Assembly (NCBI GenBank): GCA_043797975.1
Contig: JAZDPC010000056.1
Span: 124,491 to 188,490 of the forward strand
DNA: 64,000 nucleotides
Source: Bacteroidota bacterium
Lineage (GTDB): Bacteria > Bacteroidota > Bacteroidia > Bacteroidales > UBA12481
Direction: 5' to 3'
The notes below the pieces were generated by a model that saw only the letters and a list, made by a program, of their open reading frames with translations, ran no database searches and was not told where the DNA came from. Of this stretch, positions 1 to 64,000 are shown in pieces. The translations under genes were made by a program, and so were the position numbers. Numbering within the stretch: position 1 is the stretch's first letter; each line of letters opens with the position of its first letter.

Positions 1-436
1 AAAGTTTTCCGGGACGGGCATGCATGCGGTCTCCCAGCCCAACCTCGTCCAAAAGCTCTTTCGCCCTGCGCTGCCTGTCGGCTTTGGGCTGCTTTTGCAG
101 GTTCATAATGAACTCAACATTTTCAAGCGCGGTCAGCACCGGGATGAGGTTATAAGCCTGAAATACAAATCCGATGTTCCGCATGCGGAAATCGATCACT
201 TCGCGGGGCTTGAGGGTCTGCAAGTCTATTCCGTCAATCAGTATTTTACCTGATGTGGGCTCGTCGAGTCCGCCAAGCATGTTCAGTAAAGTGGTCTTAC
301 CCGATCCTGAGGGTCCCACGATCGTAGTAAATTCAGCTTCGGAAAAGTTTAGGTTGATCCCGTTGATAGCTGTCACCGGCACACTTTTCCGGTCGTCGTA
401 GATCTTTACCAGGTTGTTGATTTCGATGATGTTCAT
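1..436 (-). CDS. ABC transporter ATP-binding protein (MacB/LolD-like), 3' end cut by the window edge
   Basis: Not in the ORF track because it has no stop in the window. Reverse translation from ATG (436-434) gives MNIIEINNLVKIYDDRKSVPVTAINGINLNFSEAEFTTIVGPSGSGKTTLLNMLGGLDEPTSGKI..., with Walker A GPSGSGKT. It is the last gene of the tetR/lolA-like/ftsX/ftsX operon. Confidence 0.85.
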   Translation of the reverse strand, partial: MNIIEINNLVKIYDDRKSVPVTAINGINLNFSEAEFTTIVGPSGSGKTTLLNMLGGLDEPTSGKILIDGIDLQTLKPREVIDFRMRNIGFVFQAYNLIPVLTALENVEFIMNLQKQPKADRQRRAKELLDEVGLGDRMHARPGKL

Positions 437-510
437 GGTGTCAATGATGTTACTGTCTTCCCCGGCCTGCAGACCGGGATTACTGATGATTCCTATAGGT
501 ATGTCACTGG

Positions 511-1803
511 TCACTCTGTTCGTAATGCATCGGCAGGATTAAGTTTCAGTGCCTTCCATGCGGGGTAAGCCGAAGCTCCTATGCCTGTTAGGATTACCAG
601 GAAAGCGACGACCAGATAAAAGTCCCATGAGAGGCTCGGGTACATGACGGCGCTGTAACCCCAGGCTTCCATCCCTTTCTGGGCATAAGCCGTCAGGTCA
701 ATACCATGCTTGTTGAAGATCTCAATGACAACTGCTCCGGCCGCCATGCCTGCAACTGCTCCGGTGATGCACAGCAGGACCGATTCAAGGATGATCATAC
801 TGAACACCTTACGCTTGTTCATACCGATAGCCATCAGCATGCCGATCTCCTTCACCCGTTCGAGGACCACCATCAGCATGGTGTTCACGATCCCGAAACC
901 CAGCGCACCCAGGATGATCATCATGATCACGATCAAATAAACGGCCATAATGTCATTCATCATAGCTACATCGGGTAACAGGGTTTTCCAGTCCATGACA
1001 TCAAGATCTGGGTATTCGGCAGCCAGCGCCTCCATCCCGGAATCCATCAGTTCAGGATCATTCATAAAGATGATCACTTCATGGGCATCATCCGGAGACA
1101 GGGAGGCCAATGAGGCGAGATCGGTTTTCCTCACGAACACATTCATTTCTTCGAACATATTGTTGTCGAGCCGGTAGATGCCGCAAATCCTGAAAGATCC
1201 GCCCGTCAGGTTGCCATCTGCACCCTGGAAGGTCAGAACCACCTTGGAATTGATTTTCACTTTCATTTTCCGGGCCAGCGTTTCGCCGATTACGACCGGA
1301 TTCCTGAGCGGACTGCCGAACCAGCTTCCCGTACTGTCCTTCAGATAGGTTCCGATTCTGTCCGGATCGGTCAGTTTGAGCTTATCAACAAGGGTGACCG
1401 AGTCGTATACCGAGGTATATAATTCACTGACAATCTTTTCTTTGTCAGGATCGATCCCGAGAACGGTAACCCCGGCTGAGGCGGCTGAACTATTGATCAT
1501 GGTCACGATCTTCAGCCGGTCGGCTGCGGCTTTTACACCCGGCAGATTTTCGGCATACCTGACGATACCGGCCGGATCAGGAAGAGTGAGCCCGATTTCC
1601 GGATTTTCAATAAATCTCGGATTGTGTATTTGGATATGGGCAACTTCTTTGGTAAGGGCATCCTTCACCCTTCGGTCGTTCATGCCTTTATAGACTGCCG
1701 ACGTGAAGAGTCCGCCAAAGATGCCGAACGTCATTGCCCCGATTACAACCAGGCTTCGGACCTTGTTGCGCCAGATGTTTTTCCAGGATAAGGCTGGTAT
1801 CAT
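511..1803 (-). CDS. ABC transporter permease, FtsX/MacB-like
   Basis: 430-aa ORF with an N-terminal TM helix (WKNIWRNKVRSLVVIGAMTFGIF), a large periplasmic domain and a C-terminal FtsX-type 3-TM bundle. It lies next to an ABC ATPase. Confidence 0.8.
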   Translation of the reverse strand: MIPALSWKNIWRNKVRSLVVIGAMTFGIFGGLFTSAVYKGMNDRRVKDALTKEVAHIQIHNPRFIENPEIGLTLPDPAGIVRYAENLPGVKAAADRLKIVTMINSSAASAGVTVLGIDPDKEKIVSELYTSVYDSVTLVDKLKLTDPDRIGTYLKDSTGSWFGSPLRNPVVIGETLARKMKVKINSKVVLTFQGADGNLTGGSFRICGIYRLDNNMFEEMNVFVRKTDLASLASLSPDDAHEVIIFMNDPELMDSGMEALAAEYPDLDVMDWKTLLPDVAMMNDIMAVYLIVIMMIILGALGFGIVNTMLMVVLERVKEIGMLMAIGMNKRKVFSMIILESVLLCITGAVAGMAAGAVVIEIFNKHGIDLTAYAQKGMEAWGYSAVMYPSLSWDFYLVVAFLVILTGIGASAYPAWKALKLNPADALRTE

Positions 1804-1804
1804 A

Positions 1805-3031
1805 TTATGATCTTAAAGCTTCAGTTACACGTAAGCGGGTGACGTTCCAGACCGGCACGATAACGGCGGCCAGGATGATCAGGAAGACAACCAGCGACTG
1901 GTTGATGAAATAGCCGGCCTCCCATGCCGTCGGCATGATCGGTTCCATACCGAATGCAATTATGGATTCAGCCATTTTCCCTGTGAGTGTGATGGGGAAT
2001 CTGTATCCCAGGTACACTACCGGTATGCTCAGGCCGATCCCGCCAATGATGGCGATCAGGCCCATGATGAACATTTCCAGCGACAGGATCAGACCCAGGC
2101 GATGTTTCTGCATCCCGACGGCAACCACAACGCCAAATTCCCGGCGCCTCTCGGCTGTCATCATCTGGACCGTGCCGAATATTCCGAAGCCGATGATCAG
2201 GTATAGCAAGGCAAGCATAATTACGCCTCCGGCATTATCCGATTCGATTTGCTGCACCAGCTCAACAAGAATCGTATCCCAGGAGCGCACATCATACTGA
2301 TCACCGAGCTTCTTTTGGAGGGTTTTCACCGTTGATCTGAGATTTTTGCTGCTCTCCAGGTCAAGCGAAACAGAGGTAACCCGGTCACCGGCTGAAAAGA
2401 ATTCCTGGGCCACACCCAGCGACAGGTACACCATTTTGTTGTCAAGATCGGGTGCCGGGAAACGGACAATTCCCCTGACCGGAAATTTCCCCGCAGCACC
2501 GTCACCATGGTAGCCCTGAGAAATAAGTACCAGCGTGTCGCCGATGCCTACTTTAAGATATTTTGCCAGGCGTTCCGAAACCATTGCCGAATTGTCGCCA
2601 TTCCCCAGGAATGTGCCTTGTACCAGGCGTCTTGACAGGTGAGTGAGCTGGTCATCTTTCGCCGGATCGGTACCAACCACCAACACACCCTTTGTCTGGC
2701 TGCCTGAGCTGGCCAGGGCAAACGATTCGAGCCTGGGAACAGCGATGGTGACGTTTTCCGTTTGTGCTATTGTGTTCAGGAAGTCATCCTCAATCAGCAT
2801 TGTGTTTTCGATAATCTTGTCAGACTGATAGTTACGGTCAAAAACCTGTATATAGCCGGTATAGGCCTGTACTACGTTGTCAACCATGTTCCGGTAAGAA
2901 CCAAGCTGAAATCCACGCATGATCACGGAGAAGAAAATAGCGAACAGAATAGATGCAATCGTGATCAGGGACCGGCGCTTGTTCCGCCAGATATTCCGCC
3001 AGGCCATTGTCAGGTAATACTTCATAATCAA
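1805..3031 (-). CDS. ABC transporter permease, FtsX/MacB-like (paralog of the previous gene)
   Basis: 408-aa ORF with the same architecture (AWRNIWRNKRRSLITIASILFAIFF ... C-terminal TM bundle). Its stop is 1 nt from the start of the next permease. Confidence 0.8.
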   Translation of the reverse strand: MIMKYYLTMAWRNIWRNKRRSLITIASILFAIFFSVIMRGFQLGSYRNMVDNVVQAYTGYIQVFDRNYQSDKIIENTMLIEDDFLNTIAQTENVTIAVPRLESFALASSGSQTKGVLVVGTDPAKDDQLTHLSRRLVQGTFLGNGDNSAMVSERLAKYLKVGIGDTLVLISQGYHGDGAAGKFPVRGIVRFPAPDLDNKMVYLSLGVAQEFFSAGDRVTSVSLDLESSKNLRSTVKTLQKKLGDQYDVRSWDTILVELVQQIESDNAGGVIMLALLYLIIGFGIFGTVQMMTAERRREFGVVVAVGMQKHRLGLILSLEMFIMGLIAIIGGIGLSIPVVYLGYRFPITLTGKMAESIIAFGMEPIMPTAWEAGYFINQSLVVFLIILAAVIVPVWNVTRLRVTEALRS

Positions 3032-3043
3032 TCGTTTGTATGA

Positions 3044-3808
3044 TTACTTGACCATTTTCATGTTTTGCTGGGAGAAAAAACCGTCAGCGATGTCAACGTC
3101 GAAGTCCATTGACTGGATCACGACTATAGTACGGTTCTGAGGTTCATCAGCAGGGATGATTTCAAGGTGGGTCGGGATCAGCCGGCCATCCAGCGTTTTA
3201 ATGTCACCAGCCGTTTCGGTCCGGACCAGTTCCTGGTTTTCATCATAATATTCTGATTTCAGAAACAGATAGCTGTCGGTACTAATCCACGTAGTGATTT
3301 TACCCCAGACGATATTCGACTCCTCAAGTGGTACCATGTTGATCTTATAGCATTTATTTCCATCAAGAGTTTCAGTGCCCAGCAGTTCCTGAGTATAATC
3401 CGTTACCATCGACGACTCATTCAGTATATCGTCGTTGGTATAATCCGACCCCATCCAACCTTGCGACATCATTGAAGGTGGCAGTTTGATCAACCGGCTG
3501 ATGCTGGGTACATAATTCCACATGTCGTTGCCCCGTTTCAGGAAAGTCTGACCTTTCTCCTTTACGGGTCCGGTCACCAGTGTCAGCGCAAGGTCGCGCC
3601 CCTTGGCCCAGTTTTTAAATCCGATGGTCCTTTCCCAGGTCGGACGTTTGATGGTCATGGTCATCGCACTGATACTGCTTTCGCCCTGGATGTTCCGGTC
3701 GGCTTTTTCAATGATCTGCCTGGCTGTGGGCTGCTGTTGCCCCAGCGCGGGAATAACCAGAAAGGCACTTAAAGTGATTGCAAGCAGACAGAAAATGATT
3801 GGTTTCAT
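3044..3808 (-). CDS. LolA-like outer-membrane lipoprotein-sorting family protein (periplasmic)
   Basis: The start was moved to the internal ATG giving MKPIIFCLLAITLSAFLVIPALGQQ (signal peptide). The upstream part of the track ORF overlaps tetR. The beta-rich soluble protein inside an FtsX/ABC operon fits the LolA_like family context. Confidence 0.6.
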   Translation of the reverse strand: MKPIIFCLLAITLSAFLVIPALGQQQPTARQIIEKADRNIQGESSISAMTMTIKRPTWERTIGFKNWAKGRDLALTLVTGPVKEKGQTFLKRGNDMWNYVPSISRLIKLPPSMMSQGWMGSDYTNDDILNESSMVTDYTQELLGTETLDGNKCYKINMVPLEESNIVWGKITTWISTDSYLFLKSEYYDENQELVRTETAGDIKTLDGRLIPTHLEIIPADEPQNRTIVVIQSMDFDVDIADGFFSQQNMKMVK

Positions 3809-3812
3809 TGGT

Positions 3813-4388
3813 TTATTTGAATAATTCAAAAATGATTTTTTCCATTTTATCCAGATCAACAGATTCGGATGACATAAGGTAATGCCTGCCGACCGCATCA
3901 ATGGTGGCTTCAAGAAGGAAAGCCTTCTCCTCCGGATTGGGATCTCCCTTGCTTTTGAAATAGCATGCGACATCCTGATTCAGGTGATTGGCGAAGTCCT
4001 GGTATTTTTCCTTTATGTGATCCGAGATACCCGGCTGGAAAAGTAGTCCGAAGTAGAGTTTATAGAATTCAGGTTCTTTTTTCATGGTTTGGAAACCTCC
4101 ACGGATATACATCAACAGCTCTTCCGGGGTATCCAGCTCATCCTCGATCCGGGCCAGGATATCATGAATTTTCTCAAGGCCTAAAACCAGAATTGCGTTG
4201 AGCAGTTCTTCTTTGGATGGGAAATAGTTGTAGAGAAGACCTTTCGACATCTCAGCCTTGACGGCTATTTGTGAGATTGAAACTGAATGGTATCCTTCGC
4301 TGGCGAACAGTTCCAGCGCTGTCTCAATGATCCGGTCTTTCCGGCTTTTACGGAGTGCCTGAAATTGGTTTTGGGTTCTTGGACTCAT
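3813..4388 (-). CDS. TetR/AcrR family transcriptional regulator
   Basis: N-terminal HTH (IIETALELFASEGYHSVSISQIAVKAEMSKGLLYNYFPSKEEL) followed by a helical ligand domain. First gene of the operon. Confidence 0.85.
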   Translation of the reverse strand: MSPRTQNQFQALRKSRKDRIIETALELFASEGYHSVSISQIAVKAEMSKGLLYNYFPSKEELLNAILVLGLEKIHDILARIEDELDTPEELLMYIRGGFQTMKKEPEFYKLYFGLLFQPGISDHIKEKYQDFANHLNQDVACYFKSKGDPNPEEKAFLLEATIDAVGRHYLMSSESVDLDKMEKIIFELFK

Positions 4389-4391
4389 AAT

Positions 4392-4415
4392 TTTTGACTA
4401 AACGGTCGGTCAAAA
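4392..4415. promoter_or_regulatory. Inverted repeat TTTTGAC-N10-GTCAAAA directly upstream of tetR; candidate TetR operator
   Basis: ttttgac(4392-4398)...gtcaaaa(4409-4415) read in the sequence, 4 nt from the tetR start codon. Confidence 0.3.
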
Positions 4416-4460
4416 ATAAAATATTATTTGATAGGTTGTATCCGGGAACGTAAAAAAAAT

Positions 4461-4649
4461 TCGCTTAGCTCATGAATAGTTCGGCTACGCCTCACGAATA
4501 GCTCGCTGACGCTCGGCGAATAATTCGCTATCGCTCATGAATAGTTCGCTTCGCTCGCGAATGAGGCCTTCGGCATGAATCCATTCAACGCAATGCGTTC
4601 ATTCATCCGAGCATAGCGAGGATTATTTGTGAGGCGTAGCCGAACTATT
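4461..4649. repeat. Palindromic intergenic element, copy A (MITE/REP-like; 26-nt terminal inverted repeats plus internal ~21-22-bp tandem subunits)
   Basis: The left arm aatagttcggctacgcctcacgaata (4475-4500) matches the reverse complement of 4624-4649 at 25 of 26 positions. The interior is built of units like ttcgctNNcgctcaNgaatag. A second copy lies at 8908-9023. Confidence 0.7.
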
Positions 4650-4666
4650 TGCCGACCGGAGGGAGG

Positions 4667-5461
4667 CTATTCAGTAATGAGCAATCCCCTTCGCAGGTCT
4701 GCGAGTTCCTGCGGGGCGAGGTTTTTCTGAGAGCCGTAAAGCGGTTTGGTCCAATCGCCGTACATGGGATTGGGCAGAATGATGAATTTCTTTCCGAATT
4801 CAGCACGGAGGCTATCAACGGCATTGAATCCGAGGTTGACTGAACGATCTTCAAACACCTGGTCGAAATCGGCCAGGTTATCGCCAACCAGAAGGATGAC
4901 GTTAAATCTCTGTTCGACGATATTGCGACGGATCTCCTTGCTTGAGGTTTCGGCTTTCAGGTAAAGATGGTTCCGGTCGGCATAGGGGAAACCAAGATCC
5001 CTTAAATTCTTCATAGTAGTCAGCACTTCCGTGTTCTGACGGTTCGAAAGGTAGATCAACTCAATATTATTATAAGCCAGGAAGCGGCAGAATTCCAAGG
5101 CACCCGGCAAAGCACGGGCGGATGCCTTATCGGTCCAGACTTTCCATCGTTCCGGGTTGTAGGGTTTGCCTTCCAGGATGTTCCTCACTTCAGAAGGGCT
5201 GTTATCCACCAATGTTTCGTCAATATCAAAGATCACGGCAGCCTTGACATTTAAATCCTGACTTTCCAGGTACTCCCTGACCCGAAGTTCGGCCAGGTTA
5301 TAGGCCTGATAATACAAGGCTCTCATTTCTCCGGATTTCTGGTACCAGAGCGTGGCCATCACCGATTGATCGGTGTCGGGCGACATAGTGCCTGTAGCCG
5401 GAACAAAGGCCAGGGTTGCCAGCAGGGCGATAAAAACGAAGAGGCGCATGTTATTTAACAT
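4667..5461 (-). CDS. Secreted HAD-superfamily acid phosphatase (class C / e(P4)-like 5'-nucleotidase family)
   Basis: Signal peptide MRLFVFIALLATLAFVPA, the HAD motif I FDIDETLVDNS, and a late LVGDNLADFD motif. Confidence 0.75.
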   Translation of the reverse strand: MLNNMRLFVFIALLATLAFVPATGTMSPDTDQSVMATLWYQKSGEMRALYYQAYNLAELRVREYLESQDLNVKAAVIFDIDETLVDNSPSEVRNILEGKPYNPERWKVWTDKASARALPGALEFCRFLAYNNIELIYLSNRQNTEVLTTMKNLRDLGFPYADRNHLYLKAETSSKEIRRNIVEQRFNVILLVGDNLADFDQVFEDRSVNLGFNAVDSLRAEFGKKFIILPNPMYGDWTKPLYGSQKNLAPQELADLRRGLLITE

Positions 5462-5477
5462 TTAGATTGACAAATAT

Positions 5478-5551
5478 AGGGCTTAGAGGCTTAAGGGCCT
5501 ATGGGCTTGAGGTTTTTCCTTATGCCCTTATGCCCCTATGCCCGTATGCCC
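5478..5551. repeat. Octamer-array hairpin: 4 x GGGCTTRN, T5 loop, 4 x YYWTGCCC
   Basis: agggcttagaggcttaagggcctatgggcttgagg / ttttt / ccttatgcccttatgcccctatgcccgtatgccc. The arms are complementary apart from roughly one T-T mismatch per 8-nt unit. Confidence 0.65.
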
Positions 5552-5587
5552 AAAAATGTTGTAACTTTTCACCCAATCTTCACGTCC

Positions 5588-5595
5588 TATGTTTG
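5588..5595 (+). promoter_or_regulatory. Bacteroidota-type -7 box TAtgTTTG upstream of the ECF sigma gene
   Basis: Exact TAnnTTTG match 14 nt before the ATG at 5610. Only a weak TTTT -33-like element lies about 18 nt upstream. Confidence 0.4.
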
Positions 5596-5609
5596 CCTGT
5601 TAACCCGAA

Positions 5610-6095
5610 ATGACCGTTAACGATTATAATTCTTGTGTTAATCAGCACGCTGATGCCGTGTTCCGGTTCATTGTGAAGAACCTGCACGACAAGGACAAAG
5701 CGCGTGATCTGGTTCAGGATTCGTTTGAGAAACTCTGGATCAATATCCAGCAGATAGCCCCCGAAAAGGCAAAATCTTACCTCTTCACAACGGCCTATCA
5801 CCGGATGATTGATCAGGTAAGGACAGATAAAAGGGTTGCAGGCTGGGACGAGGTTAACATGAACGGGTACGGTCATTCGGAACAGTATTCGGATGTGATG
5901 GAAAGGCTGAATGAAGGGCTGACGAAGCTTCCCGCTGATCAGCGTTCAGTGTTGATGCTCAGGGATTATGAAGGCTATTCGTACAAAGAGATAGCGGTGA
6001 TCACGGGCCTCAGCGAAGCGCAGGTGAAGGTTTACATTTATCGTGCGCGTGTGTTTTTAAAGGAGTTTATCGGTTCAATAGAAGCATTGGTTTAG
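5610..6095 (+). CDS. ECF-type RNA polymerase sigma-70 factor
   Basis: 161 aa with region 2 (DLVQDSFEKLW) and region 4 (LPADQRSVLMLRDYEGYSYKEIAVITGLSEAQVKVYIYRAR). Confidence 0.85.
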   Translation: MTVNDYNSCVNQHADAVFRFIVKNLHDKDKARDLVQDSFEKLWINIQQIAPEKAKSYLFTTAYHRMIDQVRTDKRVAGWDEVNMNGYGHSEQYSDVMERLNEGLTKLPADQRSVLMLRDYEGYSYKEIAVITGLSEAQVKVYIYRARVFLKEFIGSIEALV

Positions 6096-6096
6096 G

Positions 6097-7164
6097 ATGG
6101 AAACTATATCGGGAAATAATTACGAGATCTGGTTCATGGATTATCTCGACGGCCGGCTGGACGAAGGGAAGGTGGACCAATTGCTCGATTTTCTTGATAA
6201 TCATCCCGATCTGAAGGAGGAGCTTAATGGGGTTGCCGGATGTAAGCTGGTAATGGTTACTGATGAGTGTCCTGCCAAATCCGGTTTGTTAAAGAATGCA
6301 GAGGATATTCCGGGTATCTCAACGGATGATCAGTTATGCATTGCCAGGATGGAAAAAGATCTTTCTCCTGAATCTGCTGCGGCATTTGACAAACGGATGG
6401 AACATGAACCCGGCCTGCGGCGAAAATTCGATGCTTATTGCTCGACCCGCCTGAATCAGGAGATTATTCCTTATCCCGATAAAAACGAACTTAAACACAA
6501 AATCCGCGTTCTAACACCATGGATTCTGACTGCTGTATGTTCGGCGGCCATCCTTGTTCTGGCATTGATCTTATGGCCGCGAACAGGCGAAAACATCGTC
6601 AACGTGGCTGATACGAACATTAAGCCTGCAGTTCAGCAGCCACAACGGGTGGAGGTTCCAGTAGTACGGGAATCCGATGCCCCGGCGCAACTCATTGCTG
6701 CTGTTGAGCGTAAAAAGGTCCCGGCGACTGAAAAAGGAGATCTTCAGGCGGCCGATTCGCCGGTCAGGGAATTTATTCCGATGAATGCACTGATCCCGGT
6801 GTTTTCCACGTTCCGGATCAGTATACCTGATCCTTTAAAAACTCCGGTACTTTTCGCTTCGATCTATCCAAAACCCTATATTTCCACATTGCCTGATGAG
6901 GAATATCTGTCAATTCCTCAATATGCCCTGCAAATCTTCCGCGAAAAGGTTCTGGGACAGGATCCGATGCTGGTAAAGAAAACCCGGTTTTCGGTATGGG
7001 AAGTGGCCGGTGCAGGAATCAGCAGGATCAATGAGATGACCGGTTCGGAGATGAAGTTCGACCGGGCCTATGACACTAACGGTCAGGTGATGGCCGTGTC
7101 CTTCAGTTCCCGCCTGGTTGACCTGGAAACTCCCGTTCGTACACCCGGAAACAAACAGGAATAA
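6097..7164 (+). CDS. Putative anti-sigma factor (single-pass membrane protein)
   Basis: It starts 1 nt after the sigma stop. The N-terminal helical domain (MDYLDGRLDEGKVDQLLDFLDNHPDLKEEL) is followed by one TM segment (WILTAVCSAAILVLALILW). Confidence 0.45.
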   Translation: METISGNNYEIWFMDYLDGRLDEGKVDQLLDFLDNHPDLKEELNGVAGCKLVMVTDECPAKSGLLKNAEDIPGISTDDQLCIARMEKDLSPESAAAFDKRMEHEPGLRRKFDAYCSTRLNQEIIPYPDKNELKHKIRVLTPWILTAVCSAAILVLALILWPRTGENIVNVADTNIKPAVQQPQRVEVPVVRESDAPAQLIAAVERKKVPATEKGDLQAADSPVREFIPMNALIPVFSTFRISIPDPLKTPVLFASIYPKPYISTLPDEEYLSIPQYALQIFREKVLGQDPMLVKKTRFSVWEVAGAGISRINEMTGSEMKFDRAYDTNGQVMAVSFSSRLVDLETPVRTPGNKQE

Positions 7165-7225
7165 CTATTCCTGTAACTTTTCGGGAAACCTCTCCGTCAT
7201 ACGATCACATACAAAATCATTAATC

Positions 7226-8068
7226 ATGAAAAAGATTGCATTACTGGCCCTCGCGGGCATGATAGGATTCGGGTTCAATGCTTACTCGCAGGAAGATCCC
7301 GATACTTCAAAAATCAGGATCGGAAATAAAAAATATACGGTCATCGTCGATGATGACAAGGAGATCCGGATATTAACCGATGAAGATGCCGATGTTATTG
7401 TCAGGGATAAAGAAGTCTTTCACCATCGCAAACCAGCCAGGAAGATGGATGGCACATGGGGTGGCTTTGAGCTGGGCCTGGCTAGTCTTACCAATGCCGA
7501 TTACCAGTTCGAGCTTCCTTCCAATGCCGGTTTTCTGGATTACGAGATGACCAGAAACTGGGCTTTCAATTTCAACTTCGCCGAGAAATCGCTGGGTATC
7601 ATCAGGAATTATTTCGGCCTGGTTACTGGCCTTGGTTTTGAATACCAGCAATTCATGCTGACCAACAATATTAATCTTACCAAGACAGATGAAGGTATCA
7701 CCGGAGAACCAATCGAGATTAATCTCGACAAGAACCGTTTCAGCATGTGTTACCTGACCCTCCCGCTGATGGCAGAATTTCAGATTCCGATCTATGGCGA
7801 AAACCACCGGATTAAGTTGTCGGCCGGCGTAATCGGCGGCTTGCGGCTGGGATCGCGCCAGGTTCAGAAGTATGAATCCAACGGCGAAAAAGAAAAAATC
7901 AAAACCAAGGACGATTTCTATCTGCGTGATTTCCGTTATGGTTTTACGGGCCGTGTCGGATACGGCGATGTCGCACTGTTTGCCACTTATTATCCGCAAA
8001 CCCTGTTTGAAGACGGGCAAGGGCCGGAAATATTCCCGGTAACCTTTGGCATCCATTTCGGAGGCTGA
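7226..8068 (+). CDS. Outer-membrane beta-barrel protein (porin-family-like)
   Basis: The start was moved to MKKIALLALAGMIGFGFNAYSQ (signal peptide). It has alternating beta-strand patterns and a C-terminal aromatic end (FGIHFGG). Confidence 0.55.
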   Translation: MKKIALLALAGMIGFGFNAYSQEDPDTSKIRIGNKKYTVIVDDDKEIRILTDEDADVIVRDKEVFHHRKPARKMDGTWGGFELGLASLTNADYQFELPSNAGFLDYEMTRNWAFNFNFAEKSLGIIRNYFGLVTGLGFEYQQFMLTNNINLTKTDEGITGEPIEINLDKNRFSMCYLTLPLMAEFQIPIYGENHRIKLSAGVIGGLRLGSRQVQKYESNGEKEKIKTKDDFYLRDFRYGFTGRVGYGDVALFATYYPQTLFEDGQGPEIFPVTFGIHFGG

Positions 8069-8098
8069 CAGAAAACATAATCCAACGAACAAACCCGA

Positions 8099-8135
8099 AA
8101 ACCCGGAAGTGAAAACATCCGGGTTTTTGTTATTT
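8099..8135 (+). terminator. Rho-independent terminator after the OMP gene
   Basis: aacccgga-N11-tccgggtt followed by tttgttatttt. Confidence 0.6.
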
Positions 8136-8200
8136 TAGGGGCATGGCAGTGTTAGCCGATCAGAATATACATTCCGGCCCATCCCAAAAACCAAAATAAC

Positions 8201-8908
8201 ATGAAGCTTCTTTTGATCAGCAATTCGACCAATGCAGGCGACACGTACCTGAACCACCCGAAAGAGGAGATTGCCAGGTTTCTGTGTCCCGATGTTAAAA
8301 AGATACTGTTTTTCCCTTATGCGGCTGTGACTTTTACCTATGATGAATATGAGAAAAAGGTTGCCGTCCGGTTTTCGGAATTCGGCGTTACGGTAGAATC
8401 AATACATCGCCTTCCTTCGGCAAAGGATGCCGTACTGGCTGCTGAAGCAATTGTTGTGGGCGGAGGCAATACCTGGCAGCTTGCCAGGATGCTTCATGAT
8501 CTTAACCTGATTGATGTGATAAGGGAAAAAGTTCTGACCGGCACACCTTATATTGGCTGGAGTGCAGGTGCCAATGTTGCCTGTCCTTCCATCCGGACCA
8601 CCAACGATATGCCTGTCGTTGATCCCGACGGTATGCATGCTTTTAACCTGGTGCCCTTCCAGATCAATCCCCATTACCTTGATGCCAATCCCGAAGGGCA
8701 TGCCGGCGAGACACGGGAACAACGTATCCAGGAGTTCATCGAGATCAATCCCGATCTTTACGTTGTGGGCCTTCGGGAAGGAACGATGCTGAAAATCAAC
8801 AACAAACAAATCGATCTGATCGGACCGCGCCCCGCCAGGATTTTTCGCAAGGGAGCTGCTCCGATCGAAGTGGCGGCAGGGGGAAAGCTCGGTTTTTTGA
8901 TGGAGTAA
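8201..8908 (+). CDS. pepE: Dipeptidase E (peptidase S51)
   Basis: 235 aa with the nucleophile context YIGWSAGANV and the overall PepE layout. Confidence 0.8.
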   Translation: MKLLLISNSTNAGDTYLNHPKEEIARFLCPDVKKILFFPYAAVTFTYDEYEKKVAVRFSEFGVTVESIHRLPSAKDAVLAAEAIVVGGGNTWQLARMLHDLNLIDVIREKVLTGTPYIGWSAGANVACPSIRTTNDMPVVDPDGMHAFNLVPFQINPHYLDANPEGHAGETREQRIQEFIEINPDLYVVGLREGTMLKINNKQIDLIGPRPARIFRKGAAPIEVAAGGKLGFLME

Positions 8909-9023
8909 ATAGCTCGGCTTCGCCTCACGAATAGCTCGCTTACGCTCGCGAATGAGGCCTTCGGCCTGAATTAATTCATTCGAGCACAAGCGAGAATCAT
9001 TCGTGAGGCGAAGCCGAACTATT
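8908..9023. repeat. Palindromic intergenic element, copy B (short version of 4461-4649)
   Basis: The left arm aatagctcggcttcgcctcacgaata (8908-8933) matches the reverse complement of 8998-9023 at 24 of 26 positions. It shares the core cgctcgcgaatgaggccttcggc with copy A and starts at the pepE stop codon. Confidence 0.7.
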
Positions 9024-9026
9024 CTA

Positions 9027-9034
9027 TATTTTTG
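9027..9034 (+). promoter_or_regulatory. -7 box TAttTTTG directly upstream of rsgA
   Basis: Exact TAnnTTTG match ending 4 nt before the ATG at 9039, which would give a leaderless or near-leaderless transcript. Confidence 0.3.
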
Positions 9035-9038
9035 CGCT

Positions 9039-9974
9039 ATGATTTTTACCGTGTTCACCGGGACGGTGGTGAAGTCCACAGGCTCTGCGCATTGGGTGCG
9101 AAAACCCGATGGGAATAAGATCTTATGCCGTCTGAAGGGAACCTTCCGGATGAAGGGAATCCGTACCACTAATCCGGTGGCTGTGGGCGATCAGGTGGAA
9201 GGTGAGATACAGGAGGATGGTCACGGGCTGATCACGAAAATTCTTACAAGGAAAAACTATATCATACGCAAAGCCATCAACCTGTCCCGTGAATCGCATA
9301 TTCTGGCGGCTAATCTGGATCAGGCCTTCCTGATAGTTACCCTGAAATCACCAGAAACGCTGTCGATGTTTGTCGATCGGTTCCTGGTGACAGCTGAAGC
9401 ATACAGTGTGCCTGTCAGCCTGATTTTCAACAAGATGGATCTCTACTCCCCGAATGAATTGATGACCATGGCTGAATGGGTCGAAGCCTACACACTGGCC
9501 GGATATCCTTGTTTTCACTTGTCTTTGGCTACCGGGAATGGTCTCGGAACGATCCGCAACCTGCTGCCCGGAAAAGTCACATTGCTGAGCGGTAACTCCG
9601 GGGTGGGTAAAACGACCCTGATCAATATGCTTGATACGAACCTGCATCTGAAGACATCGGAAATATCGGATTCTCATCGGTCGGGGAAACATACGACCAC
9701 TTTCCCTGAGATGGTTGAAATTCCATCGGGCGGATACCTGATCGATACTCCGGGCATCCGTGGGTTTGGTGTAATCGAGATCGGGAAAGAGGAACTCTAT
9801 CATTATTTTCCCGACCTTTTTAAATGGTCGAAAGGGTGCCAGTTTCATAACTGCTCCCACACGCATGAGCCGGGATGTGCCGTTCAGAAGGCCGTTGAAG
9901 GCGGGCAGATCGGCGAAATGCGCTACAGGAATTATCTGGCGATGATGGAATCGGGAGAGGAGAAATACAGATAA
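9039..9974 (+). CDS. rsgA: Ribosome small-subunit-dependent GTPase A
   Basis: P-loop GNSGVGKTTLIN and the C-terminal zinc knuckle CQFHNCSHTHEPGCAV. The start was moved to ATG 9039 because the GTG at 9003 lies inside the repeat. Confidence 0.9.
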   Translation: MIFTVFTGTVVKSTGSAHWVRKPDGNKILCRLKGTFRMKGIRTTNPVAVGDQVEGEIQEDGHGLITKILTRKNYIIRKAINLSRESHILAANLDQAFLIVTLKSPETLSMFVDRFLVTAEAYSVPVSLIFNKMDLYSPNELMTMAEWVEAYTLAGYPCFHLSLATGNGLGTIRNLLPGKVTLLSGNSGVGKTTLINMLDTNLHLKTSEISDSHRSGKHTTTFPEMVEIPSGGYLIDTPGIRGFGVIEIGKEELYHYFPDLFKWSKGCQFHNCSHTHEPGCAVQKAVEGGQIGEMRYRNYLAMMESGEEKYR

Positions 9975-9980
9975 AGAAAA

Positions 9981-10026
9981 GGGCATACGGGCTCACGGAA
10001 AAACTTGTCACTTGTCACTTGTCACT
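9981..10026. repeat. Short-unit tandem array (gggcatac gggctcac gg, A5, then 3 x cttgtca)
   Basis: Read directly. The units are reverse-orientation relatives of the arrays at 5478, 15481, 40632 and 58794. Confidence 0.5.
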
Positions 10027-10032
10027 AAAAAG

Positions 10033-12237
10033 ATGAAGCCTATTTACCTTGACTACAACGCAACCACTCCGGTGGATCCGGAGGTGGCGCTGGTTATGGA
10101 GCCGTTTATGAGGGAGCTGTTCGGGAATCCGAGCAGTATACATCAGTATGGAATTCAGACGCGATTGGCAGTGGAAAAGGCCCGGAAGCAGGTGGCCGAC
10201 CTGATCGGGGCCCAGCCCTATGAGATTATTTTTACCAGTGGCGGGACCGAGTCTAACAATCTGGCAATCCAGGGAGCCGCACGGGCCAGAAAACACCTTG
10301 GTAATCATATTATTACAACTGCTGTTGAACATCCGGCTGTTTTGGAGGTGTGTGCCTATCTGGAAAAACAGGGATACCGAATTACGCGTGTACCGGTGGA
10401 TGAATTCGGAATGGCAGATCCTGATGATATCATCAGGGAGATCAGCAAGGGTACGATCCTGATCTCAGTCATGCATGCGAACAATGAGGTTGGAACGATC
10501 CAGCCGGTTGCTGCTATCGGGAAAGCTGCGCGGGAAAGGGGTATCCTGATGCATTGTGATGCTGCGCAAAGTGTGGGGAAAATCCCTGTTGACGTTAATG
10601 GGCTCAATGTTGATCTGTTGTCGGTAGCAGGTCATAAGCTATATGCCCCGAAAGGAATCGGGGTGCTCTATATCAGGCAGGGTGTGCAGATTGAAAAGAT
10701 CATCCATGGGGCCGATCATGAGCAGAACAGGAGGCCGGGCACAGAGAATGTGCTGGAGATTGCGGGCTTGGGCAAGGCTTGTGAACTGGCCCGGGAGAGC
10801 CTGCATGCCGGGAACATCCATCTAAAAAAAATGCGGGATCTGTTGGAGAACCTGATAACCAGTGAATTACCGGAAGCTGTTGTTCACGGTCATCCTGAAA
10901 AACGGTTGCCGAATACCCTCAGTATTGGTTTCCCGATGATTGAAGCGAACACTTTACTGGGTGCGATGCCTGAGGTGGCAGCTTCGGCCGGTGCTGCCTG
11001 TCATGCTGATCAGGAGACGGTTTCAGGGGTATTGCAGGCGATGCAGGTTCCGAAGGAGGTAGCGATGGGGACTATCCGGTTATCGACCGGGAGGTTTACC
11101 ATTGAAGATGAGGTAAGACTGGCCGCTGCCAGGATTGTTGAAGCCGTGAGGTCGCTCATGCCCGAAGCGTCGGAAGAGGCTATCCCGGTAAGGTCCGGAG
11201 CCGTACGGTTGACGCAGTACACCCACGGGCTCGGTTGTGCCTGTAAGTTAAGGCCGCAGGACCTGGAGAAGGTTGTACAGGAGCTTGCCGTGCTGAAGAA
11301 TCCTGACATACTGGTCGGGACGGAGACTGCCGATGATGCGGCCGTTTACCGGATCGATGAAGATACGGCAATAGTTGAGACGGTGGATTTCTTCACACCG
11401 GTGGTTGATGATCCCTACTGGTTTGGGGCGATTGCTGCGGCCAATGCGTTAAGTGATATTTATGCAATGGGTGGTACACCACTGTTTGCGCTCAATATTG
11501 TGGCCTTCCCGGTTAAGCGGCTGAGCCTGGATGTTCTTCGCGAGATTTTACGCGGGGCTGAGGACAAAGCGACCGAAGCCGGAATCAGCATTCTGGGTGG
11601 CCACACGATCGAAGATACCGAGCCCAAATTCGGGATGGTGGCCACCGGCCGGGTTCAGCCCGATCGCATCTGGACCAATTGCGGCGCCCGGCCGGGCGCC
11701 GTGCTGATCCTCACAAAACCCTTAGGAACAGGAGTGTACAGCACGGCGCTCAAACACGGGCTGTTGCCGAAAGAACAGGCCGATAACGCGTGCCGCCAGA
11801 TGGCAACCCTTAACCGGGCGGCTGCCGACGCTCTCCGGCCTTTTACCATACTTGCATGCACCGATATCACAGGCTTCGGCCTGACCGGACACCTGCTCGG
11901 TATGACCCGCGGTTCAGGAGTCAATGCCGAAATCAGCGCTTCAGCCGTCCCTTTCCTTCCCGGTGTCCCTGAACTCATCGCAGCAGGATCTGTCCCGGGC
12001 GGTACAAAAAATAATCTGGCCTTTGTGGCCGAATGGGTCGAATGGCCGACTATCTTTACGGAGAACCAAAAAATTGCCATTTGTGACGCACAAACATCCG
12101 GAGGTCTTCTGGCTGCCCTGCCTGAAGATCAGGCAGAACATGCACTTGAAGCCCTTCGCCAAAACGGGGTCACCACGGCAGCCGTGATAGGAAAAATTAC
12201 AGAAAACGGATCCGGTAAAATTATAATCATTGAATAA
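10033..12237 (+). CDS. selD: Fusion protein: NifS-like cysteine desulfurase / selenocysteine lyase (N) :: selenide, water dikinase SelD (C)
   Basis: The N-terminal half has aminotransferase class V motifs (IYLDYNATTPVDPEV, SGGTESNN, PLP-lysine context SVAGHKLYAPKG, active-site loop SAGAACHAD). The C-terminal half starts VRLTQYTHGLGCACKLRPQDLEKV (compare E. coli SelD ...LTQYSHGAGCGCKISP) and continues with AIR-synthase-like motifs. It is a single ORF of 734 aa from ATG 10033. Confidence 0.85.
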   Translation: MKPIYLDYNATTPVDPEVALVMEPFMRELFGNPSSIHQYGIQTRLAVEKARKQVADLIGAQPYEIIFTSGGTESNNLAIQGAARARKHLGNHIITTAVEHPAVLEVCAYLEKQGYRITRVPVDEFGMADPDDIIREISKGTILISVMHANNEVGTIQPVAAIGKAARERGILMHCDAAQSVGKIPVDVNGLNVDLLSVAGHKLYAPKGIGVLYIRQGVQIEKIIHGADHEQNRRPGTENVLEIAGLGKACELARESLHAGNIHLKKMRDLLENLITSELPEAVVHGHPEKRLPNTLSIGFPMIEANTLLGAMPEVAASAGAACHADQETVSGVLQAMQVPKEVAMGTIRLSTGRFTIEDEVRLAAARIVEAVRSLMPEASEEAIPVRSGAVRLTQYTHGLGCACKLRPQDLEKVVQELAVLKNPDILVGTETADDAAVYRIDEDTAIVETVDFFTPVVDDPYWFGAIAAANALSDIYAMGGTPLFALNIVAFPVKRLSLDVLREILRGAEDKATEAGISILGGHTIEDTEPKFGMVATGRVQPDRIWTNCGARPGAVLILTKPLGTGVYSTALKHGLLPKEQADNACRQMATLNRAAADALRPFTILACTDITGFGLTGHLLGMTRGSGVNAEISASAVPFLPGVPELIAAGSVPGGTKNNLAFVAEWVEWPTIFTENQKIAICDAQTSGGLLAALPEDQAEHALEALRQNGVTTAAVIGKITENGSGKIIIIE

Positions 12238-12255
12238 ATCGGTAATTCCAACATT

Positions 12256-14382
12256 ATGAAAACCAAATCTTTAATCTTTCTTCTTTTGTCTTTCTTCTTC
12301 TTCAGTTCGCTCCACTCCCAAAATTCCTTGCGGATCCTTAATCCGAATGCCGGCTGGATGTGGCAAACGGGCCGCATTTTCAAAGCAATGGTCAGCGTTC
12401 AGCCGAAAGGACTCTATATGCAGTATGGCCTTTATCTGACTTTATCCGTTGGCGAGGCGGGGAGCTGGTTTGAGGATAGTACCCGGCTTGAAGCGGTCCT
12501 CGATTTCACCCTTCCCGAAGGTTCGATTGTTTATGACAGCTGGCTCTGGGTTGGAAATGATATTATCCAGGGCCGCCATATCGACCGGTGGTCGGCCTCC
12601 AATATTTATGAAGGTATCGTAAACCGCCGCCGTGATCCCTCGCTGCTTGTCAAGCAAACGGCAACTTCCTATGAACTTCGAGTTTACCCGATGAAGAAAG
12701 GCGAAACCCGGAAAGTCAAGATCACCTACATGGTTCCTGCCGATCTGGTGAACGGTAAAATCAAGGCCGGCCTGCCTGCCGATCTTCTGATGGCCTCTGA
12801 CACCGATCCCGACCTGTACGTGATTGCCTGGGAAAACAGTGATTTTACCCAGCCGGTCATCAATGATCCTGATATCCTCTTTGAGTCATTATACGATACT
12901 GAATTCGGCTCCTATAAGAAAGCCAAAGTCCCCGCCGCCAAACTGCCGGAAAATCCGGTTTTCAGCATGACCAGCCAGGCCCTGAACAACTGCTTCGTGG
13001 GTGTTTATGAGGGAGCTACTGATAAGTATTACCAGCTCTCCATTGTCCCGGGCGATTACATCGAGCTGGACGAAAAAAGCAGAATAGTGGTGCTCATTGA
13101 CCATGAACCGGTCAATTCGACCTATTCGAAAGCTCAGATACTGGCGGAGCTTAAAGAACAAATGGTCAACCAGTTTTCCGCCAATGATGAGTTTAACCTG
13201 ATCTGGTCGGGACTCCACACCGAGAAGGCATTTGAAGAATGGACACCAATTACTGCCGATAACCTGGATATTGCTTTTGAAAAAGTCGGTGCCTCTACCT
13301 TATACAGCAACCTTCCGGGTACCCTGGCGGAAGCCATGGAATTCATTAAAAACAATGGCGACAAAGGTTCCATTATGCTGGCTGCCACATCCGATAATTT
13401 TGCCAATTATGTGGAAGCTAACAACCTGATCAAGGACCTTAAGACTATCAGGGATCCGTTATATCCGACCCATATCGCCGACCTTCAGAACAAAAATGTA
13501 GTGTACCACTATATAGGCACAAAAGATTATTATGGCCAGGAGTACCTGTATATCAACCTGTCAAAAATTTCAGGCGGATATTACCAGACGATACGGACTC
13601 AGACCTATTTCTCGACGCTTATGAACGAAGTGACCGGCTCATTGCATGGGGTGATCACCGCCTTTGACCTGTACTCAGCTCCTGCGGATGGTTTCTGCTA
13701 TGGCCGGTTCAGTGATAACACCCGGCAGGGATTTCCGGTTAACCAGACCGTAACCCAGGTGGGGAAATATTACGGTGAAACTCCATTCCTGGTATACCTG
13801 ACGGGGATTTACCGGTCGCAACCTTTCTCCAAGATGATTACAATCGGTGACGAACAGATTGTTACCGGCGACAGTTTACTGGCAAAGATGTGGAACGGCC
13901 GCTTCATCCAGGAACTGGAATCAGGTAGCCAGACCACATCCATCACCCAGCAAATTCTGTTTGAAAGCCTCAGCAACCGTGTTCTCTCCTATTATACCGC
14001 TTTCCTCTGCCTGGAGCCAAGCGATACCACTCCGGTGTGCACGTCCTGTAAGGATGAATCACGCCTGACGGGGATCGGAGATCCCATAGCAATGGATTCC
14101 TCCGGCTTTCTTAAGCTGTATCCGAATCCGTTTACGGACAGGATCAATATGGAAATTGATCTGGCGAGATTGACCGGAGTGGATGAAGTAGCCGTACGGA
14201 TTTTCAATCAGACCGGGCAGTTGGTTTACGAAAAGAATGAGCCTGCTCTGGCCGGGCAGGTGATGAAGCTCGAATGGGATGGGAAGAGCCAGCAGGGTAA
14301 AACGGTTTCAGCGGGTCACTATATTGTTTTGATCAAGGCTGGGCCGGTAACGTGGAGCAGGCAGGTGGTCAAATCGGAATAA
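12256..14382 (+). CDS. T9SS-secreted protein with an N-terminal VIT-like domain, a possible degenerate VWA region, and a C-terminal sorting domain
   Basis: Signal peptide MKTKSLIFLLLSFFFFSSLHSQ. VIT-like pattern EAVLDFTLPEGSIVYDSWLWVGNDIIQGRHIDRWSASNIYEGIV..RRDPSLLVKQ..YELRVYPMKKGETRKVKITY. C-terminal LKLYPNPFTDRINMEIDL...AGHYIVLIKAG, which looks like a T9SS type-A CTD. Confidence 0.5.
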   Translation: MKTKSLIFLLLSFFFFSSLHSQNSLRILNPNAGWMWQTGRIFKAMVSVQPKGLYMQYGLYLTLSVGEAGSWFEDSTRLEAVLDFTLPEGSIVYDSWLWVGNDIIQGRHIDRWSASNIYEGIVNRRRDPSLLVKQTATSYELRVYPMKKGETRKVKITYMVPADLVNGKIKAGLPADLLMASDTDPDLYVIAWENSDFTQPVINDPDILFESLYDTEFGSYKKAKVPAAKLPENPVFSMTSQALNNCFVGVYEGATDKYYQLSIVPGDYIELDEKSRIVVLIDHEPVNSTYSKAQILAELKEQMVNQFSANDEFNLIWSGLHTEKAFEEWTPITADNLDIAFEKVGASTLYSNLPGTLAEAMEFIKNNGDKGSIMLAATSDNFANYVEANNLIKDLKTIRDPLYPTHIADLQNKNVVYHYIGTKDYYGQEYLYINLSKISGGYYQTIRTQTYFSTLMNEVTGSLHGVITAFDLYSAPADGFCYGRFSDNTRQGFPVNQTVTQVGKYYGETPFLVYLTGIYRSQPFSKMITIGDEQIVTGDSLLAKMWNGRFIQELESGSQTTSITQQILFESLSNRVLSYYTAFLCLEPSDTTPVCTSCKDESRLTGIGDPIAMDSSGFLKLYPNPFTDRINMEIDLARLTGVDEVAVRIFNQTGQLVYEKNEPALAGQVMKLEWDGKSQQGKTVSAGHYIVLIKAGPVTWSRQVVKSE

Positions 14383-14406
14383 GGACTTTATAGGAAGGGA
14401 ACAGGC

Positions 14407-15471
14407 ATGAGGGAGATCGGCCCGTCAGAATTCCTGGAATCGGGATCAACCGTTCCGGTGATTGATGTGCGGGCGCCGGCTGAATATCTGCACGGACATA
14501 TTCCCGGCGCGGTCAATGTTCCCTTGTTCGATGATGATGAAAGAGCCCTCGTGGGGACCACCTATAAGCAGAAGAGCCGCTCGGAATCCATTGACCTGGG
14601 TCTCGACATTGTGGGCCCCAAAATGTCGGGTTTTGTAAAGCTCGCCAGGGAACTGGCCTCCCGTAAAAGGATACTGGTTCATTGTTGGCGGGGAGGGATG
14701 CGGAGTGCTTCGATGGGATGGCTACTGGAAACCGCCGGGTTCCAGGTCAGTGTGCTGAAGGGTGGCTATAAGGCTTACCGGTCCTACATCCGGGAAAACC
14801 TCGTCACAGGAAGAAAGTTTATCATCCTGGGGGGGCTTACCGGAAGCGGAAAAACCCGTTGGCTTAACGAATTGAAGGCATCCGGAGAGCCGGTTTGCGA
14901 TCTTGAGGCACTGGCCAGTCACCGGGGTTCTGTTTTCGGAGGGATCGGGCTGGGAAATCAGCCGACCAATGAACAGTTCGAGAATAATCTGTATGCCTTG
15001 CTCCGGAGTTTCCGGCAAGGAGATGTAATCTGGCTCGAAGATGAAAGCAGGCTCATCGGGAACGTCTATCTGCCCGACCCGCTCTATTCCGCCATGATCG
15101 CTTCCCCGCTCATCCGGATCGAGGTTCCGGAGGAGCTAAGAGTACAGATCATCATTGATGAATATGCCCCGCTCTCCCGGGAAAAGCTGGCAGACGGCAT
15201 ACGGAAAATATCCAGGCGTCTCGGCGGTTTGGTAACACAGCAATCCCTTGAATTGCTGGCAAATGGAGATTATCCGGCAGTTGTAAGGCTAATTCTGCCC
15301 TATTACGACAAGACCTATGCGTACAGTCTGCAGGCACGTCAGGCGCAGGAAGTTGTTCCGCTTGATCTCACGGGAATTCCAGTTGATGAATACCGGATCC
15401 GTCTCATTGAAAAAAAAATCGGAATTAACACAATAAACAACAACAGTAGTACGTTAGGGATCATTGACTAG
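14407..15471 (+). CDS. selU: tRNA 2-selenouridine synthase
   Basis: Rhodanese domain with the active-site loop HCWRGGMRS, then the P-loop GGLTGSGKT. At 354 aa it has the typical YbbB/MnmH layout. Confidence 0.85.
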   Translation: MREIGPSEFLESGSTVPVIDVRAPAEYLHGHIPGAVNVPLFDDDERALVGTTYKQKSRSESIDLGLDIVGPKMSGFVKLARELASRKRILVHCWRGGMRSASMGWLLETAGFQVSVLKGGYKAYRSYIRENLVTGRKFIILGGLTGSGKTRWLNELKASGEPVCDLEALASHRGSVFGGIGLGNQPTNEQFENNLYALLRSFRQGDVIWLEDESRLIGNVYLPDPLYSAMIASPLIRIEVPEELRVQIIIDEYAPLSREKLADGIRKISRRLGGLVTQQSLELLANGDYPAVVRLILPYYDKTYAYSLQARQAQEVVPLDLTGIPVDEYRIRLIEKKIGINTINNNSSTLGIID

Positions 15472-15480
15472 ACCGAAAAC

Positions 15481-15577
15481 ACGGGCTTGCGGGCTTGCGG
15501 GCTTGCGGGCTTACGGAAAAATCTATGCGAGGTGCTGTTCTCCGTATGCCCGTATGCCCTTATGCCCGTATGCCCCC
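15481..15577. repeat. Octamer-array hairpin: about 4 x GGGCTTRC, 25-nt spacer, about 4 x CCKTATGC
   Basis: acgggcttgcgggcttgcgggcttgcgggcttacgg ... ccgtatgcccgtatgcccttatgcccgtatgccccc. It belongs to the same family as 5478-5551 and is followed by the same caaaaatNttgta flank. Confidence 0.65.
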
Positions 15578-16794
15578 AAAAATTTGTACCCTTGCATATA
15601 TATACCCGAAAACAACGCTGGAAGTTTTTTCTGGTTGCCGGTGCGCTGGTGATCGGTATCGCCACCACCTGGTATACCAACGTGATGGTAATGAAGCTGG
15701 AACAGGAGGAACGGCAGAAAATGGAGACCTGGGCCGAAGCCACCCGTCAGCTTACGCAGCTTGAGCCCGATCAGAACATCAGTTATTTTGAATTCCTGCA
15801 AAGGATCACACAGAACAACACCACCATACCGGTTATTCTGGTGGATCAGAACGGGAACATGTTGTCTGCGCGGAACCTGGTGATCTACGATTCGCTGAAT
15901 CAGATTACCGACGGAGGCCGGAACCTCAATTCGCTCCACGAAAAGAGCAAACGGTATCTCGACCGCCAGCTCGCCAAGATGAAGTCGCAGGGTGATTCCA
16001 TCCTGATCGATCTCGGCGAGACCAAACAATATATTTATTATAAGGATTCCTACATCCTTACACGGATACAGATCTATCCACTGATACAACTCGGGATTGT
16101 TTTCATTTTCCTCATTCTGGCTTATTTTGCCTTCAGTTCAACCCGACGGGCTGAACAGAACCAGGTCTGGCTGGGAATGTCGAAAGAGACTGCCCATCAG
16201 CTTGGAACTCCGATTTCTTCCCTCATGGCCTGGATTGAACTGCTGAAAATGGAAAAGGCCGGTCCCGAAGTTCTCCGTGAGGTGGAAAAGGATGTCAGGC
16301 GACTGGAGACCATTGCCGACCGGTTCAGCAAAATCGGGTCGGCCCCGGTGCTGGTTCCGGAGAATATCATGGCGGTGCTCGACAATGCCGTGCGTTACCT
16401 GCAGAGCAGGACATCGGACAAGGTGCAGTTTAATTTGCATTTCGGCGATCTCGACGAGCTCTATGTTCCCCTTAACCTTACCCTGTTTGAATGGGTGGTG
16501 GAAAATATCTGCAAAAATGCCATTGATGCCATGGATGGTTCAGGACAGATCGATATAACCCTTCGTGACCAGAACCAGGTTGTATACCTTGATATTACCG
16601 ACACCGGGAAAGGCATTCAAAAATCGAACTACCAGGTTATCTTTCAGCCTGGATATACGACCAAACCCCGCGGGTGGGGTCTTGGCCTGTCACTCGTCAA
16701 GCGGATTGTTGAAAACTATCATAACGGAAAGATTTTCGTCCGCACCTCAGAAATTAACAAGGGCACGACTTTCAGGATCGTTCTGAGGAAATAG
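15562..16794 (+). CDS. Sensor histidine kinase (orphan; no response regulator adjacent)
   Basis: H-box ETAHQLGTPISSLMAWIELL and an HATPase_c domain (NAIDAM, DTGKGI, GWGLGLSLVKRIV), with two TM segments. The start is uncertain: ATG 15562 lies inside the octamer repeat and an in-frame TTG lies near 15589. Confidence 0.7.
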   Translation: MPVCPQKFVPLHIYTRKQRWKFFLVAGALVIGIATTWYTNVMVMKLEQEERQKMETWAEATRQLTQLEPDQNISYFEFLQRITQNNTTIPVILVDQNGNMLSARNLVIYDSLNQITDGGRNLNSLHEKSKRYLDRQLAKMKSQGDSILIDLGETKQYIYYKDSYILTRIQIYPLIQLGIVFIFLILAYFAFSSTRRAEQNQVWLGMSKETAHQLGTPISSLMAWIELLKMEKAGPEVLREVEKDVRRLETIADRFSKIGSAPVLVPENIMAVLDNAVRYLQSRTSDKVQFNLHFGDLDELYVPLNLTLFEWVVENICKNAIDAMDGSGQIDITLRDQNQVVYLDITDTGKGIQKSNYQVIFQPGYTTKPRGWGLGLSLVKRIVENYHNGKIFVRTSEINKGTTFRIVLRK

Positions 16795-16820
16795 CAATTT
16801 TTTTATTAATAAATTGTTTA

Positions 16821-16828
16821 TAATTTTG
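16821..16828 (+). promoter_or_regulatory. -7 box TAatTTTG upstream of yceD-rpmF-plsX-fabH
   Basis: Exact TAnnTTTG match 22 nt before the ATG at 16851. Confidence 0.4.
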
Positions 16829-16850
16829 CCGGACATTTTTGGAAGGTGGT

Positions 16851-17318
16851 ATGAACCGGTTTTCGGAGTATATTATCCCTTTCGGATCGTGTTCGAACGG
16901 GTTGCATCTGTTTGAATATGAATTAACTGATGAGTTCTTTGCATTATTCCCGGAGAGCGGGGTTGAAAAAGCAAGGGTAAAGGTGAAGGTTATGTTGTTG
17001 AAGCAGGAACGTCAACTGCAGTTTGACTTTAACCTGAAAGGGATGGTTCTTCTTCCCTGTGACCGGTGCCTTGAGGAGTATGAACAGCCGGTAAGCGGCG
17101 ATTTTACGCTCTATGGCAAATTCGGAGAGGGCAACAGCGAGGATGAGGATGATATCATCTGGTTGCAGCCCGATGCCTATGATGTGAATGTATCAAGGTA
17201 CCTCTTTGAATATGTGATCCTGAGCCTGCCTTTGCGCAAGGTTCATCCCGGAAAACGGGGCGGGAAAACCGGATGCAACCCGGAAATGCTTGATTTATTG
17301 AAGAATTTAAGTGTGTAA
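16851..17318 (+). CDS. yceD: YceD/DUF177 family 23S rRNA accumulation protein
   Basis: It sits immediately upstream of rpmF, which is conserved synteny. It has the CDRCLEEY...G Cys-containing motif and an acidic tail. Confidence 0.75.
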   Translation: MNRFSEYIIPFGSCSNGLHLFEYELTDEFFALFPESGVEKARVKVKVMLLKQERQLQFDFNLKGMVLLPCDRCLEEYEQPVSGDFTLYGKFGEGNSEDEDDIIWLQPDAYDVNVSRYLFEYVILSLPLRKVHPGKRGGKTGCNPEMLDLLKNLSV

Positions 17319-17335
17319 CATTAATATAAACGGTC

Positions 17336-17521
17336 ATGCCAAATCCTAAACACAGAACATCGAAGCAGAGGAGAAATAAGCGGAGGACCCATTACAAGGC
17401 TACTCCGGCTCAGCTGGCAACCTGTTCAAATTGCGGAGCCACGGTACAGTACCATCGCGTTTGTCCGGAATGCGGACATTATCGCGGTAAACTTGCCATC
17501 GAAAAAGAGGTTACTGCCTGA
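17336..17521 (+). CDS. rpmF: 50S ribosomal protein L32
   Basis: MPNPKHRTSKQRRNKRRTHYK... with the CxxC...CxxC zinc ribbon (CSNCG...CPECG). Confidence 0.95.
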   Translation: MPNPKHRTSKQRRNKRRTHYKATPAQLATCSNCGATVQYHRVCPECGHYRGKLAIEKEVTA

Positions 17522-17545
17522 TCAGGTTAAACTAAACAGGTATTC

Positions 17546-18484
17546 ATGAAAATTGGTCTGGATATAATGGGGGGCGATTATGCCCCCCAGGCCACAACTA
17601 AGGGGGCCATCCTTGCATCAGGGGAACTGCCGCCGGACATTGAACTGGTTCTGATAGGTGACCGTATAGCCATTGAGACCATTTGCCGGGAAGAGAAGAT
17701 CGATCCCGGCATTTTTATTATAGTACATTCGACGGAGGTGATAGGGATGGGTGATCATCCCGTGAAAGCCTTCTCGATGAAAAAGGATTCGAGCATGGCA
17801 AAGGGTTTCCGTATGCTGAGCGAGGGAAAGCTCGATGGATTTTGCAGTTCGGGAAACACCGGGGCAATGCTGGCCGGTGCCATGTTTACCATCAAATCCA
17901 TCCCGGGAATCATCCGCCCCTGTATCCCGGCTGCCATTCCTCGCGGGGACAATGAATCTACACTTCTCCTGGATGTCGGCCTGAACCCCGACGCGCGTCC
18001 GGATGTTCTTTACCAGTATGCTATCATGGGCTCGCTGTTTGCGAGGAATGTTATGGGAATAGAAAATCCCAAGGTAGGATTACTCAATATCGGTGCTGAA
18101 GAAGAAAAGGGCAACCTTCTCACCAAGGCAACCTTTCAGGCTATGAAAGACACCACTGACTTTAACTTCATTGGCAACATAGAAGGGAACGAATTGTTCA
18201 CCGACAGAGCCGATGTCGTTGTCTGTGACGGCTTTACCGGTAACGTAATGTTGAAACTCGCAGAATCATTATATTATCTTATCAGAAAACTCGAAGTCAG
18301 CAATCCGTTCTTCGAAAGCCTGAATTACGAACTATCGGGCGGTACACCCATCCTGGGGATCGGATCGCCTGTGCTGATTGGCCATGGCCGTTCAACCCCG
18401 ACAGCCATTAAGAACATGTTGTTAAAGAACCGGGAAATCATTGAATCCGGTTTAATCAGGAAAATCAAACAAGCCTGTGAATAA
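17546..18484 (+). CDS. plsX: Phosphate acyltransferase PlsX
   Basis: MKIGLDIMGGDYAP start, GNTGA motif and 312 aa length, in the rpmF-plsX-fabH synteny. Confidence 0.9.
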   Translation: MKIGLDIMGGDYAPQATTKGAILASGELPPDIELVLIGDRIAIETICREEKIDPGIFIIVHSTEVIGMGDHPVKAFSMKKDSSMAKGFRMLSEGKLDGFCSSGNTGAMLAGAMFTIKSIPGIIRPCIPAAIPRGDNESTLLLDVGLNPDARPDVLYQYAIMGSLFARNVMGIENPKVGLLNIGAEEEKGNLLTKATFQAMKDTTDFNFIGNIEGNELFTDRADVVVCDGFTGNVMLKLAESLYYLIRKLEVSNPFFESLNYELSGGTPILGIGSPVLIGHGRSTPTAIKNMLLKNREIIESGLIRKIKQACE

Positions 18485-19476
18485 TGGGAAAAATTTATGC
18501 GGCGATAACAGGGATCGAGGCATACACTCCGCCTGACATTCTTACCAACGCCGATTTGGAAAAGATGGTTGACACCACCGATGAGTGGATCGTCACCCGC
18601 ACCGGGATCAGGGAACGCCACATTCTCAAGGATCCCAACAAAGGCAGTTCAGATCTTGCCGTTCCGGCGGTAAAGAAACTCCTTGAAAAAACCGGTACAC
18701 ATCACGAGGACATCGATATGGTGATCTGTACCACAGCTACCCCGGATATGACCTTTCCTGCTACCGCCAACATTATCAGCGACAAGTGCGGGATCAAGAA
18801 TGCCTTCAGCTTCGATCTGGCAGCCGCTTGCTCCGGTTTTATCTATATGCTTACGGTTGCATCGAAATTTATTGAGACCGGTACCTGCAAAAAAATTCTC
18901 TGCATCGGGGCCGATAAAATGTCGACCATCACCGATTACACCGACCGGAACACATGCCCCCTGTTCGGAGATGCTGCCGGCGTGGTGATGCTGGAACCCA
19001 GCACGGAATACGGGATCATTGATCATTTGCTCCGAACCGACGGCTCTGGCCGGAAGCACCTCTACCTGAAGGCCGGCGGATCGGCCAGACCGGCCAGTCA
19101 TGAAACGGTCGAGGCACGTGAACACTACATTTACCAGGAAGGCCAGACGGTTTTCAAGATGGCAGTAACCAAAATGGCTGACATCTCAGTGGAAATGATG
19201 AACAAGCACCATCTGGCCCCGGATAAACTCTGGCTTGTTCCCCATCAGGCCAACCTCAGGATCATCGAAGCTGTCGGACGCCGCATGGGGCTCGATCCCA
19301 GCCGTGTAATGGTGAATATCCAGAAATACGGGAATACCACTACTGCCACCATCCCATTGGTCATATCAGAATATGAAAGCAGGCTTCATAAAGGCGATCA
19401 ATTGATCCTGGCCGCATTCGGAGGAGGATTCACGTGGGGATCCCTGTATCTGACCTGGGCTTATGACCCTGTTTAA
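18484..19476 (+). CDS. fabH: 3-oxoacyl-ACP synthase III
   Basis: Active-site context FDLAAACSGFIY, then HQANLRII and GNTTTATIP. The ATG overlaps the plsX stop by 1 nt. Confidence 0.9.
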   Translation: MGKIYAAITGIEAYTPPDILTNADLEKMVDTTDEWIVTRTGIRERHILKDPNKGSSDLAVPAVKKLLEKTGTHHEDIDMVICTTATPDMTFPATANIISDKCGIKNAFSFDLAAACSGFIYMLTVASKFIETGTCKKILCIGADKMSTITDYTDRNTCPLFGDAAGVVMLEPSTEYGIIDHLLRTDGSGRKHLYLKAGGSARPASHETVEAREHYIYQEGQTVFKMAVTKMADISVEMMNKHHLAPDKLWLVPHQANLRIIEAVGRRMGLDPSRVMVNIQKYGNTTTATIPLVISEYESRLHKGDQLILAAFGGGFTWGSLYLTWAYDPV

Positions 19477-19479
19477 AAC

Positions 19480-19510
19480 TTTGTTGATAGTCCGTTTTTT
19501 TTTACATTTA
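19480..19510 (+). promoter_or_regulatory. Candidate promoter: -33 TTTG (19480-19483), 19-nt spacer, -7 TAcaTTTA (19503-19510)
   Basis: The spacing matches the Bacteroides consensus. The -7 box has A instead of the final G. It lies upstream of the bactofilin gene. Confidence 0.4.
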
Positions 19511-19530
19511 CCTGATCAAAACAAAGATTT

Positions 19531-19911
19531 ATGACAAAGGAGATTGAAACAACCCATGCAATTAACCTGATATCAGCAGGCAGCCTGGTTAACGGTGATA
19601 TAGAATCCAATTCCGGATTCCGGATCGATGGACAGATCAGGGGGAAAATGAATATCAAAGGTAAAGTGGTCATCGGAGGTACCGGGCAGATCACAGGCGA
19701 TATTCTCTGCCAGACGCTTGAAGTTTCAGGCTATGTTAATGGCAATATTCAGGCTACTGAACTGGTCAGCCTTAAATCATCGGCAAAAATCAACGGTGAG
19801 ATCATCACCCGGAAACTTGCTATTGAACCAGGGGCAATCTTCACCGGAAATTGTAAAATGGATGGAGAAGGGGATGCAAAAAGGAAAGAGCCCATCCAGA
19901 CTCCCCAATAA
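19531..19911 (+). CDS. Bactofilin (polymer-forming cytoskeletal protein, DUF583)
   Basis: Repetitive beta-helix pattern (GDIESNSGFRIDGQIRGKMNIKGKVVIGGTGQITGDILCQTLEVSGYVNGNIQA...KINGEI). Confidence 0.8.
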   Translation: MTKEIETTHAINLISAGSLVNGDIESNSGFRIDGQIRGKMNIKGKVVIGGTGQITGDILCQTLEVSGYVNGNIQATELVSLKSSAKINGEIITRKLAIEPGAIFTGNCKMDGEGDAKRKEPIQTPQ

Positions 19912-20119
19912 TCTCGACAAAGAGAAACGGTCACTTCGGGAGTATGCCCGGTACTCAAGCCTGGGTTTTCAGATTGTTGCGGTCGTCCTGACCGCTTTTT
20001 TTATCGGACATATGCTTGATAAATGGATACCCACGGGATTTCCTTTGTTTACACTGATATTCTCGCTGGGCGGTTTGGCAACCATGCTATATTTACTGAT
20101 TAAAGATCTGATGAAATGA
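19874..20119 (+). CDS. AtpZ/AtpI-family small membrane protein (ATPase_gene1-like)
   Basis: YARYSSLGFQIVAVVLTAFFIGHMLDKW followed by a second TM segment. The only in-frame ATGs (19862, 19874) lie inside the bactofilin 3' end, so the two genes overlap by at least 38 nt. Confidence 0.55.
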   Translation: MQKGKSPSRLPNNLDKEKRSLREYARYSSLGFQIVAVVLTAFFIGHMLDKWIPTGFPLFTLIFSLGGLATMLYLLIKDLMK

Positions 20120-20508
20120 AGAATGTTGAGACAATGTACTGGGTCAAGCTGGGGCTCCTGTCTGTCGTACTGGCCGCAGCCGCCTGGATTGTTTTTGGAG
20201 TGATCATGCCGGAATTTTATCCGAAGGGTTTGCCCTGGTTCCTTGGGCTGGTGATCCTGGTCACGGCCGGTGGGCAGGTGCTGCTCACCTGGGTCTTAAA
20301 AACGAATCCCGGGAAATTCAGCAGCTGGTTCATGATTTACAAGTCGGTGAAGCTGCTCATCATTATGGGCGTCATGCTGATTTTTATTCTTACTGACCGG
20401 GAAAACAGTATCTCCTTTCTGATATCGGTTTTTATTATTTACCTGGTTTATATGCTTTTTGAGGCCGCTTCACTGAATAAGGCATCCAGGAAAGAAGCGG
20501 AACGATAA
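20116..20508 (+). CDS. Small 4-TM membrane protein of the atp locus (AtpI-like position)
   Basis: 130 aa and hydrophobic. It overlaps the previous stop by 4 nt (ATGA) and lies directly upstream of atpB. Confidence 0.45.
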   Translation: MKNVETMYWVKLGLLSVVLAAAAWIVFGVIMPEFYPKGLPWFLGLVILVTAGGQVLLTWVLKTNPGKFSSWFMIYKSVKLLIIMGVMLIFILTDRENSISFLISVFIIYLVYMLFEAASLNKASRKEAER

Positions 20509-20514
20509 ATTTTA

Positions 20515-20522
20515 TACTTTTG
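20515..20522 (+). promoter_or_regulatory. -7 box TActTTTG upstream of atpB
   Basis: Exact TAnnTTTG match 24 nt before ATG 20547. It overlaps the TTG used by the ORF track, which argues for the ATG start. Confidence 0.4.
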
Positions 20523-20546
20523 CTACTTCGTTTAAAACGAACAGGA

Positions 20547-21945
<1,399 letters not shown>

Positions 21946-21951
21946 CCAGGT

Positions 21952-21986
21952 CGCAATCCCGCTTTGGCGGGGTTGCGGCTTTTTTA
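21952..21986 (+). terminator. Stable hairpin plus T-run between atpE and atpF (intra-operon attenuator or terminator)
   Basis: cgcaatcccgc-tttg-gcggggttgcg, an 11-bp stem with one G-U pair, followed by gctttttt. Confidence 0.5.
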
Positions 21987-21997
21987 AAAGTAAAACT

Positions 21998-22492
21998 ATG
22001 GGATTAGTTGCACCAGATTACGGTACCATTTTCTGGATGATTGTGGTCTTTGCCCTGGTTTTCTTCATCCTGAAGAAATTTGGCTGGGGACCCATCCTGA
22101 GAATGTTGAAAAAGCGGGAAGAATCGATCAATAAAGCTCTTCAGTCGGCTGAGCTTGCAAGGGAAGAGGTTAGCCAGCTCAAGGTCGGCCATGACCAGAT
22201 GATGCAGGAAGCCAGGATGGAGCGCGAAAAGCTTATGGCCGAAGCCCGTGTCATCAAGGAACAGATGATAGAAAAAGCACGCGAAGAGGCAGCCCGCGAA
22301 ACTGAAAAGCTTCTTGGTTTGTCGCACAGGCAGATTGAAAGCGAGAAGCTTGCTGCCATCAGTGAAATCAGGCAGCAAGTGGCTGTTTTATCGGTTGACA
22401 TTGCGGAAAAGATCCTCCGGAAACAGCTGAAGGATCGCCGGGAGCAGGAAGGCCTGATCCGGGAGCAGCTTCGCGACCTCAAACTAAATTAA
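21998..22492 (+). CDS. atpF: F0F1 ATP synthase subunit b
   Basis: N-terminal TM segment (IFWMIVVFALVFFILKKFGW) followed by a long charged helix. Confidence 0.85.
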   Translation: MGLVAPDYGTIFWMIVVFALVFFILKKFGWGPILRMLKKREESINKALQSAELAREEVSQLKVGHDQMMQEARMEREKLMAEARVIKEQMIEKAREEAARETEKLLGLSHRQIESEKLAAISEIRQQVAVLSVDIAEKILRKQLKDRREQEGLIREQLRDLKLN

Positions 22493-22496
22493 ACTG

Positions 22497-23042
22497 ATGA
22501 ACAACAGCCGTATAGCTTCAAGGTATGCCCGGGCATTGTATACCCTGGTCAAGGAACAGGGTAAGATCGAACCGGTTAGGGATAACCTTGCCGGTCTGGT
22601 GGAGCTGTTGAATGAATCGGCTGAGTTCCGGACTCTTTTGGAGAGCCCGGTTTTGCAAGGATCGGAGAAATCAAAAATAGTGATCGCCCTTCTAAGCGGA
22701 CGGGTTGACCCGGTAACGCTCGACTTCCTGAACATGCTGATTGATCACAAGCGTGAATTATATCTGGCATCGATTTACAGAATGTTCCAGCATATGTATA
22801 AAGCCGAACAGGGAGTTTTAGAGGCGGAGGTTGAATCGGCCGTTCCGATGGATGACACTCTTCTGGCCGATCTTAAATCGAGGCTGGAGAAATCCACGGG
22901 AAGCAGCATAGACTTCAAGACCACCGTCAACGATGAACTGATAGGCGGTTTTAAACTGACACTGGAAGATCAGCAACTGGATGCCAGTGTTCTTACACAG
23001 CTGAGAAAAATTAAACAGGAATTAAGAGAATCAAAGAATTAA
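22497..23042 (+). CDS. atpH: F0F1 ATP synthase subunit delta (OSCP)
   Basis: The IASRYARALY start, 181 aa length, and its position between atpF and atpA. Confidence 0.85.
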   Translation: MNNSRIASRYARALYTLVKEQGKIEPVRDNLAGLVELLNESAEFRTLLESPVLQGSEKSKIVIALLSGRVDPVTLDFLNMLIDHKRELYLASIYRMFQHMYKAEQGVLEAEVESAVPMDDTLLADLKSRLEKSTGSSIDFKTTVNDELIGGFKLTLEDQQLDASVLTQLRKIKQELRESKN

Positions 23043-23048
23043 CAGATC

Positions 23049-24629
23049 ATGGCAAGCATTAAACCGGCGGAGATATCGCAGATTTTACGTCAGCAGCTTG
23101 AGGGACTGAAGCTCGACGCCAGTCTCGAGGAGGTGGGAACCGTATTGGAGGTGGGCGATGGCATTGCCCGTATTTACGGACTTTCCAATGTTCAGAGCAA
23201 TGAGTTGGTGGAGTTTTTTAACGGGGTGATGGGCATCGTACTCAATCTCGAAGAAGATAACGTTGGAGTCGTATTGCTTGGGCCATCCGCTGGAATCCGC
23301 GAAGGAAGCCAGGTGAGGAGGACCCGGAGGATCGCCTCAATTCCGGTAGGTGAAGGCTTGTTGGGCCGTGTGATCAATACGATCGGCCAGCCTCTCGACG
23401 GGAAAGGACCGATTACCGGAACCCTGATCGACCTTCCGCTCGAAAGGAAAGCTCCGGGTGTTATATTCCGTCAGCGGGTCAACCGGCCGATTCAAACGGG
23501 TATTAAAGCTATTGACGCCATGATCCCGATCGGACGGGGACAGCGTGAGCTGATCATCGGCGACCGTCAGACAGGTAAAACGGCCATTGCGGTTGATGCG
23601 ATCATCAATCAGAAAGAGTTTTACGAACAAGGCAAGCCGGTATATTGCATCTATGTTGCTATCGGCCAGAAAGGCTCGACCGTCGCCCGGATCGCCAAGA
23701 CCTTCGAGGAGTATGGAGCCATGCCTTATACGGTTATTGTTACGGCAACCGCCAGCGATCCGGCCGCATTGCAGTTTTATGCCCCGTTCGCCGGAGCCGC
23801 CATCGGTGAGTTTTTCCGTGATACGGGACGCGATGCCCTGATCATTTATGACGACCTTTCGAAACAGGCTGTTTCATACCGCGAAGTATCCCTGCTGCTC
23901 CGCAGGCCTCCGGGAAGGGAAGCTTATCCGGGTGATGTGTTTTATCTTCATTCGAGGCTCCTCGAACGTGCGGCTAAAATCATCGAAAGCGATGAAGTTG
24001 CCAGGCAAATGAATGACCTGCCCGAAGTCCTCCGCTCACAAGTCAAGGGGGGAGGTTCACTTACTGCTCTTCCGATCATAGAAACCCAGGCCGGCGATGT
24101 ATCGGCCTATATTCCGACCAACGTGATCTCCATTACCGATGGTCAGATATTTCTCGAGTCGAGCTTGTTTAACTCCGGCATCCGGCCAGCCATCAACGTG
24201 GGTATTTCTGTATCACGTGTCGGTGGTGATGCCCAGATCAAATCCATGAAAAGGGTGGCAGGCTCCCTTAAACTCGATCAGGCTCAATACCGCGAACTGG
24301 AAGCATTTTCCAAATTCGGTTCCGATCTGGATGCCGCTACCCTAGGCGTACTGGGTAAAGGAGCACGCAACGTTGAGATCCTGAAGCAGAACCTTCATGA
24401 TCCCTACCCTGTTGAAAACCAAATCGCGATACTATTCTGCGGAACCCGCGGGCTGCTGAGCGATGTACCGGTTGGCAAGGTCAAAGAGTTTGAGCGGGAA
24501 TTCATCGAATTCGTGAGAATGAAATATCCGGAGATTCTTGATACCTTCAGGAAAGGACAGTTCCCCGACGAAGCCGATGCAATACTGACCCGGACGGCAG
24601 AAGAATTAACGGGCAAATACAGGCAATAA
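23049..24629 (+). CDS. atpA: F0F1 ATP synthase subunit alpha
   Basis: Walker A GDRQTGKT, plus [43 protein letters not shown]. Confidence 0.97.
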
Positions 24630-24644
24630 AGCAATTACGGGCTA

Positions 24645-25526
24645 ATGGCAAGCTTAAAGGAAATACGTCGGCGGATCACTTCGACCAAATCGACAAGGCA
24701 GATCACCAGCGCCATGAAAATGGTTGCGGCAGCCAAGCTGAAAAGGGCACAGGATGCGATCATCCAGATCAGGCCTTATGCCTTGCGCCTGCACGATATG
24801 ATCGGCCAGGTAAGCGCTACGGTTGACGACCAGGAACTCAGCCCGCTGACGGTCAGTCGTGAACCCAACAAGGTTCTGCTCGTTGTTATCTCAGCGAACA
24901 GGGGCCTGTGCGGGGGGTTCAACGCCAATGTGGTGAAAAGGGTGATCGAGGAGGCTGCTGTCCGGTATTCACTGCAGCGGGGGAAGGGTGCCCTGCACAT
25001 GCTTTTCATCGGTAGAAAAGGAGCAGAAATGCTGAAAACCAAAGGTTTCGGGAAATGGCCCCAGCAAAATGAACTGGTTGAGAAAGCTTCATTAAGCCGT
25101 TCAAACGACTTGGCAGAACAGCTGATCGAATGGTTCATTAAAGGAGAGTATGATCGTATTGATATCATTTACAATCAATTTAGAAATGCAGCCAATCAGG
25201 CTGTGACCACCGAACAGTTCCTGCCCGTTAAACCGGTTGATTCGGGCAGAACAAAACAGAAGCAGCCTAATTTCATTTTTGAACCGGGATTGGAATCTCT
25301 GGTCACACAGTTAATCCCCGAAGCTCTTAAGATACAGTTATACAAATCGTTGCTTGACTCCCTGGCCTCACAATACGGAGCCCAGATGACGGCTATGCAC
25401 CAGGCCACAGACAATGCCACTGAAATGATCCGTGACCTGACCCTTGAATACAACCGGGTCCGCCAGGCTACCATTACCAGTGAACTGATCGAGATCGTAA
25501 GCGGGGCCGAAGCCCTAAAATCATAA
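24645..25526 (+). CDS. atpG: F0F1 ATP synthase subunit gamma
   Basis: MASLKEIRRRITSTKSTRQITSAMKMVAAAKLKRAQ at the start and the C-terminal ITSELIEIVSGAEAL. Confidence 0.93.
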   Translation: MASLKEIRRRITSTKSTRQITSAMKMVAAAKLKRAQDAIIQIRPYALRLHDMIGQVSATVDDQELSPLTVSREPNKVLLVVISANRGLCGGFNANVVKRVIEEAAVRYSLQRGKGALHMLFIGRKGAEMLKTKGFGKWPQQNELVEKASLSRSNDLAEQLIEWFIKGEYDRIDIIYNQFRNAANQAVTTEQFLPVKPVDSGRTKQKQPNFIFEPGLESLVTQLIPEALKIQLYKSLLDSLASQYGAQMTAMHQATDNATEMIRDLTLEYNRVRQATITSELIEIVSGAEALKS

Positions 25527-25536
25527 TTATCATCTG

Positions 25537-26916
25537 ATGAGAAAATCCGGCTTACTGTTACTTCTGATATCCTTACAGCTACAATTGCCGGCTCAATATT
25601 CCATCCGGGTCAAGGTTGACTCCATGCCTACCCGGAAGGCCTATCTGTTTGAGTATATCGGAATGAAAAACAACATGCTGGATTCTGCCAGGGTGGCTCC
25701 TGACGGAACTTTTTCCTTTACGCTGCCGGCATCCGCTCATCCGGGACTCTACCGGATCGTTGTGGGACCCGAGCAGTTCTGGGATATCATATTCAACCGT
25801 GAGCAGATCATGATGCAGACCCATTTCAACGCCATTATTGACAGCCTCAAAATAACAGAATCAGTAGAGAATCAGCTGCTTAACCGGTACATGCGGTTTT
25901 TTATCGGGATGAACCGGAAAGCGGAAACACTCCAACGGCTTGCCGGACTTTATCCTGCCGGTGATCCCTTCCGCGATCAGGTCCTCAAGGAACTCCAGAA
26001 GGTACGGGCCTCGGATCCTGAACAGGTGCCCCGCGAGATCATCGATACGTATCCTGCCAGCTATGCCGCCAGGTTCCTGAAAATGGAGCTGAATCCGAGA
26101 GTGCCTGCCGGTGTTCCTGCTCAGAATGAGATGATCTATGTGCTGGATCATTTTTGGGATGACATCGATTTTCATGATACATCACTGATGTACAGTCCCG
26201 GATTGTCCAACAAAATCAGACTCTATTTCAGCCTGTTCCAGCGCGCCATCCCACCAAAAGAAATTGAGGAAGCCATGAAGAAAGGGCTTGACCGTGTAAT
26301 GTCAGCTGCGGCAGTGAATGATATCCTGTTCGAGTTCATTCTCCAGGATATTGCCGATTGGGCGGAGCGTACGGAGTACGACGATTTTTTTTCCTATCTC
26401 ACCGAGTTTTACCTGGCCCAGGCCTCCTGCACGGATGAAAAAAGGAAAGGTGAATTCAGTGATATTATTGCGTCGTACCAGAAGACCGCCCCCGGAAAGG
26501 TGGTACCCGAGATTGTGATCCCGCGCGACAAGGGCGGAGCCCTGATCCTGTCGGAGATCCCTTCAAAATTTATCCTGATACTGTTCTGGGCCAGCTGGTG
26601 CCCTCATTGCTCCGAAATCCTTCCCCAGATCAAGGCACTTTACGACAAGTACAAAAGATCTGATCTGGAAATTCTTGCCATCTCGCTGGACGATAAAGCG
26701 GAGGATTGGCAGAAAGCTGTCAGTGAAAATGGATATAACTGGATTAACCATTCTGAGTTGAAAGGTTGGGATTGTTCAATTGCCTATGACTACGGTATCC
26801 GGGCAACACCGACACTCATCCTGATAGACAAGACCAGAACGGTAGTCGGAAAACCGAGGAATGCCTCTCTCCTGGAACAGAGATTGAATGAGCTGGGCCT
26901 CAAGCCTTTAAAATAA
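25537..26916 (+). CDS. TlpA/ResA-like thiol:disulfide oxidoreductase with a long N-terminal domain
   Basis: Signal peptide, and a C-terminal thioredoxin fold with WASWCPHC. Confidence 0.7.
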   Translation: MRKSGLLLLLISLQLQLPAQYSIRVKVDSMPTRKAYLFEYIGMKNNMLDSARVAPDGTFSFTLPASAHPGLYRIVVGPEQFWDIIFNREQIMMQTHFNAIIDSLKITESVENQLLNRYMRFFIGMNRKAETLQRLAGLYPAGDPFRDQVLKELQKVRASDPEQVPREIIDTYPASYAARFLKMELNPRVPAGVPAQNEMIYVLDHFWDDIDFHDTSLMYSPGLSNKIRLYFSLFQRAIPPKEIEEAMKKGLDRVMSAAAVNDILFEFILQDIADWAERTEYDDFFSYLTEFYLAQASCTDEKRKGEFSDIIASYQKTAPGKVVPEIVIPRDKGGALILSEIPSKFILILFWASWCPHCSEILPQIKALYDKYKRSDLEILAISLDDKAEDWQKAVSENGYNWINHSELKGWDCSIAYDYGIRATPTLILIDKTRTVVGKPRNASLLEQRLNELGLKPLK

Positions 26917-26922
26917 TTTCAG

Positions 26923-29244
26923 ATGTTTTGGGCACGAATAGCACGATTAATCCTGCGCAACCGGATAGCCATTGTGGTGGTTGTGGGCCTGATCACACTC
27001 TTCATGCTTTGGGAAATGCGGGGCCTGAAAATCGATTACGGCTATTCCGGTATGCTGCCCGAAACCGACAGCGTCACAATCAAACTGGAGCAATTTAACC
27101 AGATGTTCGGCGAAGATGCCGGACTCTTCTTTTTTGGTTTTGAGGACCCCGATTTTTATACTCTCGACCGATTCAGGACCTTCAGCGAGCTTAATGATCA
27201 GCTTCGTCAGATCGAGGGAGTCAACAGCGTCCTTTCGGTTTATGATGCCATCAACCTGAAGAAAAATCCGGAAAACAAAACCTTTGACCTTTACAGGGTA
27301 TTCCCCGATACCATAACGGACCAGAAGCAGCTGGATTCACTGGCTGCCTCATTCCGGTCGCTTCCAATCTACAGGGACCTGGTCTATTCCGATTCATCAA
27401 ACATGTTCCTGATGGTGATGACGATGGACAAGAGTTGCATCAACACAAAAGACCGGGTGAGGATTGTGGACGAGATGAAGGCTCTGACGGAGGAATACGG
27501 GAAAAGCCAGAATTTGAAAATCCATTATTCCGGGCTACCCTATGTGAGGACTACACTAGCAGAGATCATCCAGAGGGAATTTATTAAATTCCTCATTCTG
27601 TCGGCAGTAGCAACGACATTAATCCTCTTTTTATTTTTCCGTTCATTAATAACCGTCTTTTTCTCGGTTGTGATCATGGCGATCGGTGTGGTTTGGGCGT
27701 TGGCCGGAATCGTGCTGATCGGATCCACGATAACGGTCCTGAATGCCATGATACCGGCTCTCCTGATTGTCATTGCGGTTCCCAATAATATTTACCTGCT
27801 GAACAAGTACCATGGAGAGTACGCAAAACACAAGAATAAGGTTAAAGCTCTCCATCGGGTGATTCAGAATGTAGGCGCGGAGATATTTATGACCAACCTG
27901 ACCACTGCCGCCGGATTTGCCACCTTTATGACCATCAATAACGAGATGATCAGGAATTTCGGACTGATTTCATCGGTCAATATCATGGTTTTGTATTTTT
28001 TATGTCTGACCCTGATGCCGATCTTCTTCTCGTTTTTACCCCCGCCGAGGGAAAAGCATGTAAGGCATCTTGATAATCGCGTGATCAACCGGATTGTTGA
28101 CCGGCTGGTGTCCCTGGTAAGATTTAAAAGGAAAGGGATATATCTTTCAGTATTACTTATTGTTGTGGTTTCTGCAATCGGGATAACCAGGATGAAATCG
28201 ACAGGCTATATTCTGGATGATATTCCAAAGGAGAATCCTTTAAGCAAGGATCTGAAATTCTTTGAAAACTCGATACGGGGTGTTATGCCTCTCGAGGTTG
28301 CCATAGATACCAAAAAGCCCAACGGAGTATTATCGGGGAATTTTCTCCGGAAAGTGGAGGATTTTCAGGAATATGCCGAAGAGTTCCCCGAGCTGGGTCG
28401 TTCTTTTTGTATTGCAGACGGGATGAAAGTGGCCATGCAAGCGTATTACAACGGAGATAAAAAACATTATAAACTTCCAAGTCAGCAGGAGCGCGCTTTT
28501 ATTTTGCCCTATCTCTCAGGGCAGATCGAAGCCAATCCGATCATTGCCTCTTTCATTGATTCCGCCAGTCAGAAAATGCGGATCAATATGCGTATTGCCG
28601 ATGTCGGTAATGACCGGATGGAAGAAATCACCGGACTGCTCCAGGAGCACCTTGATTCCCTGTTTTCACCAGGGCAGTACAACACCATTCTGACCGGTTC
28701 CAGCATGCTGTACACACTGGGAACAAAGTATCTGATCAGGAACCTGGTACAGAGTCTGGCGATCGCCATATTCTTAATCGCGATCTTTATTGCCTGGATG
28801 TACCGCAACTCCAGGATGGTATTTGTTGCAGTGGCCGGGAACCTGATTCCCCTCCTGTTTACAGCCGGATTGATGGGATATGCCAATATTTCCGTCAAGC
28901 CTTCCACCTTGCTTGTTTTTAGTGTCACGTATGGAATTGCAGTAGATACTGCCATTCATTTTCTTTCGAAATACCGCCAGCATCTGGCATGCCCGGGAAT
29001 TGACAAGGAGGCGGCTATTATTCAAACCCTCAGGGAAGTCGGCGTAAGCGTAATTTACACAGTTTCGGTTCTGTTTGTCGGATTTGGAATATTTGTCGCA
29101 TCTGAATTTGGCGGAACGAAAACAATGGGATTTCTGATGAGTCTCACATTGCTTATCGCAGTGATTGCCAATTTGCTGTTAGTGCCATCGATCCTTCTGG
29201 GAAAGATCATGAAGGACAAGGCGGCACCGGCCATTAACCAATGA
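26923..29244 (+). CDS. MMPL/RND-superfamily (SSD-type) transporter
   Basis: 773 aa with two clusters of about 6 TM helices, each preceded by a large extracytoplasmic domain. Confidence 0.7.
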   Translation: MFWARIARLILRNRIAIVVVVGLITLFMLWEMRGLKIDYGYSGMLPETDSVTIKLEQFNQMFGEDAGLFFFGFEDPDFYTLDRFRTFSELNDQLRQIEGVNSVLSVYDAINLKKNPENKTFDLYRVFPDTITDQKQLDSLAASFRSLPIYRDLVYSDSSNMFLMVMTMDKSCINTKDRVRIVDEMKALTEEYGKSQNLKIHYSGLPYVRTTLAEIIQREFIKFLILSAVATTLILFLFFRSLITVFFSVVIMAIGVVWALAGIVLIGSTITVLNAMIPALLIVIAVPNNIYLLNKYHGEYAKHKNKVKALHRVIQNVGAEIFMTNLTTAAGFATFMTINNEMIRNFGLISSVNIMVLYFLCLTLMPIFFSFLPPPREKHVRHLDNRVINRIVDRLVSLVRFKRKGIYLSVLLIVVVSAIGITRMKSTGYILDDIPKENPLSKDLKFFENSIRGVMPLEVAIDTKKPNGVLSGNFLRKVEDFQEYAEEFPELGRSFCIADGMKVAMQAYYNGDKKHYKLPSQQERAFILPYLSGQIEANPIIASFIDSASQKMRINMRIADVGNDRMEEITGLLQEHLDSLFSPGQYNTILTGSSMLYTLGTKYLIRNLVQSLAIAIFLIAIFIAWMYRNSRMVFVAVAGNLIPLLFTAGLMGYANISVKPSTLLVFSVTYGIAVDTAIHFLSKYRQHLACPGIDKEAAIIQTLREVGVSVIYTVSVLFVGFGIFVASEFGGTKTMGFLMSLTLLIAVIANLLLVPSILLGKIMKDKAAPAINQ

Positions 29245-29254
29245 AAGATCCGGT

Positions 29255-31776
<2,522 letters not shown>

Positions 31777-31795
31777 CAATTAAAATCCGATTATC

Positions 31796-32038
31796 GTGTA
31801 CCTCGAAATACTCACACCGGAATCACGCCTTTATTCAGGTGACGTCAAGCTGGTCAGCGTACCCGGATCAAAGGGTTCCTTTGAGATCCTGAACAACCAT
31901 GCTCCCCTGATCTCGACGCTGGAAACCGGAAAGATCAAGGTGATCGAAACCAATGGACAGATCCTCTTTTTCCAGATCAAACAGGGAGTGGTTGAATGCC
32001 TTGAGAACAGGATTCATGCGCTGGTAACAACTGAATAA
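31796..32038 (+). CDS. atpC: F0F1 ATP synthase subunit epsilon, short form (beta-sandwich only)
   Basis: 80 aa: LEILTPESRLYSGDVKLVSVPGSKGSFEILNNHAPLISTL... It lies directly after atpD and has no C-terminal helical hairpin. Confidence 0.8.
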   Translation: MYLEILTPESRLYSGDVKLVSVPGSKGSFEILNNHAPLISTLETGKIKVIETNGQILFFQIKQGVVECLENRIHALVTTE

Positions 32039-32047
32039 ACAGAAACG

Positions 32048-32854
32048 TTGGAAGCCCGGTTCATTGTGCTATTGCCGGATAATCCCGGGAAGATCCTATC
32101 GGCCACTCCGCTTATCCGCGGTCTGAAAAAACAGGTTGAGGAATCCTATATCTATGTTATGGTACGATCTTCCTTTGCCTGGTTGATCCGGGGGAATCCC
32201 TATGTTGATGAGATCCTTACCTGGCAGGGAAAGCCGGATGAACAAATTGCCAATGTGCGGGACCTGTTGCCGGATTATTTCCTCAACCTGGATGAACTGA
32301 AAACATACCGCCGGTTGCAGCAGAAAACCCGGGTCCTGGAATTCAAAGTCCCCAAAGCCCGGAAAACCGAAACCGCCATCTACGCCGACAGGATCTTTAA
32401 AACTGTTTATCTGTTTGATGTTGAGGATGATAAGCAGGGAGTCGATTTTATCTATCCTCCCTTTAATCCGGACTGGCTTCCTGAAAAATTCCTGGGCGGA
32501 TACGTTGTCCTCTCTCTTGAAGCTCCGTTTTCGGGGCAAAGGCTGACAGATGACCGTTTGGTCGAACTGGTATCATTGATTGAAAAGCCCCTGGTGGTAA
32601 CAGGTCCTGCAGGAGAGCGTGAGCTTGCAGAGCGGATCGGCCAGCGTACCGGTTGTACAGTGTTTCCGGCCTGCGGTGATTTCCCGGATCCGGAAACTGC
32701 TTCATTGATCTCTGCATCAAAAGCAGTAATTGCCTATGATTCACAATGGCCCGGGATAGTGCGTAGCATGGGAAAACCTGTCTTGACGTTGGGGGACCCT
32801 GGCTCAGGTAATCTCGCTGAATCGGCCGTCTGGATCAGAAAATGGTTTGATTAA
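32048..32854 (+). CDS. Glycosyltransferase family 9-like protein (tentative)
   Basis: 268 aa from a TTG start. The N-terminal pattern (FIVLLPDNPGKILSATPLIRGLKK) resembles heptosyltransferase-family N-termini. This is a weak call. Confidence 0.35.
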   Translation: MEARFIVLLPDNPGKILSATPLIRGLKKQVEESYIYVMVRSSFAWLIRGNPYVDEILTWQGKPDEQIANVRDLLPDYFLNLDELKTYRRLQQKTRVLEFKVPKARKTETAIYADRIFKTVYLFDVEDDKQGVDFIYPPFNPDWLPEKFLGGYVVLSLEAPFSGQRLTDDRLVELVSLIEKPLVVTGPAGERELAERIGQRTGCTVFPACGDFPDPETASLISASKAVIAYDSQWPGIVRSMGKPVLTLGDPGSGNLAESAVWIRKWFD

Positions 32855-32859
32855 ACCCG

Positions 32860-34164
32860 ATGATAAAAGCACCCATCAACCGGGAATGTATTGAGATTAT
32901 GGCCCCGGCCGGATCGTTTGAATCCCTGCGGGCTGCTATTGAAGGGGGTGCTGATGCCGTTTATTTCGGAGCGGAACATCTGAATATGCGTTCGGGATCG
33001 GCCCGGAACTTCGTAATATCCGACCTTCCGCTGATTGCCCGATACTGCAGGATGAAAGGTGTTAAAACCTACCTGGCGCTCAACACCATCATCTATGACA
33101 ATGAGATAGCTTTTTCGAGGCATCTTATTGATGAGGCCGTCAGGGCTGGAATTTCAGCTGTAATTGTTTCAGACCAATCGGTCATTTCCTATGCCCAGGA
33201 AGCCGGGATACCCATACATCTTTCAACCCAGCTGAACCTATCGAATTTTGAAACGGTGAAGTTCTATGCCCGGTATGCCGATGTGATGGTGCTTGCCAGG
33301 GAACTGAACCTTGAACAGGTGGCTGATATTGCCCGGCAGATCGGGTTGCATCAGCTGAAGGGACCGTCAGGGAACCTGATCCGGCTTGAGATGTTCGTTC
33401 ACGGTGCCCTCTGCATGGCGGTCTCCGGCAAGTGTTATCTCAGCCTGCATCAATACAATACATCGGCAAACCGCGGAAATTGCCTTCAGGCGTGCCGGCG
33501 GGCGTACCGGGTTGAGGATATCGAATCGGGTGATGAACTGGAGATCGACAACCGGTACATCATGTCGCCCAAGGATCTGTCGACCATCCATTTCATCGAC
33601 CGTATTCTTGCTGCCGGGATCACGATTCTGAAAATCGAGGGGAGGGCACGTCCTGCGGAATACGTGAACACCGTTACGGTCTGTTACAGAGAAGCTGTTG
33701 AAAGCCTGGCAGACGGAACATTCGGGCCGGATAAGGTCCGTTTCTGGGAAGAACGTTTGGCAACCGTCTTCAACCGGGGATTCTGGGACGGATACTATCT
33801 GGGACAGCGTTTGGGGGAGTGGAGTTCCGTTTATGGGTCCAGGGCTACCCGCAAAAAAACCTATCTCGGGAAGGGTACGAATTATTATCCAAAAATCGGT
33901 GTGGCAGAGTTCCTGCTTGAGAACGGTGACCTGTCAACAGGTGACGAGGTGCTTATCACCGGTCCGACAACGGGACTTATCAGGCTAAAAATCAGCGAAA
34001 TACATACGGATAATGGCGTTGTCGAAAAAGCCCTGAAAGGTGAGAAGGCAGCGATCAGGACCGGTCGGAAAATCCGGCTTTCCGACAGGCTCTATAAATG
34101 GGAACCGCGGGAACTACCGGCGCCAGGTGAACAGATAGCCGATCCCGAGGATGTGGGCGAATAA
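32860..34164 (+). CDS. Peptidase U32 family protein
   Basis: IEIMAPAGSFESLRAAIEGGADAVYFG start, the conserved E..VHGALC..SG.C.LS motif (MFVHGALCMAVSGKCYLS), and NRGNCLQACRR. Confidence 0.85.
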   Translation: MIKAPINRECIEIMAPAGSFESLRAAIEGGADAVYFGAEHLNMRSGSARNFVISDLPLIARYCRMKGVKTYLALNTIIYDNEIAFSRHLIDEAVRAGISAVIVSDQSVISYAQEAGIPIHLSTQLNLSNFETVKFYARYADVMVLARELNLEQVADIARQIGLHQLKGPSGNLIRLEMFVHGALCMAVSGKCYLSLHQYNTSANRGNCLQACRRAYRVEDIESGDELEIDNRYIMSPKDLSTIHFIDRILAAGITILKIEGRARPAEYVNTVTVCYREAVESLADGTFGPDKVRFWEERLATVFNRGFWDGYYLGQRLGEWSSVYGSRATRKKTYLGKGTNYYPKIGVAEFLLENGDLSTGDEVLITGPTTGLIRLKISEIHTDNGVVEKALKGEKAAIRTGRKIRLSDRLYKWEPRELPAPGEQIADPEDVGE

Positions 34165-34797
34165 AGGATCCTTCACCCGGATCTCCTGCTGGATCCGGTA
34201 GTAAACATTAATCCTGTGATCTTTCGCCAGCTTGTGTTTTACTCCCAGGGTCAGCCGGTACTGGTCAAAAAAAGCCTGCTGTCCCTGCGGCATAAAATAC
34301 CACCACTCCAGCGTTGCATAAGGCTCAGTCCTGTTCCTGTTCAGCAGTCGTGAGATCTCGCCTTCAACGCGGAAATAGTTCTTCGGCAGATACCAATCGT
34401 CGCTGTGGTAAAATTCGTCATACGTCGTCTGGAATTTTACTATAGCTCCCAGCTTCCATGGCCCTTTTAGTTTTTCAGCTCCGAGGGATACGCCAAACCG
34501 CTGTTTCAGCGTATAATCGCCTTCTTTTTCCCGGTTTGTGATCAGCCGGTAAAGCAAACCAATCCTGATCCTGTCGAATATTTCATAGTCAACTGTCAGG
34601 TCGGAGTTAAGCTTATCGAGCAGGCTGATGTTTTCGAAGAAACGGGCTTCTTCTTCAAGACCGACTCTCAGTTTGGGTGTAATATCGGCACGTATCCACA
34701 CACTGCTCCAGAGCTGAAGGTCCTGATACTGGCCCATGACCGGAACGGAGGCGATCATCAGTAAAATAAAAAGATAAAATGCCCTCCGTTGTCTCAT
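34114..34797 (-). CDS. DUF2490-family outer-membrane beta-barrel protein
   Basis: Signal peptide (MRQRRAFYLFILLMIASVPVMGQ), alternating strand pattern and a terminal aromatic (YLFTWRR). It overlaps the upstream gene by 4 nt. Confidence 0.55.
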   Translation of the reverse strand: MRQRRAFYLFILLMIASVPVMGQYQDLQLWSSVWIRADITPKLRVGLEEEARFFENISLLDKLNSDLTVDYEIFDRIRIGLLYRLITNREKEGDYTLKQRFGVSLGAEKLKGPWKLGAIVKFQTTYDEFYHSDDWYLPKNYFRVEGEISRLLNRNRTEPYATLEWWYFMPQGQQAFFDQYRLTLGVKHKLAKDHRINVYYRIQQEIRVKDPLFAHILGIGYLFTWRR

Positions 34798-35534
34798 GAT
34801 TTTGCTGCCGGGGTTGGAGTTTCTTTATCATCTGCCAGTACATCATCCGCGGCTTCATGGCGGTAAAACAGCCGGATACGGGCAGTGTCACGCATGAAGT
34901 TGATCCGGTCGATGCTGATCCGGTAAACATTCAATCCTGTACGTGCCCGGAGGTCATCCATAAGCTCTTTCCTTTTTGAAGGATGTATCAATTCGATCTT
35001 ATCATACCGGATATCCATGAAGTCCTCTTTCTTCTGCATCCAGATCCTTTCCAGGTACCAGGTCACAAGGACGATTATCAGGTTGGTGAACAGGAGCTCG
35101 GCATAGCTGACTGATTTATCTGACAGAGCATTAATTACCGATATCCCGACCATCAGGAAGAGATAGGTCATTTCTTTGATGGGAATAGTGTCGGTACGAT
35201 ATCTTAAGATTCCGAAAATGGCAAAAAGGCCTAATGCAAATCCGAGTTGAAGGGAAACATTCGCCAATGCATAACATACGAGAAACACTACCGCACTGAA
35301 AATCATGTAAATAAAAAAGTAGTCTTTCCTTTTAGAGTGGGGATAATATAAAAAGCGAATCAGGATAATGGTTATGGTAAAGTTGAAGAAAAATCGCAAA
35401 ACGAGTTCCCAAAAGTCACCCGGATTGATGAGTTTGATCCCCAGAAACCGGATGGCTTCTACTCCCTGATCAGCTGCCTGGATCCATTCTAATGAGAAAT
35501 CCGGGTTGGCGAATGGCATGAAATTGCTAAGCAT
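34794..35534 (-). CDS. DUF4956-family integral membrane protein
   Basis: About five TM helices, with the family-typical LGLFAIFGILRYRTDTIPIKEMTYLF segment and a charged cytoplasmic tail. Confidence 0.6.
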   Translation of the reverse strand: MLSNFMPFANPDFSLEWIQAADQGVEAIRFLGIKLINPGDFWELVLRFFFNFTITIILIRFLYYPHSKRKDYFFIYMIFSAVVFLVCYALANVSLQLGFALGLFAIFGILRYRTDTIPIKEMTYLFLMVGISVINALSDKSVSYAELLFTNLIIVLVTWYLERIWMQKKEDFMDIRYDKIELIHPSKRKELMDDLRARTGLNVYRISIDRINFMRDTARIRLFYRHEAADDVLADDKETPTPAAKS

Positions 35535-36297
35535 ATGCTACTATTTTATCCAGTTTTGCTAAATATAAAATCTTTGCCTTGAATCGATTGTGTTTTATTT
35601 CGGGATACAACAGGTTGGTGCCGGTGCAATACTTGCTGATGCGGCACGGGTGTATCCTGGCTTCCCGCAACAGGTATCCGAAGCCCCGGGTGGATGAATT
35701 CCTGGTCGACTTGACTTCCAGGATAACCAACCCGGGAAGAGTGATTTTTTTAGAGTCCATGAACCAGGCTGGATTCAGGTCGATGGTAATTCTCTCCTGT
35801 AACACGTTGCTAACCAAAGTTATCCTTTTAAAGGAGGAGGACAGGATTGGCTGAAGGGTTTCCGGGGTGTAAATGGAATGGGCTTCAATGAAACCAGTGA
35901 TGTCCGGGGAAAGATAGTTCCGGTCGGGACCGATGGAGATCCTTTTCTTGGTTGTTTTCCCGTGGTTGTCTTTGAATTTTATTTCGAGAAAGAATTTGTG
36001 CGACTCCTGGTATTCGCGAATCCTGATCTTGTACCGGTTGAGATGGCCATTATGATGCATGATATACATCTCGTGATCGGGAGTATCGAGGTAGAGAGAT
36101 TCATAACCCTGCAGGCGTACCTTATTGATATCGAGTACGCGGAAATGTGGCCGTGCAGCTTCCAGGACCGCAGGCAACTGATCGGTCCGGCACACATATT
36201 TCTGGTCTGTCCGGGTCATTAATTTAACCGCATCGATCCCGGCAAGGGAGATCGGTTCAAAAGTGTCAATCAGTTGGCGGATCTTGTCAACCATCAC
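35527..36297 (-). CDS. VTC-domain (polyphosphate polymerase / triphosphate-tunnel metalloenzyme-like) protein
   Basis: The strings RTDQKYVC, SLYLDTPDHEMY, NRYKIRIREY, FFLEIKFKDNHGKTTKKRISI and VILEVKS recur with the spacing expected for the beta-strands of a CYTH/VTC tunnel. Confidence 0.65.
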   Translation of the reverse strand: MMVDKIRQLIDTFEPISLAGIDAVKLMTRTDQKYVCRTDQLPAVLEAARPHFRVLDINKVRLQGYESLYLDTPDHEMYIMHHNGHLNRYKIRIREYQESHKFFLEIKFKDNHGKTTKKRISIGPDRNYLSPDITGFIEAHSIYTPETLQPILSSSFKRITLVSNVLQERITIDLNPAWFMDSKKITLPGLVILEVKSTRNSSTRGFGYLLREARIHPCRISKYCTGTNLLYPEIKHNRFKAKILYLAKLDKIVAYA

Positions 36298-36713
36298 TTT
36301 CCATGGAATTCGTACTCATATTTTTTCTGACCGATCAAAGTACCTTTTTTGTCATACGTCATACGTTCGGTACGTAGGGCTCCGGTATATTTATAAACAT
36401 GTTTCTTCTTGATCGCGCCATTCGGTTCATACTGAATCTCAACTATTTTCTGGTCATTGGCATTGTATTCATAAGATTCATGCAACACTACAAAGCCTGA
36501 ATTATCGTATTCGGTAATTTCCAGGAGGTTGCCATTCTTATCATACGAACACTTGCTCTCAAGCATTGGTTTGGCCTTCTTGTCAACGCTTGTTTCCCAT
36601 TCGGAAACAGTCCTGATCCCATCCTTCACGGCCTCTTTTTTAGTGAGGGTTTGAGCGCTGAGTCCGAAGGGCAGCAGGCAGAAGGCCAGCGACATCAGCC
36701 ATAGATTTCTCAT
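36294..36713 (-). CDS. Small secreted YD-repeat-like protein
   Basis: Signal peptide MRNLWLMSLAFCLLPFGLSAQ. Repeated Y-D/E-x-x-G motifs (SYDKNGNLLEITEYDNSG, YEPNGAIKK, YDKKGTLIGQKKYEYEF). Confidence 0.4.
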   Translation of the reverse strand: MRNLWLMSLAFCLLPFGLSAQTLTKKEAVKDGIRTVSEWETSVDKKAKPMLESKCSYDKNGNLLEITEYDNSGFVVLHESYEYNANDQKIVEIQYEPNGAIKKKHVYKYTGALRTERMTYDKKGTLIGQKKYEYEFHGK

Positions 36714-36719
36714 AACAGC

Positions 36720-37115
36720 CTATTTATTGATTGTGATATCTTCCACGATTACCGACTGTCCGTCACTCAGGATCTGGACCGTCTTTTTAACCGCTAAATC
36801 CGGTGGCAAACCGGTTACAATGTTCTTGCTGTATGCAAAGACAGTATATGTACCGGGGCGCAGGTACTCAAACCGGTATGAGCCTTCATAACTGGTTCTT
36901 GTCCTGTCTGAAAAAACGCTGTCGGTACCATAGATGATGTAGACATCCTCATCCGGAGCATAATACTGTGCCCGAAGATTGGTCATTTCGGCATTGTAAT
37001 CGTATGCATACACTTTTCCGGTGATGGTACAGGTTCCCCCGACACCTTCTTCTTTAACGCATCCGGCTAATAAGGTTATATAAACCAGCAGGATACCGAT
37101 CCCGATTTTTTTCAT
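36720..37115 (-). CDS. Small lipoprotein with a CarboxypepD_reg-like beta-sandwich
   Basis: Lipobox LLAGC, then GKVYAYDY...GSYRFEYLRPGTYTVFAY. Confidence 0.45.
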   Translation of the reverse strand: MKKIGIGILLVYITLLAGCVKEEGVGGTCTITGKVYAYDYNAEMTNLRAQYYAPDEDVYIIYGTDSVFSDRTRTSYEGSYRFEYLRPGTYTVFAYSKNIVTGLPPDLAVKKTVQILSDGQSVIVEDITINK

Positions 37116-37329
37116 CTGACATCCTTTTTTAGGGCGTAAGTACTAATTCATATTAAAGATACATTATTGGCCTATAATGTTAATAAGAGGGAAAACATTT
37201 CTCATGGCAGATAAAACATAATGTTTATTTTAGATAGCCTTTTGGAGGATTGGTTTGGTGAACCTATGGGATAATATCTGGAAATAAAATAATTATCAAT
37301 CAATTAGTTACAACCTAAACTCTTGTTTT

Positions 37330-40300
37330 ATGAGAAAACTGACCCGATTTTTGATGTTTATGGTCATGGGAATTGCTGTCTCGATTGCTGGCTATTCCCA
37401 GATCACGACCTCCGGAATGAACGGTAAAGTTACCGGTCCGGATGGAGTAACCTTACAGGGGGCAACGGTAGTTGCCACCCATGTACCCTCAGGAACTGTT
37501 TTCGGAGGAATCACCGATGCAAGCGGTTTTTTCCGTCTTCCGAACATGGACGTTGGTGGACCTTACACCGTTAAGGTGACTTATGTTGGCTATGAATCAT
37601 GGACCAAGTCCAACCTGTACCTTACCTTAGGTCAGACCAGCCGGATTGACGCCCAGCTCAAGAATACCGCAGTTACGCTTGGAGAAGTAGCAGTTATTGG
37701 CGTTCGCTCCAAGGAAAACGTCTTCGACGGTAACCGTACTGGTGCGCAGACCGTTATCCCGCTGGAAAAAATTGAAATGATGCCGACCGTAAGCCGGGAT
37801 CTGACTGATTTCACGCGTTTGACCCCCCAGGCTTCGGTTGATGACAACGGGGCTATCAATATCGCAGGAATCAATAACCGTTACAATTCTCTGATGATCG
37901 ACGGCGGTATGCAGAACGATGTGTTCGGGCTGGCCGCTTCAGGAGTCAATGGCGGACAAACGGGGGGAACACCCATTTCGATGGATGCCATCGAGCAATT
38001 CCAGGTCAACCTCGCTCCTTATGATGTCCGGAGTAACGGTTTTGCCGGGGCTTCCATGAATGCCGTTACCCGCCGGGGTACCAACCAATTTACCGGATCG
38101 GTCTATGGTTATTATCGCAACCAGAACCTGTCGGGAAGAAAACCGATGGTGCTTATTGACACGGTAGGAAAGTCGAGAGAACAGATCGATTCACTCCGCA
38201 CCAAGCTGGCCGATTTTACTGCTATTACAAGTGGTTTCAGACTTGGCGGCCCGATCATCAAGAACAAGCTTTTCTTCTTCCTGAACGCCGAAGTGCAGCG
38301 TGACCAGACCCCTCAGCCATTTGAATTCGGTTCTTACAATGGCGATGCTACCCAGGATGACCTGAATGCCCTTTCCACATACCTGCAAGATACTTACGGG
38401 TATGATCCCGGCGGATACATTGACAATACCCGGGAGCTCAAATCCAATAAACTCCTTGCCAGGCTGGACTGGAACATCAACGAGCAGCATAAACTCATGC
38501 TCCGTCATAGCTACACGGCTCACCAATCGCTCGGGCCATCGCGTTCAAGCAGCAGTGCCATCAACTACTATAACAACGGGGTTTATTTCCCGAGTACGAC
38601 CAACTCGACTACCGCCGAATTGAAGTCGAACTTCGAGAACATGTCAAACAGCCTGATGCTGGTTTACACTAATGTTAACGATGACCGCGACCCGATGGGA
38701 GCTGATTTTCCGTTTGTAACCATCCGCGACGGAGCGGGTTCCATCAACCTGGGAACCGAAACCTACTCGGCAGCAAACGGCCTGATCCAGAATTCGGTGG
38801 ACCTTACCGACAACCTGACAATCTACAAAGGGAAACACACCATCACGATCGGGACATCGAATGAATTTGCCCATGTTTACAACCTGTACATCCGTCAGAA
38901 CTTCGGTCAGTATAACTTCAACAGTCTTGCTGATTTCTATAATAACAAGGCATATCAGTATACCCGTTATTATTCATTGGTGGATGACATTGCCGGTGAC
39001 GGTTCCAAAGCCGCAGCCGATTTCAACATCCTCCAGCTTGGAGTTTACGCTCAGGATGAATTCAGGGCAACCGATAACTTCAAGCTGACCTTCGGCGTTC
39101 GTGCCGACATGCCGATCTTCCTGACAGATCAGTATGTAGACACTCTGTTCAATTCAAAAACCATTCCTTTGCTTGAAGCAGCCGGATGGGATCTGATGGG
39201 TGCAAAAGCAGGCGAGATGCCGAAGCCGCAGCTGATGTTCTCACCGCGTATCGGTTTCAACTGGGATCTATCGGGTGATGAAACCGCTCAGCTCCGCGGG
39301 GGTGTCGGCATCTTCACCAGCCGCCTGCCGCTCGTATGGCCGGGTGGTTCCTATACGAACTGCGGGGTCATCGTCGGCGGATTTACTTCAAACAAGGATT
39401 CAATCGGTTTCATTGGCGATGCCCATGCCCAATATACGGCCACTGACCTGGGAGCCACCGTCAAGGTTCCGTCAGGTCAGATGGACCTGTTTACCGAAAA
39501 CTTCAAGTTCCCGCAGGTATTCAGGGCTAACCTCGGCTTCGACAAGAAACTGCCGTGGGGAATCATTGGGACCATTGAGGCCATGTTTACCAAAACCCTC
39601 AACAACGTGGTATATTATAATATGAACTATGCCAAGGATCCGGCTTTCCAGCTGACGGGTTCTGACAACAGGGACTACTATAACACGACAACAAAAATCG
39701 ACAAGACCTATGACCGCATCATAGTCGGGACCAATACCAACAAAGGGTATTCCTACAACTTCACCGTTTCCCTGGAAAAACCCTTTACCAAAGGATTTTC
39801 GGCCAACGTAGCCTATACCTACGGCCACTCCATGGCTCTCAACGATGCCACCTCCTCACAGAACTCTTCACAGTGGAGGTATATGGAACATGTCAACGGC
39901 CTTAACAATCTGGATCTCAGCATATCAGACTTCGACCTCGGACACCGTTTTCTGGCTTATGTGAATTATCAGATCGAATATCTGAACCATGCCGCCACCA
40001 CTTTCAGTATCTTCTACAACGGCCAATCCGGCATGCCTTACTCCTACATTTATGACGACAACAACAGCAAAGTCAACGGCGGCAATGGAGTAACCGGCTG
40101 GACCCGGGAAAACGAAGGTGCCATGATCTATATTCCGCAGGCTAAAGACGAAATCGTGTTTAAAGACCAAGCTACCTCTGATGCACAATGGGAAGCACTG
40201 AACGCTTTCATTGAAAGCGACAAGTATCTGAGCAAGCATCGCGGTGAATATGCTGCCCGTAACGGCGCACGCACCCCGTTTGAAAACATGATCGACCTGA

Positions 40301-40581
40301 AAATTGCCCAGGATTTCTTTGTCAGAGCCGGTGCCACCAAGCACAAGCTACAACTAACCCTGGATATTTTCAACCTGGCCAACATGCTGAATCCCAACTG
40401 GGGTCCGAAATACTATGCCTATGTCAATACGATGCAGCTGATTACCTTTGAAGGTTTTGCTGCTGACGGCACTACTCCGACTTTCTCATTTAAAACTCCA
40501 AAATCCGTTTACAGTGTCGATGACAGCGGTATCCGCGCATCCCGCTGGATGGCACAGGTCGGCGTACGTTATTCGTTTTAA
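37330..40581 (+). CDS. TonB-dependent receptor with an N-terminal CarboxypepD_reg domain (no SusD partner)
   Basis: 1083 aa. It has a signal peptide, GKVTGPDGVTLQGATVVATHVPSGTVFGGITDASGFFRLPNMDVGGPYTVKVTYVGY, a plug domain, and a terminal ...VGVRYSF. Confidence 0.9.
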   Translation: MRKLTRFLMFMVMGIAVSIAGYSQITTSGMNGKVTGPDGVTLQGATVVATHVPSGTVFGGITDASGFFRLPNMDVGGPYTVKVTYVGYESWTKSNLYLTLGQTSRIDAQLKNTAVTLGEVAVIGVRSKENVFDGNRTGAQTVIPLEKIEMMPTVSRDLTDFTRLTPQASVDDNGAINIAGINNRYNSLMIDGGMQNDVFGLAASGVNGGQTGGTPISMDAIEQFQVNLAPYDVRSNGFAGASMNAVTRRGTNQFTGSVYGYYRNQNLSGRKPMVLIDTVGKSREQIDSLRTKLADFTAITSGFRLGGPIIKNKLFFFLNAEVQRDQTPQPFEFGSYNGDATQDDLNALSTYLQDTYGYDPGGYIDNTRELKSNKLLARLDWNINEQHKLMLRHSYTAHQSLGPSRSSSSAINYYNNGVYFPSTTNSTTAELKSNFENMSNSLMLVYTNVNDDRDPMGADFPFVTIRDGAGSINLGTETYSAANGLIQNSVDLTDNLTIYKGKHTITIGTSNEFAHVYNLYIRQNFGQYNFNSLADFYNNKAYQYTRYYSLVDDIAGDGSKAAADFNILQLGVYAQDEFRATDNFKLTFGVRADMPIFLTDQYVDTLFNSKTIPLLEAAGWDLMGAKAGEMPKPQLMFSPRIGFNWDLSGDETAQLRGGVGIFTSRLPLVWPGGSYTNCGVIVGGFTSNKDSIGFIGDAHAQYTATDLGATVKVPSGQMDLFTENFKFPQVFRANLGFDKKLPWGIIGTIEAMFTKTLNNVVYYNMNYAKDPAFQLTGSDNRDYYNTTTKIDKTYDRIIVGTNTNKGYSYNFTVSLEKPFTKGFSANVAYTYGHSMALNDATSSQNSSQWRYMEHVNGLNNLDLSISDFDLGHRFLAYVNYQIEYLNHAATTFSIFYNGQSGMPYSYIYDDNNSKVNGGNGVTGWTRENEGAMIYIPQAKDEIVFKDQATSDAQWEALNAFIESDKYLSKHRGEYAARNGARTPFENMIDLKIAQDFFVRAGATKHKLQLTLDIFNLANMLNPNWGPKYYAYVNTMQLITFEGFAADGTTPTFSFKTPKSVYSVDDSGIRASRWMAQVGVRYSF

Positions 40582-40597
40582 CTGATTGATTGTCAAG

Positions 40598-40631
40598 AAA
40601 AGCCCTGCCCACAAAGCGGGGCTTTTCTTTT
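40598..40631 (+). terminator. Rho-independent terminator after the TonB receptor
   Basis: aaagccctgc-ccacaaa-gcggggcttt followed by tcttttag. Confidence 0.6.
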
Positions 40632-40684
40632 AGTGACGAGTGATGAGTGATGAGTGACTTTTTGATTACTTTTCACTCCTCACT
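40632..40684. repeat. Heptamer-array hairpin (4 x AGTGAYG, loop, imperfect complementary arm acttttcactcctcact)
   Basis: agtgacgagtgatgagtgatgagtgac / tttttgatt / acttttcactcctcact, followed by a T-run. Confidence 0.5.
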
Positions 40685-40693
40685 TTTTTAACA

Positions 40694-41938
40694 ATGTCAA
40701 AGCCTCTGAGTCTTCTTTTCTTCGCGGTCTTCTTCGCCGCCTGCTCTCCCCTCTCCAAAACCGGCGGGAACAGTGACGATAACTATGTTGTTATGCTCTC
40801 AATGGACGGATTCCGGTGGGATTATCCTGACAGGTACCATACCCCTAACCTGGATAAGATTGCAAGTTTCGGGGTCAAGGCCGTATCCCTTCAGCCTTCC
40901 TATCCTTCCAAAACGTTTCCGAACCATTATTCCATTGCAACAGGACTTTATCCAGACCATCATGGTATCGTTCAGAACAGTTTTTATGATCCTGATCTTG
41001 ACCGTGTTTTCCGGATGGGAGACCGGAGCGCCGTTCGGGATTCCATTTTCTGGGAGGGTGAGGCAATCTGGGAAACGGCAGAAAAGCAGGGGATTACAAC
41101 CGCTTCCTATTTTTGGGTCGGATCGGAAAGCAATGAAGCGTATCGTCCGGAGTACAGAAAATTCTATGAGAGCGGATTTCCCTACAGCCAGCAGATCGAT
41201 ACCGTGATGCATTGGCTGAGACTCCCTTTGCCCGAGAGGCCGCGACTGATCATGTTTTATTTTGATGAACCGGATCTTACCAGCCACTCGTACGGGCCGG
41301 TGAGTGAAGAAACGCGCGTAGTGGTTGAAAGGCTGGATAGCCTGATCGGTATAATCACCCGCAAGCTCAGGCAGGTTGAGAGAAAGGAAAACATCAGGAT
41401 TAACCTGATTATTGTTTCCGATCATGGGATGGGAGCCGTACCCTCCGGCAACAATGTTTTCCTGCAGGATATTCTGGACCTGAGCCGGATCAGGCGGATC
41501 AACGGGGGCAGCCCGGTAATCACTCTTGAACCTGAACCGGGATACGCGGATGAGGCATACAGGCTGCTCAACTCCACTGCACACGTAAAAGTATGGAAGC
41601 GCTCCGAATTGCCGGTGCACTATCATTATGGTACCCATAGCCGGATACCGGAACTGGTGGTGGAGGCGGACAGTGCCTACGGGCTGGAAATAAGGAGAAA
41701 GGAGGAAGGAGAAGGGAGAAAGGTTTCTTTCAGCAAGGGGACGCATGGATACGATCCGTGGAATACGGATATGCACGGAATTTTTTATGCCACGGGATCT
41801 GCGTTTAAGAAAAATTTTATTCAGCCGGTCTTTGAGAATGTTGCCATTTACAACTTGTTAGCGCATATACTGAAACTGACACCGGCCAAAACCGATGGTG
41901 ATTTCGATACGATAAAAAGCGTGCTCAGGGATTACTAA
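40694..41938 (+). CDS. Ectonucleotide pyrophosphatase/phosphodiesterase (alkaline-phosphatase superfamily), secreted lipoprotein
   Basis: Lipobox FFAAC. MLSMDGFRWDY, the nucleophile context YPSKTFPNHYSIATGLYPDHHGI, and IVSDHGM. Confidence 0.85.
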   Translation: MSKPLSLLFFAVFFAACSPLSKTGGNSDDNYVVMLSMDGFRWDYPDRYHTPNLDKIASFGVKAVSLQPSYPSKTFPNHYSIATGLYPDHHGIVQNSFYDPDLDRVFRMGDRSAVRDSIFWEGEAIWETAEKQGITTASYFWVGSESNEAYRPEYRKFYESGFPYSQQIDTVMHWLRLPLPERPRLIMFYFDEPDLTSHSYGPVSEETRVVVERLDSLIGIITRKLRQVERKENIRINLIIVSDHGMGAVPSGNNVFLQDILDLSRIRRINGGSPVITLEPEPGYADEAYRLLNSTAHVKVWKRSELPVHYHYGTHSRIPELVVEADSAYGLEIRRKEEGEGRKVSFSKGTHGYDPWNTDMHGIFYATGSAFKKNFIQPVFENVAIYNLLAHILKLTPAKTDGDFDTIKSVLRDY

Positions 41939-42399
41939 AAATCGCGGTCGAGGTCAAAAACCTTTTCCATCATTACCCATTTTTCTCCGGGTTTTGCCCA
42001 GGGAACGGGAGCTTGATACTGCCAGATAAACTCAGACCACTCGGGCTGTCTTTCAAGCTTGCCCAACCTGGCCATCTGGGTTTCATAATCCCAGCCCTCA
42101 GGGGCCTCCAGGATCATGAACATCCTTGTGCCGACGAGGTAGATCTCCATATCCGTAATCCCCGCTTCTTTGATCCCACGCGGGATTTCAGGCCAGATGC
42201 CCTCCTTCGTGTGATAATATTTGTACTGTTTGATTTTTTCCGGATCATCACGGAGGTCGAGGGTCATGCAGTAACGTTTCATTTTGGTTGATGAGGTGGT
42301 AGTTGAAGGGGTTGAAATGGTTGAATTGGTTGAAGGAGTTGGTTTACAACCGGTGAGAGCCAAAAGCAGGATAACCGTGCATACAATTGATGTTTTCAT
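41935..42399 (-). CDS. L-rhamnose mutarotase-like protein with a lipoprotein signal and S/T-rich linker
   Basis: LALTGC lipobox, a TPSTNSTISTPSTTTSSTK linker, then the DUF718/RhaM core (RYCMTLDLRDDPEKIKQYKYYH...IWPEIPRGIKEAGITDMEIY). Confidence 0.65.
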   Translation of the reverse strand: MKTSIVCTVILLLALTGCKPTPSTNSTISTPSTTTSSTKMKRYCMTLDLRDDPEKIKQYKYYHTKEGIWPEIPRGIKEAGITDMEIYLVGTRMFMILEAPEGWDYETQMARLGKLERQPEWSEFIWQYQAPVPWAKPGEKWVMMEKVFDLDRDF

Positions 42400-42402
42400 A
42401 GT

Positions 42403-45400
42403 TTAACGAAGGGTTATTTTTTCGTTCCATTCGCCGGAGTCGGTGTGGATGTTAATCAGGTATAGTCCTTTGGGTTCCTCATATAAAGAGAAGGATTCGG
42501 ACATAGAGCCCAAGAAGGAGCGAATTAAACGCTCGGTCACGATTTGTCCGTTCAGGTTCATAATGCGGATACGGATATCCCCCGGCATCGCCTGATCCAG
42601 ATCAATGGAGAAACTCCCGTTTGACGGATTCGGGTAGATTTTCAATCCGGATGGTTTAACCAGGTCGGGAATACCGGCAATGCTCACGAACAGCTCGATA
42701 TTATCAACGGCAGCCCCGCCTGCCTTTTCGTATCCGTTGTCATAAATGAAACCAATCTGGGTCTTCGCGGAAATGGCCTCCGGAGGAAGAATGACAGTCG
42801 TCGTCGTCCATACCCAGTCTGCCTGCCCCGATGGAGGAAACTGTTCCAGGATGGTCCAGGCTTTTTCGGGTGAGGTCCTGTAAGCTATGCAGAACTTGCT
42901 GGTATCATTGTTTTGCAGGAAGGCTGATGCAAACCGCAGGCTCAACTCGCTTCCGGTGTGGGAAGTAAGATCCATGACCGGTGAGGCGAGGCAGCCTGTA
43001 ATATGAGTGCCGGCAGATCCGGAAAGGCTCTCGATACCGTAAAAATGATCGTCGTTTCTCGGAATGCCCAAATCCATTGATGTTCCGTAAAGCCAGCCGT
43101 TAGCTGCTTTGTTACCCGCCCATCCGGCAGTACTTTGATTGAAATCGACTGAATAGGGAAGGATAACAGGATCGATCAGAATGGCAGAAGCCCTGTTGGA
43201 AGGATCGGAATAGGTGTTGCCAAAGTACTCGGCAACCACGTAATAGGTGTAATCCGTATTTTTCTCAACCAGATCATCAGAATAGAAGGGTGAGGTACTC
43301 ATCCCGTAATACTGGTTATTCCGGTATATCCTGTAATTGGTCAGGTATTGCGGGTAAAACGGGGCATTCCAATACAGGCAGATAGCCGAAGAAGCAGGAA
43401 CAGCCTGCAGGGCAGTAACCGGGAGGATAGGCATGGATGCTGCCAGACCCGTTTCCCAAAGACCCCTGCCGAAAGTAGCAGCTCTGAGCCGTGACTTGTT
43501 GCGGTCGAGATGATCGTAATAGATTTCCAGGTCGGTTATTTCAGCTGCTGCGGGTAATCCGGCATTGAAAAAAACCCAGTCGGTCATATCAGCATCGCGG
43601 TAATAAACACCGGCATCGGTTCCAACATACAGGCCTTCATTACCGGACTTATCAAATGCTATGCTATTCATTGCAATGGAAGGCAGGCTGCCGCTGATAT
43701 CGGTCCAGGTTTCTCCTTTGTCGGCAGATTTATAAACCTTTCTGCCCAATGTTATATACACGGTCAACGGATCGTACGGATGAGCCTCGATATCTGAAGC
43801 GATATTTTCTGTCGGGAGGTTTGAGGAGAGGTCTAGCCAAACAGGTACCGGCAGGGTGAAATCATCCGTGCGGAAAAATTTCCGGTCCTGGCGCGAGGCA
43901 TAAAGCACTTTCAGATCAGCCGGCGATTGTTCGAGAGCGGTCATGAGGACATCATCCCTGCCTGCCAGATTGGAGGTGATCTTCTTCCAGGAAATATTCG
44001 TGTTCTTTAAATCGTGTGTGATCCAGATGTTCTTATATCCGGCTATCATTGTATTCCCGTCTTCCTCGTGAATGATGAACGGAGTGATCCAGGCACCCTT
44101 TTCGGTGATGCCATTGCTCCCTTCCCCGGCAACGCGCCTCTGGTACCCGTTAAACAGGAGCTGGTCGATATATCCGTAGTAAAGAGTAATATAACTATAC
44201 TGATAATCTGCCGGGTCAAAGGCACACTCCATTCCGTCACCGCCTCCGGAGGTCCACCATTCGGTACCGATCCAGGTTGCACTTCCGTTATCCTGGAATC
44301 CGGTAACAATCTTTTGCGAATTGGTCAGGCTGACTCCGAGCCGGTAGATCTGGCCAATACCCAGGCCTTCCGTGATCTCTTTCCAGCTTGTTCCCTGGTT
44401 ATCGGTATAGTAAATTCCTCCATCGTTGCCCGCGTAAAGCCTTTTATTGGCCGGATTGTAGTAAAAGGTATGCTGATCAGCGTGAATTTCCTGGGCACCG
44501 GAACCGGTCCAATGACCCGTGATTCTCCATGCCTTTCCTCCGTTGTCGGATCGCCACAGATTGACTCCGCCAACGTGAAGAACCTGTGCGTTCAAAGGAT
44601 CAACATGGAAGCAGAGATCATACCAGGCCTGACTTCCAACATCACTCCCATCCTGTGCGTAACCAAGAATATTGGGGGTTGTCGACTGGGTTATGAAGGT
44701 TTTCCCGTCGTCCTGTGAAACGTAACAGCCGACAAAAGAATCGGCACCGCTGATCAGGTAAACCAGGTTTGGGGCGGCCGGGGTTACGCCGATCACGAGA
44801 CGGCCTGTTTTAGGAAGTCCATTGCTATCCGGGACCTGAAGCCAGGTTTCGCCTGCATCTTCACTGCGGAAGAAAGCGGTAGTATTGGCAATGATGGAAT
44901 AGGCGATATTGTGGTTACCCGGCTTGAATTTTACATCCTTATAATGTCCGGTGACTTCGGTCTGTTTGGTCCAGGTGGCGCCTCCATTGATGGTTTTAAA
45001 AATTCCGCCGCTGGTTGCGGCCAGGATCAGATCGGGATTCGTTTCGCTGCGGGCAAACATGCCGACTGTCACATTACCCATTCCCGTGTTGTACTGTTCC
45101 CAGCTCTGGCCGTCGTCGGTGCTCCGGATGACCCCGATACCCCGGGCATCGCCATGATCGCGGTCGCCGGTGCCAACCAGGATTTCATTTGTACGGGTAG
45201 GATGGATGAGTATGGCTGAAGCCCCAAGCGATGGAAGCTCTTCTGTCAACGGCTGCCAGTCCGCACCTCCGTTAGTCGTTTTCCAAACGCCGCCCGATGG
45301 GGCACATACGTATACAATGCTGGTATCAGCAGGGTTGCAGGCAATGGCATTTAACCGTCCCAATCCGGTATATCCGCCATAGTTCACGCGGGTTTTCGGA

Positions 45401-45786
45401 CCGAGTTCAGTCCAGGGCATGTCGGAGCTTTTCAGCGATTCCGACTTCGGATGCTCCCGGATATATCTGGCATATTCCCGGCTGACGTAGCCCGGTTCAG
45501 GGAAAGTGCCATCAGGATTGATGCGGAACAACCAATAATTTTCCCATCTCTTGAAGGGTTTATAACCGTCACCCCGATGGGTAGTCCGGTTTTCCCAGTA
45601 AGTATAAAATGCTTTCTGGGTCTCAAAGAAATTTCCCTTTGGATCTTCCATCATTCCAATCCAGGCTGGATAGGCTGAATAATCCGTATCGGGAACGGTT
45701 TGGGCAGAGATCTGCAGAGATGCCGCCAGACCGGTAGCAGAGATGATAAGAAAAGCAATGAACCAGTGGTTAATTCTGATCTGCAT
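42403..45786 (-). CDS. Large T9SS cargo: BNR/Asp-box double beta-propeller (sortilin/VPS10- or GH74-like), FN3, MAM/choice-of-anchor-J-like domain, CTD
   Basis: 1127 aa with a signal peptide. Multiple Asp-box motifs (STDDGQSW, TINGGATW, SEDAGETW, SDNGGKAW, TDNQGTSW, SADKGETW). C-terminal LKIYPNPSNGSFSIDL...GLYLINIHT. Confidence 0.65.
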   Translation of the reverse strand: MQIRINHWFIAFLIISATGLAASLQISAQTVPDTDYSAYPAWIGMMEDPKGNFFETQKAFYTYWENRTTHRGDGYKPFKRWENYWLFRINPDGTFPEPGYVSREYARYIREHPKSESLKSSDMPWTELGPKTRVNYGGYTGLGRLNAIACNPADTSIVYVCAPSGGVWKTTNGGADWQPLTEELPSLGASAILIHPTRTNEILVGTGDRDHGDARGIGVIRSTDDGQSWEQYNTGMGNVTVGMFARSETNPDLILAATSGGIFKTINGGATWTKQTEVTGHYKDVKFKPGNHNIAYSIIANTTAFFRSEDAGETWLQVPDSNGLPKTGRLVIGVTPAAPNLVYLISGADSFVGCYVSQDDGKTFITQSTTPNILGYAQDGSDVGSQAWYDLCFHVDPLNAQVLHVGGVNLWRSDNGGKAWRITGHWTGSGAQEIHADQHTFYYNPANKRLYAGNDGGIYYTDNQGTSWKEITEGLGIGQIYRLGVSLTNSQKIVTGFQDNGSATWIGTEWWTSGGGDGMECAFDPADYQYSYITLYYGYIDQLLFNGYQRRVAGEGSNGITEKGAWITPFIIHEEDGNTMIAGYKNIWITHDLKNTNISWKKITSNLAGRDDVLMTALEQSPADLKVLYASRQDRKFFRTDDFTLPVPVWLDLSSNLPTENIASDIEAHPYDPLTVYITLGRKVYKSADKGETWTDISGSLPSIAMNSIAFDKSGNEGLYVGTDAGVYYRDADMTDWVFFNAGLPAAAEITDLEIYYDHLDRNKSRLRAATFGRGLWETGLAASMPILPVTALQAVPASSAICLYWNAPFYPQYLTNYRIYRNNQYYGMSTSPFYSDDLVEKNTDYTYYVVAEYFGNTYSDPSNRASAILIDPVILPYSVDFNQSTAGWAGNKAANGWLYGTSMDLGIPRNDDHFYGIESLSGSAGTHITGCLASPVMDLTSHTGSELSLRFASAFLQNNDTSKFCIAYRTSPEKAWTILEQFPPSGQADWVWTTTTVILPPEAISAKTQIGFIYDNGYEKAGGAAVDNIELFVSIAGIPDLVKPSGLKIYPNPSNGSFSIDLDQAMPGDIRIRIMNLNGQIVTERLIRSFLGSMSESFSLYEEPKGLYLINIHTDSGEWNEKITLR

Positions 45787-45838
45787 TTTGGGCTTGATTA
45801 CAGTGGTAAATAGAGATGCAAGTTACGGAACTCTGCTG

Positions 45839-45876
45839 AAAAAAAGATGCCGGACAGAACTTCTGCCCGGCATCTC
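45839..45876 (-). terminator. Rho-independent terminator between the two large paralogs
   Basis: On the minus strand: gagatgccggg-cagaagttctgt-ccggcatc followed by ttttttt. Confidence 0.65.
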
Positions 45877-45896
45877 ATTCTATTTTGCCCGGATAG

Positions 45897-48800
45897 CTAG
45901 TGAAGTGTGATCTTTTCAATCCATTCACCTGCGGCCGACTGGACGATCAATTGGTACATACCTTTGGGCTGGCTGGTCAGATCAATTGATTCAGACACTG
46001 TTCCCGATGCATAGTCAAGCCTTTTTTCGAGTATTGCCTGTCCTGTGATGCTCACAACCCGGATGGTTACATTGCCTGGCTTGGCAAGTGCCATGTTCAG
46101 GTGGAACAGACCGTTGCCCGGGTTCGGATAAACAGTGATCTTCGACAGGTAATCAATAGGTTTTGCTGATGTTGAATTTACGAAAAGCTGAACATCGTCT
46201 ATTGCGGCACCGTATGCATAGGTGTTCGAATTTGTATAATAGAATCCGATTTGCATGGTGGAAGTCAAAGCCCTTTCAGGCAGGTTAATCTCTGTTGTAT
46301 CCCATTTCCAGGTTTGTGTACTTGGGGGCTTCATATCGACCAGTTTCACCCAGGCACTGTCAGGAGCCGGACGATAATTAATGTTGAATTTATCGTAGTT
46401 GATCCATTTTCTCATCGTATAGGCGAATTTCAGCGTAATAGTCTGGCCCGTGTAACTGCTCAGGTCAATGGCTGGAGTGGTCAGGTAGTCTTTCACGTTG
46501 ACGCCTTCTCCGGCAGCGAAACTGCTGGCAGCAAAGAATTTCCCCTCGCGCCCCGGGACCTGGAGCTGTTCAGAAGTGCCATATTTCCAACCCTCGAGAG
46601 TGTATTTTGCCTGATATCCTCCTGTACTGTTATCGAATGACTGGCTGTACGGTAGAACGATTGGCGACACGATGGTTGCCGATGCTTCATTTGAATGGGG
46701 GCTCTCGATATTCCCGGTGTACATTGCTGTAATGGTATAAGTATAGGTAACATCCGGGACGATAGTCAAATCGGTATAGGAGCTTCCGTTGATAGAATTA
46801 AGCAGTTCGCCATTCCGGTAAATCCTGTATCCCGTTACAGTCTGCTGATAGAAAGGATTCTGCCAGTTCAGTTCAATGGCCCCATCCACATCTGTTGCGG
46901 TAAGCATAGTGGGCGGCAGGATAGCGTTGGATGAAGCCAGGGCAACTTCCCACATGCCCCTGCCATAGGTGGAGGCGCGCAAACGGGAACTGGTCCTGAG
47001 GCTCCGGTCATAATATATCTCGACTTCGGTAACTTCAACGTTTACCGGTAATCCGGTACCGTGCAGGACCCAGTCTGTCATCGATGCATCACGATAGTAA
47101 ACACCGGCATCGGTTGAGATGTACATCCCGTCGTCGCTGGTTTTGTCACAGGCAATGCTGTTGATGTTGATATCCGGAAGGGTACCTGAAATATTTTCCC
47201 AGGTTCCTCCTTTGTTGAACGATTTATAGATCTTGTTGTTCAAGGCCATGTACACAACGTTTTCATCATACGGGTAACATTCAACATCCGCAGGAGTGCC
47301 CGATGAAGGCAACTGTGCCGTCAGGTTGGTCCAGATGACCGTTGAGTCCATCAGGTTTTCAGTCCGGAACAATTTACTGTCTGACCGGGCTGCAAAGAGC
47401 AGATTGATGTTTGCGGGCGAATGTTCCAGTACGCTCATGTCAGAACTATTGCTGCCCGCCAGGTTGTTTGATATTTTTGTAAAGGAAATTGTACCCAGAT
47501 TCCGGATATTTCTTGACATCCAGACGTTTTTATATCCGGCAACCATCACATTTCCATCCCATTCACTGATCAGATATGGTGTGACCCAGGCACCTTTTTC
47601 AGTAATTCCGTTGACATTTTCAGCTGCAACCTGCCGGCCGCTGGCATCGTTTGTATAGCGGGTGATAGCACCGAAATAGCAGGCCGTATAATTCCATTTG
47701 GAGTCAAAGGGATCGATGACGCATTCCATGCCGTCACCGCCGCCGGAGGTAATCCAGTGGGTACCCAGATAAGTGGCGCATCCGTTATCCTGAAATCCGC
47801 ATGAAACCTTATTCTTATTGTTAGGCGATACACCCAGCCTGTACATCTGGCCGATACCAAGGCCCTGGCTGATCTCTGTCCAGGTAGCGCCCTGGTTCTG
47901 GCTCCAGTAAATACCGCCGTCGTTGCCGTTATAAATCCTGTTGTTTACAGGATTAAGTGCAAAGGTGTGATGATCGGCATGAACCTCGCTGGTCCGGTCG
48001 CCCCACCAATGGCCTTCACAAACCCAGGTTTTTCCGCTATCGGATGATTTCCAAAGGTTAACGCCTCCTATATGAACAATGGTCGGAATCTGGGGATCGA
48101 CATGGATGATCAGATCATACCAGGCCTGGCTTCCCTCATCATCGGCATCAAAGGACCAACCCAGGATATTGGGGGTTGTGGATTGAGTGGTGAAGGTTTG
48201 GCCAAAGTCCCTGGAAAGGAAGGTTCCCTGATATTCATCCGCACCGGCAAGCAGATAGACCAAACTGTCGTTTGCCGGTGTGGTACCGATCACCAGCCTG
48301 CCGCCGGTTACATATCCGACAGAAGGAGGCATCTGGATCCAGGTCTGACCGCCGTCGGTAGTCCGGTAGAAACGGTCGTCTGCAGTGGCATAAGCCACGC
48401 TGCTGCTCCGCGGGCGGAATTTAACGTCCCGGTAATTTGAACTGTTGGATGAGGTCTTTGTCCAATCCTGGCCGCCATTGGTTGTAACGAACATGCCACC
48501 GTTGCCGGCTGCCAGGATATGATCGGGATTGTTCGGGTCCTGGGCAAACATGCCGATCGTGTAGTTACCCATCCCGTTATTGTATGCGGTGAATGACTGT
48601 CCGCCGTCTGTACTGCGGAAAACTCCCAGGCCGGGTGCATTACCGCCGTCGCGGTCACCGGTCCCGATCAGGATATTATTGGGTTCGCTCTGATCAACCA
48701 GGATAGCTGAAACGCCAAGGGTAGGCATCGTATCGGTAGCCGTTGTCCAGGTAAGGCCACCGTCATGGGTAATCCAAAAACCTCCGGATGGAGCCCCGAT

Positions 48801-49271
48801 GTAAACGGTCGAGGTATCGGTCGGATGAAAAGCAATAGCATTGATCCTGCCGTTGCCCATATATCCCCCGATACCTACCCGGGTTTTCGGGCCGAGTTCG
48901 ATCCACTGGGGACCTCCGGTTTTCAGGTCTCTTACGGGATGAGCTGCTGCATATCGTGAGTATTCCTTGTAAACATGGTCAGGAGCCCGGAGTGTACCGT
49001 CGGGATCGAGCCGGCTTTGCCAGTAATATTCCCATCTTTTAAAGGGCTTGTATCCTGTTCCCCGGGTAGGCGTGCGGCCTTCCCAGTAAGTATAGAATGC
49101 TTTCTGAACTTCGAAGAAATTTGCATTCGGTTCCAACATCATCTCTCTCCAATAAGGATGTGTGGCATAATCCTTAGTATCCTGTCCTGTTGGGTTTTGA
49201 GCGCTGGTTGATTGGAATCCCAGCAAAAGCGCCATGCACAGAGTTAAAGCAAGCAAGAGTTTGTTTTTCAT
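45897..49271 (-). CDS. Large T9SS cargo, tandem paralog of 42403-45786
   Basis: It has the same architecture. An 80-residue N-terminal stretch aligned by eye shows 48 of 80 identical residues (e.g. QKAFYTYWE.RT..RG.GYKPFKRWE.YW). The CTD reads ITVYPNPGNGLFHLNM...GMYQLIVQS. The start was moved to MKNKLLLALTL. Confidence 0.65.
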   Translation of the reverse strand: MKNKLLLALTLCMALLLGFQSTSAQNPTGQDTKDYATHPYWREMMLEPNANFFEVQKAFYTYWEGRTPTRGTGYKPFKRWEYYWQSRLDPDGTLRAPDHVYKEYSRYAAAHPVRDLKTGGPQWIELGPKTRVGIGGYMGNGRINAIAFHPTDTSTVYIGAPSGGFWITHDGGLTWTTATDTMPTLGVSAILVDQSEPNNILIGTGDRDGGNAPGLGVFRSTDGGQSFTAYNNGMGNYTIGMFAQDPNNPDHILAAGNGGMFVTTNGGQDWTKTSSNSSNYRDVKFRPRSSSVAYATADDRFYRTTDGGQTWIQMPPSVGYVTGGRLVIGTTPANDSLVYLLAGADEYQGTFLSRDFGQTFTTQSTTPNILGWSFDADDEGSQAWYDLIIHVDPQIPTIVHIGGVNLWKSSDSGKTWVCEGHWWGDRTSEVHADHHTFALNPVNNRIYNGNDGGIYWSQNQGATWTEISQGLGIGQMYRLGVSPNNKNKVSCGFQDNGCATYLGTHWITSGGGDGMECVIDPFDSKWNYTACYFGAITRYTNDASGRQVAAENVNGITEKGAWVTPYLISEWDGNVMVAGYKNVWMSRNIRNLGTISFTKISNNLAGSNSSDMSVLEHSPANINLLFAARSDSKLFRTENLMDSTVIWTNLTAQLPSSGTPADVECYPYDENVVYMALNNKIYKSFNKGGTWENISGTLPDININSIACDKTSDDGMYISTDAGVYYRDASMTDWVLHGTGLPVNVEVTEVEIYYDRSLRTSSRLRASTYGRGMWEVALASSNAILPPTMLTATDVDGAIELNWQNPFYQQTVTGYRIYRNGELLNSINGSSYTDLTIVPDVTYTYTITAMYTGNIESPHSNEASATIVSPIVLPYSQSFDNSTGGYQAKYTLEGWKYGTSEQLQVPGREGKFFAASSFAAGEGVNVKDYLTTPAIDLSSYTGQTITLKFAYTMRKWINYDKFNINYRPAPDSAWVKLVDMKPPSTQTWKWDTTEINLPERALTSTMQIGFYYTNSNTYAYGAAIDDVQLFVNSTSAKPIDYLSKITVYPNPGNGLFHLNMALAKPGNVTIRVVSITGQAILEKRLDYASGTVSESIDLTSQPKGMYQLIVQSAAGEWIEKITLH

Positions 49272-49333
49272 TCGAGTACTGTTTATTGATGTGAAACGGG
49301 CAAGCATAGTTTTGCAAGTTTACGAAATAAAGC

Positions 49334-49371
49334 TAAAAAAAGAAGTCCCGGACGACAGATGATCCGGGACT
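49334..49371 (-). terminator. Rho-independent terminator downstream of the tRNA-Arg pair
   Basis: On the minus strand: agtcccgg-atcatctgtcgt-ccgggact followed by tctttttttt. Confidence 0.65.
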
Positions 49372-49386
49372 TTCTCAGTTTACCAG

Positions 49387-49458
49387 TAGCCCCGACAGGA
49401 CTCGAACCTGTATCTATAGTTCCGGAAACTATCATTCTATCCCTTGAACTACGAGGCC
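49387..49458 (-). tRNA. tRNA-Arg (anticodon CCG)
   Basis: Hand-folded 72-nt cloverleaf: GGCCTCG TA GTTC AAGGGATA GAAT G ATAGT TTCCGGA ACTAT AGAT ACAGG TTCGAGT CCTGT CGGGGCT A. CCA is not encoded. Confidence 0.9.
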
Positions 49459-49474
49459 TTGGCCAATATTTCAG

Positions 49475-49546
49475 TAGCCTCACCAGGACTCGAACCTGAA
49501 TTTAAAGTTTAGGAAACTTCCGTTCTATCCCTTGAACTATGAGGCC
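49475..49546 (-). tRNA. tRNA-Arg (anticodon CCU)
   Basis: Hand-folded 72-nt cloverleaf: GGCCTCA TA GTTC AAGGGATA GAAC G GAAGT TTCCTAA ACTTT AAAT TCAGG TTCGAGT CCTGG TGAGGCT A. Confidence 0.9.
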
Positions 49547-49559
49547 GCAAATGCGGATG

Positions 49560-49589
49560 CAAAAATACGAAAAAATCCTTTTAGCCAAA
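49560..49589 (-). promoter_or_regulatory. Bacteroidota sigma-A promoter for the tRNA-Arg pair: -33 TTTG, 18-nt spacer, -7 TAttTTTG
   Basis: The minus strand reads cagTTTGgctaaaaggattttttcgTATTTTTGcatccgcatttgc, then the tRNA 5' end. Both consensus elements are intact. Confidence 0.6.
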
Positions 49590-49600
49590 CTGCTGCTTTT

Positions 49601-50323
49601 TCAGTCGAACAAGGCCTGCAGGATCAGATGCGACCGGATCTCGCCGATGCCTTCCAGGTGATGCATGTAAAACCGAAGAATGCCGTCGAGCAGCTCCTGC
49701 CGCTGGTGCCTGTTCAGATTGATACTGGCTATTTCCGATACCGGTATCTGCATGAATGCTACCAATTGCGACGTCATATCCGGGGGAAGAGCCTGACCTT
49801 GCTGAGGCTTATCAGGCAGAAAAACTCCTGATAACAATTCGAGCCAGCGGCGATCCCCATCGGGCAGCCCTGGATTGAAACCGAAGTAGCGTGCCAGGCG
49901 GATCAGAAAATAAATATGGAAATTGGCCACGCTGTGGTCCGCAACATCCAGATATTGAATATGATAACTTAGAAAGTCGAACAGGTCCTCGTTCGGTGTC
50001 TCTTCACGCAGTGTTTTATTCAGGACCTCCGACAGGAAGAGGGCGACTGAGCTTTTAACCGGATCGCCCGTCATGTGCACAAAAGGGCTGTGGTTGCGGG
50101 CTTCCTTGATCTTCTGAAGATCCCGGCTGGATTTGTAGTAAACCTCCAGTTCCAGGATTGTCAGGGGCTGAAAGAGGTGGGTTTTCCGGTTTTTCGAGGA
50201 AGTGCGGGCTCCCGGGACCAGGATGCCCATACGGCCCCATCGCCGGGTATAGAGGTGAACAATCAGGCTGGTTTCCCCGAACTTGATCTGACTTAGAACA
50301 ATCCCGAGGGTTTTTTCAATCAT
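49601..50323 (-). CDS. recO: DNA repair protein RecO
   Basis: N-terminal OB-fold pattern (TLGIVLSQIKFGETSLIVHLYTRRWGRMGILV), 240 aa. Confidence 0.85.
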   Translation of the reverse strand: MIEKTLGIVLSQIKFGETSLIVHLYTRRWGRMGILVPGARTSSKNRKTHLFQPLTILELEVYYKSSRDLQKIKEARNHSPFVHMTGDPVKSSVALFLSEVLNKTLREETPNEDLFDFLSYHIQYLDVADHSVANFHIYFLIRLARYFGFNPGLPDGDRRWLELLSGVFLPDKPQQGQALPPDMTSQLVAFMQIPVSEIASINLNRHQRQELLDGILRFYMHHLEGIGEIRSHLILQALFD

Positions 50324-50325
50324 GA

Positions 50326-52656
50326 TTATCTGACGATCAAAATCTTAGTTACAGCTTTCCCGGTCTGGTCAGAAGTTGAAGCAAAAACTAGATACACGCC
50401 GGTTGCTACAGGGCTGCCCGATCTGTTGTTGCCATCCCAGACCATCTGTCCGCCCAGGCTCTCTCCTTCATAAACCAAACCCCCGGCCAGATCGGTAATC
50501 CTGACCGCAGCATCAACCGGCAGCCCCTTCACGGTTATGGGCCCTGAATATCCCGGTCTGACAGGATTGGGGAATGCATACACGGGACCTTCATAGATAT
50601 CTGCACGGGTTGCCGTTCCGCGGTAAGAAACCACGCCGGCTTCAGTACCGAAATGAACTTCGCCGGACTGATGATCAATAGCAATAGAGATGATATTGTT
50701 GGACAGAAGCGGTGAGTTGGACATGTTGAAAGACTGGATCATGTCGGTACCTTCGGGATTGGTGAGAAAGACGCCGGAATTGCGTGTTCCGAACCATTTC
50801 CGGTTAGCTCCGTCAACCGCGATCGCCGTCACAATCTCGGTTGACAGGAGGCCGTGATAATATCCGTCGCCCAGGTTGACGCTTGGCTGGATGGCATAAA
50901 AATCGTCTTCTTCATTGAAGACCAGGTAGGGGGCATAATAAACTACCACTCCGCTGCTGGTACCAATCCACAACTTGCTTCCATCCAGCTCGGCAGCCAT
51001 GGAATATACATCGTTCATGATCGTTGACTTGGGGCTTAGAGCATTGACCGTTACTTTCATTTGCCGGTCATCCGTCAGGTCTTCGAGGCTGGTTCCGTTG
51101 TCAAAGGCAAAAAGCCCGAAACCCTTGGGCAATTGCACCCACTTGATGTCGCCGGAAGTGATCACGATCTGTCCGGTAAAAGCATCGCCCAGATATTGTC
51201 CATAAGCAAAATTCTGCCAGGTCCCATCCGGTGTCATTACGGAAACGGGATTCTGGACCCCGGAATTGGTTACCCACAGGTTGTTTTTGGAATCAAACAC
51301 CAGGCCTCCCACACGGATATAGGGATATCCGGCAAAAATACTCTGCAAGGCCCCACCGGTATTGGTATCGTTAAAAACGCCCACATATTCCCCGTCACGG
51401 AACTCCAGCACGCCGGATCCCCAGGAAGCCCCAAATACATGATGCTCATCGGCCGGATCTACTGCCAGATCCACGATATCGCGAATATCACCCCATGCCG
51501 GCACAGTAGCGGGAGTAAAGGCGGTCCAGGTACCCTTGAGTTTTGCCGATACACCGCTGTTGTTCCAGATATTGTTCCAGGACGCATCGTAGCCGCCGGA
51601 GGCAATCCACAAATCACCACCCGCGACAGCCAGGTCAAAGGTCTTGCGGTCCCAGGGTCCCTCCGGCTTCTTCCGGATGAAGTCAGTATAATCTGTTGTG
51701 ATAACCAGCCCGAAATCCCGGTCGGCGATCCAGTTCCTTCCCTGATTGTCGACCATCAGGTCACCCGGGTTGATGATGTCTTCTCCGTAATGATTGATAT
51801 TCCGGTGAAGGATCCCGTCGGTGCCAATAAAATTGATCTGATAAGAACTGACCACCATCAGTTCATCGCCAATGAAGCGCATGCGCCTTATATCATTATA
51901 ATAGCGGGGGAACCATTCCCATTCGTACCCGTCATAAGTGAAAATGGAATCGACATCACCGCTGTTGCTCAGGTGCGAAGCCCATAAGGTACCGTCGTAA
52001 TAAGCCAGGTGGTTATAGGTATCACCACTGAACGGCTGACCGGGTACCAGGCTCCAGTTCCTGAAATTCTCAAGATCGGGATCATATTTCGAAGCCTTGT
52101 AAATCCCTGCCTCAGTAGCGGCAAAGATCGAATCATAATGAAAGATCATGGTTTCAAATACCTCGATATGAGATCCATCAGGCCCGATATAATACGTGGA
52201 GGCAACTTCGTTCCGGACAATATTGAGCCGGATAATTCCAAATCCACAGGAAAGGAGGGCTTCGTCACCTTCGACCTGGATGCTGTTGATCCGCTTGCTT
52301 CCGGTAATAGCTTTGCGCTTGATATCCGGAATATTAATGATCTGGTTATTCTTTAACAGATCGATATTGGAATTGGCATATGCGATGATCAGGGTGTTAT
52401 GTTCCTCACTGAAAGCCAGGCAGGCGATTTCAACGTCGCTCAGGCCGTTAACTTTCGACCATTTGGAAATAGTCTCCGACTCCGGGTCATACGAAAAGAG
52501 ACCGCTGCGGGTGGCACACCAAACAATGCCCCGGGCCTCCACCAGGCTGATAGCCTGTCCGAACGACAGCTGATCCTACCATTCCCCGACGCGTACCTGT
52601 GCCCTGACAGGCATGGCAAGGATCAAAATCAATGATAATATGAATAGTTTTCGCAT
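50326..52656 (-). pseudogene. PorZ-like T9SS double beta-propeller protein, interrupted by an in-frame TAG (52578-52576) right after the signal peptide
   Basis: The same reading frame gives MRKLFILSLILILAMPVRAQVRVGEW*DQLSFGQAISLVEARGIVWCATRSGLFSYD... The downstream part is 738 aa of two-component-regulator-propeller-type repeats plus a CTD (VYAFPNPVRPGYSGPITVKGLP...GVYLVFAS). Confidence 0.55.
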
Positions 52657-52660
52657 CAAT

Positions 52661-53270
52661 TTATAATAACCTATCATCCCCGGATTTATTGCCTGTCTTG
52701 CGCAGGAACTGCACCAGGGCTGCAACGGCCCGGCCGCGATGGGAGATCGAGTTTTTCTCGTCATGCGTCATTTCTGCAAAACTCTTGTCATAGCCGTCGG
52801 GGAGAAACACCGGATCGTACCCGAATCCCTTGTTACCACGGTTCTCAGTGAGGATTGTTCCTTCAACCGTTCCTTTAAAAAGGTATTCCCGGCCATCAAG
52901 GATGAGGGCGATCACCGTACGGAAACGCGCTGTCCGTTTCACTTTCCCATTCATAGCTTCGAGAAGCTTGATCACATTGTCGGCATAGGTGGCATTTTCC
53001 CCTGCATAACGCGCAGAGAAAACTCCGGGAGCTCCGTCAAGCGCATCAACTTCCAGACCCGTATCATCGGCGAAGCAGTCTGCGCCATATCGCTCATAAA
53101 TATACCGGGCTTTCATCAAGGCATTCCCTTCCAGATCGGGTTCCGTCTCAGGGATTTCTCCGCTGAAGCCTATATCAGAAAGGCCATTGACCGTAAACCC
53201 GTCTCCTGTGATCTGGCGGATTTCGAAAAGCTTGTGGCGGTTATTCGTGACGAAAATCAGTTCCCCGCAT
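52661..53270 (-). CDS. rdgB: dITP/XTP pyrophosphatase (RdgB/HAM1 family) with an apparent 1-nt frameshift just after the start codon
   Basis: The track ORF (152 aa) lacks the conserved N-terminus. That part (ELIFVTNNRHKLFEIRQITGDGF...EIPETEPDLEGNAL) is encoded in frame upstream with no ATG/GTG/TTG. An ATG at 53270-53268 lies one nucleotide out of frame, before a G4 run. Confidence 0.7.
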
Positions 53271-53283
53271 CTCTTTTTTTTAA

Positions 53284-53291
53284 TACTTTTG
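53284..53291 (+). promoter_or_regulatory. -7 box TActTTTG upstream of ilvE
   Basis: Exact TAnnTTTG match 33 nt before ATG 53325, in the 54-bp divergent region shared with rdgB. Confidence 0.45.
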
Positions 53292-53324
53292 ATAAGTCAA
53301 AACGTTGATCAGATAAGACAAATC

Positions 53325-54344
53325 ATGGAAACACTTGATTGGAAATCGCTGCCGTTCGGTTACATTAAAACCGACTACAATGTACGCTGTTATTACCGTG
53401 ATGGCAAGTGGGGAGAATTGGAAATTTCTTCTTCGGAAATTATCAACCTGCATATGGCTGCAACTTCATTGCACTATGGACAAGCTGCATTTGAAGGGTT
53501 AAAGGCCTTCATGGGACGTGACGGAAAAGTCAGGGTGTTCCGCTGGAAGGATAATGCCGCAAGGATGCGATCATCGGCAGAGGGTATCCTGATGGCCGAA
53601 GTGCCGGATGAATTATTTCATGAGACAATGATCAGGACTATCAGGATGAATCTTCGTTTTGTTCCGCCTTTCGGTTCGGGAGCCTCCCTGTATATCCGTC
53701 CTCTGCTGATCGGTTCAGGTGCAGAGGTAGGAGTGAAAGCTGCCAGGGAATATTTATTCATGATCTTCGTAACTCCGGTCGGACCCTATTTCAAGGAGGG
53801 ATTCAAACCGTCAAGCATGATCATTACCCGTGAATTCGACCGGGCTGCACCTTTGGGTACAGGGCGGATCAAGGTGGGCGGGAACTATGCGGCAAGCCTC
53901 AAAGCCATGGACCTGGCGCACAAACAGGGATATTCCTCAGCCCTTTTCCTGGATGCACGCGAAAAGAAATATATCGATGAAGCCGGTCCGGCCAATTTCT
54001 TCGGAATTAAGAACAATACCTATATAACGCCTGATTCTTTCTCCATCCTGCCCAGCATTACCAATAAAAGTTTACAGAAGATTGCCCTCGATATGGGCAT
54101 GAAGGTCGAGGTAAGACCCGTTCCCGTTGAGGAACTCGCTACATTCGAGGAAGTGGGAGCATGCGGCACAGCTGCCGTCATCAGCCCGGTTAAGGCTATC
54201 GTGGATAACGAGTCGGGTAAGACTTATCACATCGGTTCCAGTGACGAACCGGGACCCTGGTCGAGGAAACTGTACGAGCGGCTTATTGCCATCCAAACCG
54301 GTGAGGTACCCGATCCGTATGGGTGGATTGAAGTTGTAAAATAG
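53325..54344 (+). CDS. ilvE: Branched-chain amino acid aminotransferase (class IV)
   Basis: 339 aa from METLDWKSLPFGYIKTDYN, with LHYGQAAFEGLKAF and GGNYAASL. Confidence 0.9.
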   Translation: METLDWKSLPFGYIKTDYNVRCYYRDGKWGELEISSSEIINLHMAATSLHYGQAAFEGLKAFMGRDGKVRVFRWKDNAARMRSSAEGILMAEVPDELFHETMIRTIRMNLRFVPPFGSGASLYIRPLLIGSGAEVGVKAAREYLFMIFVTPVGPYFKEGFKPSSMIITREFDRAAPLGTGRIKVGGNYAASLKAMDLAHKQGYSSALFLDAREKKYIDEAGPANFFGIKNNTYITPDSFSILPSITNKSLQKIALDMGMKVEVRPVPVEELATFEEVGACGTAAVISPVKAIVDNESGKTYHIGSSDEPGPWSRKLYERLIAIQTGEVPDPYGWIEVVK

Positions 54345-54368
54345 AACTTTTTATACCCGGATTTACCC

Positions 54369-54396
54369 AAGCCGGCCATGTGCCGGCTTTTTTTAT
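54369..54396 (+). terminator. Rho-independent terminator after ilvE
   Basis: aagccggc-catgt-gccggctt followed by tttttatt. Confidence 0.7.
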
Positions 54397-54496
54397 TGAA
54401 AATTTTCTCCCTGATTATCAATTCTTTATTCTATATTCTTACGTTTTTTTTCTATTTTTTTAGTACTATGTGATACAAGATACTAAAATATCAATA

Positions 54497-54504
54497 TATC
54501 TTTG
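54497..54504 (+). promoter_or_regulatory. -7 box TAtcTTTG upstream of the pspC/padR cluster
   Basis: Exact TAnnTTTG match 54 nt before ATG 54559, in an AT-rich intergenic region. Confidence 0.35.
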
Positions 54505-54558
54505 CAAAGACAACAACAAGGTTAAAGCAAGTATTCTGAACAATAAAACTATTAGGTT

Positions 54559-55104
54559 ATGAAAAGAACTATTCAAATTAATCTGGCCGGAACCATCTTT
54601 AATATAGATGATGATGCCTATGAAATCCTCCACGACTACCTGGGTGCGGTGGAGCGTCAGTTTACGTCGGCCACCGACGGGAGGGAAGTGATTCACGATC
54701 TGGAACTCCGCATGGCCGAACTGTTTACAGAACGCTTAAAACCCCTCAGACAAGTTGTTTCGATTGATGATGTACAGGAAGTGCTGGCAATTCTGGGTAA
54801 ACCCGAAGATATCGGCGGACGGCAGGATGCCGGTTATCAAAAATCAACAAGATTTTCAAGTTATTCAGGAGGACGCAGAAGTCGCCGCATGTACAGGGAT
54901 TCAGAAGACAAGCAGCTTGGAGGGGTTTGCTCCGGAATGGCCTATTATTTCAATACCGATCCGTTGCTGATCCGCATCCTGATGGTAATTGCCCTTTTCA
55001 TGGGATTCGGCTTCCTGCTCTATATCATCCTCTGGATTGTTATTCCGGTGGCTCTGACCCCGGATCAGATCAGCGAAATGAAAACCGGATCAAATTATTT
55101 CTGA
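54559..55104 (+). CDS. PspC-domain membrane protein (short form)
   Basis: A cytoplasmic N-terminal domain followed by the PspC motif RRMYRDSEDKQLGGVCSGMAYYFNTDPLLIRILMVIALF. Confidence 0.8.
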   Translation: MKRTIQINLAGTIFNIDDDAYEILHDYLGAVERQFTSATDGREVIHDLELRMAELFTERLKPLRQVVSIDDVQEVLAILGKPEDIGGRQDAGYQKSTRFSSYSGGRRSRRMYRDSEDKQLGGVCSGMAYYFNTDPLLIRILMVIALFMGFGFLLYIILWIVIPVALTPDQISEMKTGSNYF

Positions 55105-55117
55105 GAGGAGACCAGCC

Positions 55118-55837
55118 ATGAAAAAAGTACTGACAACCATTGGACTGATATTAACGGTCGTACTACTGATCATCCTGATGATAGCCTGCCAGGGCGGGAT
55201 TGTTGGGAACGGCAGAGTTGTGACCCGGACTGAGGATATCGGGAAATTCACCCGCCTGGTGATCAGCGGTAATTTCAATGTATTTCTGACCCAATCAGAC
55301 AAACCTTCCCTTAAACTGGAAATGGATGAAAACCTAATGGATATTGTTAGGATTTCCGAAGAGGGCAATACGCTCAGGATCGATACCAAGATCAATATCC
55401 TTCAGGCTCGCGAAAAGAATCTTTATATCAGTGTAAAAGATCTGGAAAAACTCGACCTGAGCGGCGCAGTAAAGCTGACCAACGACTCGGTTCTTGAGGT
55501 TGAATCCCTGGGCATCCTTGCTGCCGGGGCTGTCAGGCTTGATATGTTAATTCAAGCCAGGCAGCTCAAGCTGGATCTGACCGGAGCCTCCGAATGCGAT
55601 TTCCGCGGAAAGGTGGACGAATTGAGGATGCAATTGTCGGGTGCCGGTGATTTTGATGCATTTGACCTGGTAGCCCAGGATGTGGAGATAGACATGAGCG
55701 GAGCAGGGAGTGCCAGGGTGTATGCCACCGAGCAGCTTGATGTGTCGATATCGGGAGCCGGATCCGTGAAATACCGTGGAGATCCTGATGTGCATAAACA
55801 GATATCAGGACTCGGTTCATTAAGAAGAGACTATTAA
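55118..55837 (+). CDS. DUF2807 / head-GIN-domain protein (beta-helical, membrane-anchored)
   Basis: An N-terminal TM segment, then GNGRVVTRTEDIGKFTRLVISGNFNVFLTQSDKPSLKLEMDENLMDIV, and repeated SGAG/GAGS strands. Confidence 0.6.
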   Translation: MKKVLTTIGLILTVVLLIILMIACQGGIVGNGRVVTRTEDIGKFTRLVISGNFNVFLTQSDKPSLKLEMDENLMDIVRISEEGNTLRIDTKINILQAREKNLYISVKDLEKLDLSGAVKLTNDSVLEVESLGILAAGAVRLDMLIQARQLKLDLTGASECDFRGKVDELRMQLSGAGDFDAFDLVAQDVEIDMSGAGSARVYATEQLDVSISGAGSVKYRGDPDVHKQISGLGSLRRDY

Positions 55838-55847
55838 TCTATATATC

Positions 55848-56186
55848 ATGGAAATAGAAAAAATTGAAAATGCCAAAGCTCAAATGAGGAAGGGAGTCCT
55901 GGAGTATTGCATCCTGACGGTTCTGAACCAGCAGGACTGTTACGCCACGGATATCCTCCGGAGGCTGAAGGAAGCCAGGCTGATCGTCGTGGAGGGAACC
56001 CTTTATCCTCTTCTTACCCGCCAGAAAAATGCGGGATTGCTGAGCTACCGTTGGGAAGAATCACCACAGGGACCTCCCAGGAAATACTATAAGCTGACCG
56101 ATAAAGGCCGGGAGTTTTTGAAAGAACTCGATTCTTCGTGGGATGACCTGGTCAAGGCCGTCGGATTAATTCATGAACAAGCCTGA
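55848..56186 (+). CDS. PadR family transcriptional regulator
   Basis: 112 aa with a winged helix (GVLEYCILTVLNQQDCYATDILRRLKE...EGTLYPLLTRQKNAGLLSYRWEES..GPPRKYYKLTDKG). Confidence 0.85.
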   Translation: MEIEKIENAKAQMRKGVLEYCILTVLNQQDCYATDILRRLKEARLIVVEGTLYPLLTRQKNAGLLSYRWEESPQGPPRKYYKLTDKGREFLKELDSSWDDLVKAVGLIHEQA

Positions 56187-56196
56187 TCCAATCGAA

Positions 56197-57783
56197 ATGA
56201 AAAAGACAATTAAAATCAACCTGGGTGGAGTGGTCTTCCACATTGATGAAGATGCTTACGACCTGCTGAGGAATTATCTTGATCAGCTCGATGCACGGTT
56301 CAAAGCCGAACCTGGCGGATCAGAGATCCTTACTGATATTGAAACCCGCATGGCGGAGTTATTTCAGTCAAAAATCACCCCCGAAAAAGAAGTGCTCACT
56401 CTGGCTGATGCCCGAGAGGTTATTGATATCATGGGTGAACCCGAGGAGATAGTCGATGAAACTCCCGGGGAGGAAGAGATTCCCTTTACCCGGCAAACCG
56501 GCCGGAGAGGCCGCCGGATGTACCGGGATCCCGATAATCAGATCATCGGAGGGGTTTGCTCGGGTCTGGGGGCTTATCTGAATATCGATCCGGTTTTTGT
56601 CCGCATACTCTTCGTGATCTTTACCCTCGCTTACGGGATAGGTCTTCTTATCTATATCCTGATGTGGATCGTTATCCCGGAAGCACGCACCGCGGCGGAA
56701 AAACTTGAGATGTTCGGCGAGCAGGTGAACGTATATAACATCGAGAAGAAAGTCCGCCAGGAATACCGGCAGACGACCGATTCAAAAGGTGAACGGATCC
56801 CTGGGAGACGGAGCAACATTATAGGACGGATTTTTCAGGTAATAGGGAGAATCATCCTGGTGTTTTTCAAGATCATCGGATTCATTATTATCGGTTCACT
56901 GGCCATTGCCGGACTGGCAATACTGGCGTCGCTCATTGGCTTCGCAATCGGAGGTCACACCTGGTTCTTTGATCCCAGCTGGAACGACAACATGTTCAGG
57001 CTCCGAGACGCATTCGGGCTCTTCGTTTCACCGGTTGGCGGAACGATCGGCTTTATCTCCCTGATCCTGCTTGTCGCCATTCCGGTTTTAAGCCTGATAT
57101 ATTGGCTGGCGAAGATCATCTTCCGATTCAAGGCCAATGACAGAGCCGTCGGGATGAGTTCGTTCGGTGTCTGGGTTATTGCACTCATCGTCCTTCTGGT
57201 TATCGGGGTCAACGAGGGGATGCAGTATTCCAACCGCGGTTCAACCGAAACGGAAACAGAGCTCACCATGCCTCAGAACAAGACGCTTCTTGTAAAATGC
57301 TTTCCCGAGACCAACTATGGCTTCGAGGCCATAACAAAATTCGACCGGCATAGTGAATATCGCCTGGCCGGGAGCAAGGATTCATTGAGCCTAATAATCC
57401 GCCCCAAGATTTTTATTGAATATACCAGCGACTCTATTCCCGAAATTCACATTGTTAAACGGGCTCATGGAACAAGTTACTCCGTGGCCTGTCAACATGC
57501 CGAGGAAATCCGGTACAATTACCAGGTTAGCGATACCGTGCTGACCCTGGAACCTGCAATCCGGCTTTCTCAGAAAAACCGTTTCCATGTTCAGGAAGTT
57601 GAGGTTACCATCGGCCTGCCCGAGGGAACCAAAATCTATCTGGATGAGAATATAAAGGATCTCCTCCATGGTATCCGTAATACCGAGGATACCTGGTCGG
57701 CCGATATGGTCGGAAAAGAGTGGGTCATGACCCCCGAAGGGCTTTCCCGTGTTTTACAAAATCAGCCTGCCGGCGGGATTTAA
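56197..57783 (+). CDS. PspC-domain membrane protein (long form with a large C-terminal extracytoplasmic domain)
   Basis: The N-terminal domain is a paralog of 54559-55104. PspC motif RRMYRDPDNQIIGGVCSGLGAYLNIDPVFVRILFVIF, followed by several TM segments and a beta-rich tail. The start was chosen at MKKTIKINLGG by analogy; ATG 56173 is also possible. Confidence 0.75.
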   Translation: MKKTIKINLGGVVFHIDEDAYDLLRNYLDQLDARFKAEPGGSEILTDIETRMAELFQSKITPEKEVLTLADAREVIDIMGEPEEIVDETPGEEEIPFTRQTGRRGRRMYRDPDNQIIGGVCSGLGAYLNIDPVFVRILFVIFTLAYGIGLLIYILMWIVIPEARTAAEKLEMFGEQVNVYNIEKKVRQEYRQTTDSKGERIPGRRSNIIGRIFQVIGRIILVFFKIIGFIIIGSLAIAGLAILASLIGFAIGGHTWFFDPSWNDNMFRLRDAFGLFVSPVGGTIGFISLILLVAIPVLSLIYWLAKIIFRFKANDRAVGMSSFGVWVIALIVLLVIGVNEGMQYSNRGSTETETELTMPQNKTLLVKCFPETNYGFEAITKFDRHSEYRLAGSKDSLSLIIRPKIFIEYTSDSIPEIHIVKRAHGTSYSVACQHAEEIRYNYQVSDTVLTLEPAIRLSQKNRFHVQEVEVTIGLPEGTKIYLDENIKDLLHGIRNTEDTWSADMVGKEWVMTPEGLSRVLQNQPAGGI

Positions 57784-57859
57784 CCCCCGGGCGGCTGGTT
57801 TTATTGTTCCTGTCCGGCCGGTGATGGTTTCCCATCCCGGCCGGCTTGAACATTTTTAG

Positions 57860-57867
57860 TATTTTTG
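57860..57867 (+). promoter_or_regulatory. -7 box TAttTTTG directly upstream of the CPBP protease gene
   Basis: Exact TAnnTTTG match ending 5 nt before ATG 57873. Confidence 0.3.
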
Positions 57868-57872
57868 GGGCC

Positions 57873-58805
57873 ATGGGAAACAGTTATTTTTCTTCACGGC
57901 ACCCGTTTGTACAGCTTGTTTTCGCTGCACTCATCATACTTGTTACGTTCCTGGCCGTTACCCTCCTTACCCTGATTCCCGGATTGTTTATTTTCAGAGT
58001 TCCCCTCTCCGATTGGGCGAGTGCGCTTGATGTCAGTAATCCTGCTAATGTTCCTTTCCTGAAATACCTGCAGATCACCCAGGTATTGGCTTTGTTTATC
58101 CTTCCTCCGATGATCATCGGCTGGATTGATTGCCGCAATCCGTTTAAATTTCTGCAGATCGACCGGATTCCCGGTTCCCGCCTGACGTTACTGTCTATTG
58201 CCATCCTGATATTGATCGTACCACTGATCACTTTTCTGGGCTGGCTGAACGAAAGCATGCAGCTGCCCCGTTTTCTGGGCTGGCTCGAGGATTGGATGCT
58301 GCGATCGGAGGCACAGATGGGAGACCTGACTAAAGCATTCCTGGAAGTGAACAACTTTGGAGGATACCTGATCAATGTCCTGATGGTGGTCTTCCTGGCG
58401 GCTTTCGGTGAGGAATTCTTTTTCAGGGGAATTGTCCAGAAATTACTCCATCGGTGGATCCGGAATCCTCATTGGGCAATCATCGTTGCCGCCATCATTT
58501 TTTCGGCTTTTCACCAACAGTATTACGGATTTCTTCCCCGGTTCGTCCTCGGCCTTCTGTTTGGATACCTGTTTTACTGGTCAGGGAACCTTTGGTACGC
58601 CATCATACCTCATTTCATCAACAATCTGATCCCGGTAACCCTCAGTTACGCAGCCCCTGCAATGTTTGCTTCAGGCGAACTTGAGCCGGTCATTACCGGG
58701 CAAAACGATTGGATCTGGATCGTTCCGGCCACCCTTGCGGCTATCGGGGCAGTTTATTACTTTTACAGGAAAGCAAGAGTCGTGACGCCAAGAAGTGATG
58801 AGTGA
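57873..58805 (+). CDS. CPBP family intramembrane glutamic endopeptidase
   Basis: A multi-TM protein with the EEFFFRG motif and later FSAFH / HFINN motifs. Confidence 0.8.
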   Translation: MGNSYFSSRHPFVQLVFAALIILVTFLAVTLLTLIPGLFIFRVPLSDWASALDVSNPANVPFLKYLQITQVLALFILPPMIIGWIDCRNPFKFLQIDRIPGSRLTLLSIAILILIVPLITFLGWLNESMQLPRFLGWLEDWMLRSEAQMGDLTKAFLEVNNFGGYLINVLMVVFLAAFGEEFFFRGIVQKLLHRWIRNPHWAIIVAAIIFSAFHQQYYGFLPRFVLGLLFGYLFYWSGNLWYAIIPHFINNLIPVTLSYAAPAMFASGELEPVITGQNDWIWIVPATLAAIGAVYYFYRKARVVTPRSDE

Positions 58806-58846
58806 CGAGTGATAAGTGACGAGTAATCCCGGGCGGAAGCCCGGGG
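58794..58846. repeat. Heptamer array (agtgatg agtgacg agtgata agtgacg agtaatc) followed by a GC hairpin tcccgggc-ggaa-gcccgggg
   Basis: Read directly. The array supplies the last codons and the TGA stop of the CPBP gene. Confidence 0.5.
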
Positions 58847-58866
58847 GACATCATAAATTGTTAACC

Positions 58867-59385
58867 ATGAAATACTTAGCATCCCTTACCCTGCTCCTGT
58901 CCTTGGCAGCACTCCATCTGTCTGCCCAGGAGCAAGACTCCTCCAACCTGCTGAAAGTGAGTGATGATATGCCTGAATTTACTTTGAAAACTCTCGATGG
59001 GAATACCGTCAGCTCCGATGACCTGTACGGGAAAGTTGTGCTGATCAATTTCTTCGCCACATGGTGCCCTCCGTGCAACCTGGAATTGCCTCTTCTTGAA
59101 AAGGATATATGGGCTAAATACAAGGATGATGAAAACTTTGTGCTGCTGGTGATCGACCGCGAAGAACCGGCTGATAAGGTTGCTCCGTTCGTTAAAAAGA
59201 AAAAATTCACCATGCCATTTTATCTTGATCCCAAACGCGAGGTTTATGGCCTGTTTGCAACGAAATTCATTCCGCGCAACTATCTCTTCGACAAAGAAGG
59301 ACGGCTGATGCTCTGTTCCAAAGGCTTCAGCAAGGAGGATTTCGATGTGCTCCTGAAGGAGCTGGGCGCTTTATTGAAGAAGTAA
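58867..59385 (+). CDS. TlpA-family thiol:disulfide oxidoreductase (periplasmic)
   Basis: Signal peptide MKYLASLTLLLSLAALHLSAQ and the motif FFATWCPPC. Confidence 0.8.
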   Translation: MKYLASLTLLLSLAALHLSAQEQDSSNLLKVSDDMPEFTLKTLDGNTVSSDDLYGKVVLINFFATWCPPCNLELPLLEKDIWAKYKDDENFVLLVIDREEPADKVAPFVKKKKFTMPFYLDPKREVYGLFATKFIPRNYLFDKEGRLMLCSKGFSKEDFDVLLKELGALLKK

Positions 59386-59416
59386 TTATAGCCACTTCTT
59401 CCTTCTAACTTCCTAC

Positions 59417-60130
59417 TTACTTGAGCCTTGAGCCTTCTTTAAGGTTTTCTCCTGATCTCAGTACGTACACAATCCCGTATTCCTCTGCCTGCTGTCGCCT
59501 TTCAGCTTCCGGCAGGCGGCGGAAGTGCGCTTCGATTTCGTCCCAGACAACAGACAGGATTGAATCCACTTCTTTTCTCACCTGAGCGATGTTCTCATCA
59601 GCCCGGCGGGTGGATTTGATAGCGGTGATCTGGGCGTAATAACTGTCGCGGAAAGGATCGAGCCAGACACGTACCCGGCTGATATTAGGCATCATGACGG
59701 GTATCCCTCCGGTTTTGATCCGGTTGGCTTCCCCTTCGATGATCCGCTTGCCCCAGTCGAGCACCTCCCGTTCGCTGCGCAGATCGGGCACCCGGTTACC
59801 GTACTCTTCAAGCCCGTAAAACTGGCGAGCCGATTCAGGGATCTCATCCCGCTGGATCGCCAGGTTCAGGACCTGGATAAAGTGAGAGAGGTAGAGGCGC
59901 GTTTTCAACACTTTGGGCTGGAATTCCCTGTTCAAAGCAACACGTGTACTCCGGGCCTGGTTCTGCTGATGCTTGGCGCCTTCCAGTTTGGCAACGATAT
60001 TCCGCATCGGATGGAGATGACTGGCAGAATAGGCAAGCTGGTCGGGATCGGTGATCTCAGCCATCCGGGTTGCGGCATGCAGGGCTTTCAGCCTTGCAAC
60101 ATCGGTAGTGGGGAGTCGTCGGTAGGGCAT
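59417..60130 (-). CDS. Hypothetical protein (helical, charged; no family recognised)
   Basis: A 237-aa ORF with no competing ORFs. Its last codons and stop lie in a short tandem repeat (cttgagccttgagcc). Confidence 0.45.
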   Translation of the reverse strand: MPYRRLPTTDVARLKALHAATRMAEITDPDQLAYSASHLHPMRNIVAKLEGAKHQQNQARSTRVALNREFQPKVLKTRLYLSHFIQVLNLAIQRDEIPESARQFYGLEEYGNRVPDLRSEREVLDWGKRIIEGEANRIKTGGIPVMMPNISRVRVWLDPFRDSYYAQITAIKSTRRADENIAQVRKEVDSILSVVWDEIEAHFRRLPEAERRQQAEEYGIVYVLRSGENLKEGSRLK

Positions 60131-60192
60131 CGTAAAATATCAGTATTAAAATAGGAAAAATGTATCTTCGTTCACACTTTTATTTTAAACCG

Positions 60193-61593
60193 ATGTTTGA
60201 CGCAAGTTTATATAGCAAACGCAGGGCACAACTCCGGCGGGATACGGGAAAAGGGATCGTCCTTCTTCCCGGAAACGTGGATGCTGCATTCAATTATCCG
60301 GCAAACCAGTACCATTTCAGGCAGGACAGCACTTTCCTCTATTTTTTCGGGCTGGATCATGCCGGTCTGGCTGGTGTCATTGACCTGGATTCAGGTGAGG
60401 ACTGGATCTTCGGCAATGATGTGGACATGGACGATATCATCTGGATGGGGGTCCTGCCATCCATTAAAGAATTGGCTGGGCAGGTTGGGATTACCCATAC
60501 GGGACCTTATTCCGGACTGGAAAAGTTGATCGGGAAAGCGCTGGATCAGGGCCGGCCTGTCCATTTTTTACCGCCTTACCGCGGAGAGACAAGCCTCGAA
60601 CTGGAACGGCTGCTGAAGATCCCAGCTGCAGCGCTGAAGGCAAAATCTTCTTTAAACCTGATCAAAGCAGTGGTGGCTCAGCGTTCCGTCAAGGATCAGT
60701 ATGAGATCGCCGAGATAGAAAAGGCGGTTGATACGGCTTATCTGATGCATACGACTGCCATGAAAATGGCCATGCCGGGAGTATGGGAACAGGAAATTGC
60801 AGGTACCATTGAAGGAATCGCCCTGGCTCATGGTGGACCTGTCTCATTCCCGGTCATCCTGAGCATGAACGGCCAGACACTGCATAATCACGATCATAGC
60901 CAGATACTGCAAAAAGGACGACTGATGGTGGTCGATGCCGGATGTGAAACCGGCATGCACTATGCATCCGATCTTACCCGGACTGCCCCGGTCGGGGGTA
61001 CCTTCGATGCCCGCCAGAAACCGGTTTATGAAGCCGTCCTGGCAGCAAACATGAAAGCCATCGAAACAATCCGTCCGGGAGTCCTCTACAGGGATATTCA
61101 CCTGATGGCATGCCAAACACTGGCAGAAGGGCTGAAGGCCATCGGGCTGATGAAGGGAGATATAAAAGAGGCCGTGGCTGCGGGTGCCCACGCCCTTTTC
61201 CTCCCGCACGGACTTGGCCACATGATGGGCCTCGATGTGCATGATATGGAAAACCTTGGTCAGATTAATGTGGGATACGATGATGAGATCCGGCCATCCG
61301 ATCAGTTCGGGCTCGCATTCCTGCGCATGGCCCGTAAGCTTGAGCCCGGCTTTGTCATTACCGACGAACCCGGATGCTACTTCATCCCGGCCCTTATCGA
61401 CCAATGGAAAGCCGACAAGCTCTTTACCAGCTTCATCAATTATCAGGAAGTTGAGAAATATAAAGATTTCGGCGGCATCCGCATCGAGGATGATATCCTG
61501 GTCACCGCGGACGGCTGCCGGGTTCTCGGAAAGCCGATGCCGAAGAGCGTCAGGGACGTGGAAACATTGCTTAATGAGCAGACCAAACTATAA
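60193..61593 (+). CDS. pepP: Xaa-Pro aminopeptidase (M24B)
   Basis: Pita-bread metal ligands in VVDAGCETGMHYASDLTRT, HGLGHMMGLDVHD and GGIRIEDDILVT. Confidence 0.85.
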   Translation: MFDASLYSKRRAQLRRDTGKGIVLLPGNVDAAFNYPANQYHFRQDSTFLYFFGLDHAGLAGVIDLDSGEDWIFGNDVDMDDIIWMGVLPSIKELAGQVGITHTGPYSGLEKLIGKALDQGRPVHFLPPYRGETSLELERLLKIPAAALKAKSSLNLIKAVVAQRSVKDQYEIAEIEKAVDTAYLMHTTAMKMAMPGVWEQEIAGTIEGIALAHGGPVSFPVILSMNGQTLHNHDHSQILQKGRLMVVDAGCETGMHYASDLTRTAPVGGTFDARQKPVYEAVLAANMKAIETIRPGVLYRDIHLMACQTLAEGLKAIGLMKGDIKEAVAAGAHALFLPHGLGHMMGLDVHDMENLGQINVGYDDEIRPSDQFGLAFLRMARKLEPGFVITDEPGCYFIPALIDQWKADKLFTSFINYQEVEKYKDFGGIRIEDDILVTADGCRVLGKPMPKSVRDVETLLNEQTKL

Positions 61594-63319
61594 CCGCTAT
61601 CCATCAACAGAACTCAACAGTATCCCGATCTGGTCGGGCTGGTCAACTATTGCTGCCCAGATCCTGTCTGACAGGAAAATCCGGGAGAAAACCAGAAAAC
61701 TTATTGTTATAGAGTGTTATACGGGCATCCTGTATGACGATCTGCTGACCGGCATTTCTTTTCTTAAACCCGATTTATTGCTCGATTCGCGCGAAGCCTT
61801 TAAACCGGGATCCGAAATCCTGAATCTGACCCATCCCGATGTTACAGATGACCGGATCTTCGGCCGGATGACAAAGCTTGGTTTGGAGAATTTCCTGGAT
61901 CAGGGAAAGATATCGGATTTCAAATGTCGGATTTCGGATCCCGGATCAGGAACGGTTGTGGTTTTTGGACCCGGAGCTTCGATCATTGCAGGAAGAGGCG
62001 ATTTGCTTGTATATGCCGACATGGCCCGCTGGGAGATCCAAATACGGATGAGGAGCCAAAGAGTTCAGGGCCTGGGAGTGGATGATCATGTTCTGGAATT
62101 CAGTTATCAGTATAAACGGGGCCTCTTTGTCGACTGGAGGGTTTGCGACAAGGTCAAGAAGGAGTTGTTTGGTTCCATGGATTATATTCTCGATACCAAC
62201 CAGGAAGGTGAGCCGAAAATGTTAACAGGCAGAGATTATCTGGCTGGTTTACAAACAGTATCAATCAGGCCTTTCCGGATTGTTCCCTATTTCGATCCGG
62301 CCCCCTGGGGCGGAAAGTGGATGAAATCGGTTTGCGGACTGGACCCTGAACCCGATAATTACGGATGGTGCTTCGATTGCGTTCCGGAGGAAAACAGCCT
62401 GCTCTTCAGCGTTAACGGGAACCTGTTCGAAACTCCCTCGATCAACCTGGTATTTTTTGAAAGCCTTAACCTGCTGGGACGTTCGGTTATGGAACGGTTC
62501 GGACAGGAATTTCCCATCCGGTTCGATTTTCTCGACACCATGGGCGGCGGGAACCTGAGCCTTCAGGTACATCCATCAACGGATTATATCCGGGAGCAGT
62601 TTGGGATGTATTACACCCAGGATGAAAGCTATTATCTGCTGGATGCCGGAGACGATGCCACTGTTTACCTGGGAATCCGCGACGGGGCCGATCCTGATCA
62701 GATGATCGGGGCACTCGAATCCGCAAACATCGGGGAAGAGCCTTTTGATGCAGCTCAGTTTGTCAATATCTGGCCCGCCAGAAAACATGATCATTTTCTG
62801 ATCCCGGCAGGGACGGTCCACTGTTCGGGCAGAAATGCCATGGTGCTGGAGATCAGCGCAACACCCTATATTTTCACTTTCAAGCTCTGGGATTGGGCCC
62901 GGCTGGGCCTCGACGGACAGCCCCGGCCGATCAATATCCAACATGGTTCCAAAGTGATCAACTGGGATTGGAGAACGGAAGCCACGCGCAGGGAGCTAGT
63001 GAACCGGATCCAACCGGTTTTAGCGGGTAACGGCTGGCGGGAGGAATATACAGGCCTGCATGAAACGGAGTTTATCGAAACCCGCCGCCACTGGTTTACC
63101 AAACCGGTACTTCACGATACCCGCGGGACGGTCAATGTGCTCAACCTTGTAGAAGGCCGCGAAGCCATCGTCACCTCACCCACCGGAAAATTCGGGCCCT
63201 TTGTGGTCCATTATGCAGAAACATTTATTGTACCGGCTGCCGTTGGGGAGTATATCATCGCACCGTATGGGGAAAGTGAAGGGAAGGAGATCGGAACGAT
63301 TAAGGCGTACGTGCGATAG
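61574..63319 (+). CDS. Class I mannose-6-phosphate isomerase-like cupin protein (long form)
   Basis: LSLQVHPSTDY and the later HCSGRNAMVLEISATP motif. The start was moved to ATG 61574 because the track ORF start lies deep inside pepP. Confidence 0.6.
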   Translation: MSRPNYNRYPSTELNSIPIWSGWSTIAAQILSDRKIREKTRKLIVIECYTGILYDDLLTGISFLKPDLLLDSREAFKPGSEILNLTHPDVTDDRIFGRMTKLGLENFLDQGKISDFKCRISDPGSGTVVVFGPGASIIAGRGDLLVYADMARWEIQIRMRSQRVQGLGVDDHVLEFSYQYKRGLFVDWRVCDKVKKELFGSMDYILDTNQEGEPKMLTGRDYLAGLQTVSIRPFRIVPYFDPAPWGGKWMKSVCGLDPEPDNYGWCFDCVPEENSLLFSVNGNLFETPSINLVFFESLNLLGRSVMERFGQEFPIRFDFLDTMGGGNLSLQVHPSTDYIREQFGMYYTQDESYYLLDAGDDATVYLGIRDGADPDQMIGALESANIGEEPFDAAQFVNIWPARKHDHFLIPAGTVHCSGRNAMVLEISATPYIFTFKLWDWARLGLDGQPRPINIQHGSKVINWDWRTEATRRELVNRIQPVLAGNGWREEYTGLHETEFIETRRHWFTKPVLHDTRGTVNVLNLVEGREAIVTSPTGKFGPFVVHYAETFIVPAAVGEYIIAPYGESEGKEIGTIKAYVR

Positions 63320-64000
63320 GAGCTTTCTGATCAGCCGACAGGTAATCCAGCGGCAGCAGCACCCTGATCCTGGCTGAATTATTCAGATCGGTTTTAATGA
63401 ATTCCCCGGTCGGTACTCCATAATTTCCTTCCCGGTCAAATTCGATCACACTATCGGGAAGTTGTATGCTGAAGGTCCAGTCGTCCTTCAAATCTTTGGT
63501 CTTTCCCAAATCCCTGAAAATGATAATGCTCGGAGCGACAGTCAAAGTTTTAATCCCTGATCCGGGAGTTTCCCTTATTTTTTCAAGTCCGATTCTGTAC
63601 TCATCATCCGGGAAATAATTGAGAAACTCAATCACACTGCTTTCGGGATTCCAGAAGAAAACGCTGTCCATCATTGCATACCTGACTTTCGCCATTGCAA
63701 GACCGATCTTTTCCTCTTTTTGTATTTCATCAATTTCTTTATATACCTTCCTGACAGTGTACCGGTTTTCAATGAGTTTGTCATTATACAGGCAGGCTAA
63801 AAAATGCTTAAGGCTGCCGGTGAACTCGGCTTCCCGGGTGTTCCTCCACTTGAAGGCATTTAAGAGCGCGCTTGGTGCGAGATCTTCATACAGTGCACTT
63901 CCTGAAAATGCATAATAGGAACCCACAACCGTGGAAATGCCCGAACGGTTATTTTCTACAAACCTGAAGTAGTCAAGAAAAAAGGTAATCCGGTAACCCA
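63300..64000 (-). CDS. Hypothetical protein, 5' end beyond the window
   Basis: The reading frame stays open upstream of the GTG at 63926 all the way to position 64000 (...GYRITFFLDYFRFVENNRSGISTVVGSYYAF...). No family recognised. Confidence 0.45.
   Translation of the reverse strand, partial: GYRITFFLDYFRFVENNRSGISTVVGSYYAFSGSALYEDLAPSALLNAFKWRNTREAEFTGSLKHFLACLYNDKLIENRYTVRKVYKEIDEIQKEEKIGLAMAKVRYAMMDSVFFWNPESSVIEFLNYFPDDEYRIGLEKIRETPGSGIKTLTVAPSIIIFRDLGKTKDLKDDWTFSIQLPDSVIEFDREGNYGVPTGEFIKTDLNNSARIRVLLPLDYLSADQKAPIARTP

What the first reader, a model, noticed from the sequence alone, without database searches (positions are those of the whole stretch)
52540..52656. In-frame amber codon separates the signal peptide from the body of a PorZ-like T9SS component
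Translating the minus strand from ATG 52656 gives a textbook signal peptide, then TAG (52578-52576), then the same frame for 749 more codons: MRKLFILSLILILAMPVRAQVRVGEW*DQLSFGQAISLVEARGIVW... The ORF track only recovers the body from an internal GTG, which would yield a cytoplasmic protein with no signal peptide even though it carries a T9SS C-terminal domain. TAG is used as a normal stop elsewhere in the window, for example in the sigma factor at 6093-6095. The candidate explanations are a genuine nonsense mutation in a T9SS accessory gene, a base-call error, or low-level readthrough or suppression. The window encodes at least three other CTD cargo proteins, so a true null would matter for cell-surface biology. 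The gene lies 4 nt downstream of rdgB, which also carries a lesion.
Basis: seen in the sequence. Interest (0 to 1): 0.6.

Follow-up and report, generated by a model that had tools for sequence, protein, structure and literature searches.

The report
Premature stop codon in porZ gene
A secretion-system gene (porZ) of an uncultured Bacteroidales bacterium carries one wrong base that turns codon 27 into a stop; this is an ordinary point lesion, either a sequencing error or a very recent knockout, not a new kind of genetic decoding.

Summary
On the minus strand, ATG 52656 opens a 776-codon frame that is interrupted only by TAG at 52578-52576 (codon 27), seven codons after a signal-peptide cleavage site (VRA|Q).

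The gene is a true PorZ:
- NCBIfam equivalog NF052228 scores 609 bits against a cutoff of 260, end to end.
- P. gingivalis PorZ structure 5M11 matches at E=7e-69.
- About 60 orthologs are single proteins of about 776 aa, with rdgB-porZ-recO synteny.

The two closest relatives' DNA reads GAG at this codon, so the lesion is one G>T change; most other orthologs have Gln.

TAG is a normal stop here (13 of 56 ORFs), and no suppressor tRNA lies in the window. The rest of porZ looks pristine, with branch dN/dS of 0.06 and one private change at conserved columns. The lesion is therefore either very recent or not real.

The adjacent rdgB has a private +1 G at codon 3, 688 bp away. Every other checked ORF in the 64 kb looks intact.

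No same-species sequence or reads could be found. I cannot decide between a record error (about 0.5) and a genuine recent null allele (about 0.43). Recoding is very unlikely. Interest is low.

The parts
50326..52656 (-). porZ, 776 codons plus TAA stop, interrupted only by the TAG at codon 27
   Evidence: Translation. NCBIfam NF052228 T9SS_PorZ equivalog at 609.2 bits (cutoff 260), residues 1-776 against profile 1-757/757. PDB 5M11 at E=7e-69. Orthologs of 776 aa at 85-91% identity and 100% coverage.
52600..52656 (-). Sec signal peptide, codons 1-19 (MRKLFILSLILILAMPVRA), with cleavage before Q20
   Evidence: The sequence shows a basic n-region, a hydrophobic core and V-R-A at positions -3 to -1. 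The pattern of hydrophobic core, small residue, then Q is conserved in orthologs. P. gingivalis PorZ has signal peptide M1-A25 and mature Q26 (PMC5121618). The Bacteroidetes Q-rule paper is PMC5837995.
52576..52578 (-). In-frame TAG at codon 27. The changed base is 52578: T on the coding strand, A on the + strand, where the two closest relatives have G.
   Evidence: In DNA alignment A1 the window reads GAATGGTAGGAT where L001 and L002 read GAATGGGAGGAC.
52540..52542 (-). Internal GTG, the first canonical start after the TAG. It would give a 738-aa product without a signal peptide.
   Evidence: ORF list and translation.
52051..52521 (-). PorZ N-terminal beta-propeller domain, residues 46-202
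   Evidence: Pfam PF21544 at 132.9 bits (cutoff 27), profile 2-154/154.
50359..50511 (-). C-terminal T9SS sorting domain (CTD) region, residues about 716-766
   Evidence: Pfam CHU_C scores 22.2 bits, below its cutoff of 27. The alignment to the 5M11 chain runs to query residue 758. The NCBIfam PorZ model is matched to its last position.
52661..53270 (-). rdgB (Ham1-family non-canonical purine NTP pyrophosphatase), first gene of the rdgB-porZ-recO cluster. It is frameshifted at codon 3.
   Evidence: Pfam Ham1p_like at 221 bits and NCBIfam NF011398 at 274 bits. Start-region comparison.
53263..53266 (-). GGGG run holding the private +1 G. L002 reads ATGC-GGGAACTG. From ATG 53270 the frame gives MRGTDFRHE*.
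   Evidence: This is the only internal indel column in a 4.7-kb three-way alignment.
49601..50323 (-). recO, starting 2 nt after the porZ stop. It is intact.
   Evidence: Pfam RecO_N and RecO_C. Full-length tblastn match to the L001 and L002 orthologs.

Best explanation
The window holds a genuine, selectively maintained porZ gene encoding the T9SS attachment-complex protein that hands anionic LPS to the PorU sortase. One base of codon 27 reads T instead of G, turning GAG (Glu) into TAG.

As written, translation would end seven residues after the signal-peptide cleavage site. The only downstream canonical start (GTG 52542) would make a cytoplasmic protein that cannot reach the Sec or T9SS route. 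The allele as recorded is therefore a null.

My leading reading is that the T is an uncorrected base-call or consensus error in a locally poorly supported stretch of the assembly. The same would then explain the extra G in rdgB 688 bp upstream. On this reading the organism makes normal PorZ.

Shown by tool results:
- The gene is PorZ, and orthologs are single genes.
- The closest relatives have GAG at codon 27.
- The rest of porZ shows no decay.
- A second single-base lesion lies in the adjacent gene.
- The other checked ORFs in the window look intact.

Inferred: that the two lesions share a technical cause.
For: - **Gene identity and unity:**
- **Single G>T change:** shown against the two closest relatives' DNA.
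- **No sign of relaxed selection on porZ:**
  - Window-branch dN/dS is 0.060, against 0.040 and 0.042 for the relatives. On the same branch recO is 0.123 and the aminotransferase 0.097.
  - The window has only 1 private substitution (A453V) at columns at least 95% conserved. The 60 aligned sequences range from 0 to 10, with a median of 2.
- **Second private lesion:** a +1 G in a GGG run at codon 3 of the adjacent rdgB. It is the only internal indel in 4.7 kb of three-way alignment.
- **Rest of the window looks intact:**
  - All 13 genes of L001 map as single full-length HSPs.
  - About 36 further ORFs give Pfam matches with no sign of a split, most spanning a whole domain profile. Four more had no Pfam match.
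- **Clustering:** two random lesions in 64 kb would fall within 688 bp of each other about 2% of the time (2 x 688 / 64000, my arithmetic). This favours a local common cause.
- **Broken gene calls in related public MAGs:**
  - porZ is split into three ORFs in L014 and in L015.
  - A cargo gene is split in L002.
Against: - No reads, quality values or second assembly of this organism could be found, so an error is not demonstrated.
- The window is otherwise very clean. An assembly with so few errors should rarely produce a substitution that happens to make a stop; roughly 1 in 20 random coding substitutions does (my estimate).
- A G>T transversion and a +1 slip in a G run are also natural mutation types.
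[quoted passage not shown] A real null allele could therefore persist.
Confidence: 0.5

Rival explanations
1. The change is a genuine, very recent nonsense mutation. The sequenced strain or dominant population carries a porZ null allele (GAG27 to TAG) and, independently or through a shared event, an rdgB frameshift. The cell would export CTD cargo poorly and fail to attach it to the surface. recO downstream might also suffer from transcriptional polarity.
For: - The sequence as given says exactly this.
- Both changes are natural mutation types.
- The rest of the 64 kb shows no sign of an error-prone assembly.
- porZ deletion is viable in P. gingivalis with a negligible growth defect in complex medium (PMC5121618).
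- The pristine state of the gene fits a very recent event as well as it fits an error.
Against: - Two independent disabling mutations in adjacent genes, with none found elsewhere in the window, has about a 2% chance under randomness. No biological link between rdgB and porZ function is known to me.
- Three CTD cargo genes in the window remain intact.
- porZ has been under strong purifying selection along the whole branch, so the lineage depends on it.
Confidence: 0.43
2. The TAG is real but leaky. A near-cognate tRNA (for example tRNA-Gln) or an amber suppressor elsewhere in the genome reads through it. This would give a low level of full-length PorZ carrying Gln, Glu or another residue at a tolerant position.
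For: - Position 27 is variable and polar in orthologs: Q 35, N 6, E 5, T 5, S 4, D 2, H 1, K 1. Almost any inserted residue would be tolerated, and Gln would restore the clade consensus.
- Basal readthrough of UAG by near-cognate tRNAs is established knowledge from E. coli. It was not tested here.
Against: - No ortholog has a stop at this position; all 59 aligned have a sense codon. Nothing is conserved or programmed.
- TAG terminates 13 of 56 ORFs in the window. The aminotransferase is one, and it ends level with its orthologs.
- The window's only tRNAs are two tRNA-Arg, and Rfam finds nothing else.
- Basal readthrough is typically well under 1-2%, from my own knowledge.
Confidence: 0.04
3. 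TAG is a sense codon in this organism, through code reassignment or pyrrolysine.
For: None beyond the in-frame TAG itself.
Against: - 13 of 56 ORFs end in TAG.
- The only other in-frame TAG junction between sizeable same-strand ORFs that needed checking (36294-37115) separates two proteins that each have their own signal peptide.
- MnmH is full length before its TAG.
- Orthologs have Glu or Gln at position 27; only 1 of 59 has Lys.
Confidence: 0.01
4. The signal-peptide mini-ORF and the 749-codon body are normally two separate genes, or this is an old decaying pseudogene.
For: None.
Against: - Orthologs are single proteins of about 776 aa covering the whole query.
- The PorZ equivalog profile is matched from position 1 to 757.
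- No further lesion occurs in 776 codons, branch dN/dS is 0.06, and there is one private change at conserved sites.
Confidence: 0.01

Closest known systems
PorZ (PG1604 / PG93) of Porphyromonas gingivalis, T9SS attachment-complex component; crystal structure 5M11
   Same: - Both are 776 residues long.
- Both have an N-terminal Sec signal peptide cleaved before Gln, and the matches span an N-terminal beta-propeller domain through to the C-terminal T9SS domain.
- The NCBIfam PorZ equivalog scores 609 bits, Pfam PorZ_N_b_propeller matches, and phmmer to 5M11 gives E=7e-69.
- The known function is to bind A-LPS and pass it to the sortase PorU. Deletion abolishes cargo processing and attachment (PMC5121618 and PMC8545088).
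   Different: - The window copy has TAG at codon 27, which aligns to Asn14 of the 5M11 chain.
- Sequence similarity to the P. gingivalis protein is modest: the N-terminal match scores 48.5 bits and the C-terminal match 186.9 bits.
- A-LPS binding and the PorU partnership are untested for this lineage.
Intact PorZ orthologs of uncultured Bacteroidales: P0001 (Logan SRR33086896), P0002 (GCA_964520515.1) and P0003 (JGI)
   Same: - They share 85-91% amino-acid identity over all 776 residues.
- L001 and L002, the contigs read for P0001 and P0002, have the same aminotransferase(-)/rdgB/porZ/recO synteny. In L001 the rdgB-porZ spacing is also 4 nt.
   Different: They read Glu at codon 27 (GAG in the DNA of L001 and L002) and are uninterrupted.
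Fragmented porZ gene calls in public long-contig MAGs: L014 (ENA ERZ21878447, 218-kb contig) and L015 (GCA_016708515.1, 51-kb contig)
   Same: porZ is not a single ORF in an otherwise syntenic locus; recO follows porZ in both, and rdgB precedes it in L014.
   Different: Those copies are broken into three overlapping ORFs, which suggests multiple frameshifts. The window has a single base substitution and no frameshift in porZ.

Membership tests
T9SS PorZ | Scores above the curated cutoff of the PorZ equivalog model over its full length | tested here: met
   NF052228.1 scores 609.2 bits against a cutoff of 260, with residues 1-776 on profile 1-757/757. The stop was entered as X.
T9SS PorZ | PorZ-type N-terminal beta-propeller | tested here: met
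   PF21544 scores 132.9 bits against a cutoff of 27, residues 46-202. The region aligns to 5M11 residues 11-149.
T9SS PorZ | Cleavable Sec signal peptide at the N-terminus | tested here: met
   The sequence MRK-LFILSLILILAMPV-RA|Q was read directly and is conserved in orthologs. P. gingivalis PorZ has M1-A25|Q26. No dedicated signal-peptide predictor was available.
T9SS PorZ | C-terminal T9SS sorting domain (CTD) | tested here: met
   The PorZ profile is matched to its last position. The alignment to the C-terminal part of 5M11 runs to query residue 758. Pfam CHU_C alone is below threshold at 22.2 against 27 bits.
T9SS PorZ | Uninterrupted reading frame that links signal peptide, propellers and CTD | tested here: not met
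   TAG lies at codon 27. All 59 aligned orthologs have a sense codon there.
T9SS PorZ | Binds A-LPS and interacts with PorU, PorQ and PorV on the cell surface | not testable with these tools
   This is a biochemical property known for P. gingivalis (PMC8545088). No porU, porV or porQ gene lies in the window.
Programmed stop-codon readthrough or recoding | The stop codon is conserved at the same position in orthologs | tested here: not met
   None of 59 orthologs has a stop there; the column is Q, N, E, T, S, D, H or K. GAG is present in the two closest DNAs.
Programmed stop-codon readthrough or recoding | The codon is not used as an ordinary terminator, or a suppressor tRNA is present | tested here: not met
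   TAG ends 13 of 56 ORFs. Only two tRNA-Arg genes lie in the window. The rest of the genome is not available.
Decaying pseudogene | Further disabling lesions or relaxed selection (raised dN/dS, changes at conserved sites) | tested here: not met
   There is one stop in 776 codons. Branch dN/dS is 0.060, lower than the two neighbouring genes on the same branch. One private change falls at columns at least 95% conserved.

The most novel reading that the evidence does not exclude
The TAG is real and is read through at a low level. For example, a near-cognate tRNA-Gln could restore the clade-consensus Gln27, so the amber codon would act as a strong attenuator of PorZ dosage rather than a knockout. 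A tamer alternative is that this is a natural, very recent porZ-null strain of an uncultured Bacteroidales lineage that still keeps its CTD cargo genes. I put that at about 0.4 probability, and it would be of modest interest.
Probability: 0.03. Interest if true: 0.45.

Novelty: already known. Interest (0 to 1): 0.1.

Why it matters
If the stop is real, this strain lacks the protein that supplies anionic LPS to the T9SS sortase. Its CTD-bearing surface proteins, at least three of which are encoded nearby, would not be processed or anchored. That would make it a natural T9SS attachment mutant.

If the stop is an error, the practical consequence is for annotation. Gene callers will emit a 738-aa, signal-less "cytoplasmic" PorZ or a pseudogene, and likewise a truncated rdgB. 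The record needs correction at two bases. Neither outcome changes what is known about T9SS or about decoding.

Tried and rejected
1. **Search for the source or a same-species sequence, to see the allele elsewhere.**
   - An exact 51-nt pattern with N at the changed base gave 0 hits in genome contigs and 0 in metagenome contigs.
   - The window's RecO protein is not on record.
   - The best PorZ in the 5.8-billion-protein database is 91% identical.
   - A second search with only the N-terminal 232 residues, aimed at same-species fragments, gave nothing above 69%.
   - The protein-pattern scan of GTDB genomes gave at best 60%.
   - No population-level check was therefore possible.
2. **TAG reassignment.** I re-derived ORFs with TAG, TGA or TAA each treated as sense.
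   - Apart from porZ, the TAG junctions between adjacent gene-sized ORFs were 14407-15471/15487-16794 and 36720-37115/36294-36713.
   - The first pair is a full-length MnmH followed by a histidine kinase.
   - The second pair is two proteins that each have their own signal peptide.
   - Reassignment is rejected.
3. **Other broken genes in the window.** The overlapping ORF pairs 3044-3973/3813-4388, 6097-7164/7118-8068, 19531-20508 and 20520-21945 all turned out to be distinct genes. They include LolA-like, TetR, bactofilin, AtpZ-like, and ATP synthase a and c.
4. **rdgB start.**
   - I considered that the window might share L001's upstream-extended frame. The window has CTT preceded by TGA where L001 has ATG.
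   - In this stretch the window is otherwise nearly identical to L002 plus one G.
   - The extra G is therefore a private insertion, not a shared alternative start.
   - Initiation at an in-frame ATC, ATT or CTG cannot be excluded.
5. **Rfam scan of the window.** It found only the two tRNAs.

Full report
**Observation**

On the minus strand an ATG at 52656 opens the frame MRKLFILSLILILAMPVRAQVRVGEW. TAG follows at 52578-52576 as codon 27. The same frame then stays open for 749 more codons to TAA at 50328-50326. The mechanical ORF list contains only the part from the internal GTG at 52542, 738 aa.

- rdgB ends 4 nt upstream of the porZ ATG.
- The sigma-factor ORF 5610-6095 ends in TAG.
- Three other ORFs carry T9SS C-terminal domains.

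**What the gene is**

With the stop entered as X, the 776-residue product matches the NCBIfam equivalog model for PorZ (NF052228). The score is 609 bits against a cutoff of 260, with residues 1-776 aligned to profile positions 1-757 of 757.
- Pfam finds the PorZ N-terminal beta-propeller at 133 bits.
- The solved P. gingivalis PorZ structure 5M11 matches at E=7e-69. Query residue 24 (GEW) aligns with chain residue 11 (GIW).
- A database search returned 1447 relatives. The full-length ones are single proteins of about 776 aa covering 98-100% of the query, signal peptide included. The three closest are 85-91% identical.
- The gene order aminotransferase(-)/rdgB/porZ/recO recurs in L001, L002 and L010, and rdgB-porZ-recO also in L011, L013 and L014.

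The two parts are therefore one gene, and the PorZ assignment holds.

The signal peptide has a basic n-region, a hydrophobic core and V-R-A before Gln20. This mirrors P. gingivalis PorZ, which has signal peptide M1-A25 and mature Q26 (PMC5121618). It also fits the Bacteroidetes Q-rule (PMC5837995).

**What the lesion is**

In the DNA alignment the window reads GAATGGTAGGAT. Both close relatives read GAATGGGAGGAC. That is one G>T change on the coding strand at 52578, turning GAG (Glu) into TAG.

Across 59 orthologs the column holds Q 35, N 6, E 5, T 5, S 4, D 2, H 1 and K 1, and never a stop. The position is polar and tolerant, seven residues into the mature protein.

As written, translation ends there. 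The next canonical start, GTG 52542, would give a protein without a signal peptide. Such a protein could not cross the inner membrane to reach the T9SS. The recorded allele is a null.

**Recoding is very unlikely**

- TAG terminates 13 of 56 gene-sized ORFs in the window, against 33 TAA and 10 TGA.
- The aminotransferase ends at TAG level with its orthologs.
- MnmH is full length before its TAG.
- The only other in-frame TAG junction that needed checking (36294-37115) separates two proteins that each have their own signal peptide.
- The window's only RNA genes are two tRNA-Arg.
- No ortholog conserves a stop at this position.

**The gene shows no decay**

Nei-Gojobori estimates with a three-taxon branch decomposition give porZ a window-branch dN/dS of 0.060. 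The relatives' branches give 0.040 and 0.042. On the same window branch recO gives 0.123 and the aminotransferase 0.097.

At alignment columns at least 95% conserved, the window's PorZ has one private change, A453V. Its closest relatives have 1-2, and the 60 aligned sequences range from 0 to 10 with a median of 2. There is no other stop or frameshift in 776 codons. The TAG is therefore either very recent or absent from the cell's DNA.

**The neighbour rdgB**

Three relatives (L002, L010, L013) start rdgB as ATG-xxx-GAR-CTS, encoding M-[R/K/H]-E-L-[I/V]-F-V-T-N-N. The window reads ATG CGGGG AACTG, one G more than L002's ATG CGG GAA CTG.
- From ATG 53270 the frame gives MRGTDFRHE*.
- The Ham1 frame has no ATG, GTG or TTG until TTG 53119, which would remove about 50 N-terminal residues.
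- In a 4.7-kb three-way alignment this G is the only internal indel column.
- Initiation at an in-frame ATC, ATT or CTG cannot be excluded.

**The rest of the window**

- All 13 genes of L001 map to the window as single full-length HSPs.
- About 36 further ORFs give Pfam matches with no sign of a split, most of them spanning a whole domain profile. Four more had no Pfam match, and three small or partial ORFs were not scanned.
- Every suspicious overlapping ORF pair proved to be two distinct genes.

Two single-base lesions thus lie 688 bp apart in adjacent genes, in a 64-kb window with no other lesion found. Two random positions in 64 kb would be that close about 2% of the time (my arithmetic). 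This suggests one local cause.

**Error or real**

No same-species sequence exists in any collection I could search. The decisive comparison, reads or a second assembly, could not be made.

In favour of a record error:
- The two lesions cluster.
- Both lie at a G run on the same strand.
- The gene is pristine.
- Broken gene calls occur in related public MAGs. porZ is split into three ORFs in L014 and in L015, and a cargo gene is split in L002.

In favour of a real mutation:
- The window is otherwise clean, so the assembly looks accurate. In an accurate assembly a substitution error that happens to create a stop is improbable.
- G>T transversions and G-run slips are natural mutations.
- porZ deletion barely affects growth of P. 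gingivalis in complex medium.

I put a record error at about 0.50 and a genuine recent null allele at about 0.43. Leaky readthrough gets about 0.04, and everything else about 0.02 or less.

**Comparison with what is known, and verdict**

This is a new ortholog of a well-characterised protein, PorZ. PorZ binds A-LPS and delivers it to the PorU sortase (PMC8545088). The copy here carries an ordinary point lesion. It meets every sequence-based criterion for PorZ membership except an uninterrupted frame.

Nothing here is new in kind, and interest is low. The practical outcome is a flag for read-level verification at two bases, 52578 and the run 53263-53266. There is also an annotation warning: the 738-aa signal-less ORF is not the natural product.

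Noticed in passing
window 53263-53266 (rdgB, 52661-53270, minus strand): rdgB has a private +1 G in a GGG run at codon 3. The ATG at 53270 is out of frame with the Ham1 body, and there is no canonical in-frame start before TTG 53119. This is the only internal indel in a 4.7-kb three-way alignment.
   Followed up: yes
window 10012-12237 (+) and 14407-15471 (+): A 741-aa fusion joins a NifS-like cysteine desulfurase (residues 1-380) to the selenophosphate synthetase SelD (396-736). The tRNA 2-selenouridine synthase MnmH lies two genes downstream. A T9SS-CTD VIT/VWA protein (12256-14382) sits between them. Together these form a selenouridine gene cluster with an unusual fusion.
   Followed up: partly
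L014:3501-5833 and L015:3501-5806; L002:5506-8372: In two long public MAG contigs porZ is called as three ORFs, overlapping in L014 and partly gapped in L015, which probably reflects frameshifts. In L002 the ortholog of the window cargo gene 45897-49307 is split into 323 and 628 aa. Broken gene calls occur in the public assemblies of this group.
   Followed up: partly
window 42403-45786 and 45897-49307 (minus strand); tRNAs 49386-49546: Two tandem paralogous proteins of about 1130 aa carry BNR/sortilin-type repeats and Por_Secre_tail CTDs. The second also has fn3 and MAM/choice-of-anchor-J domains. They lie directly downstream of recO and two tRNA-Arg genes (CCG, CCT). A related cargo gene follows recO in L010.
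   Followed up: partly
window 36294-37115 (minus strand): Two small ORFs (131 and 139 aa) lie in the same frame, separated only by TAG plus two codons. Each has its own signal peptide (lipobox LLAGC and LSA|Q), so they are separate genes and not a second in-frame amber.
   Followed up: yes
window 19718-25526 and 30244-31776 (+): The F-type ATP synthase genes (AtpZ-like, a, c, b, delta, alpha, gamma) are contiguous. A second alpha/beta-family subunit gene, presumably the beta subunit, lies 4.7 kb downstream. It follows a thioredoxin-like gene, an MMPL transporter gene and a polyprenyl synthetase gene.
   Followed up: no
L001:9361-9996: The closest relative's rdgB lacks the usual M-x-E-L start codon and is called from an upstream ATG, giving 211 aa with the N-terminus MIKGIKNNPIREL. 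The 5' end of rdgB seems evolutionarily labile in this clade.
   Followed up: partly
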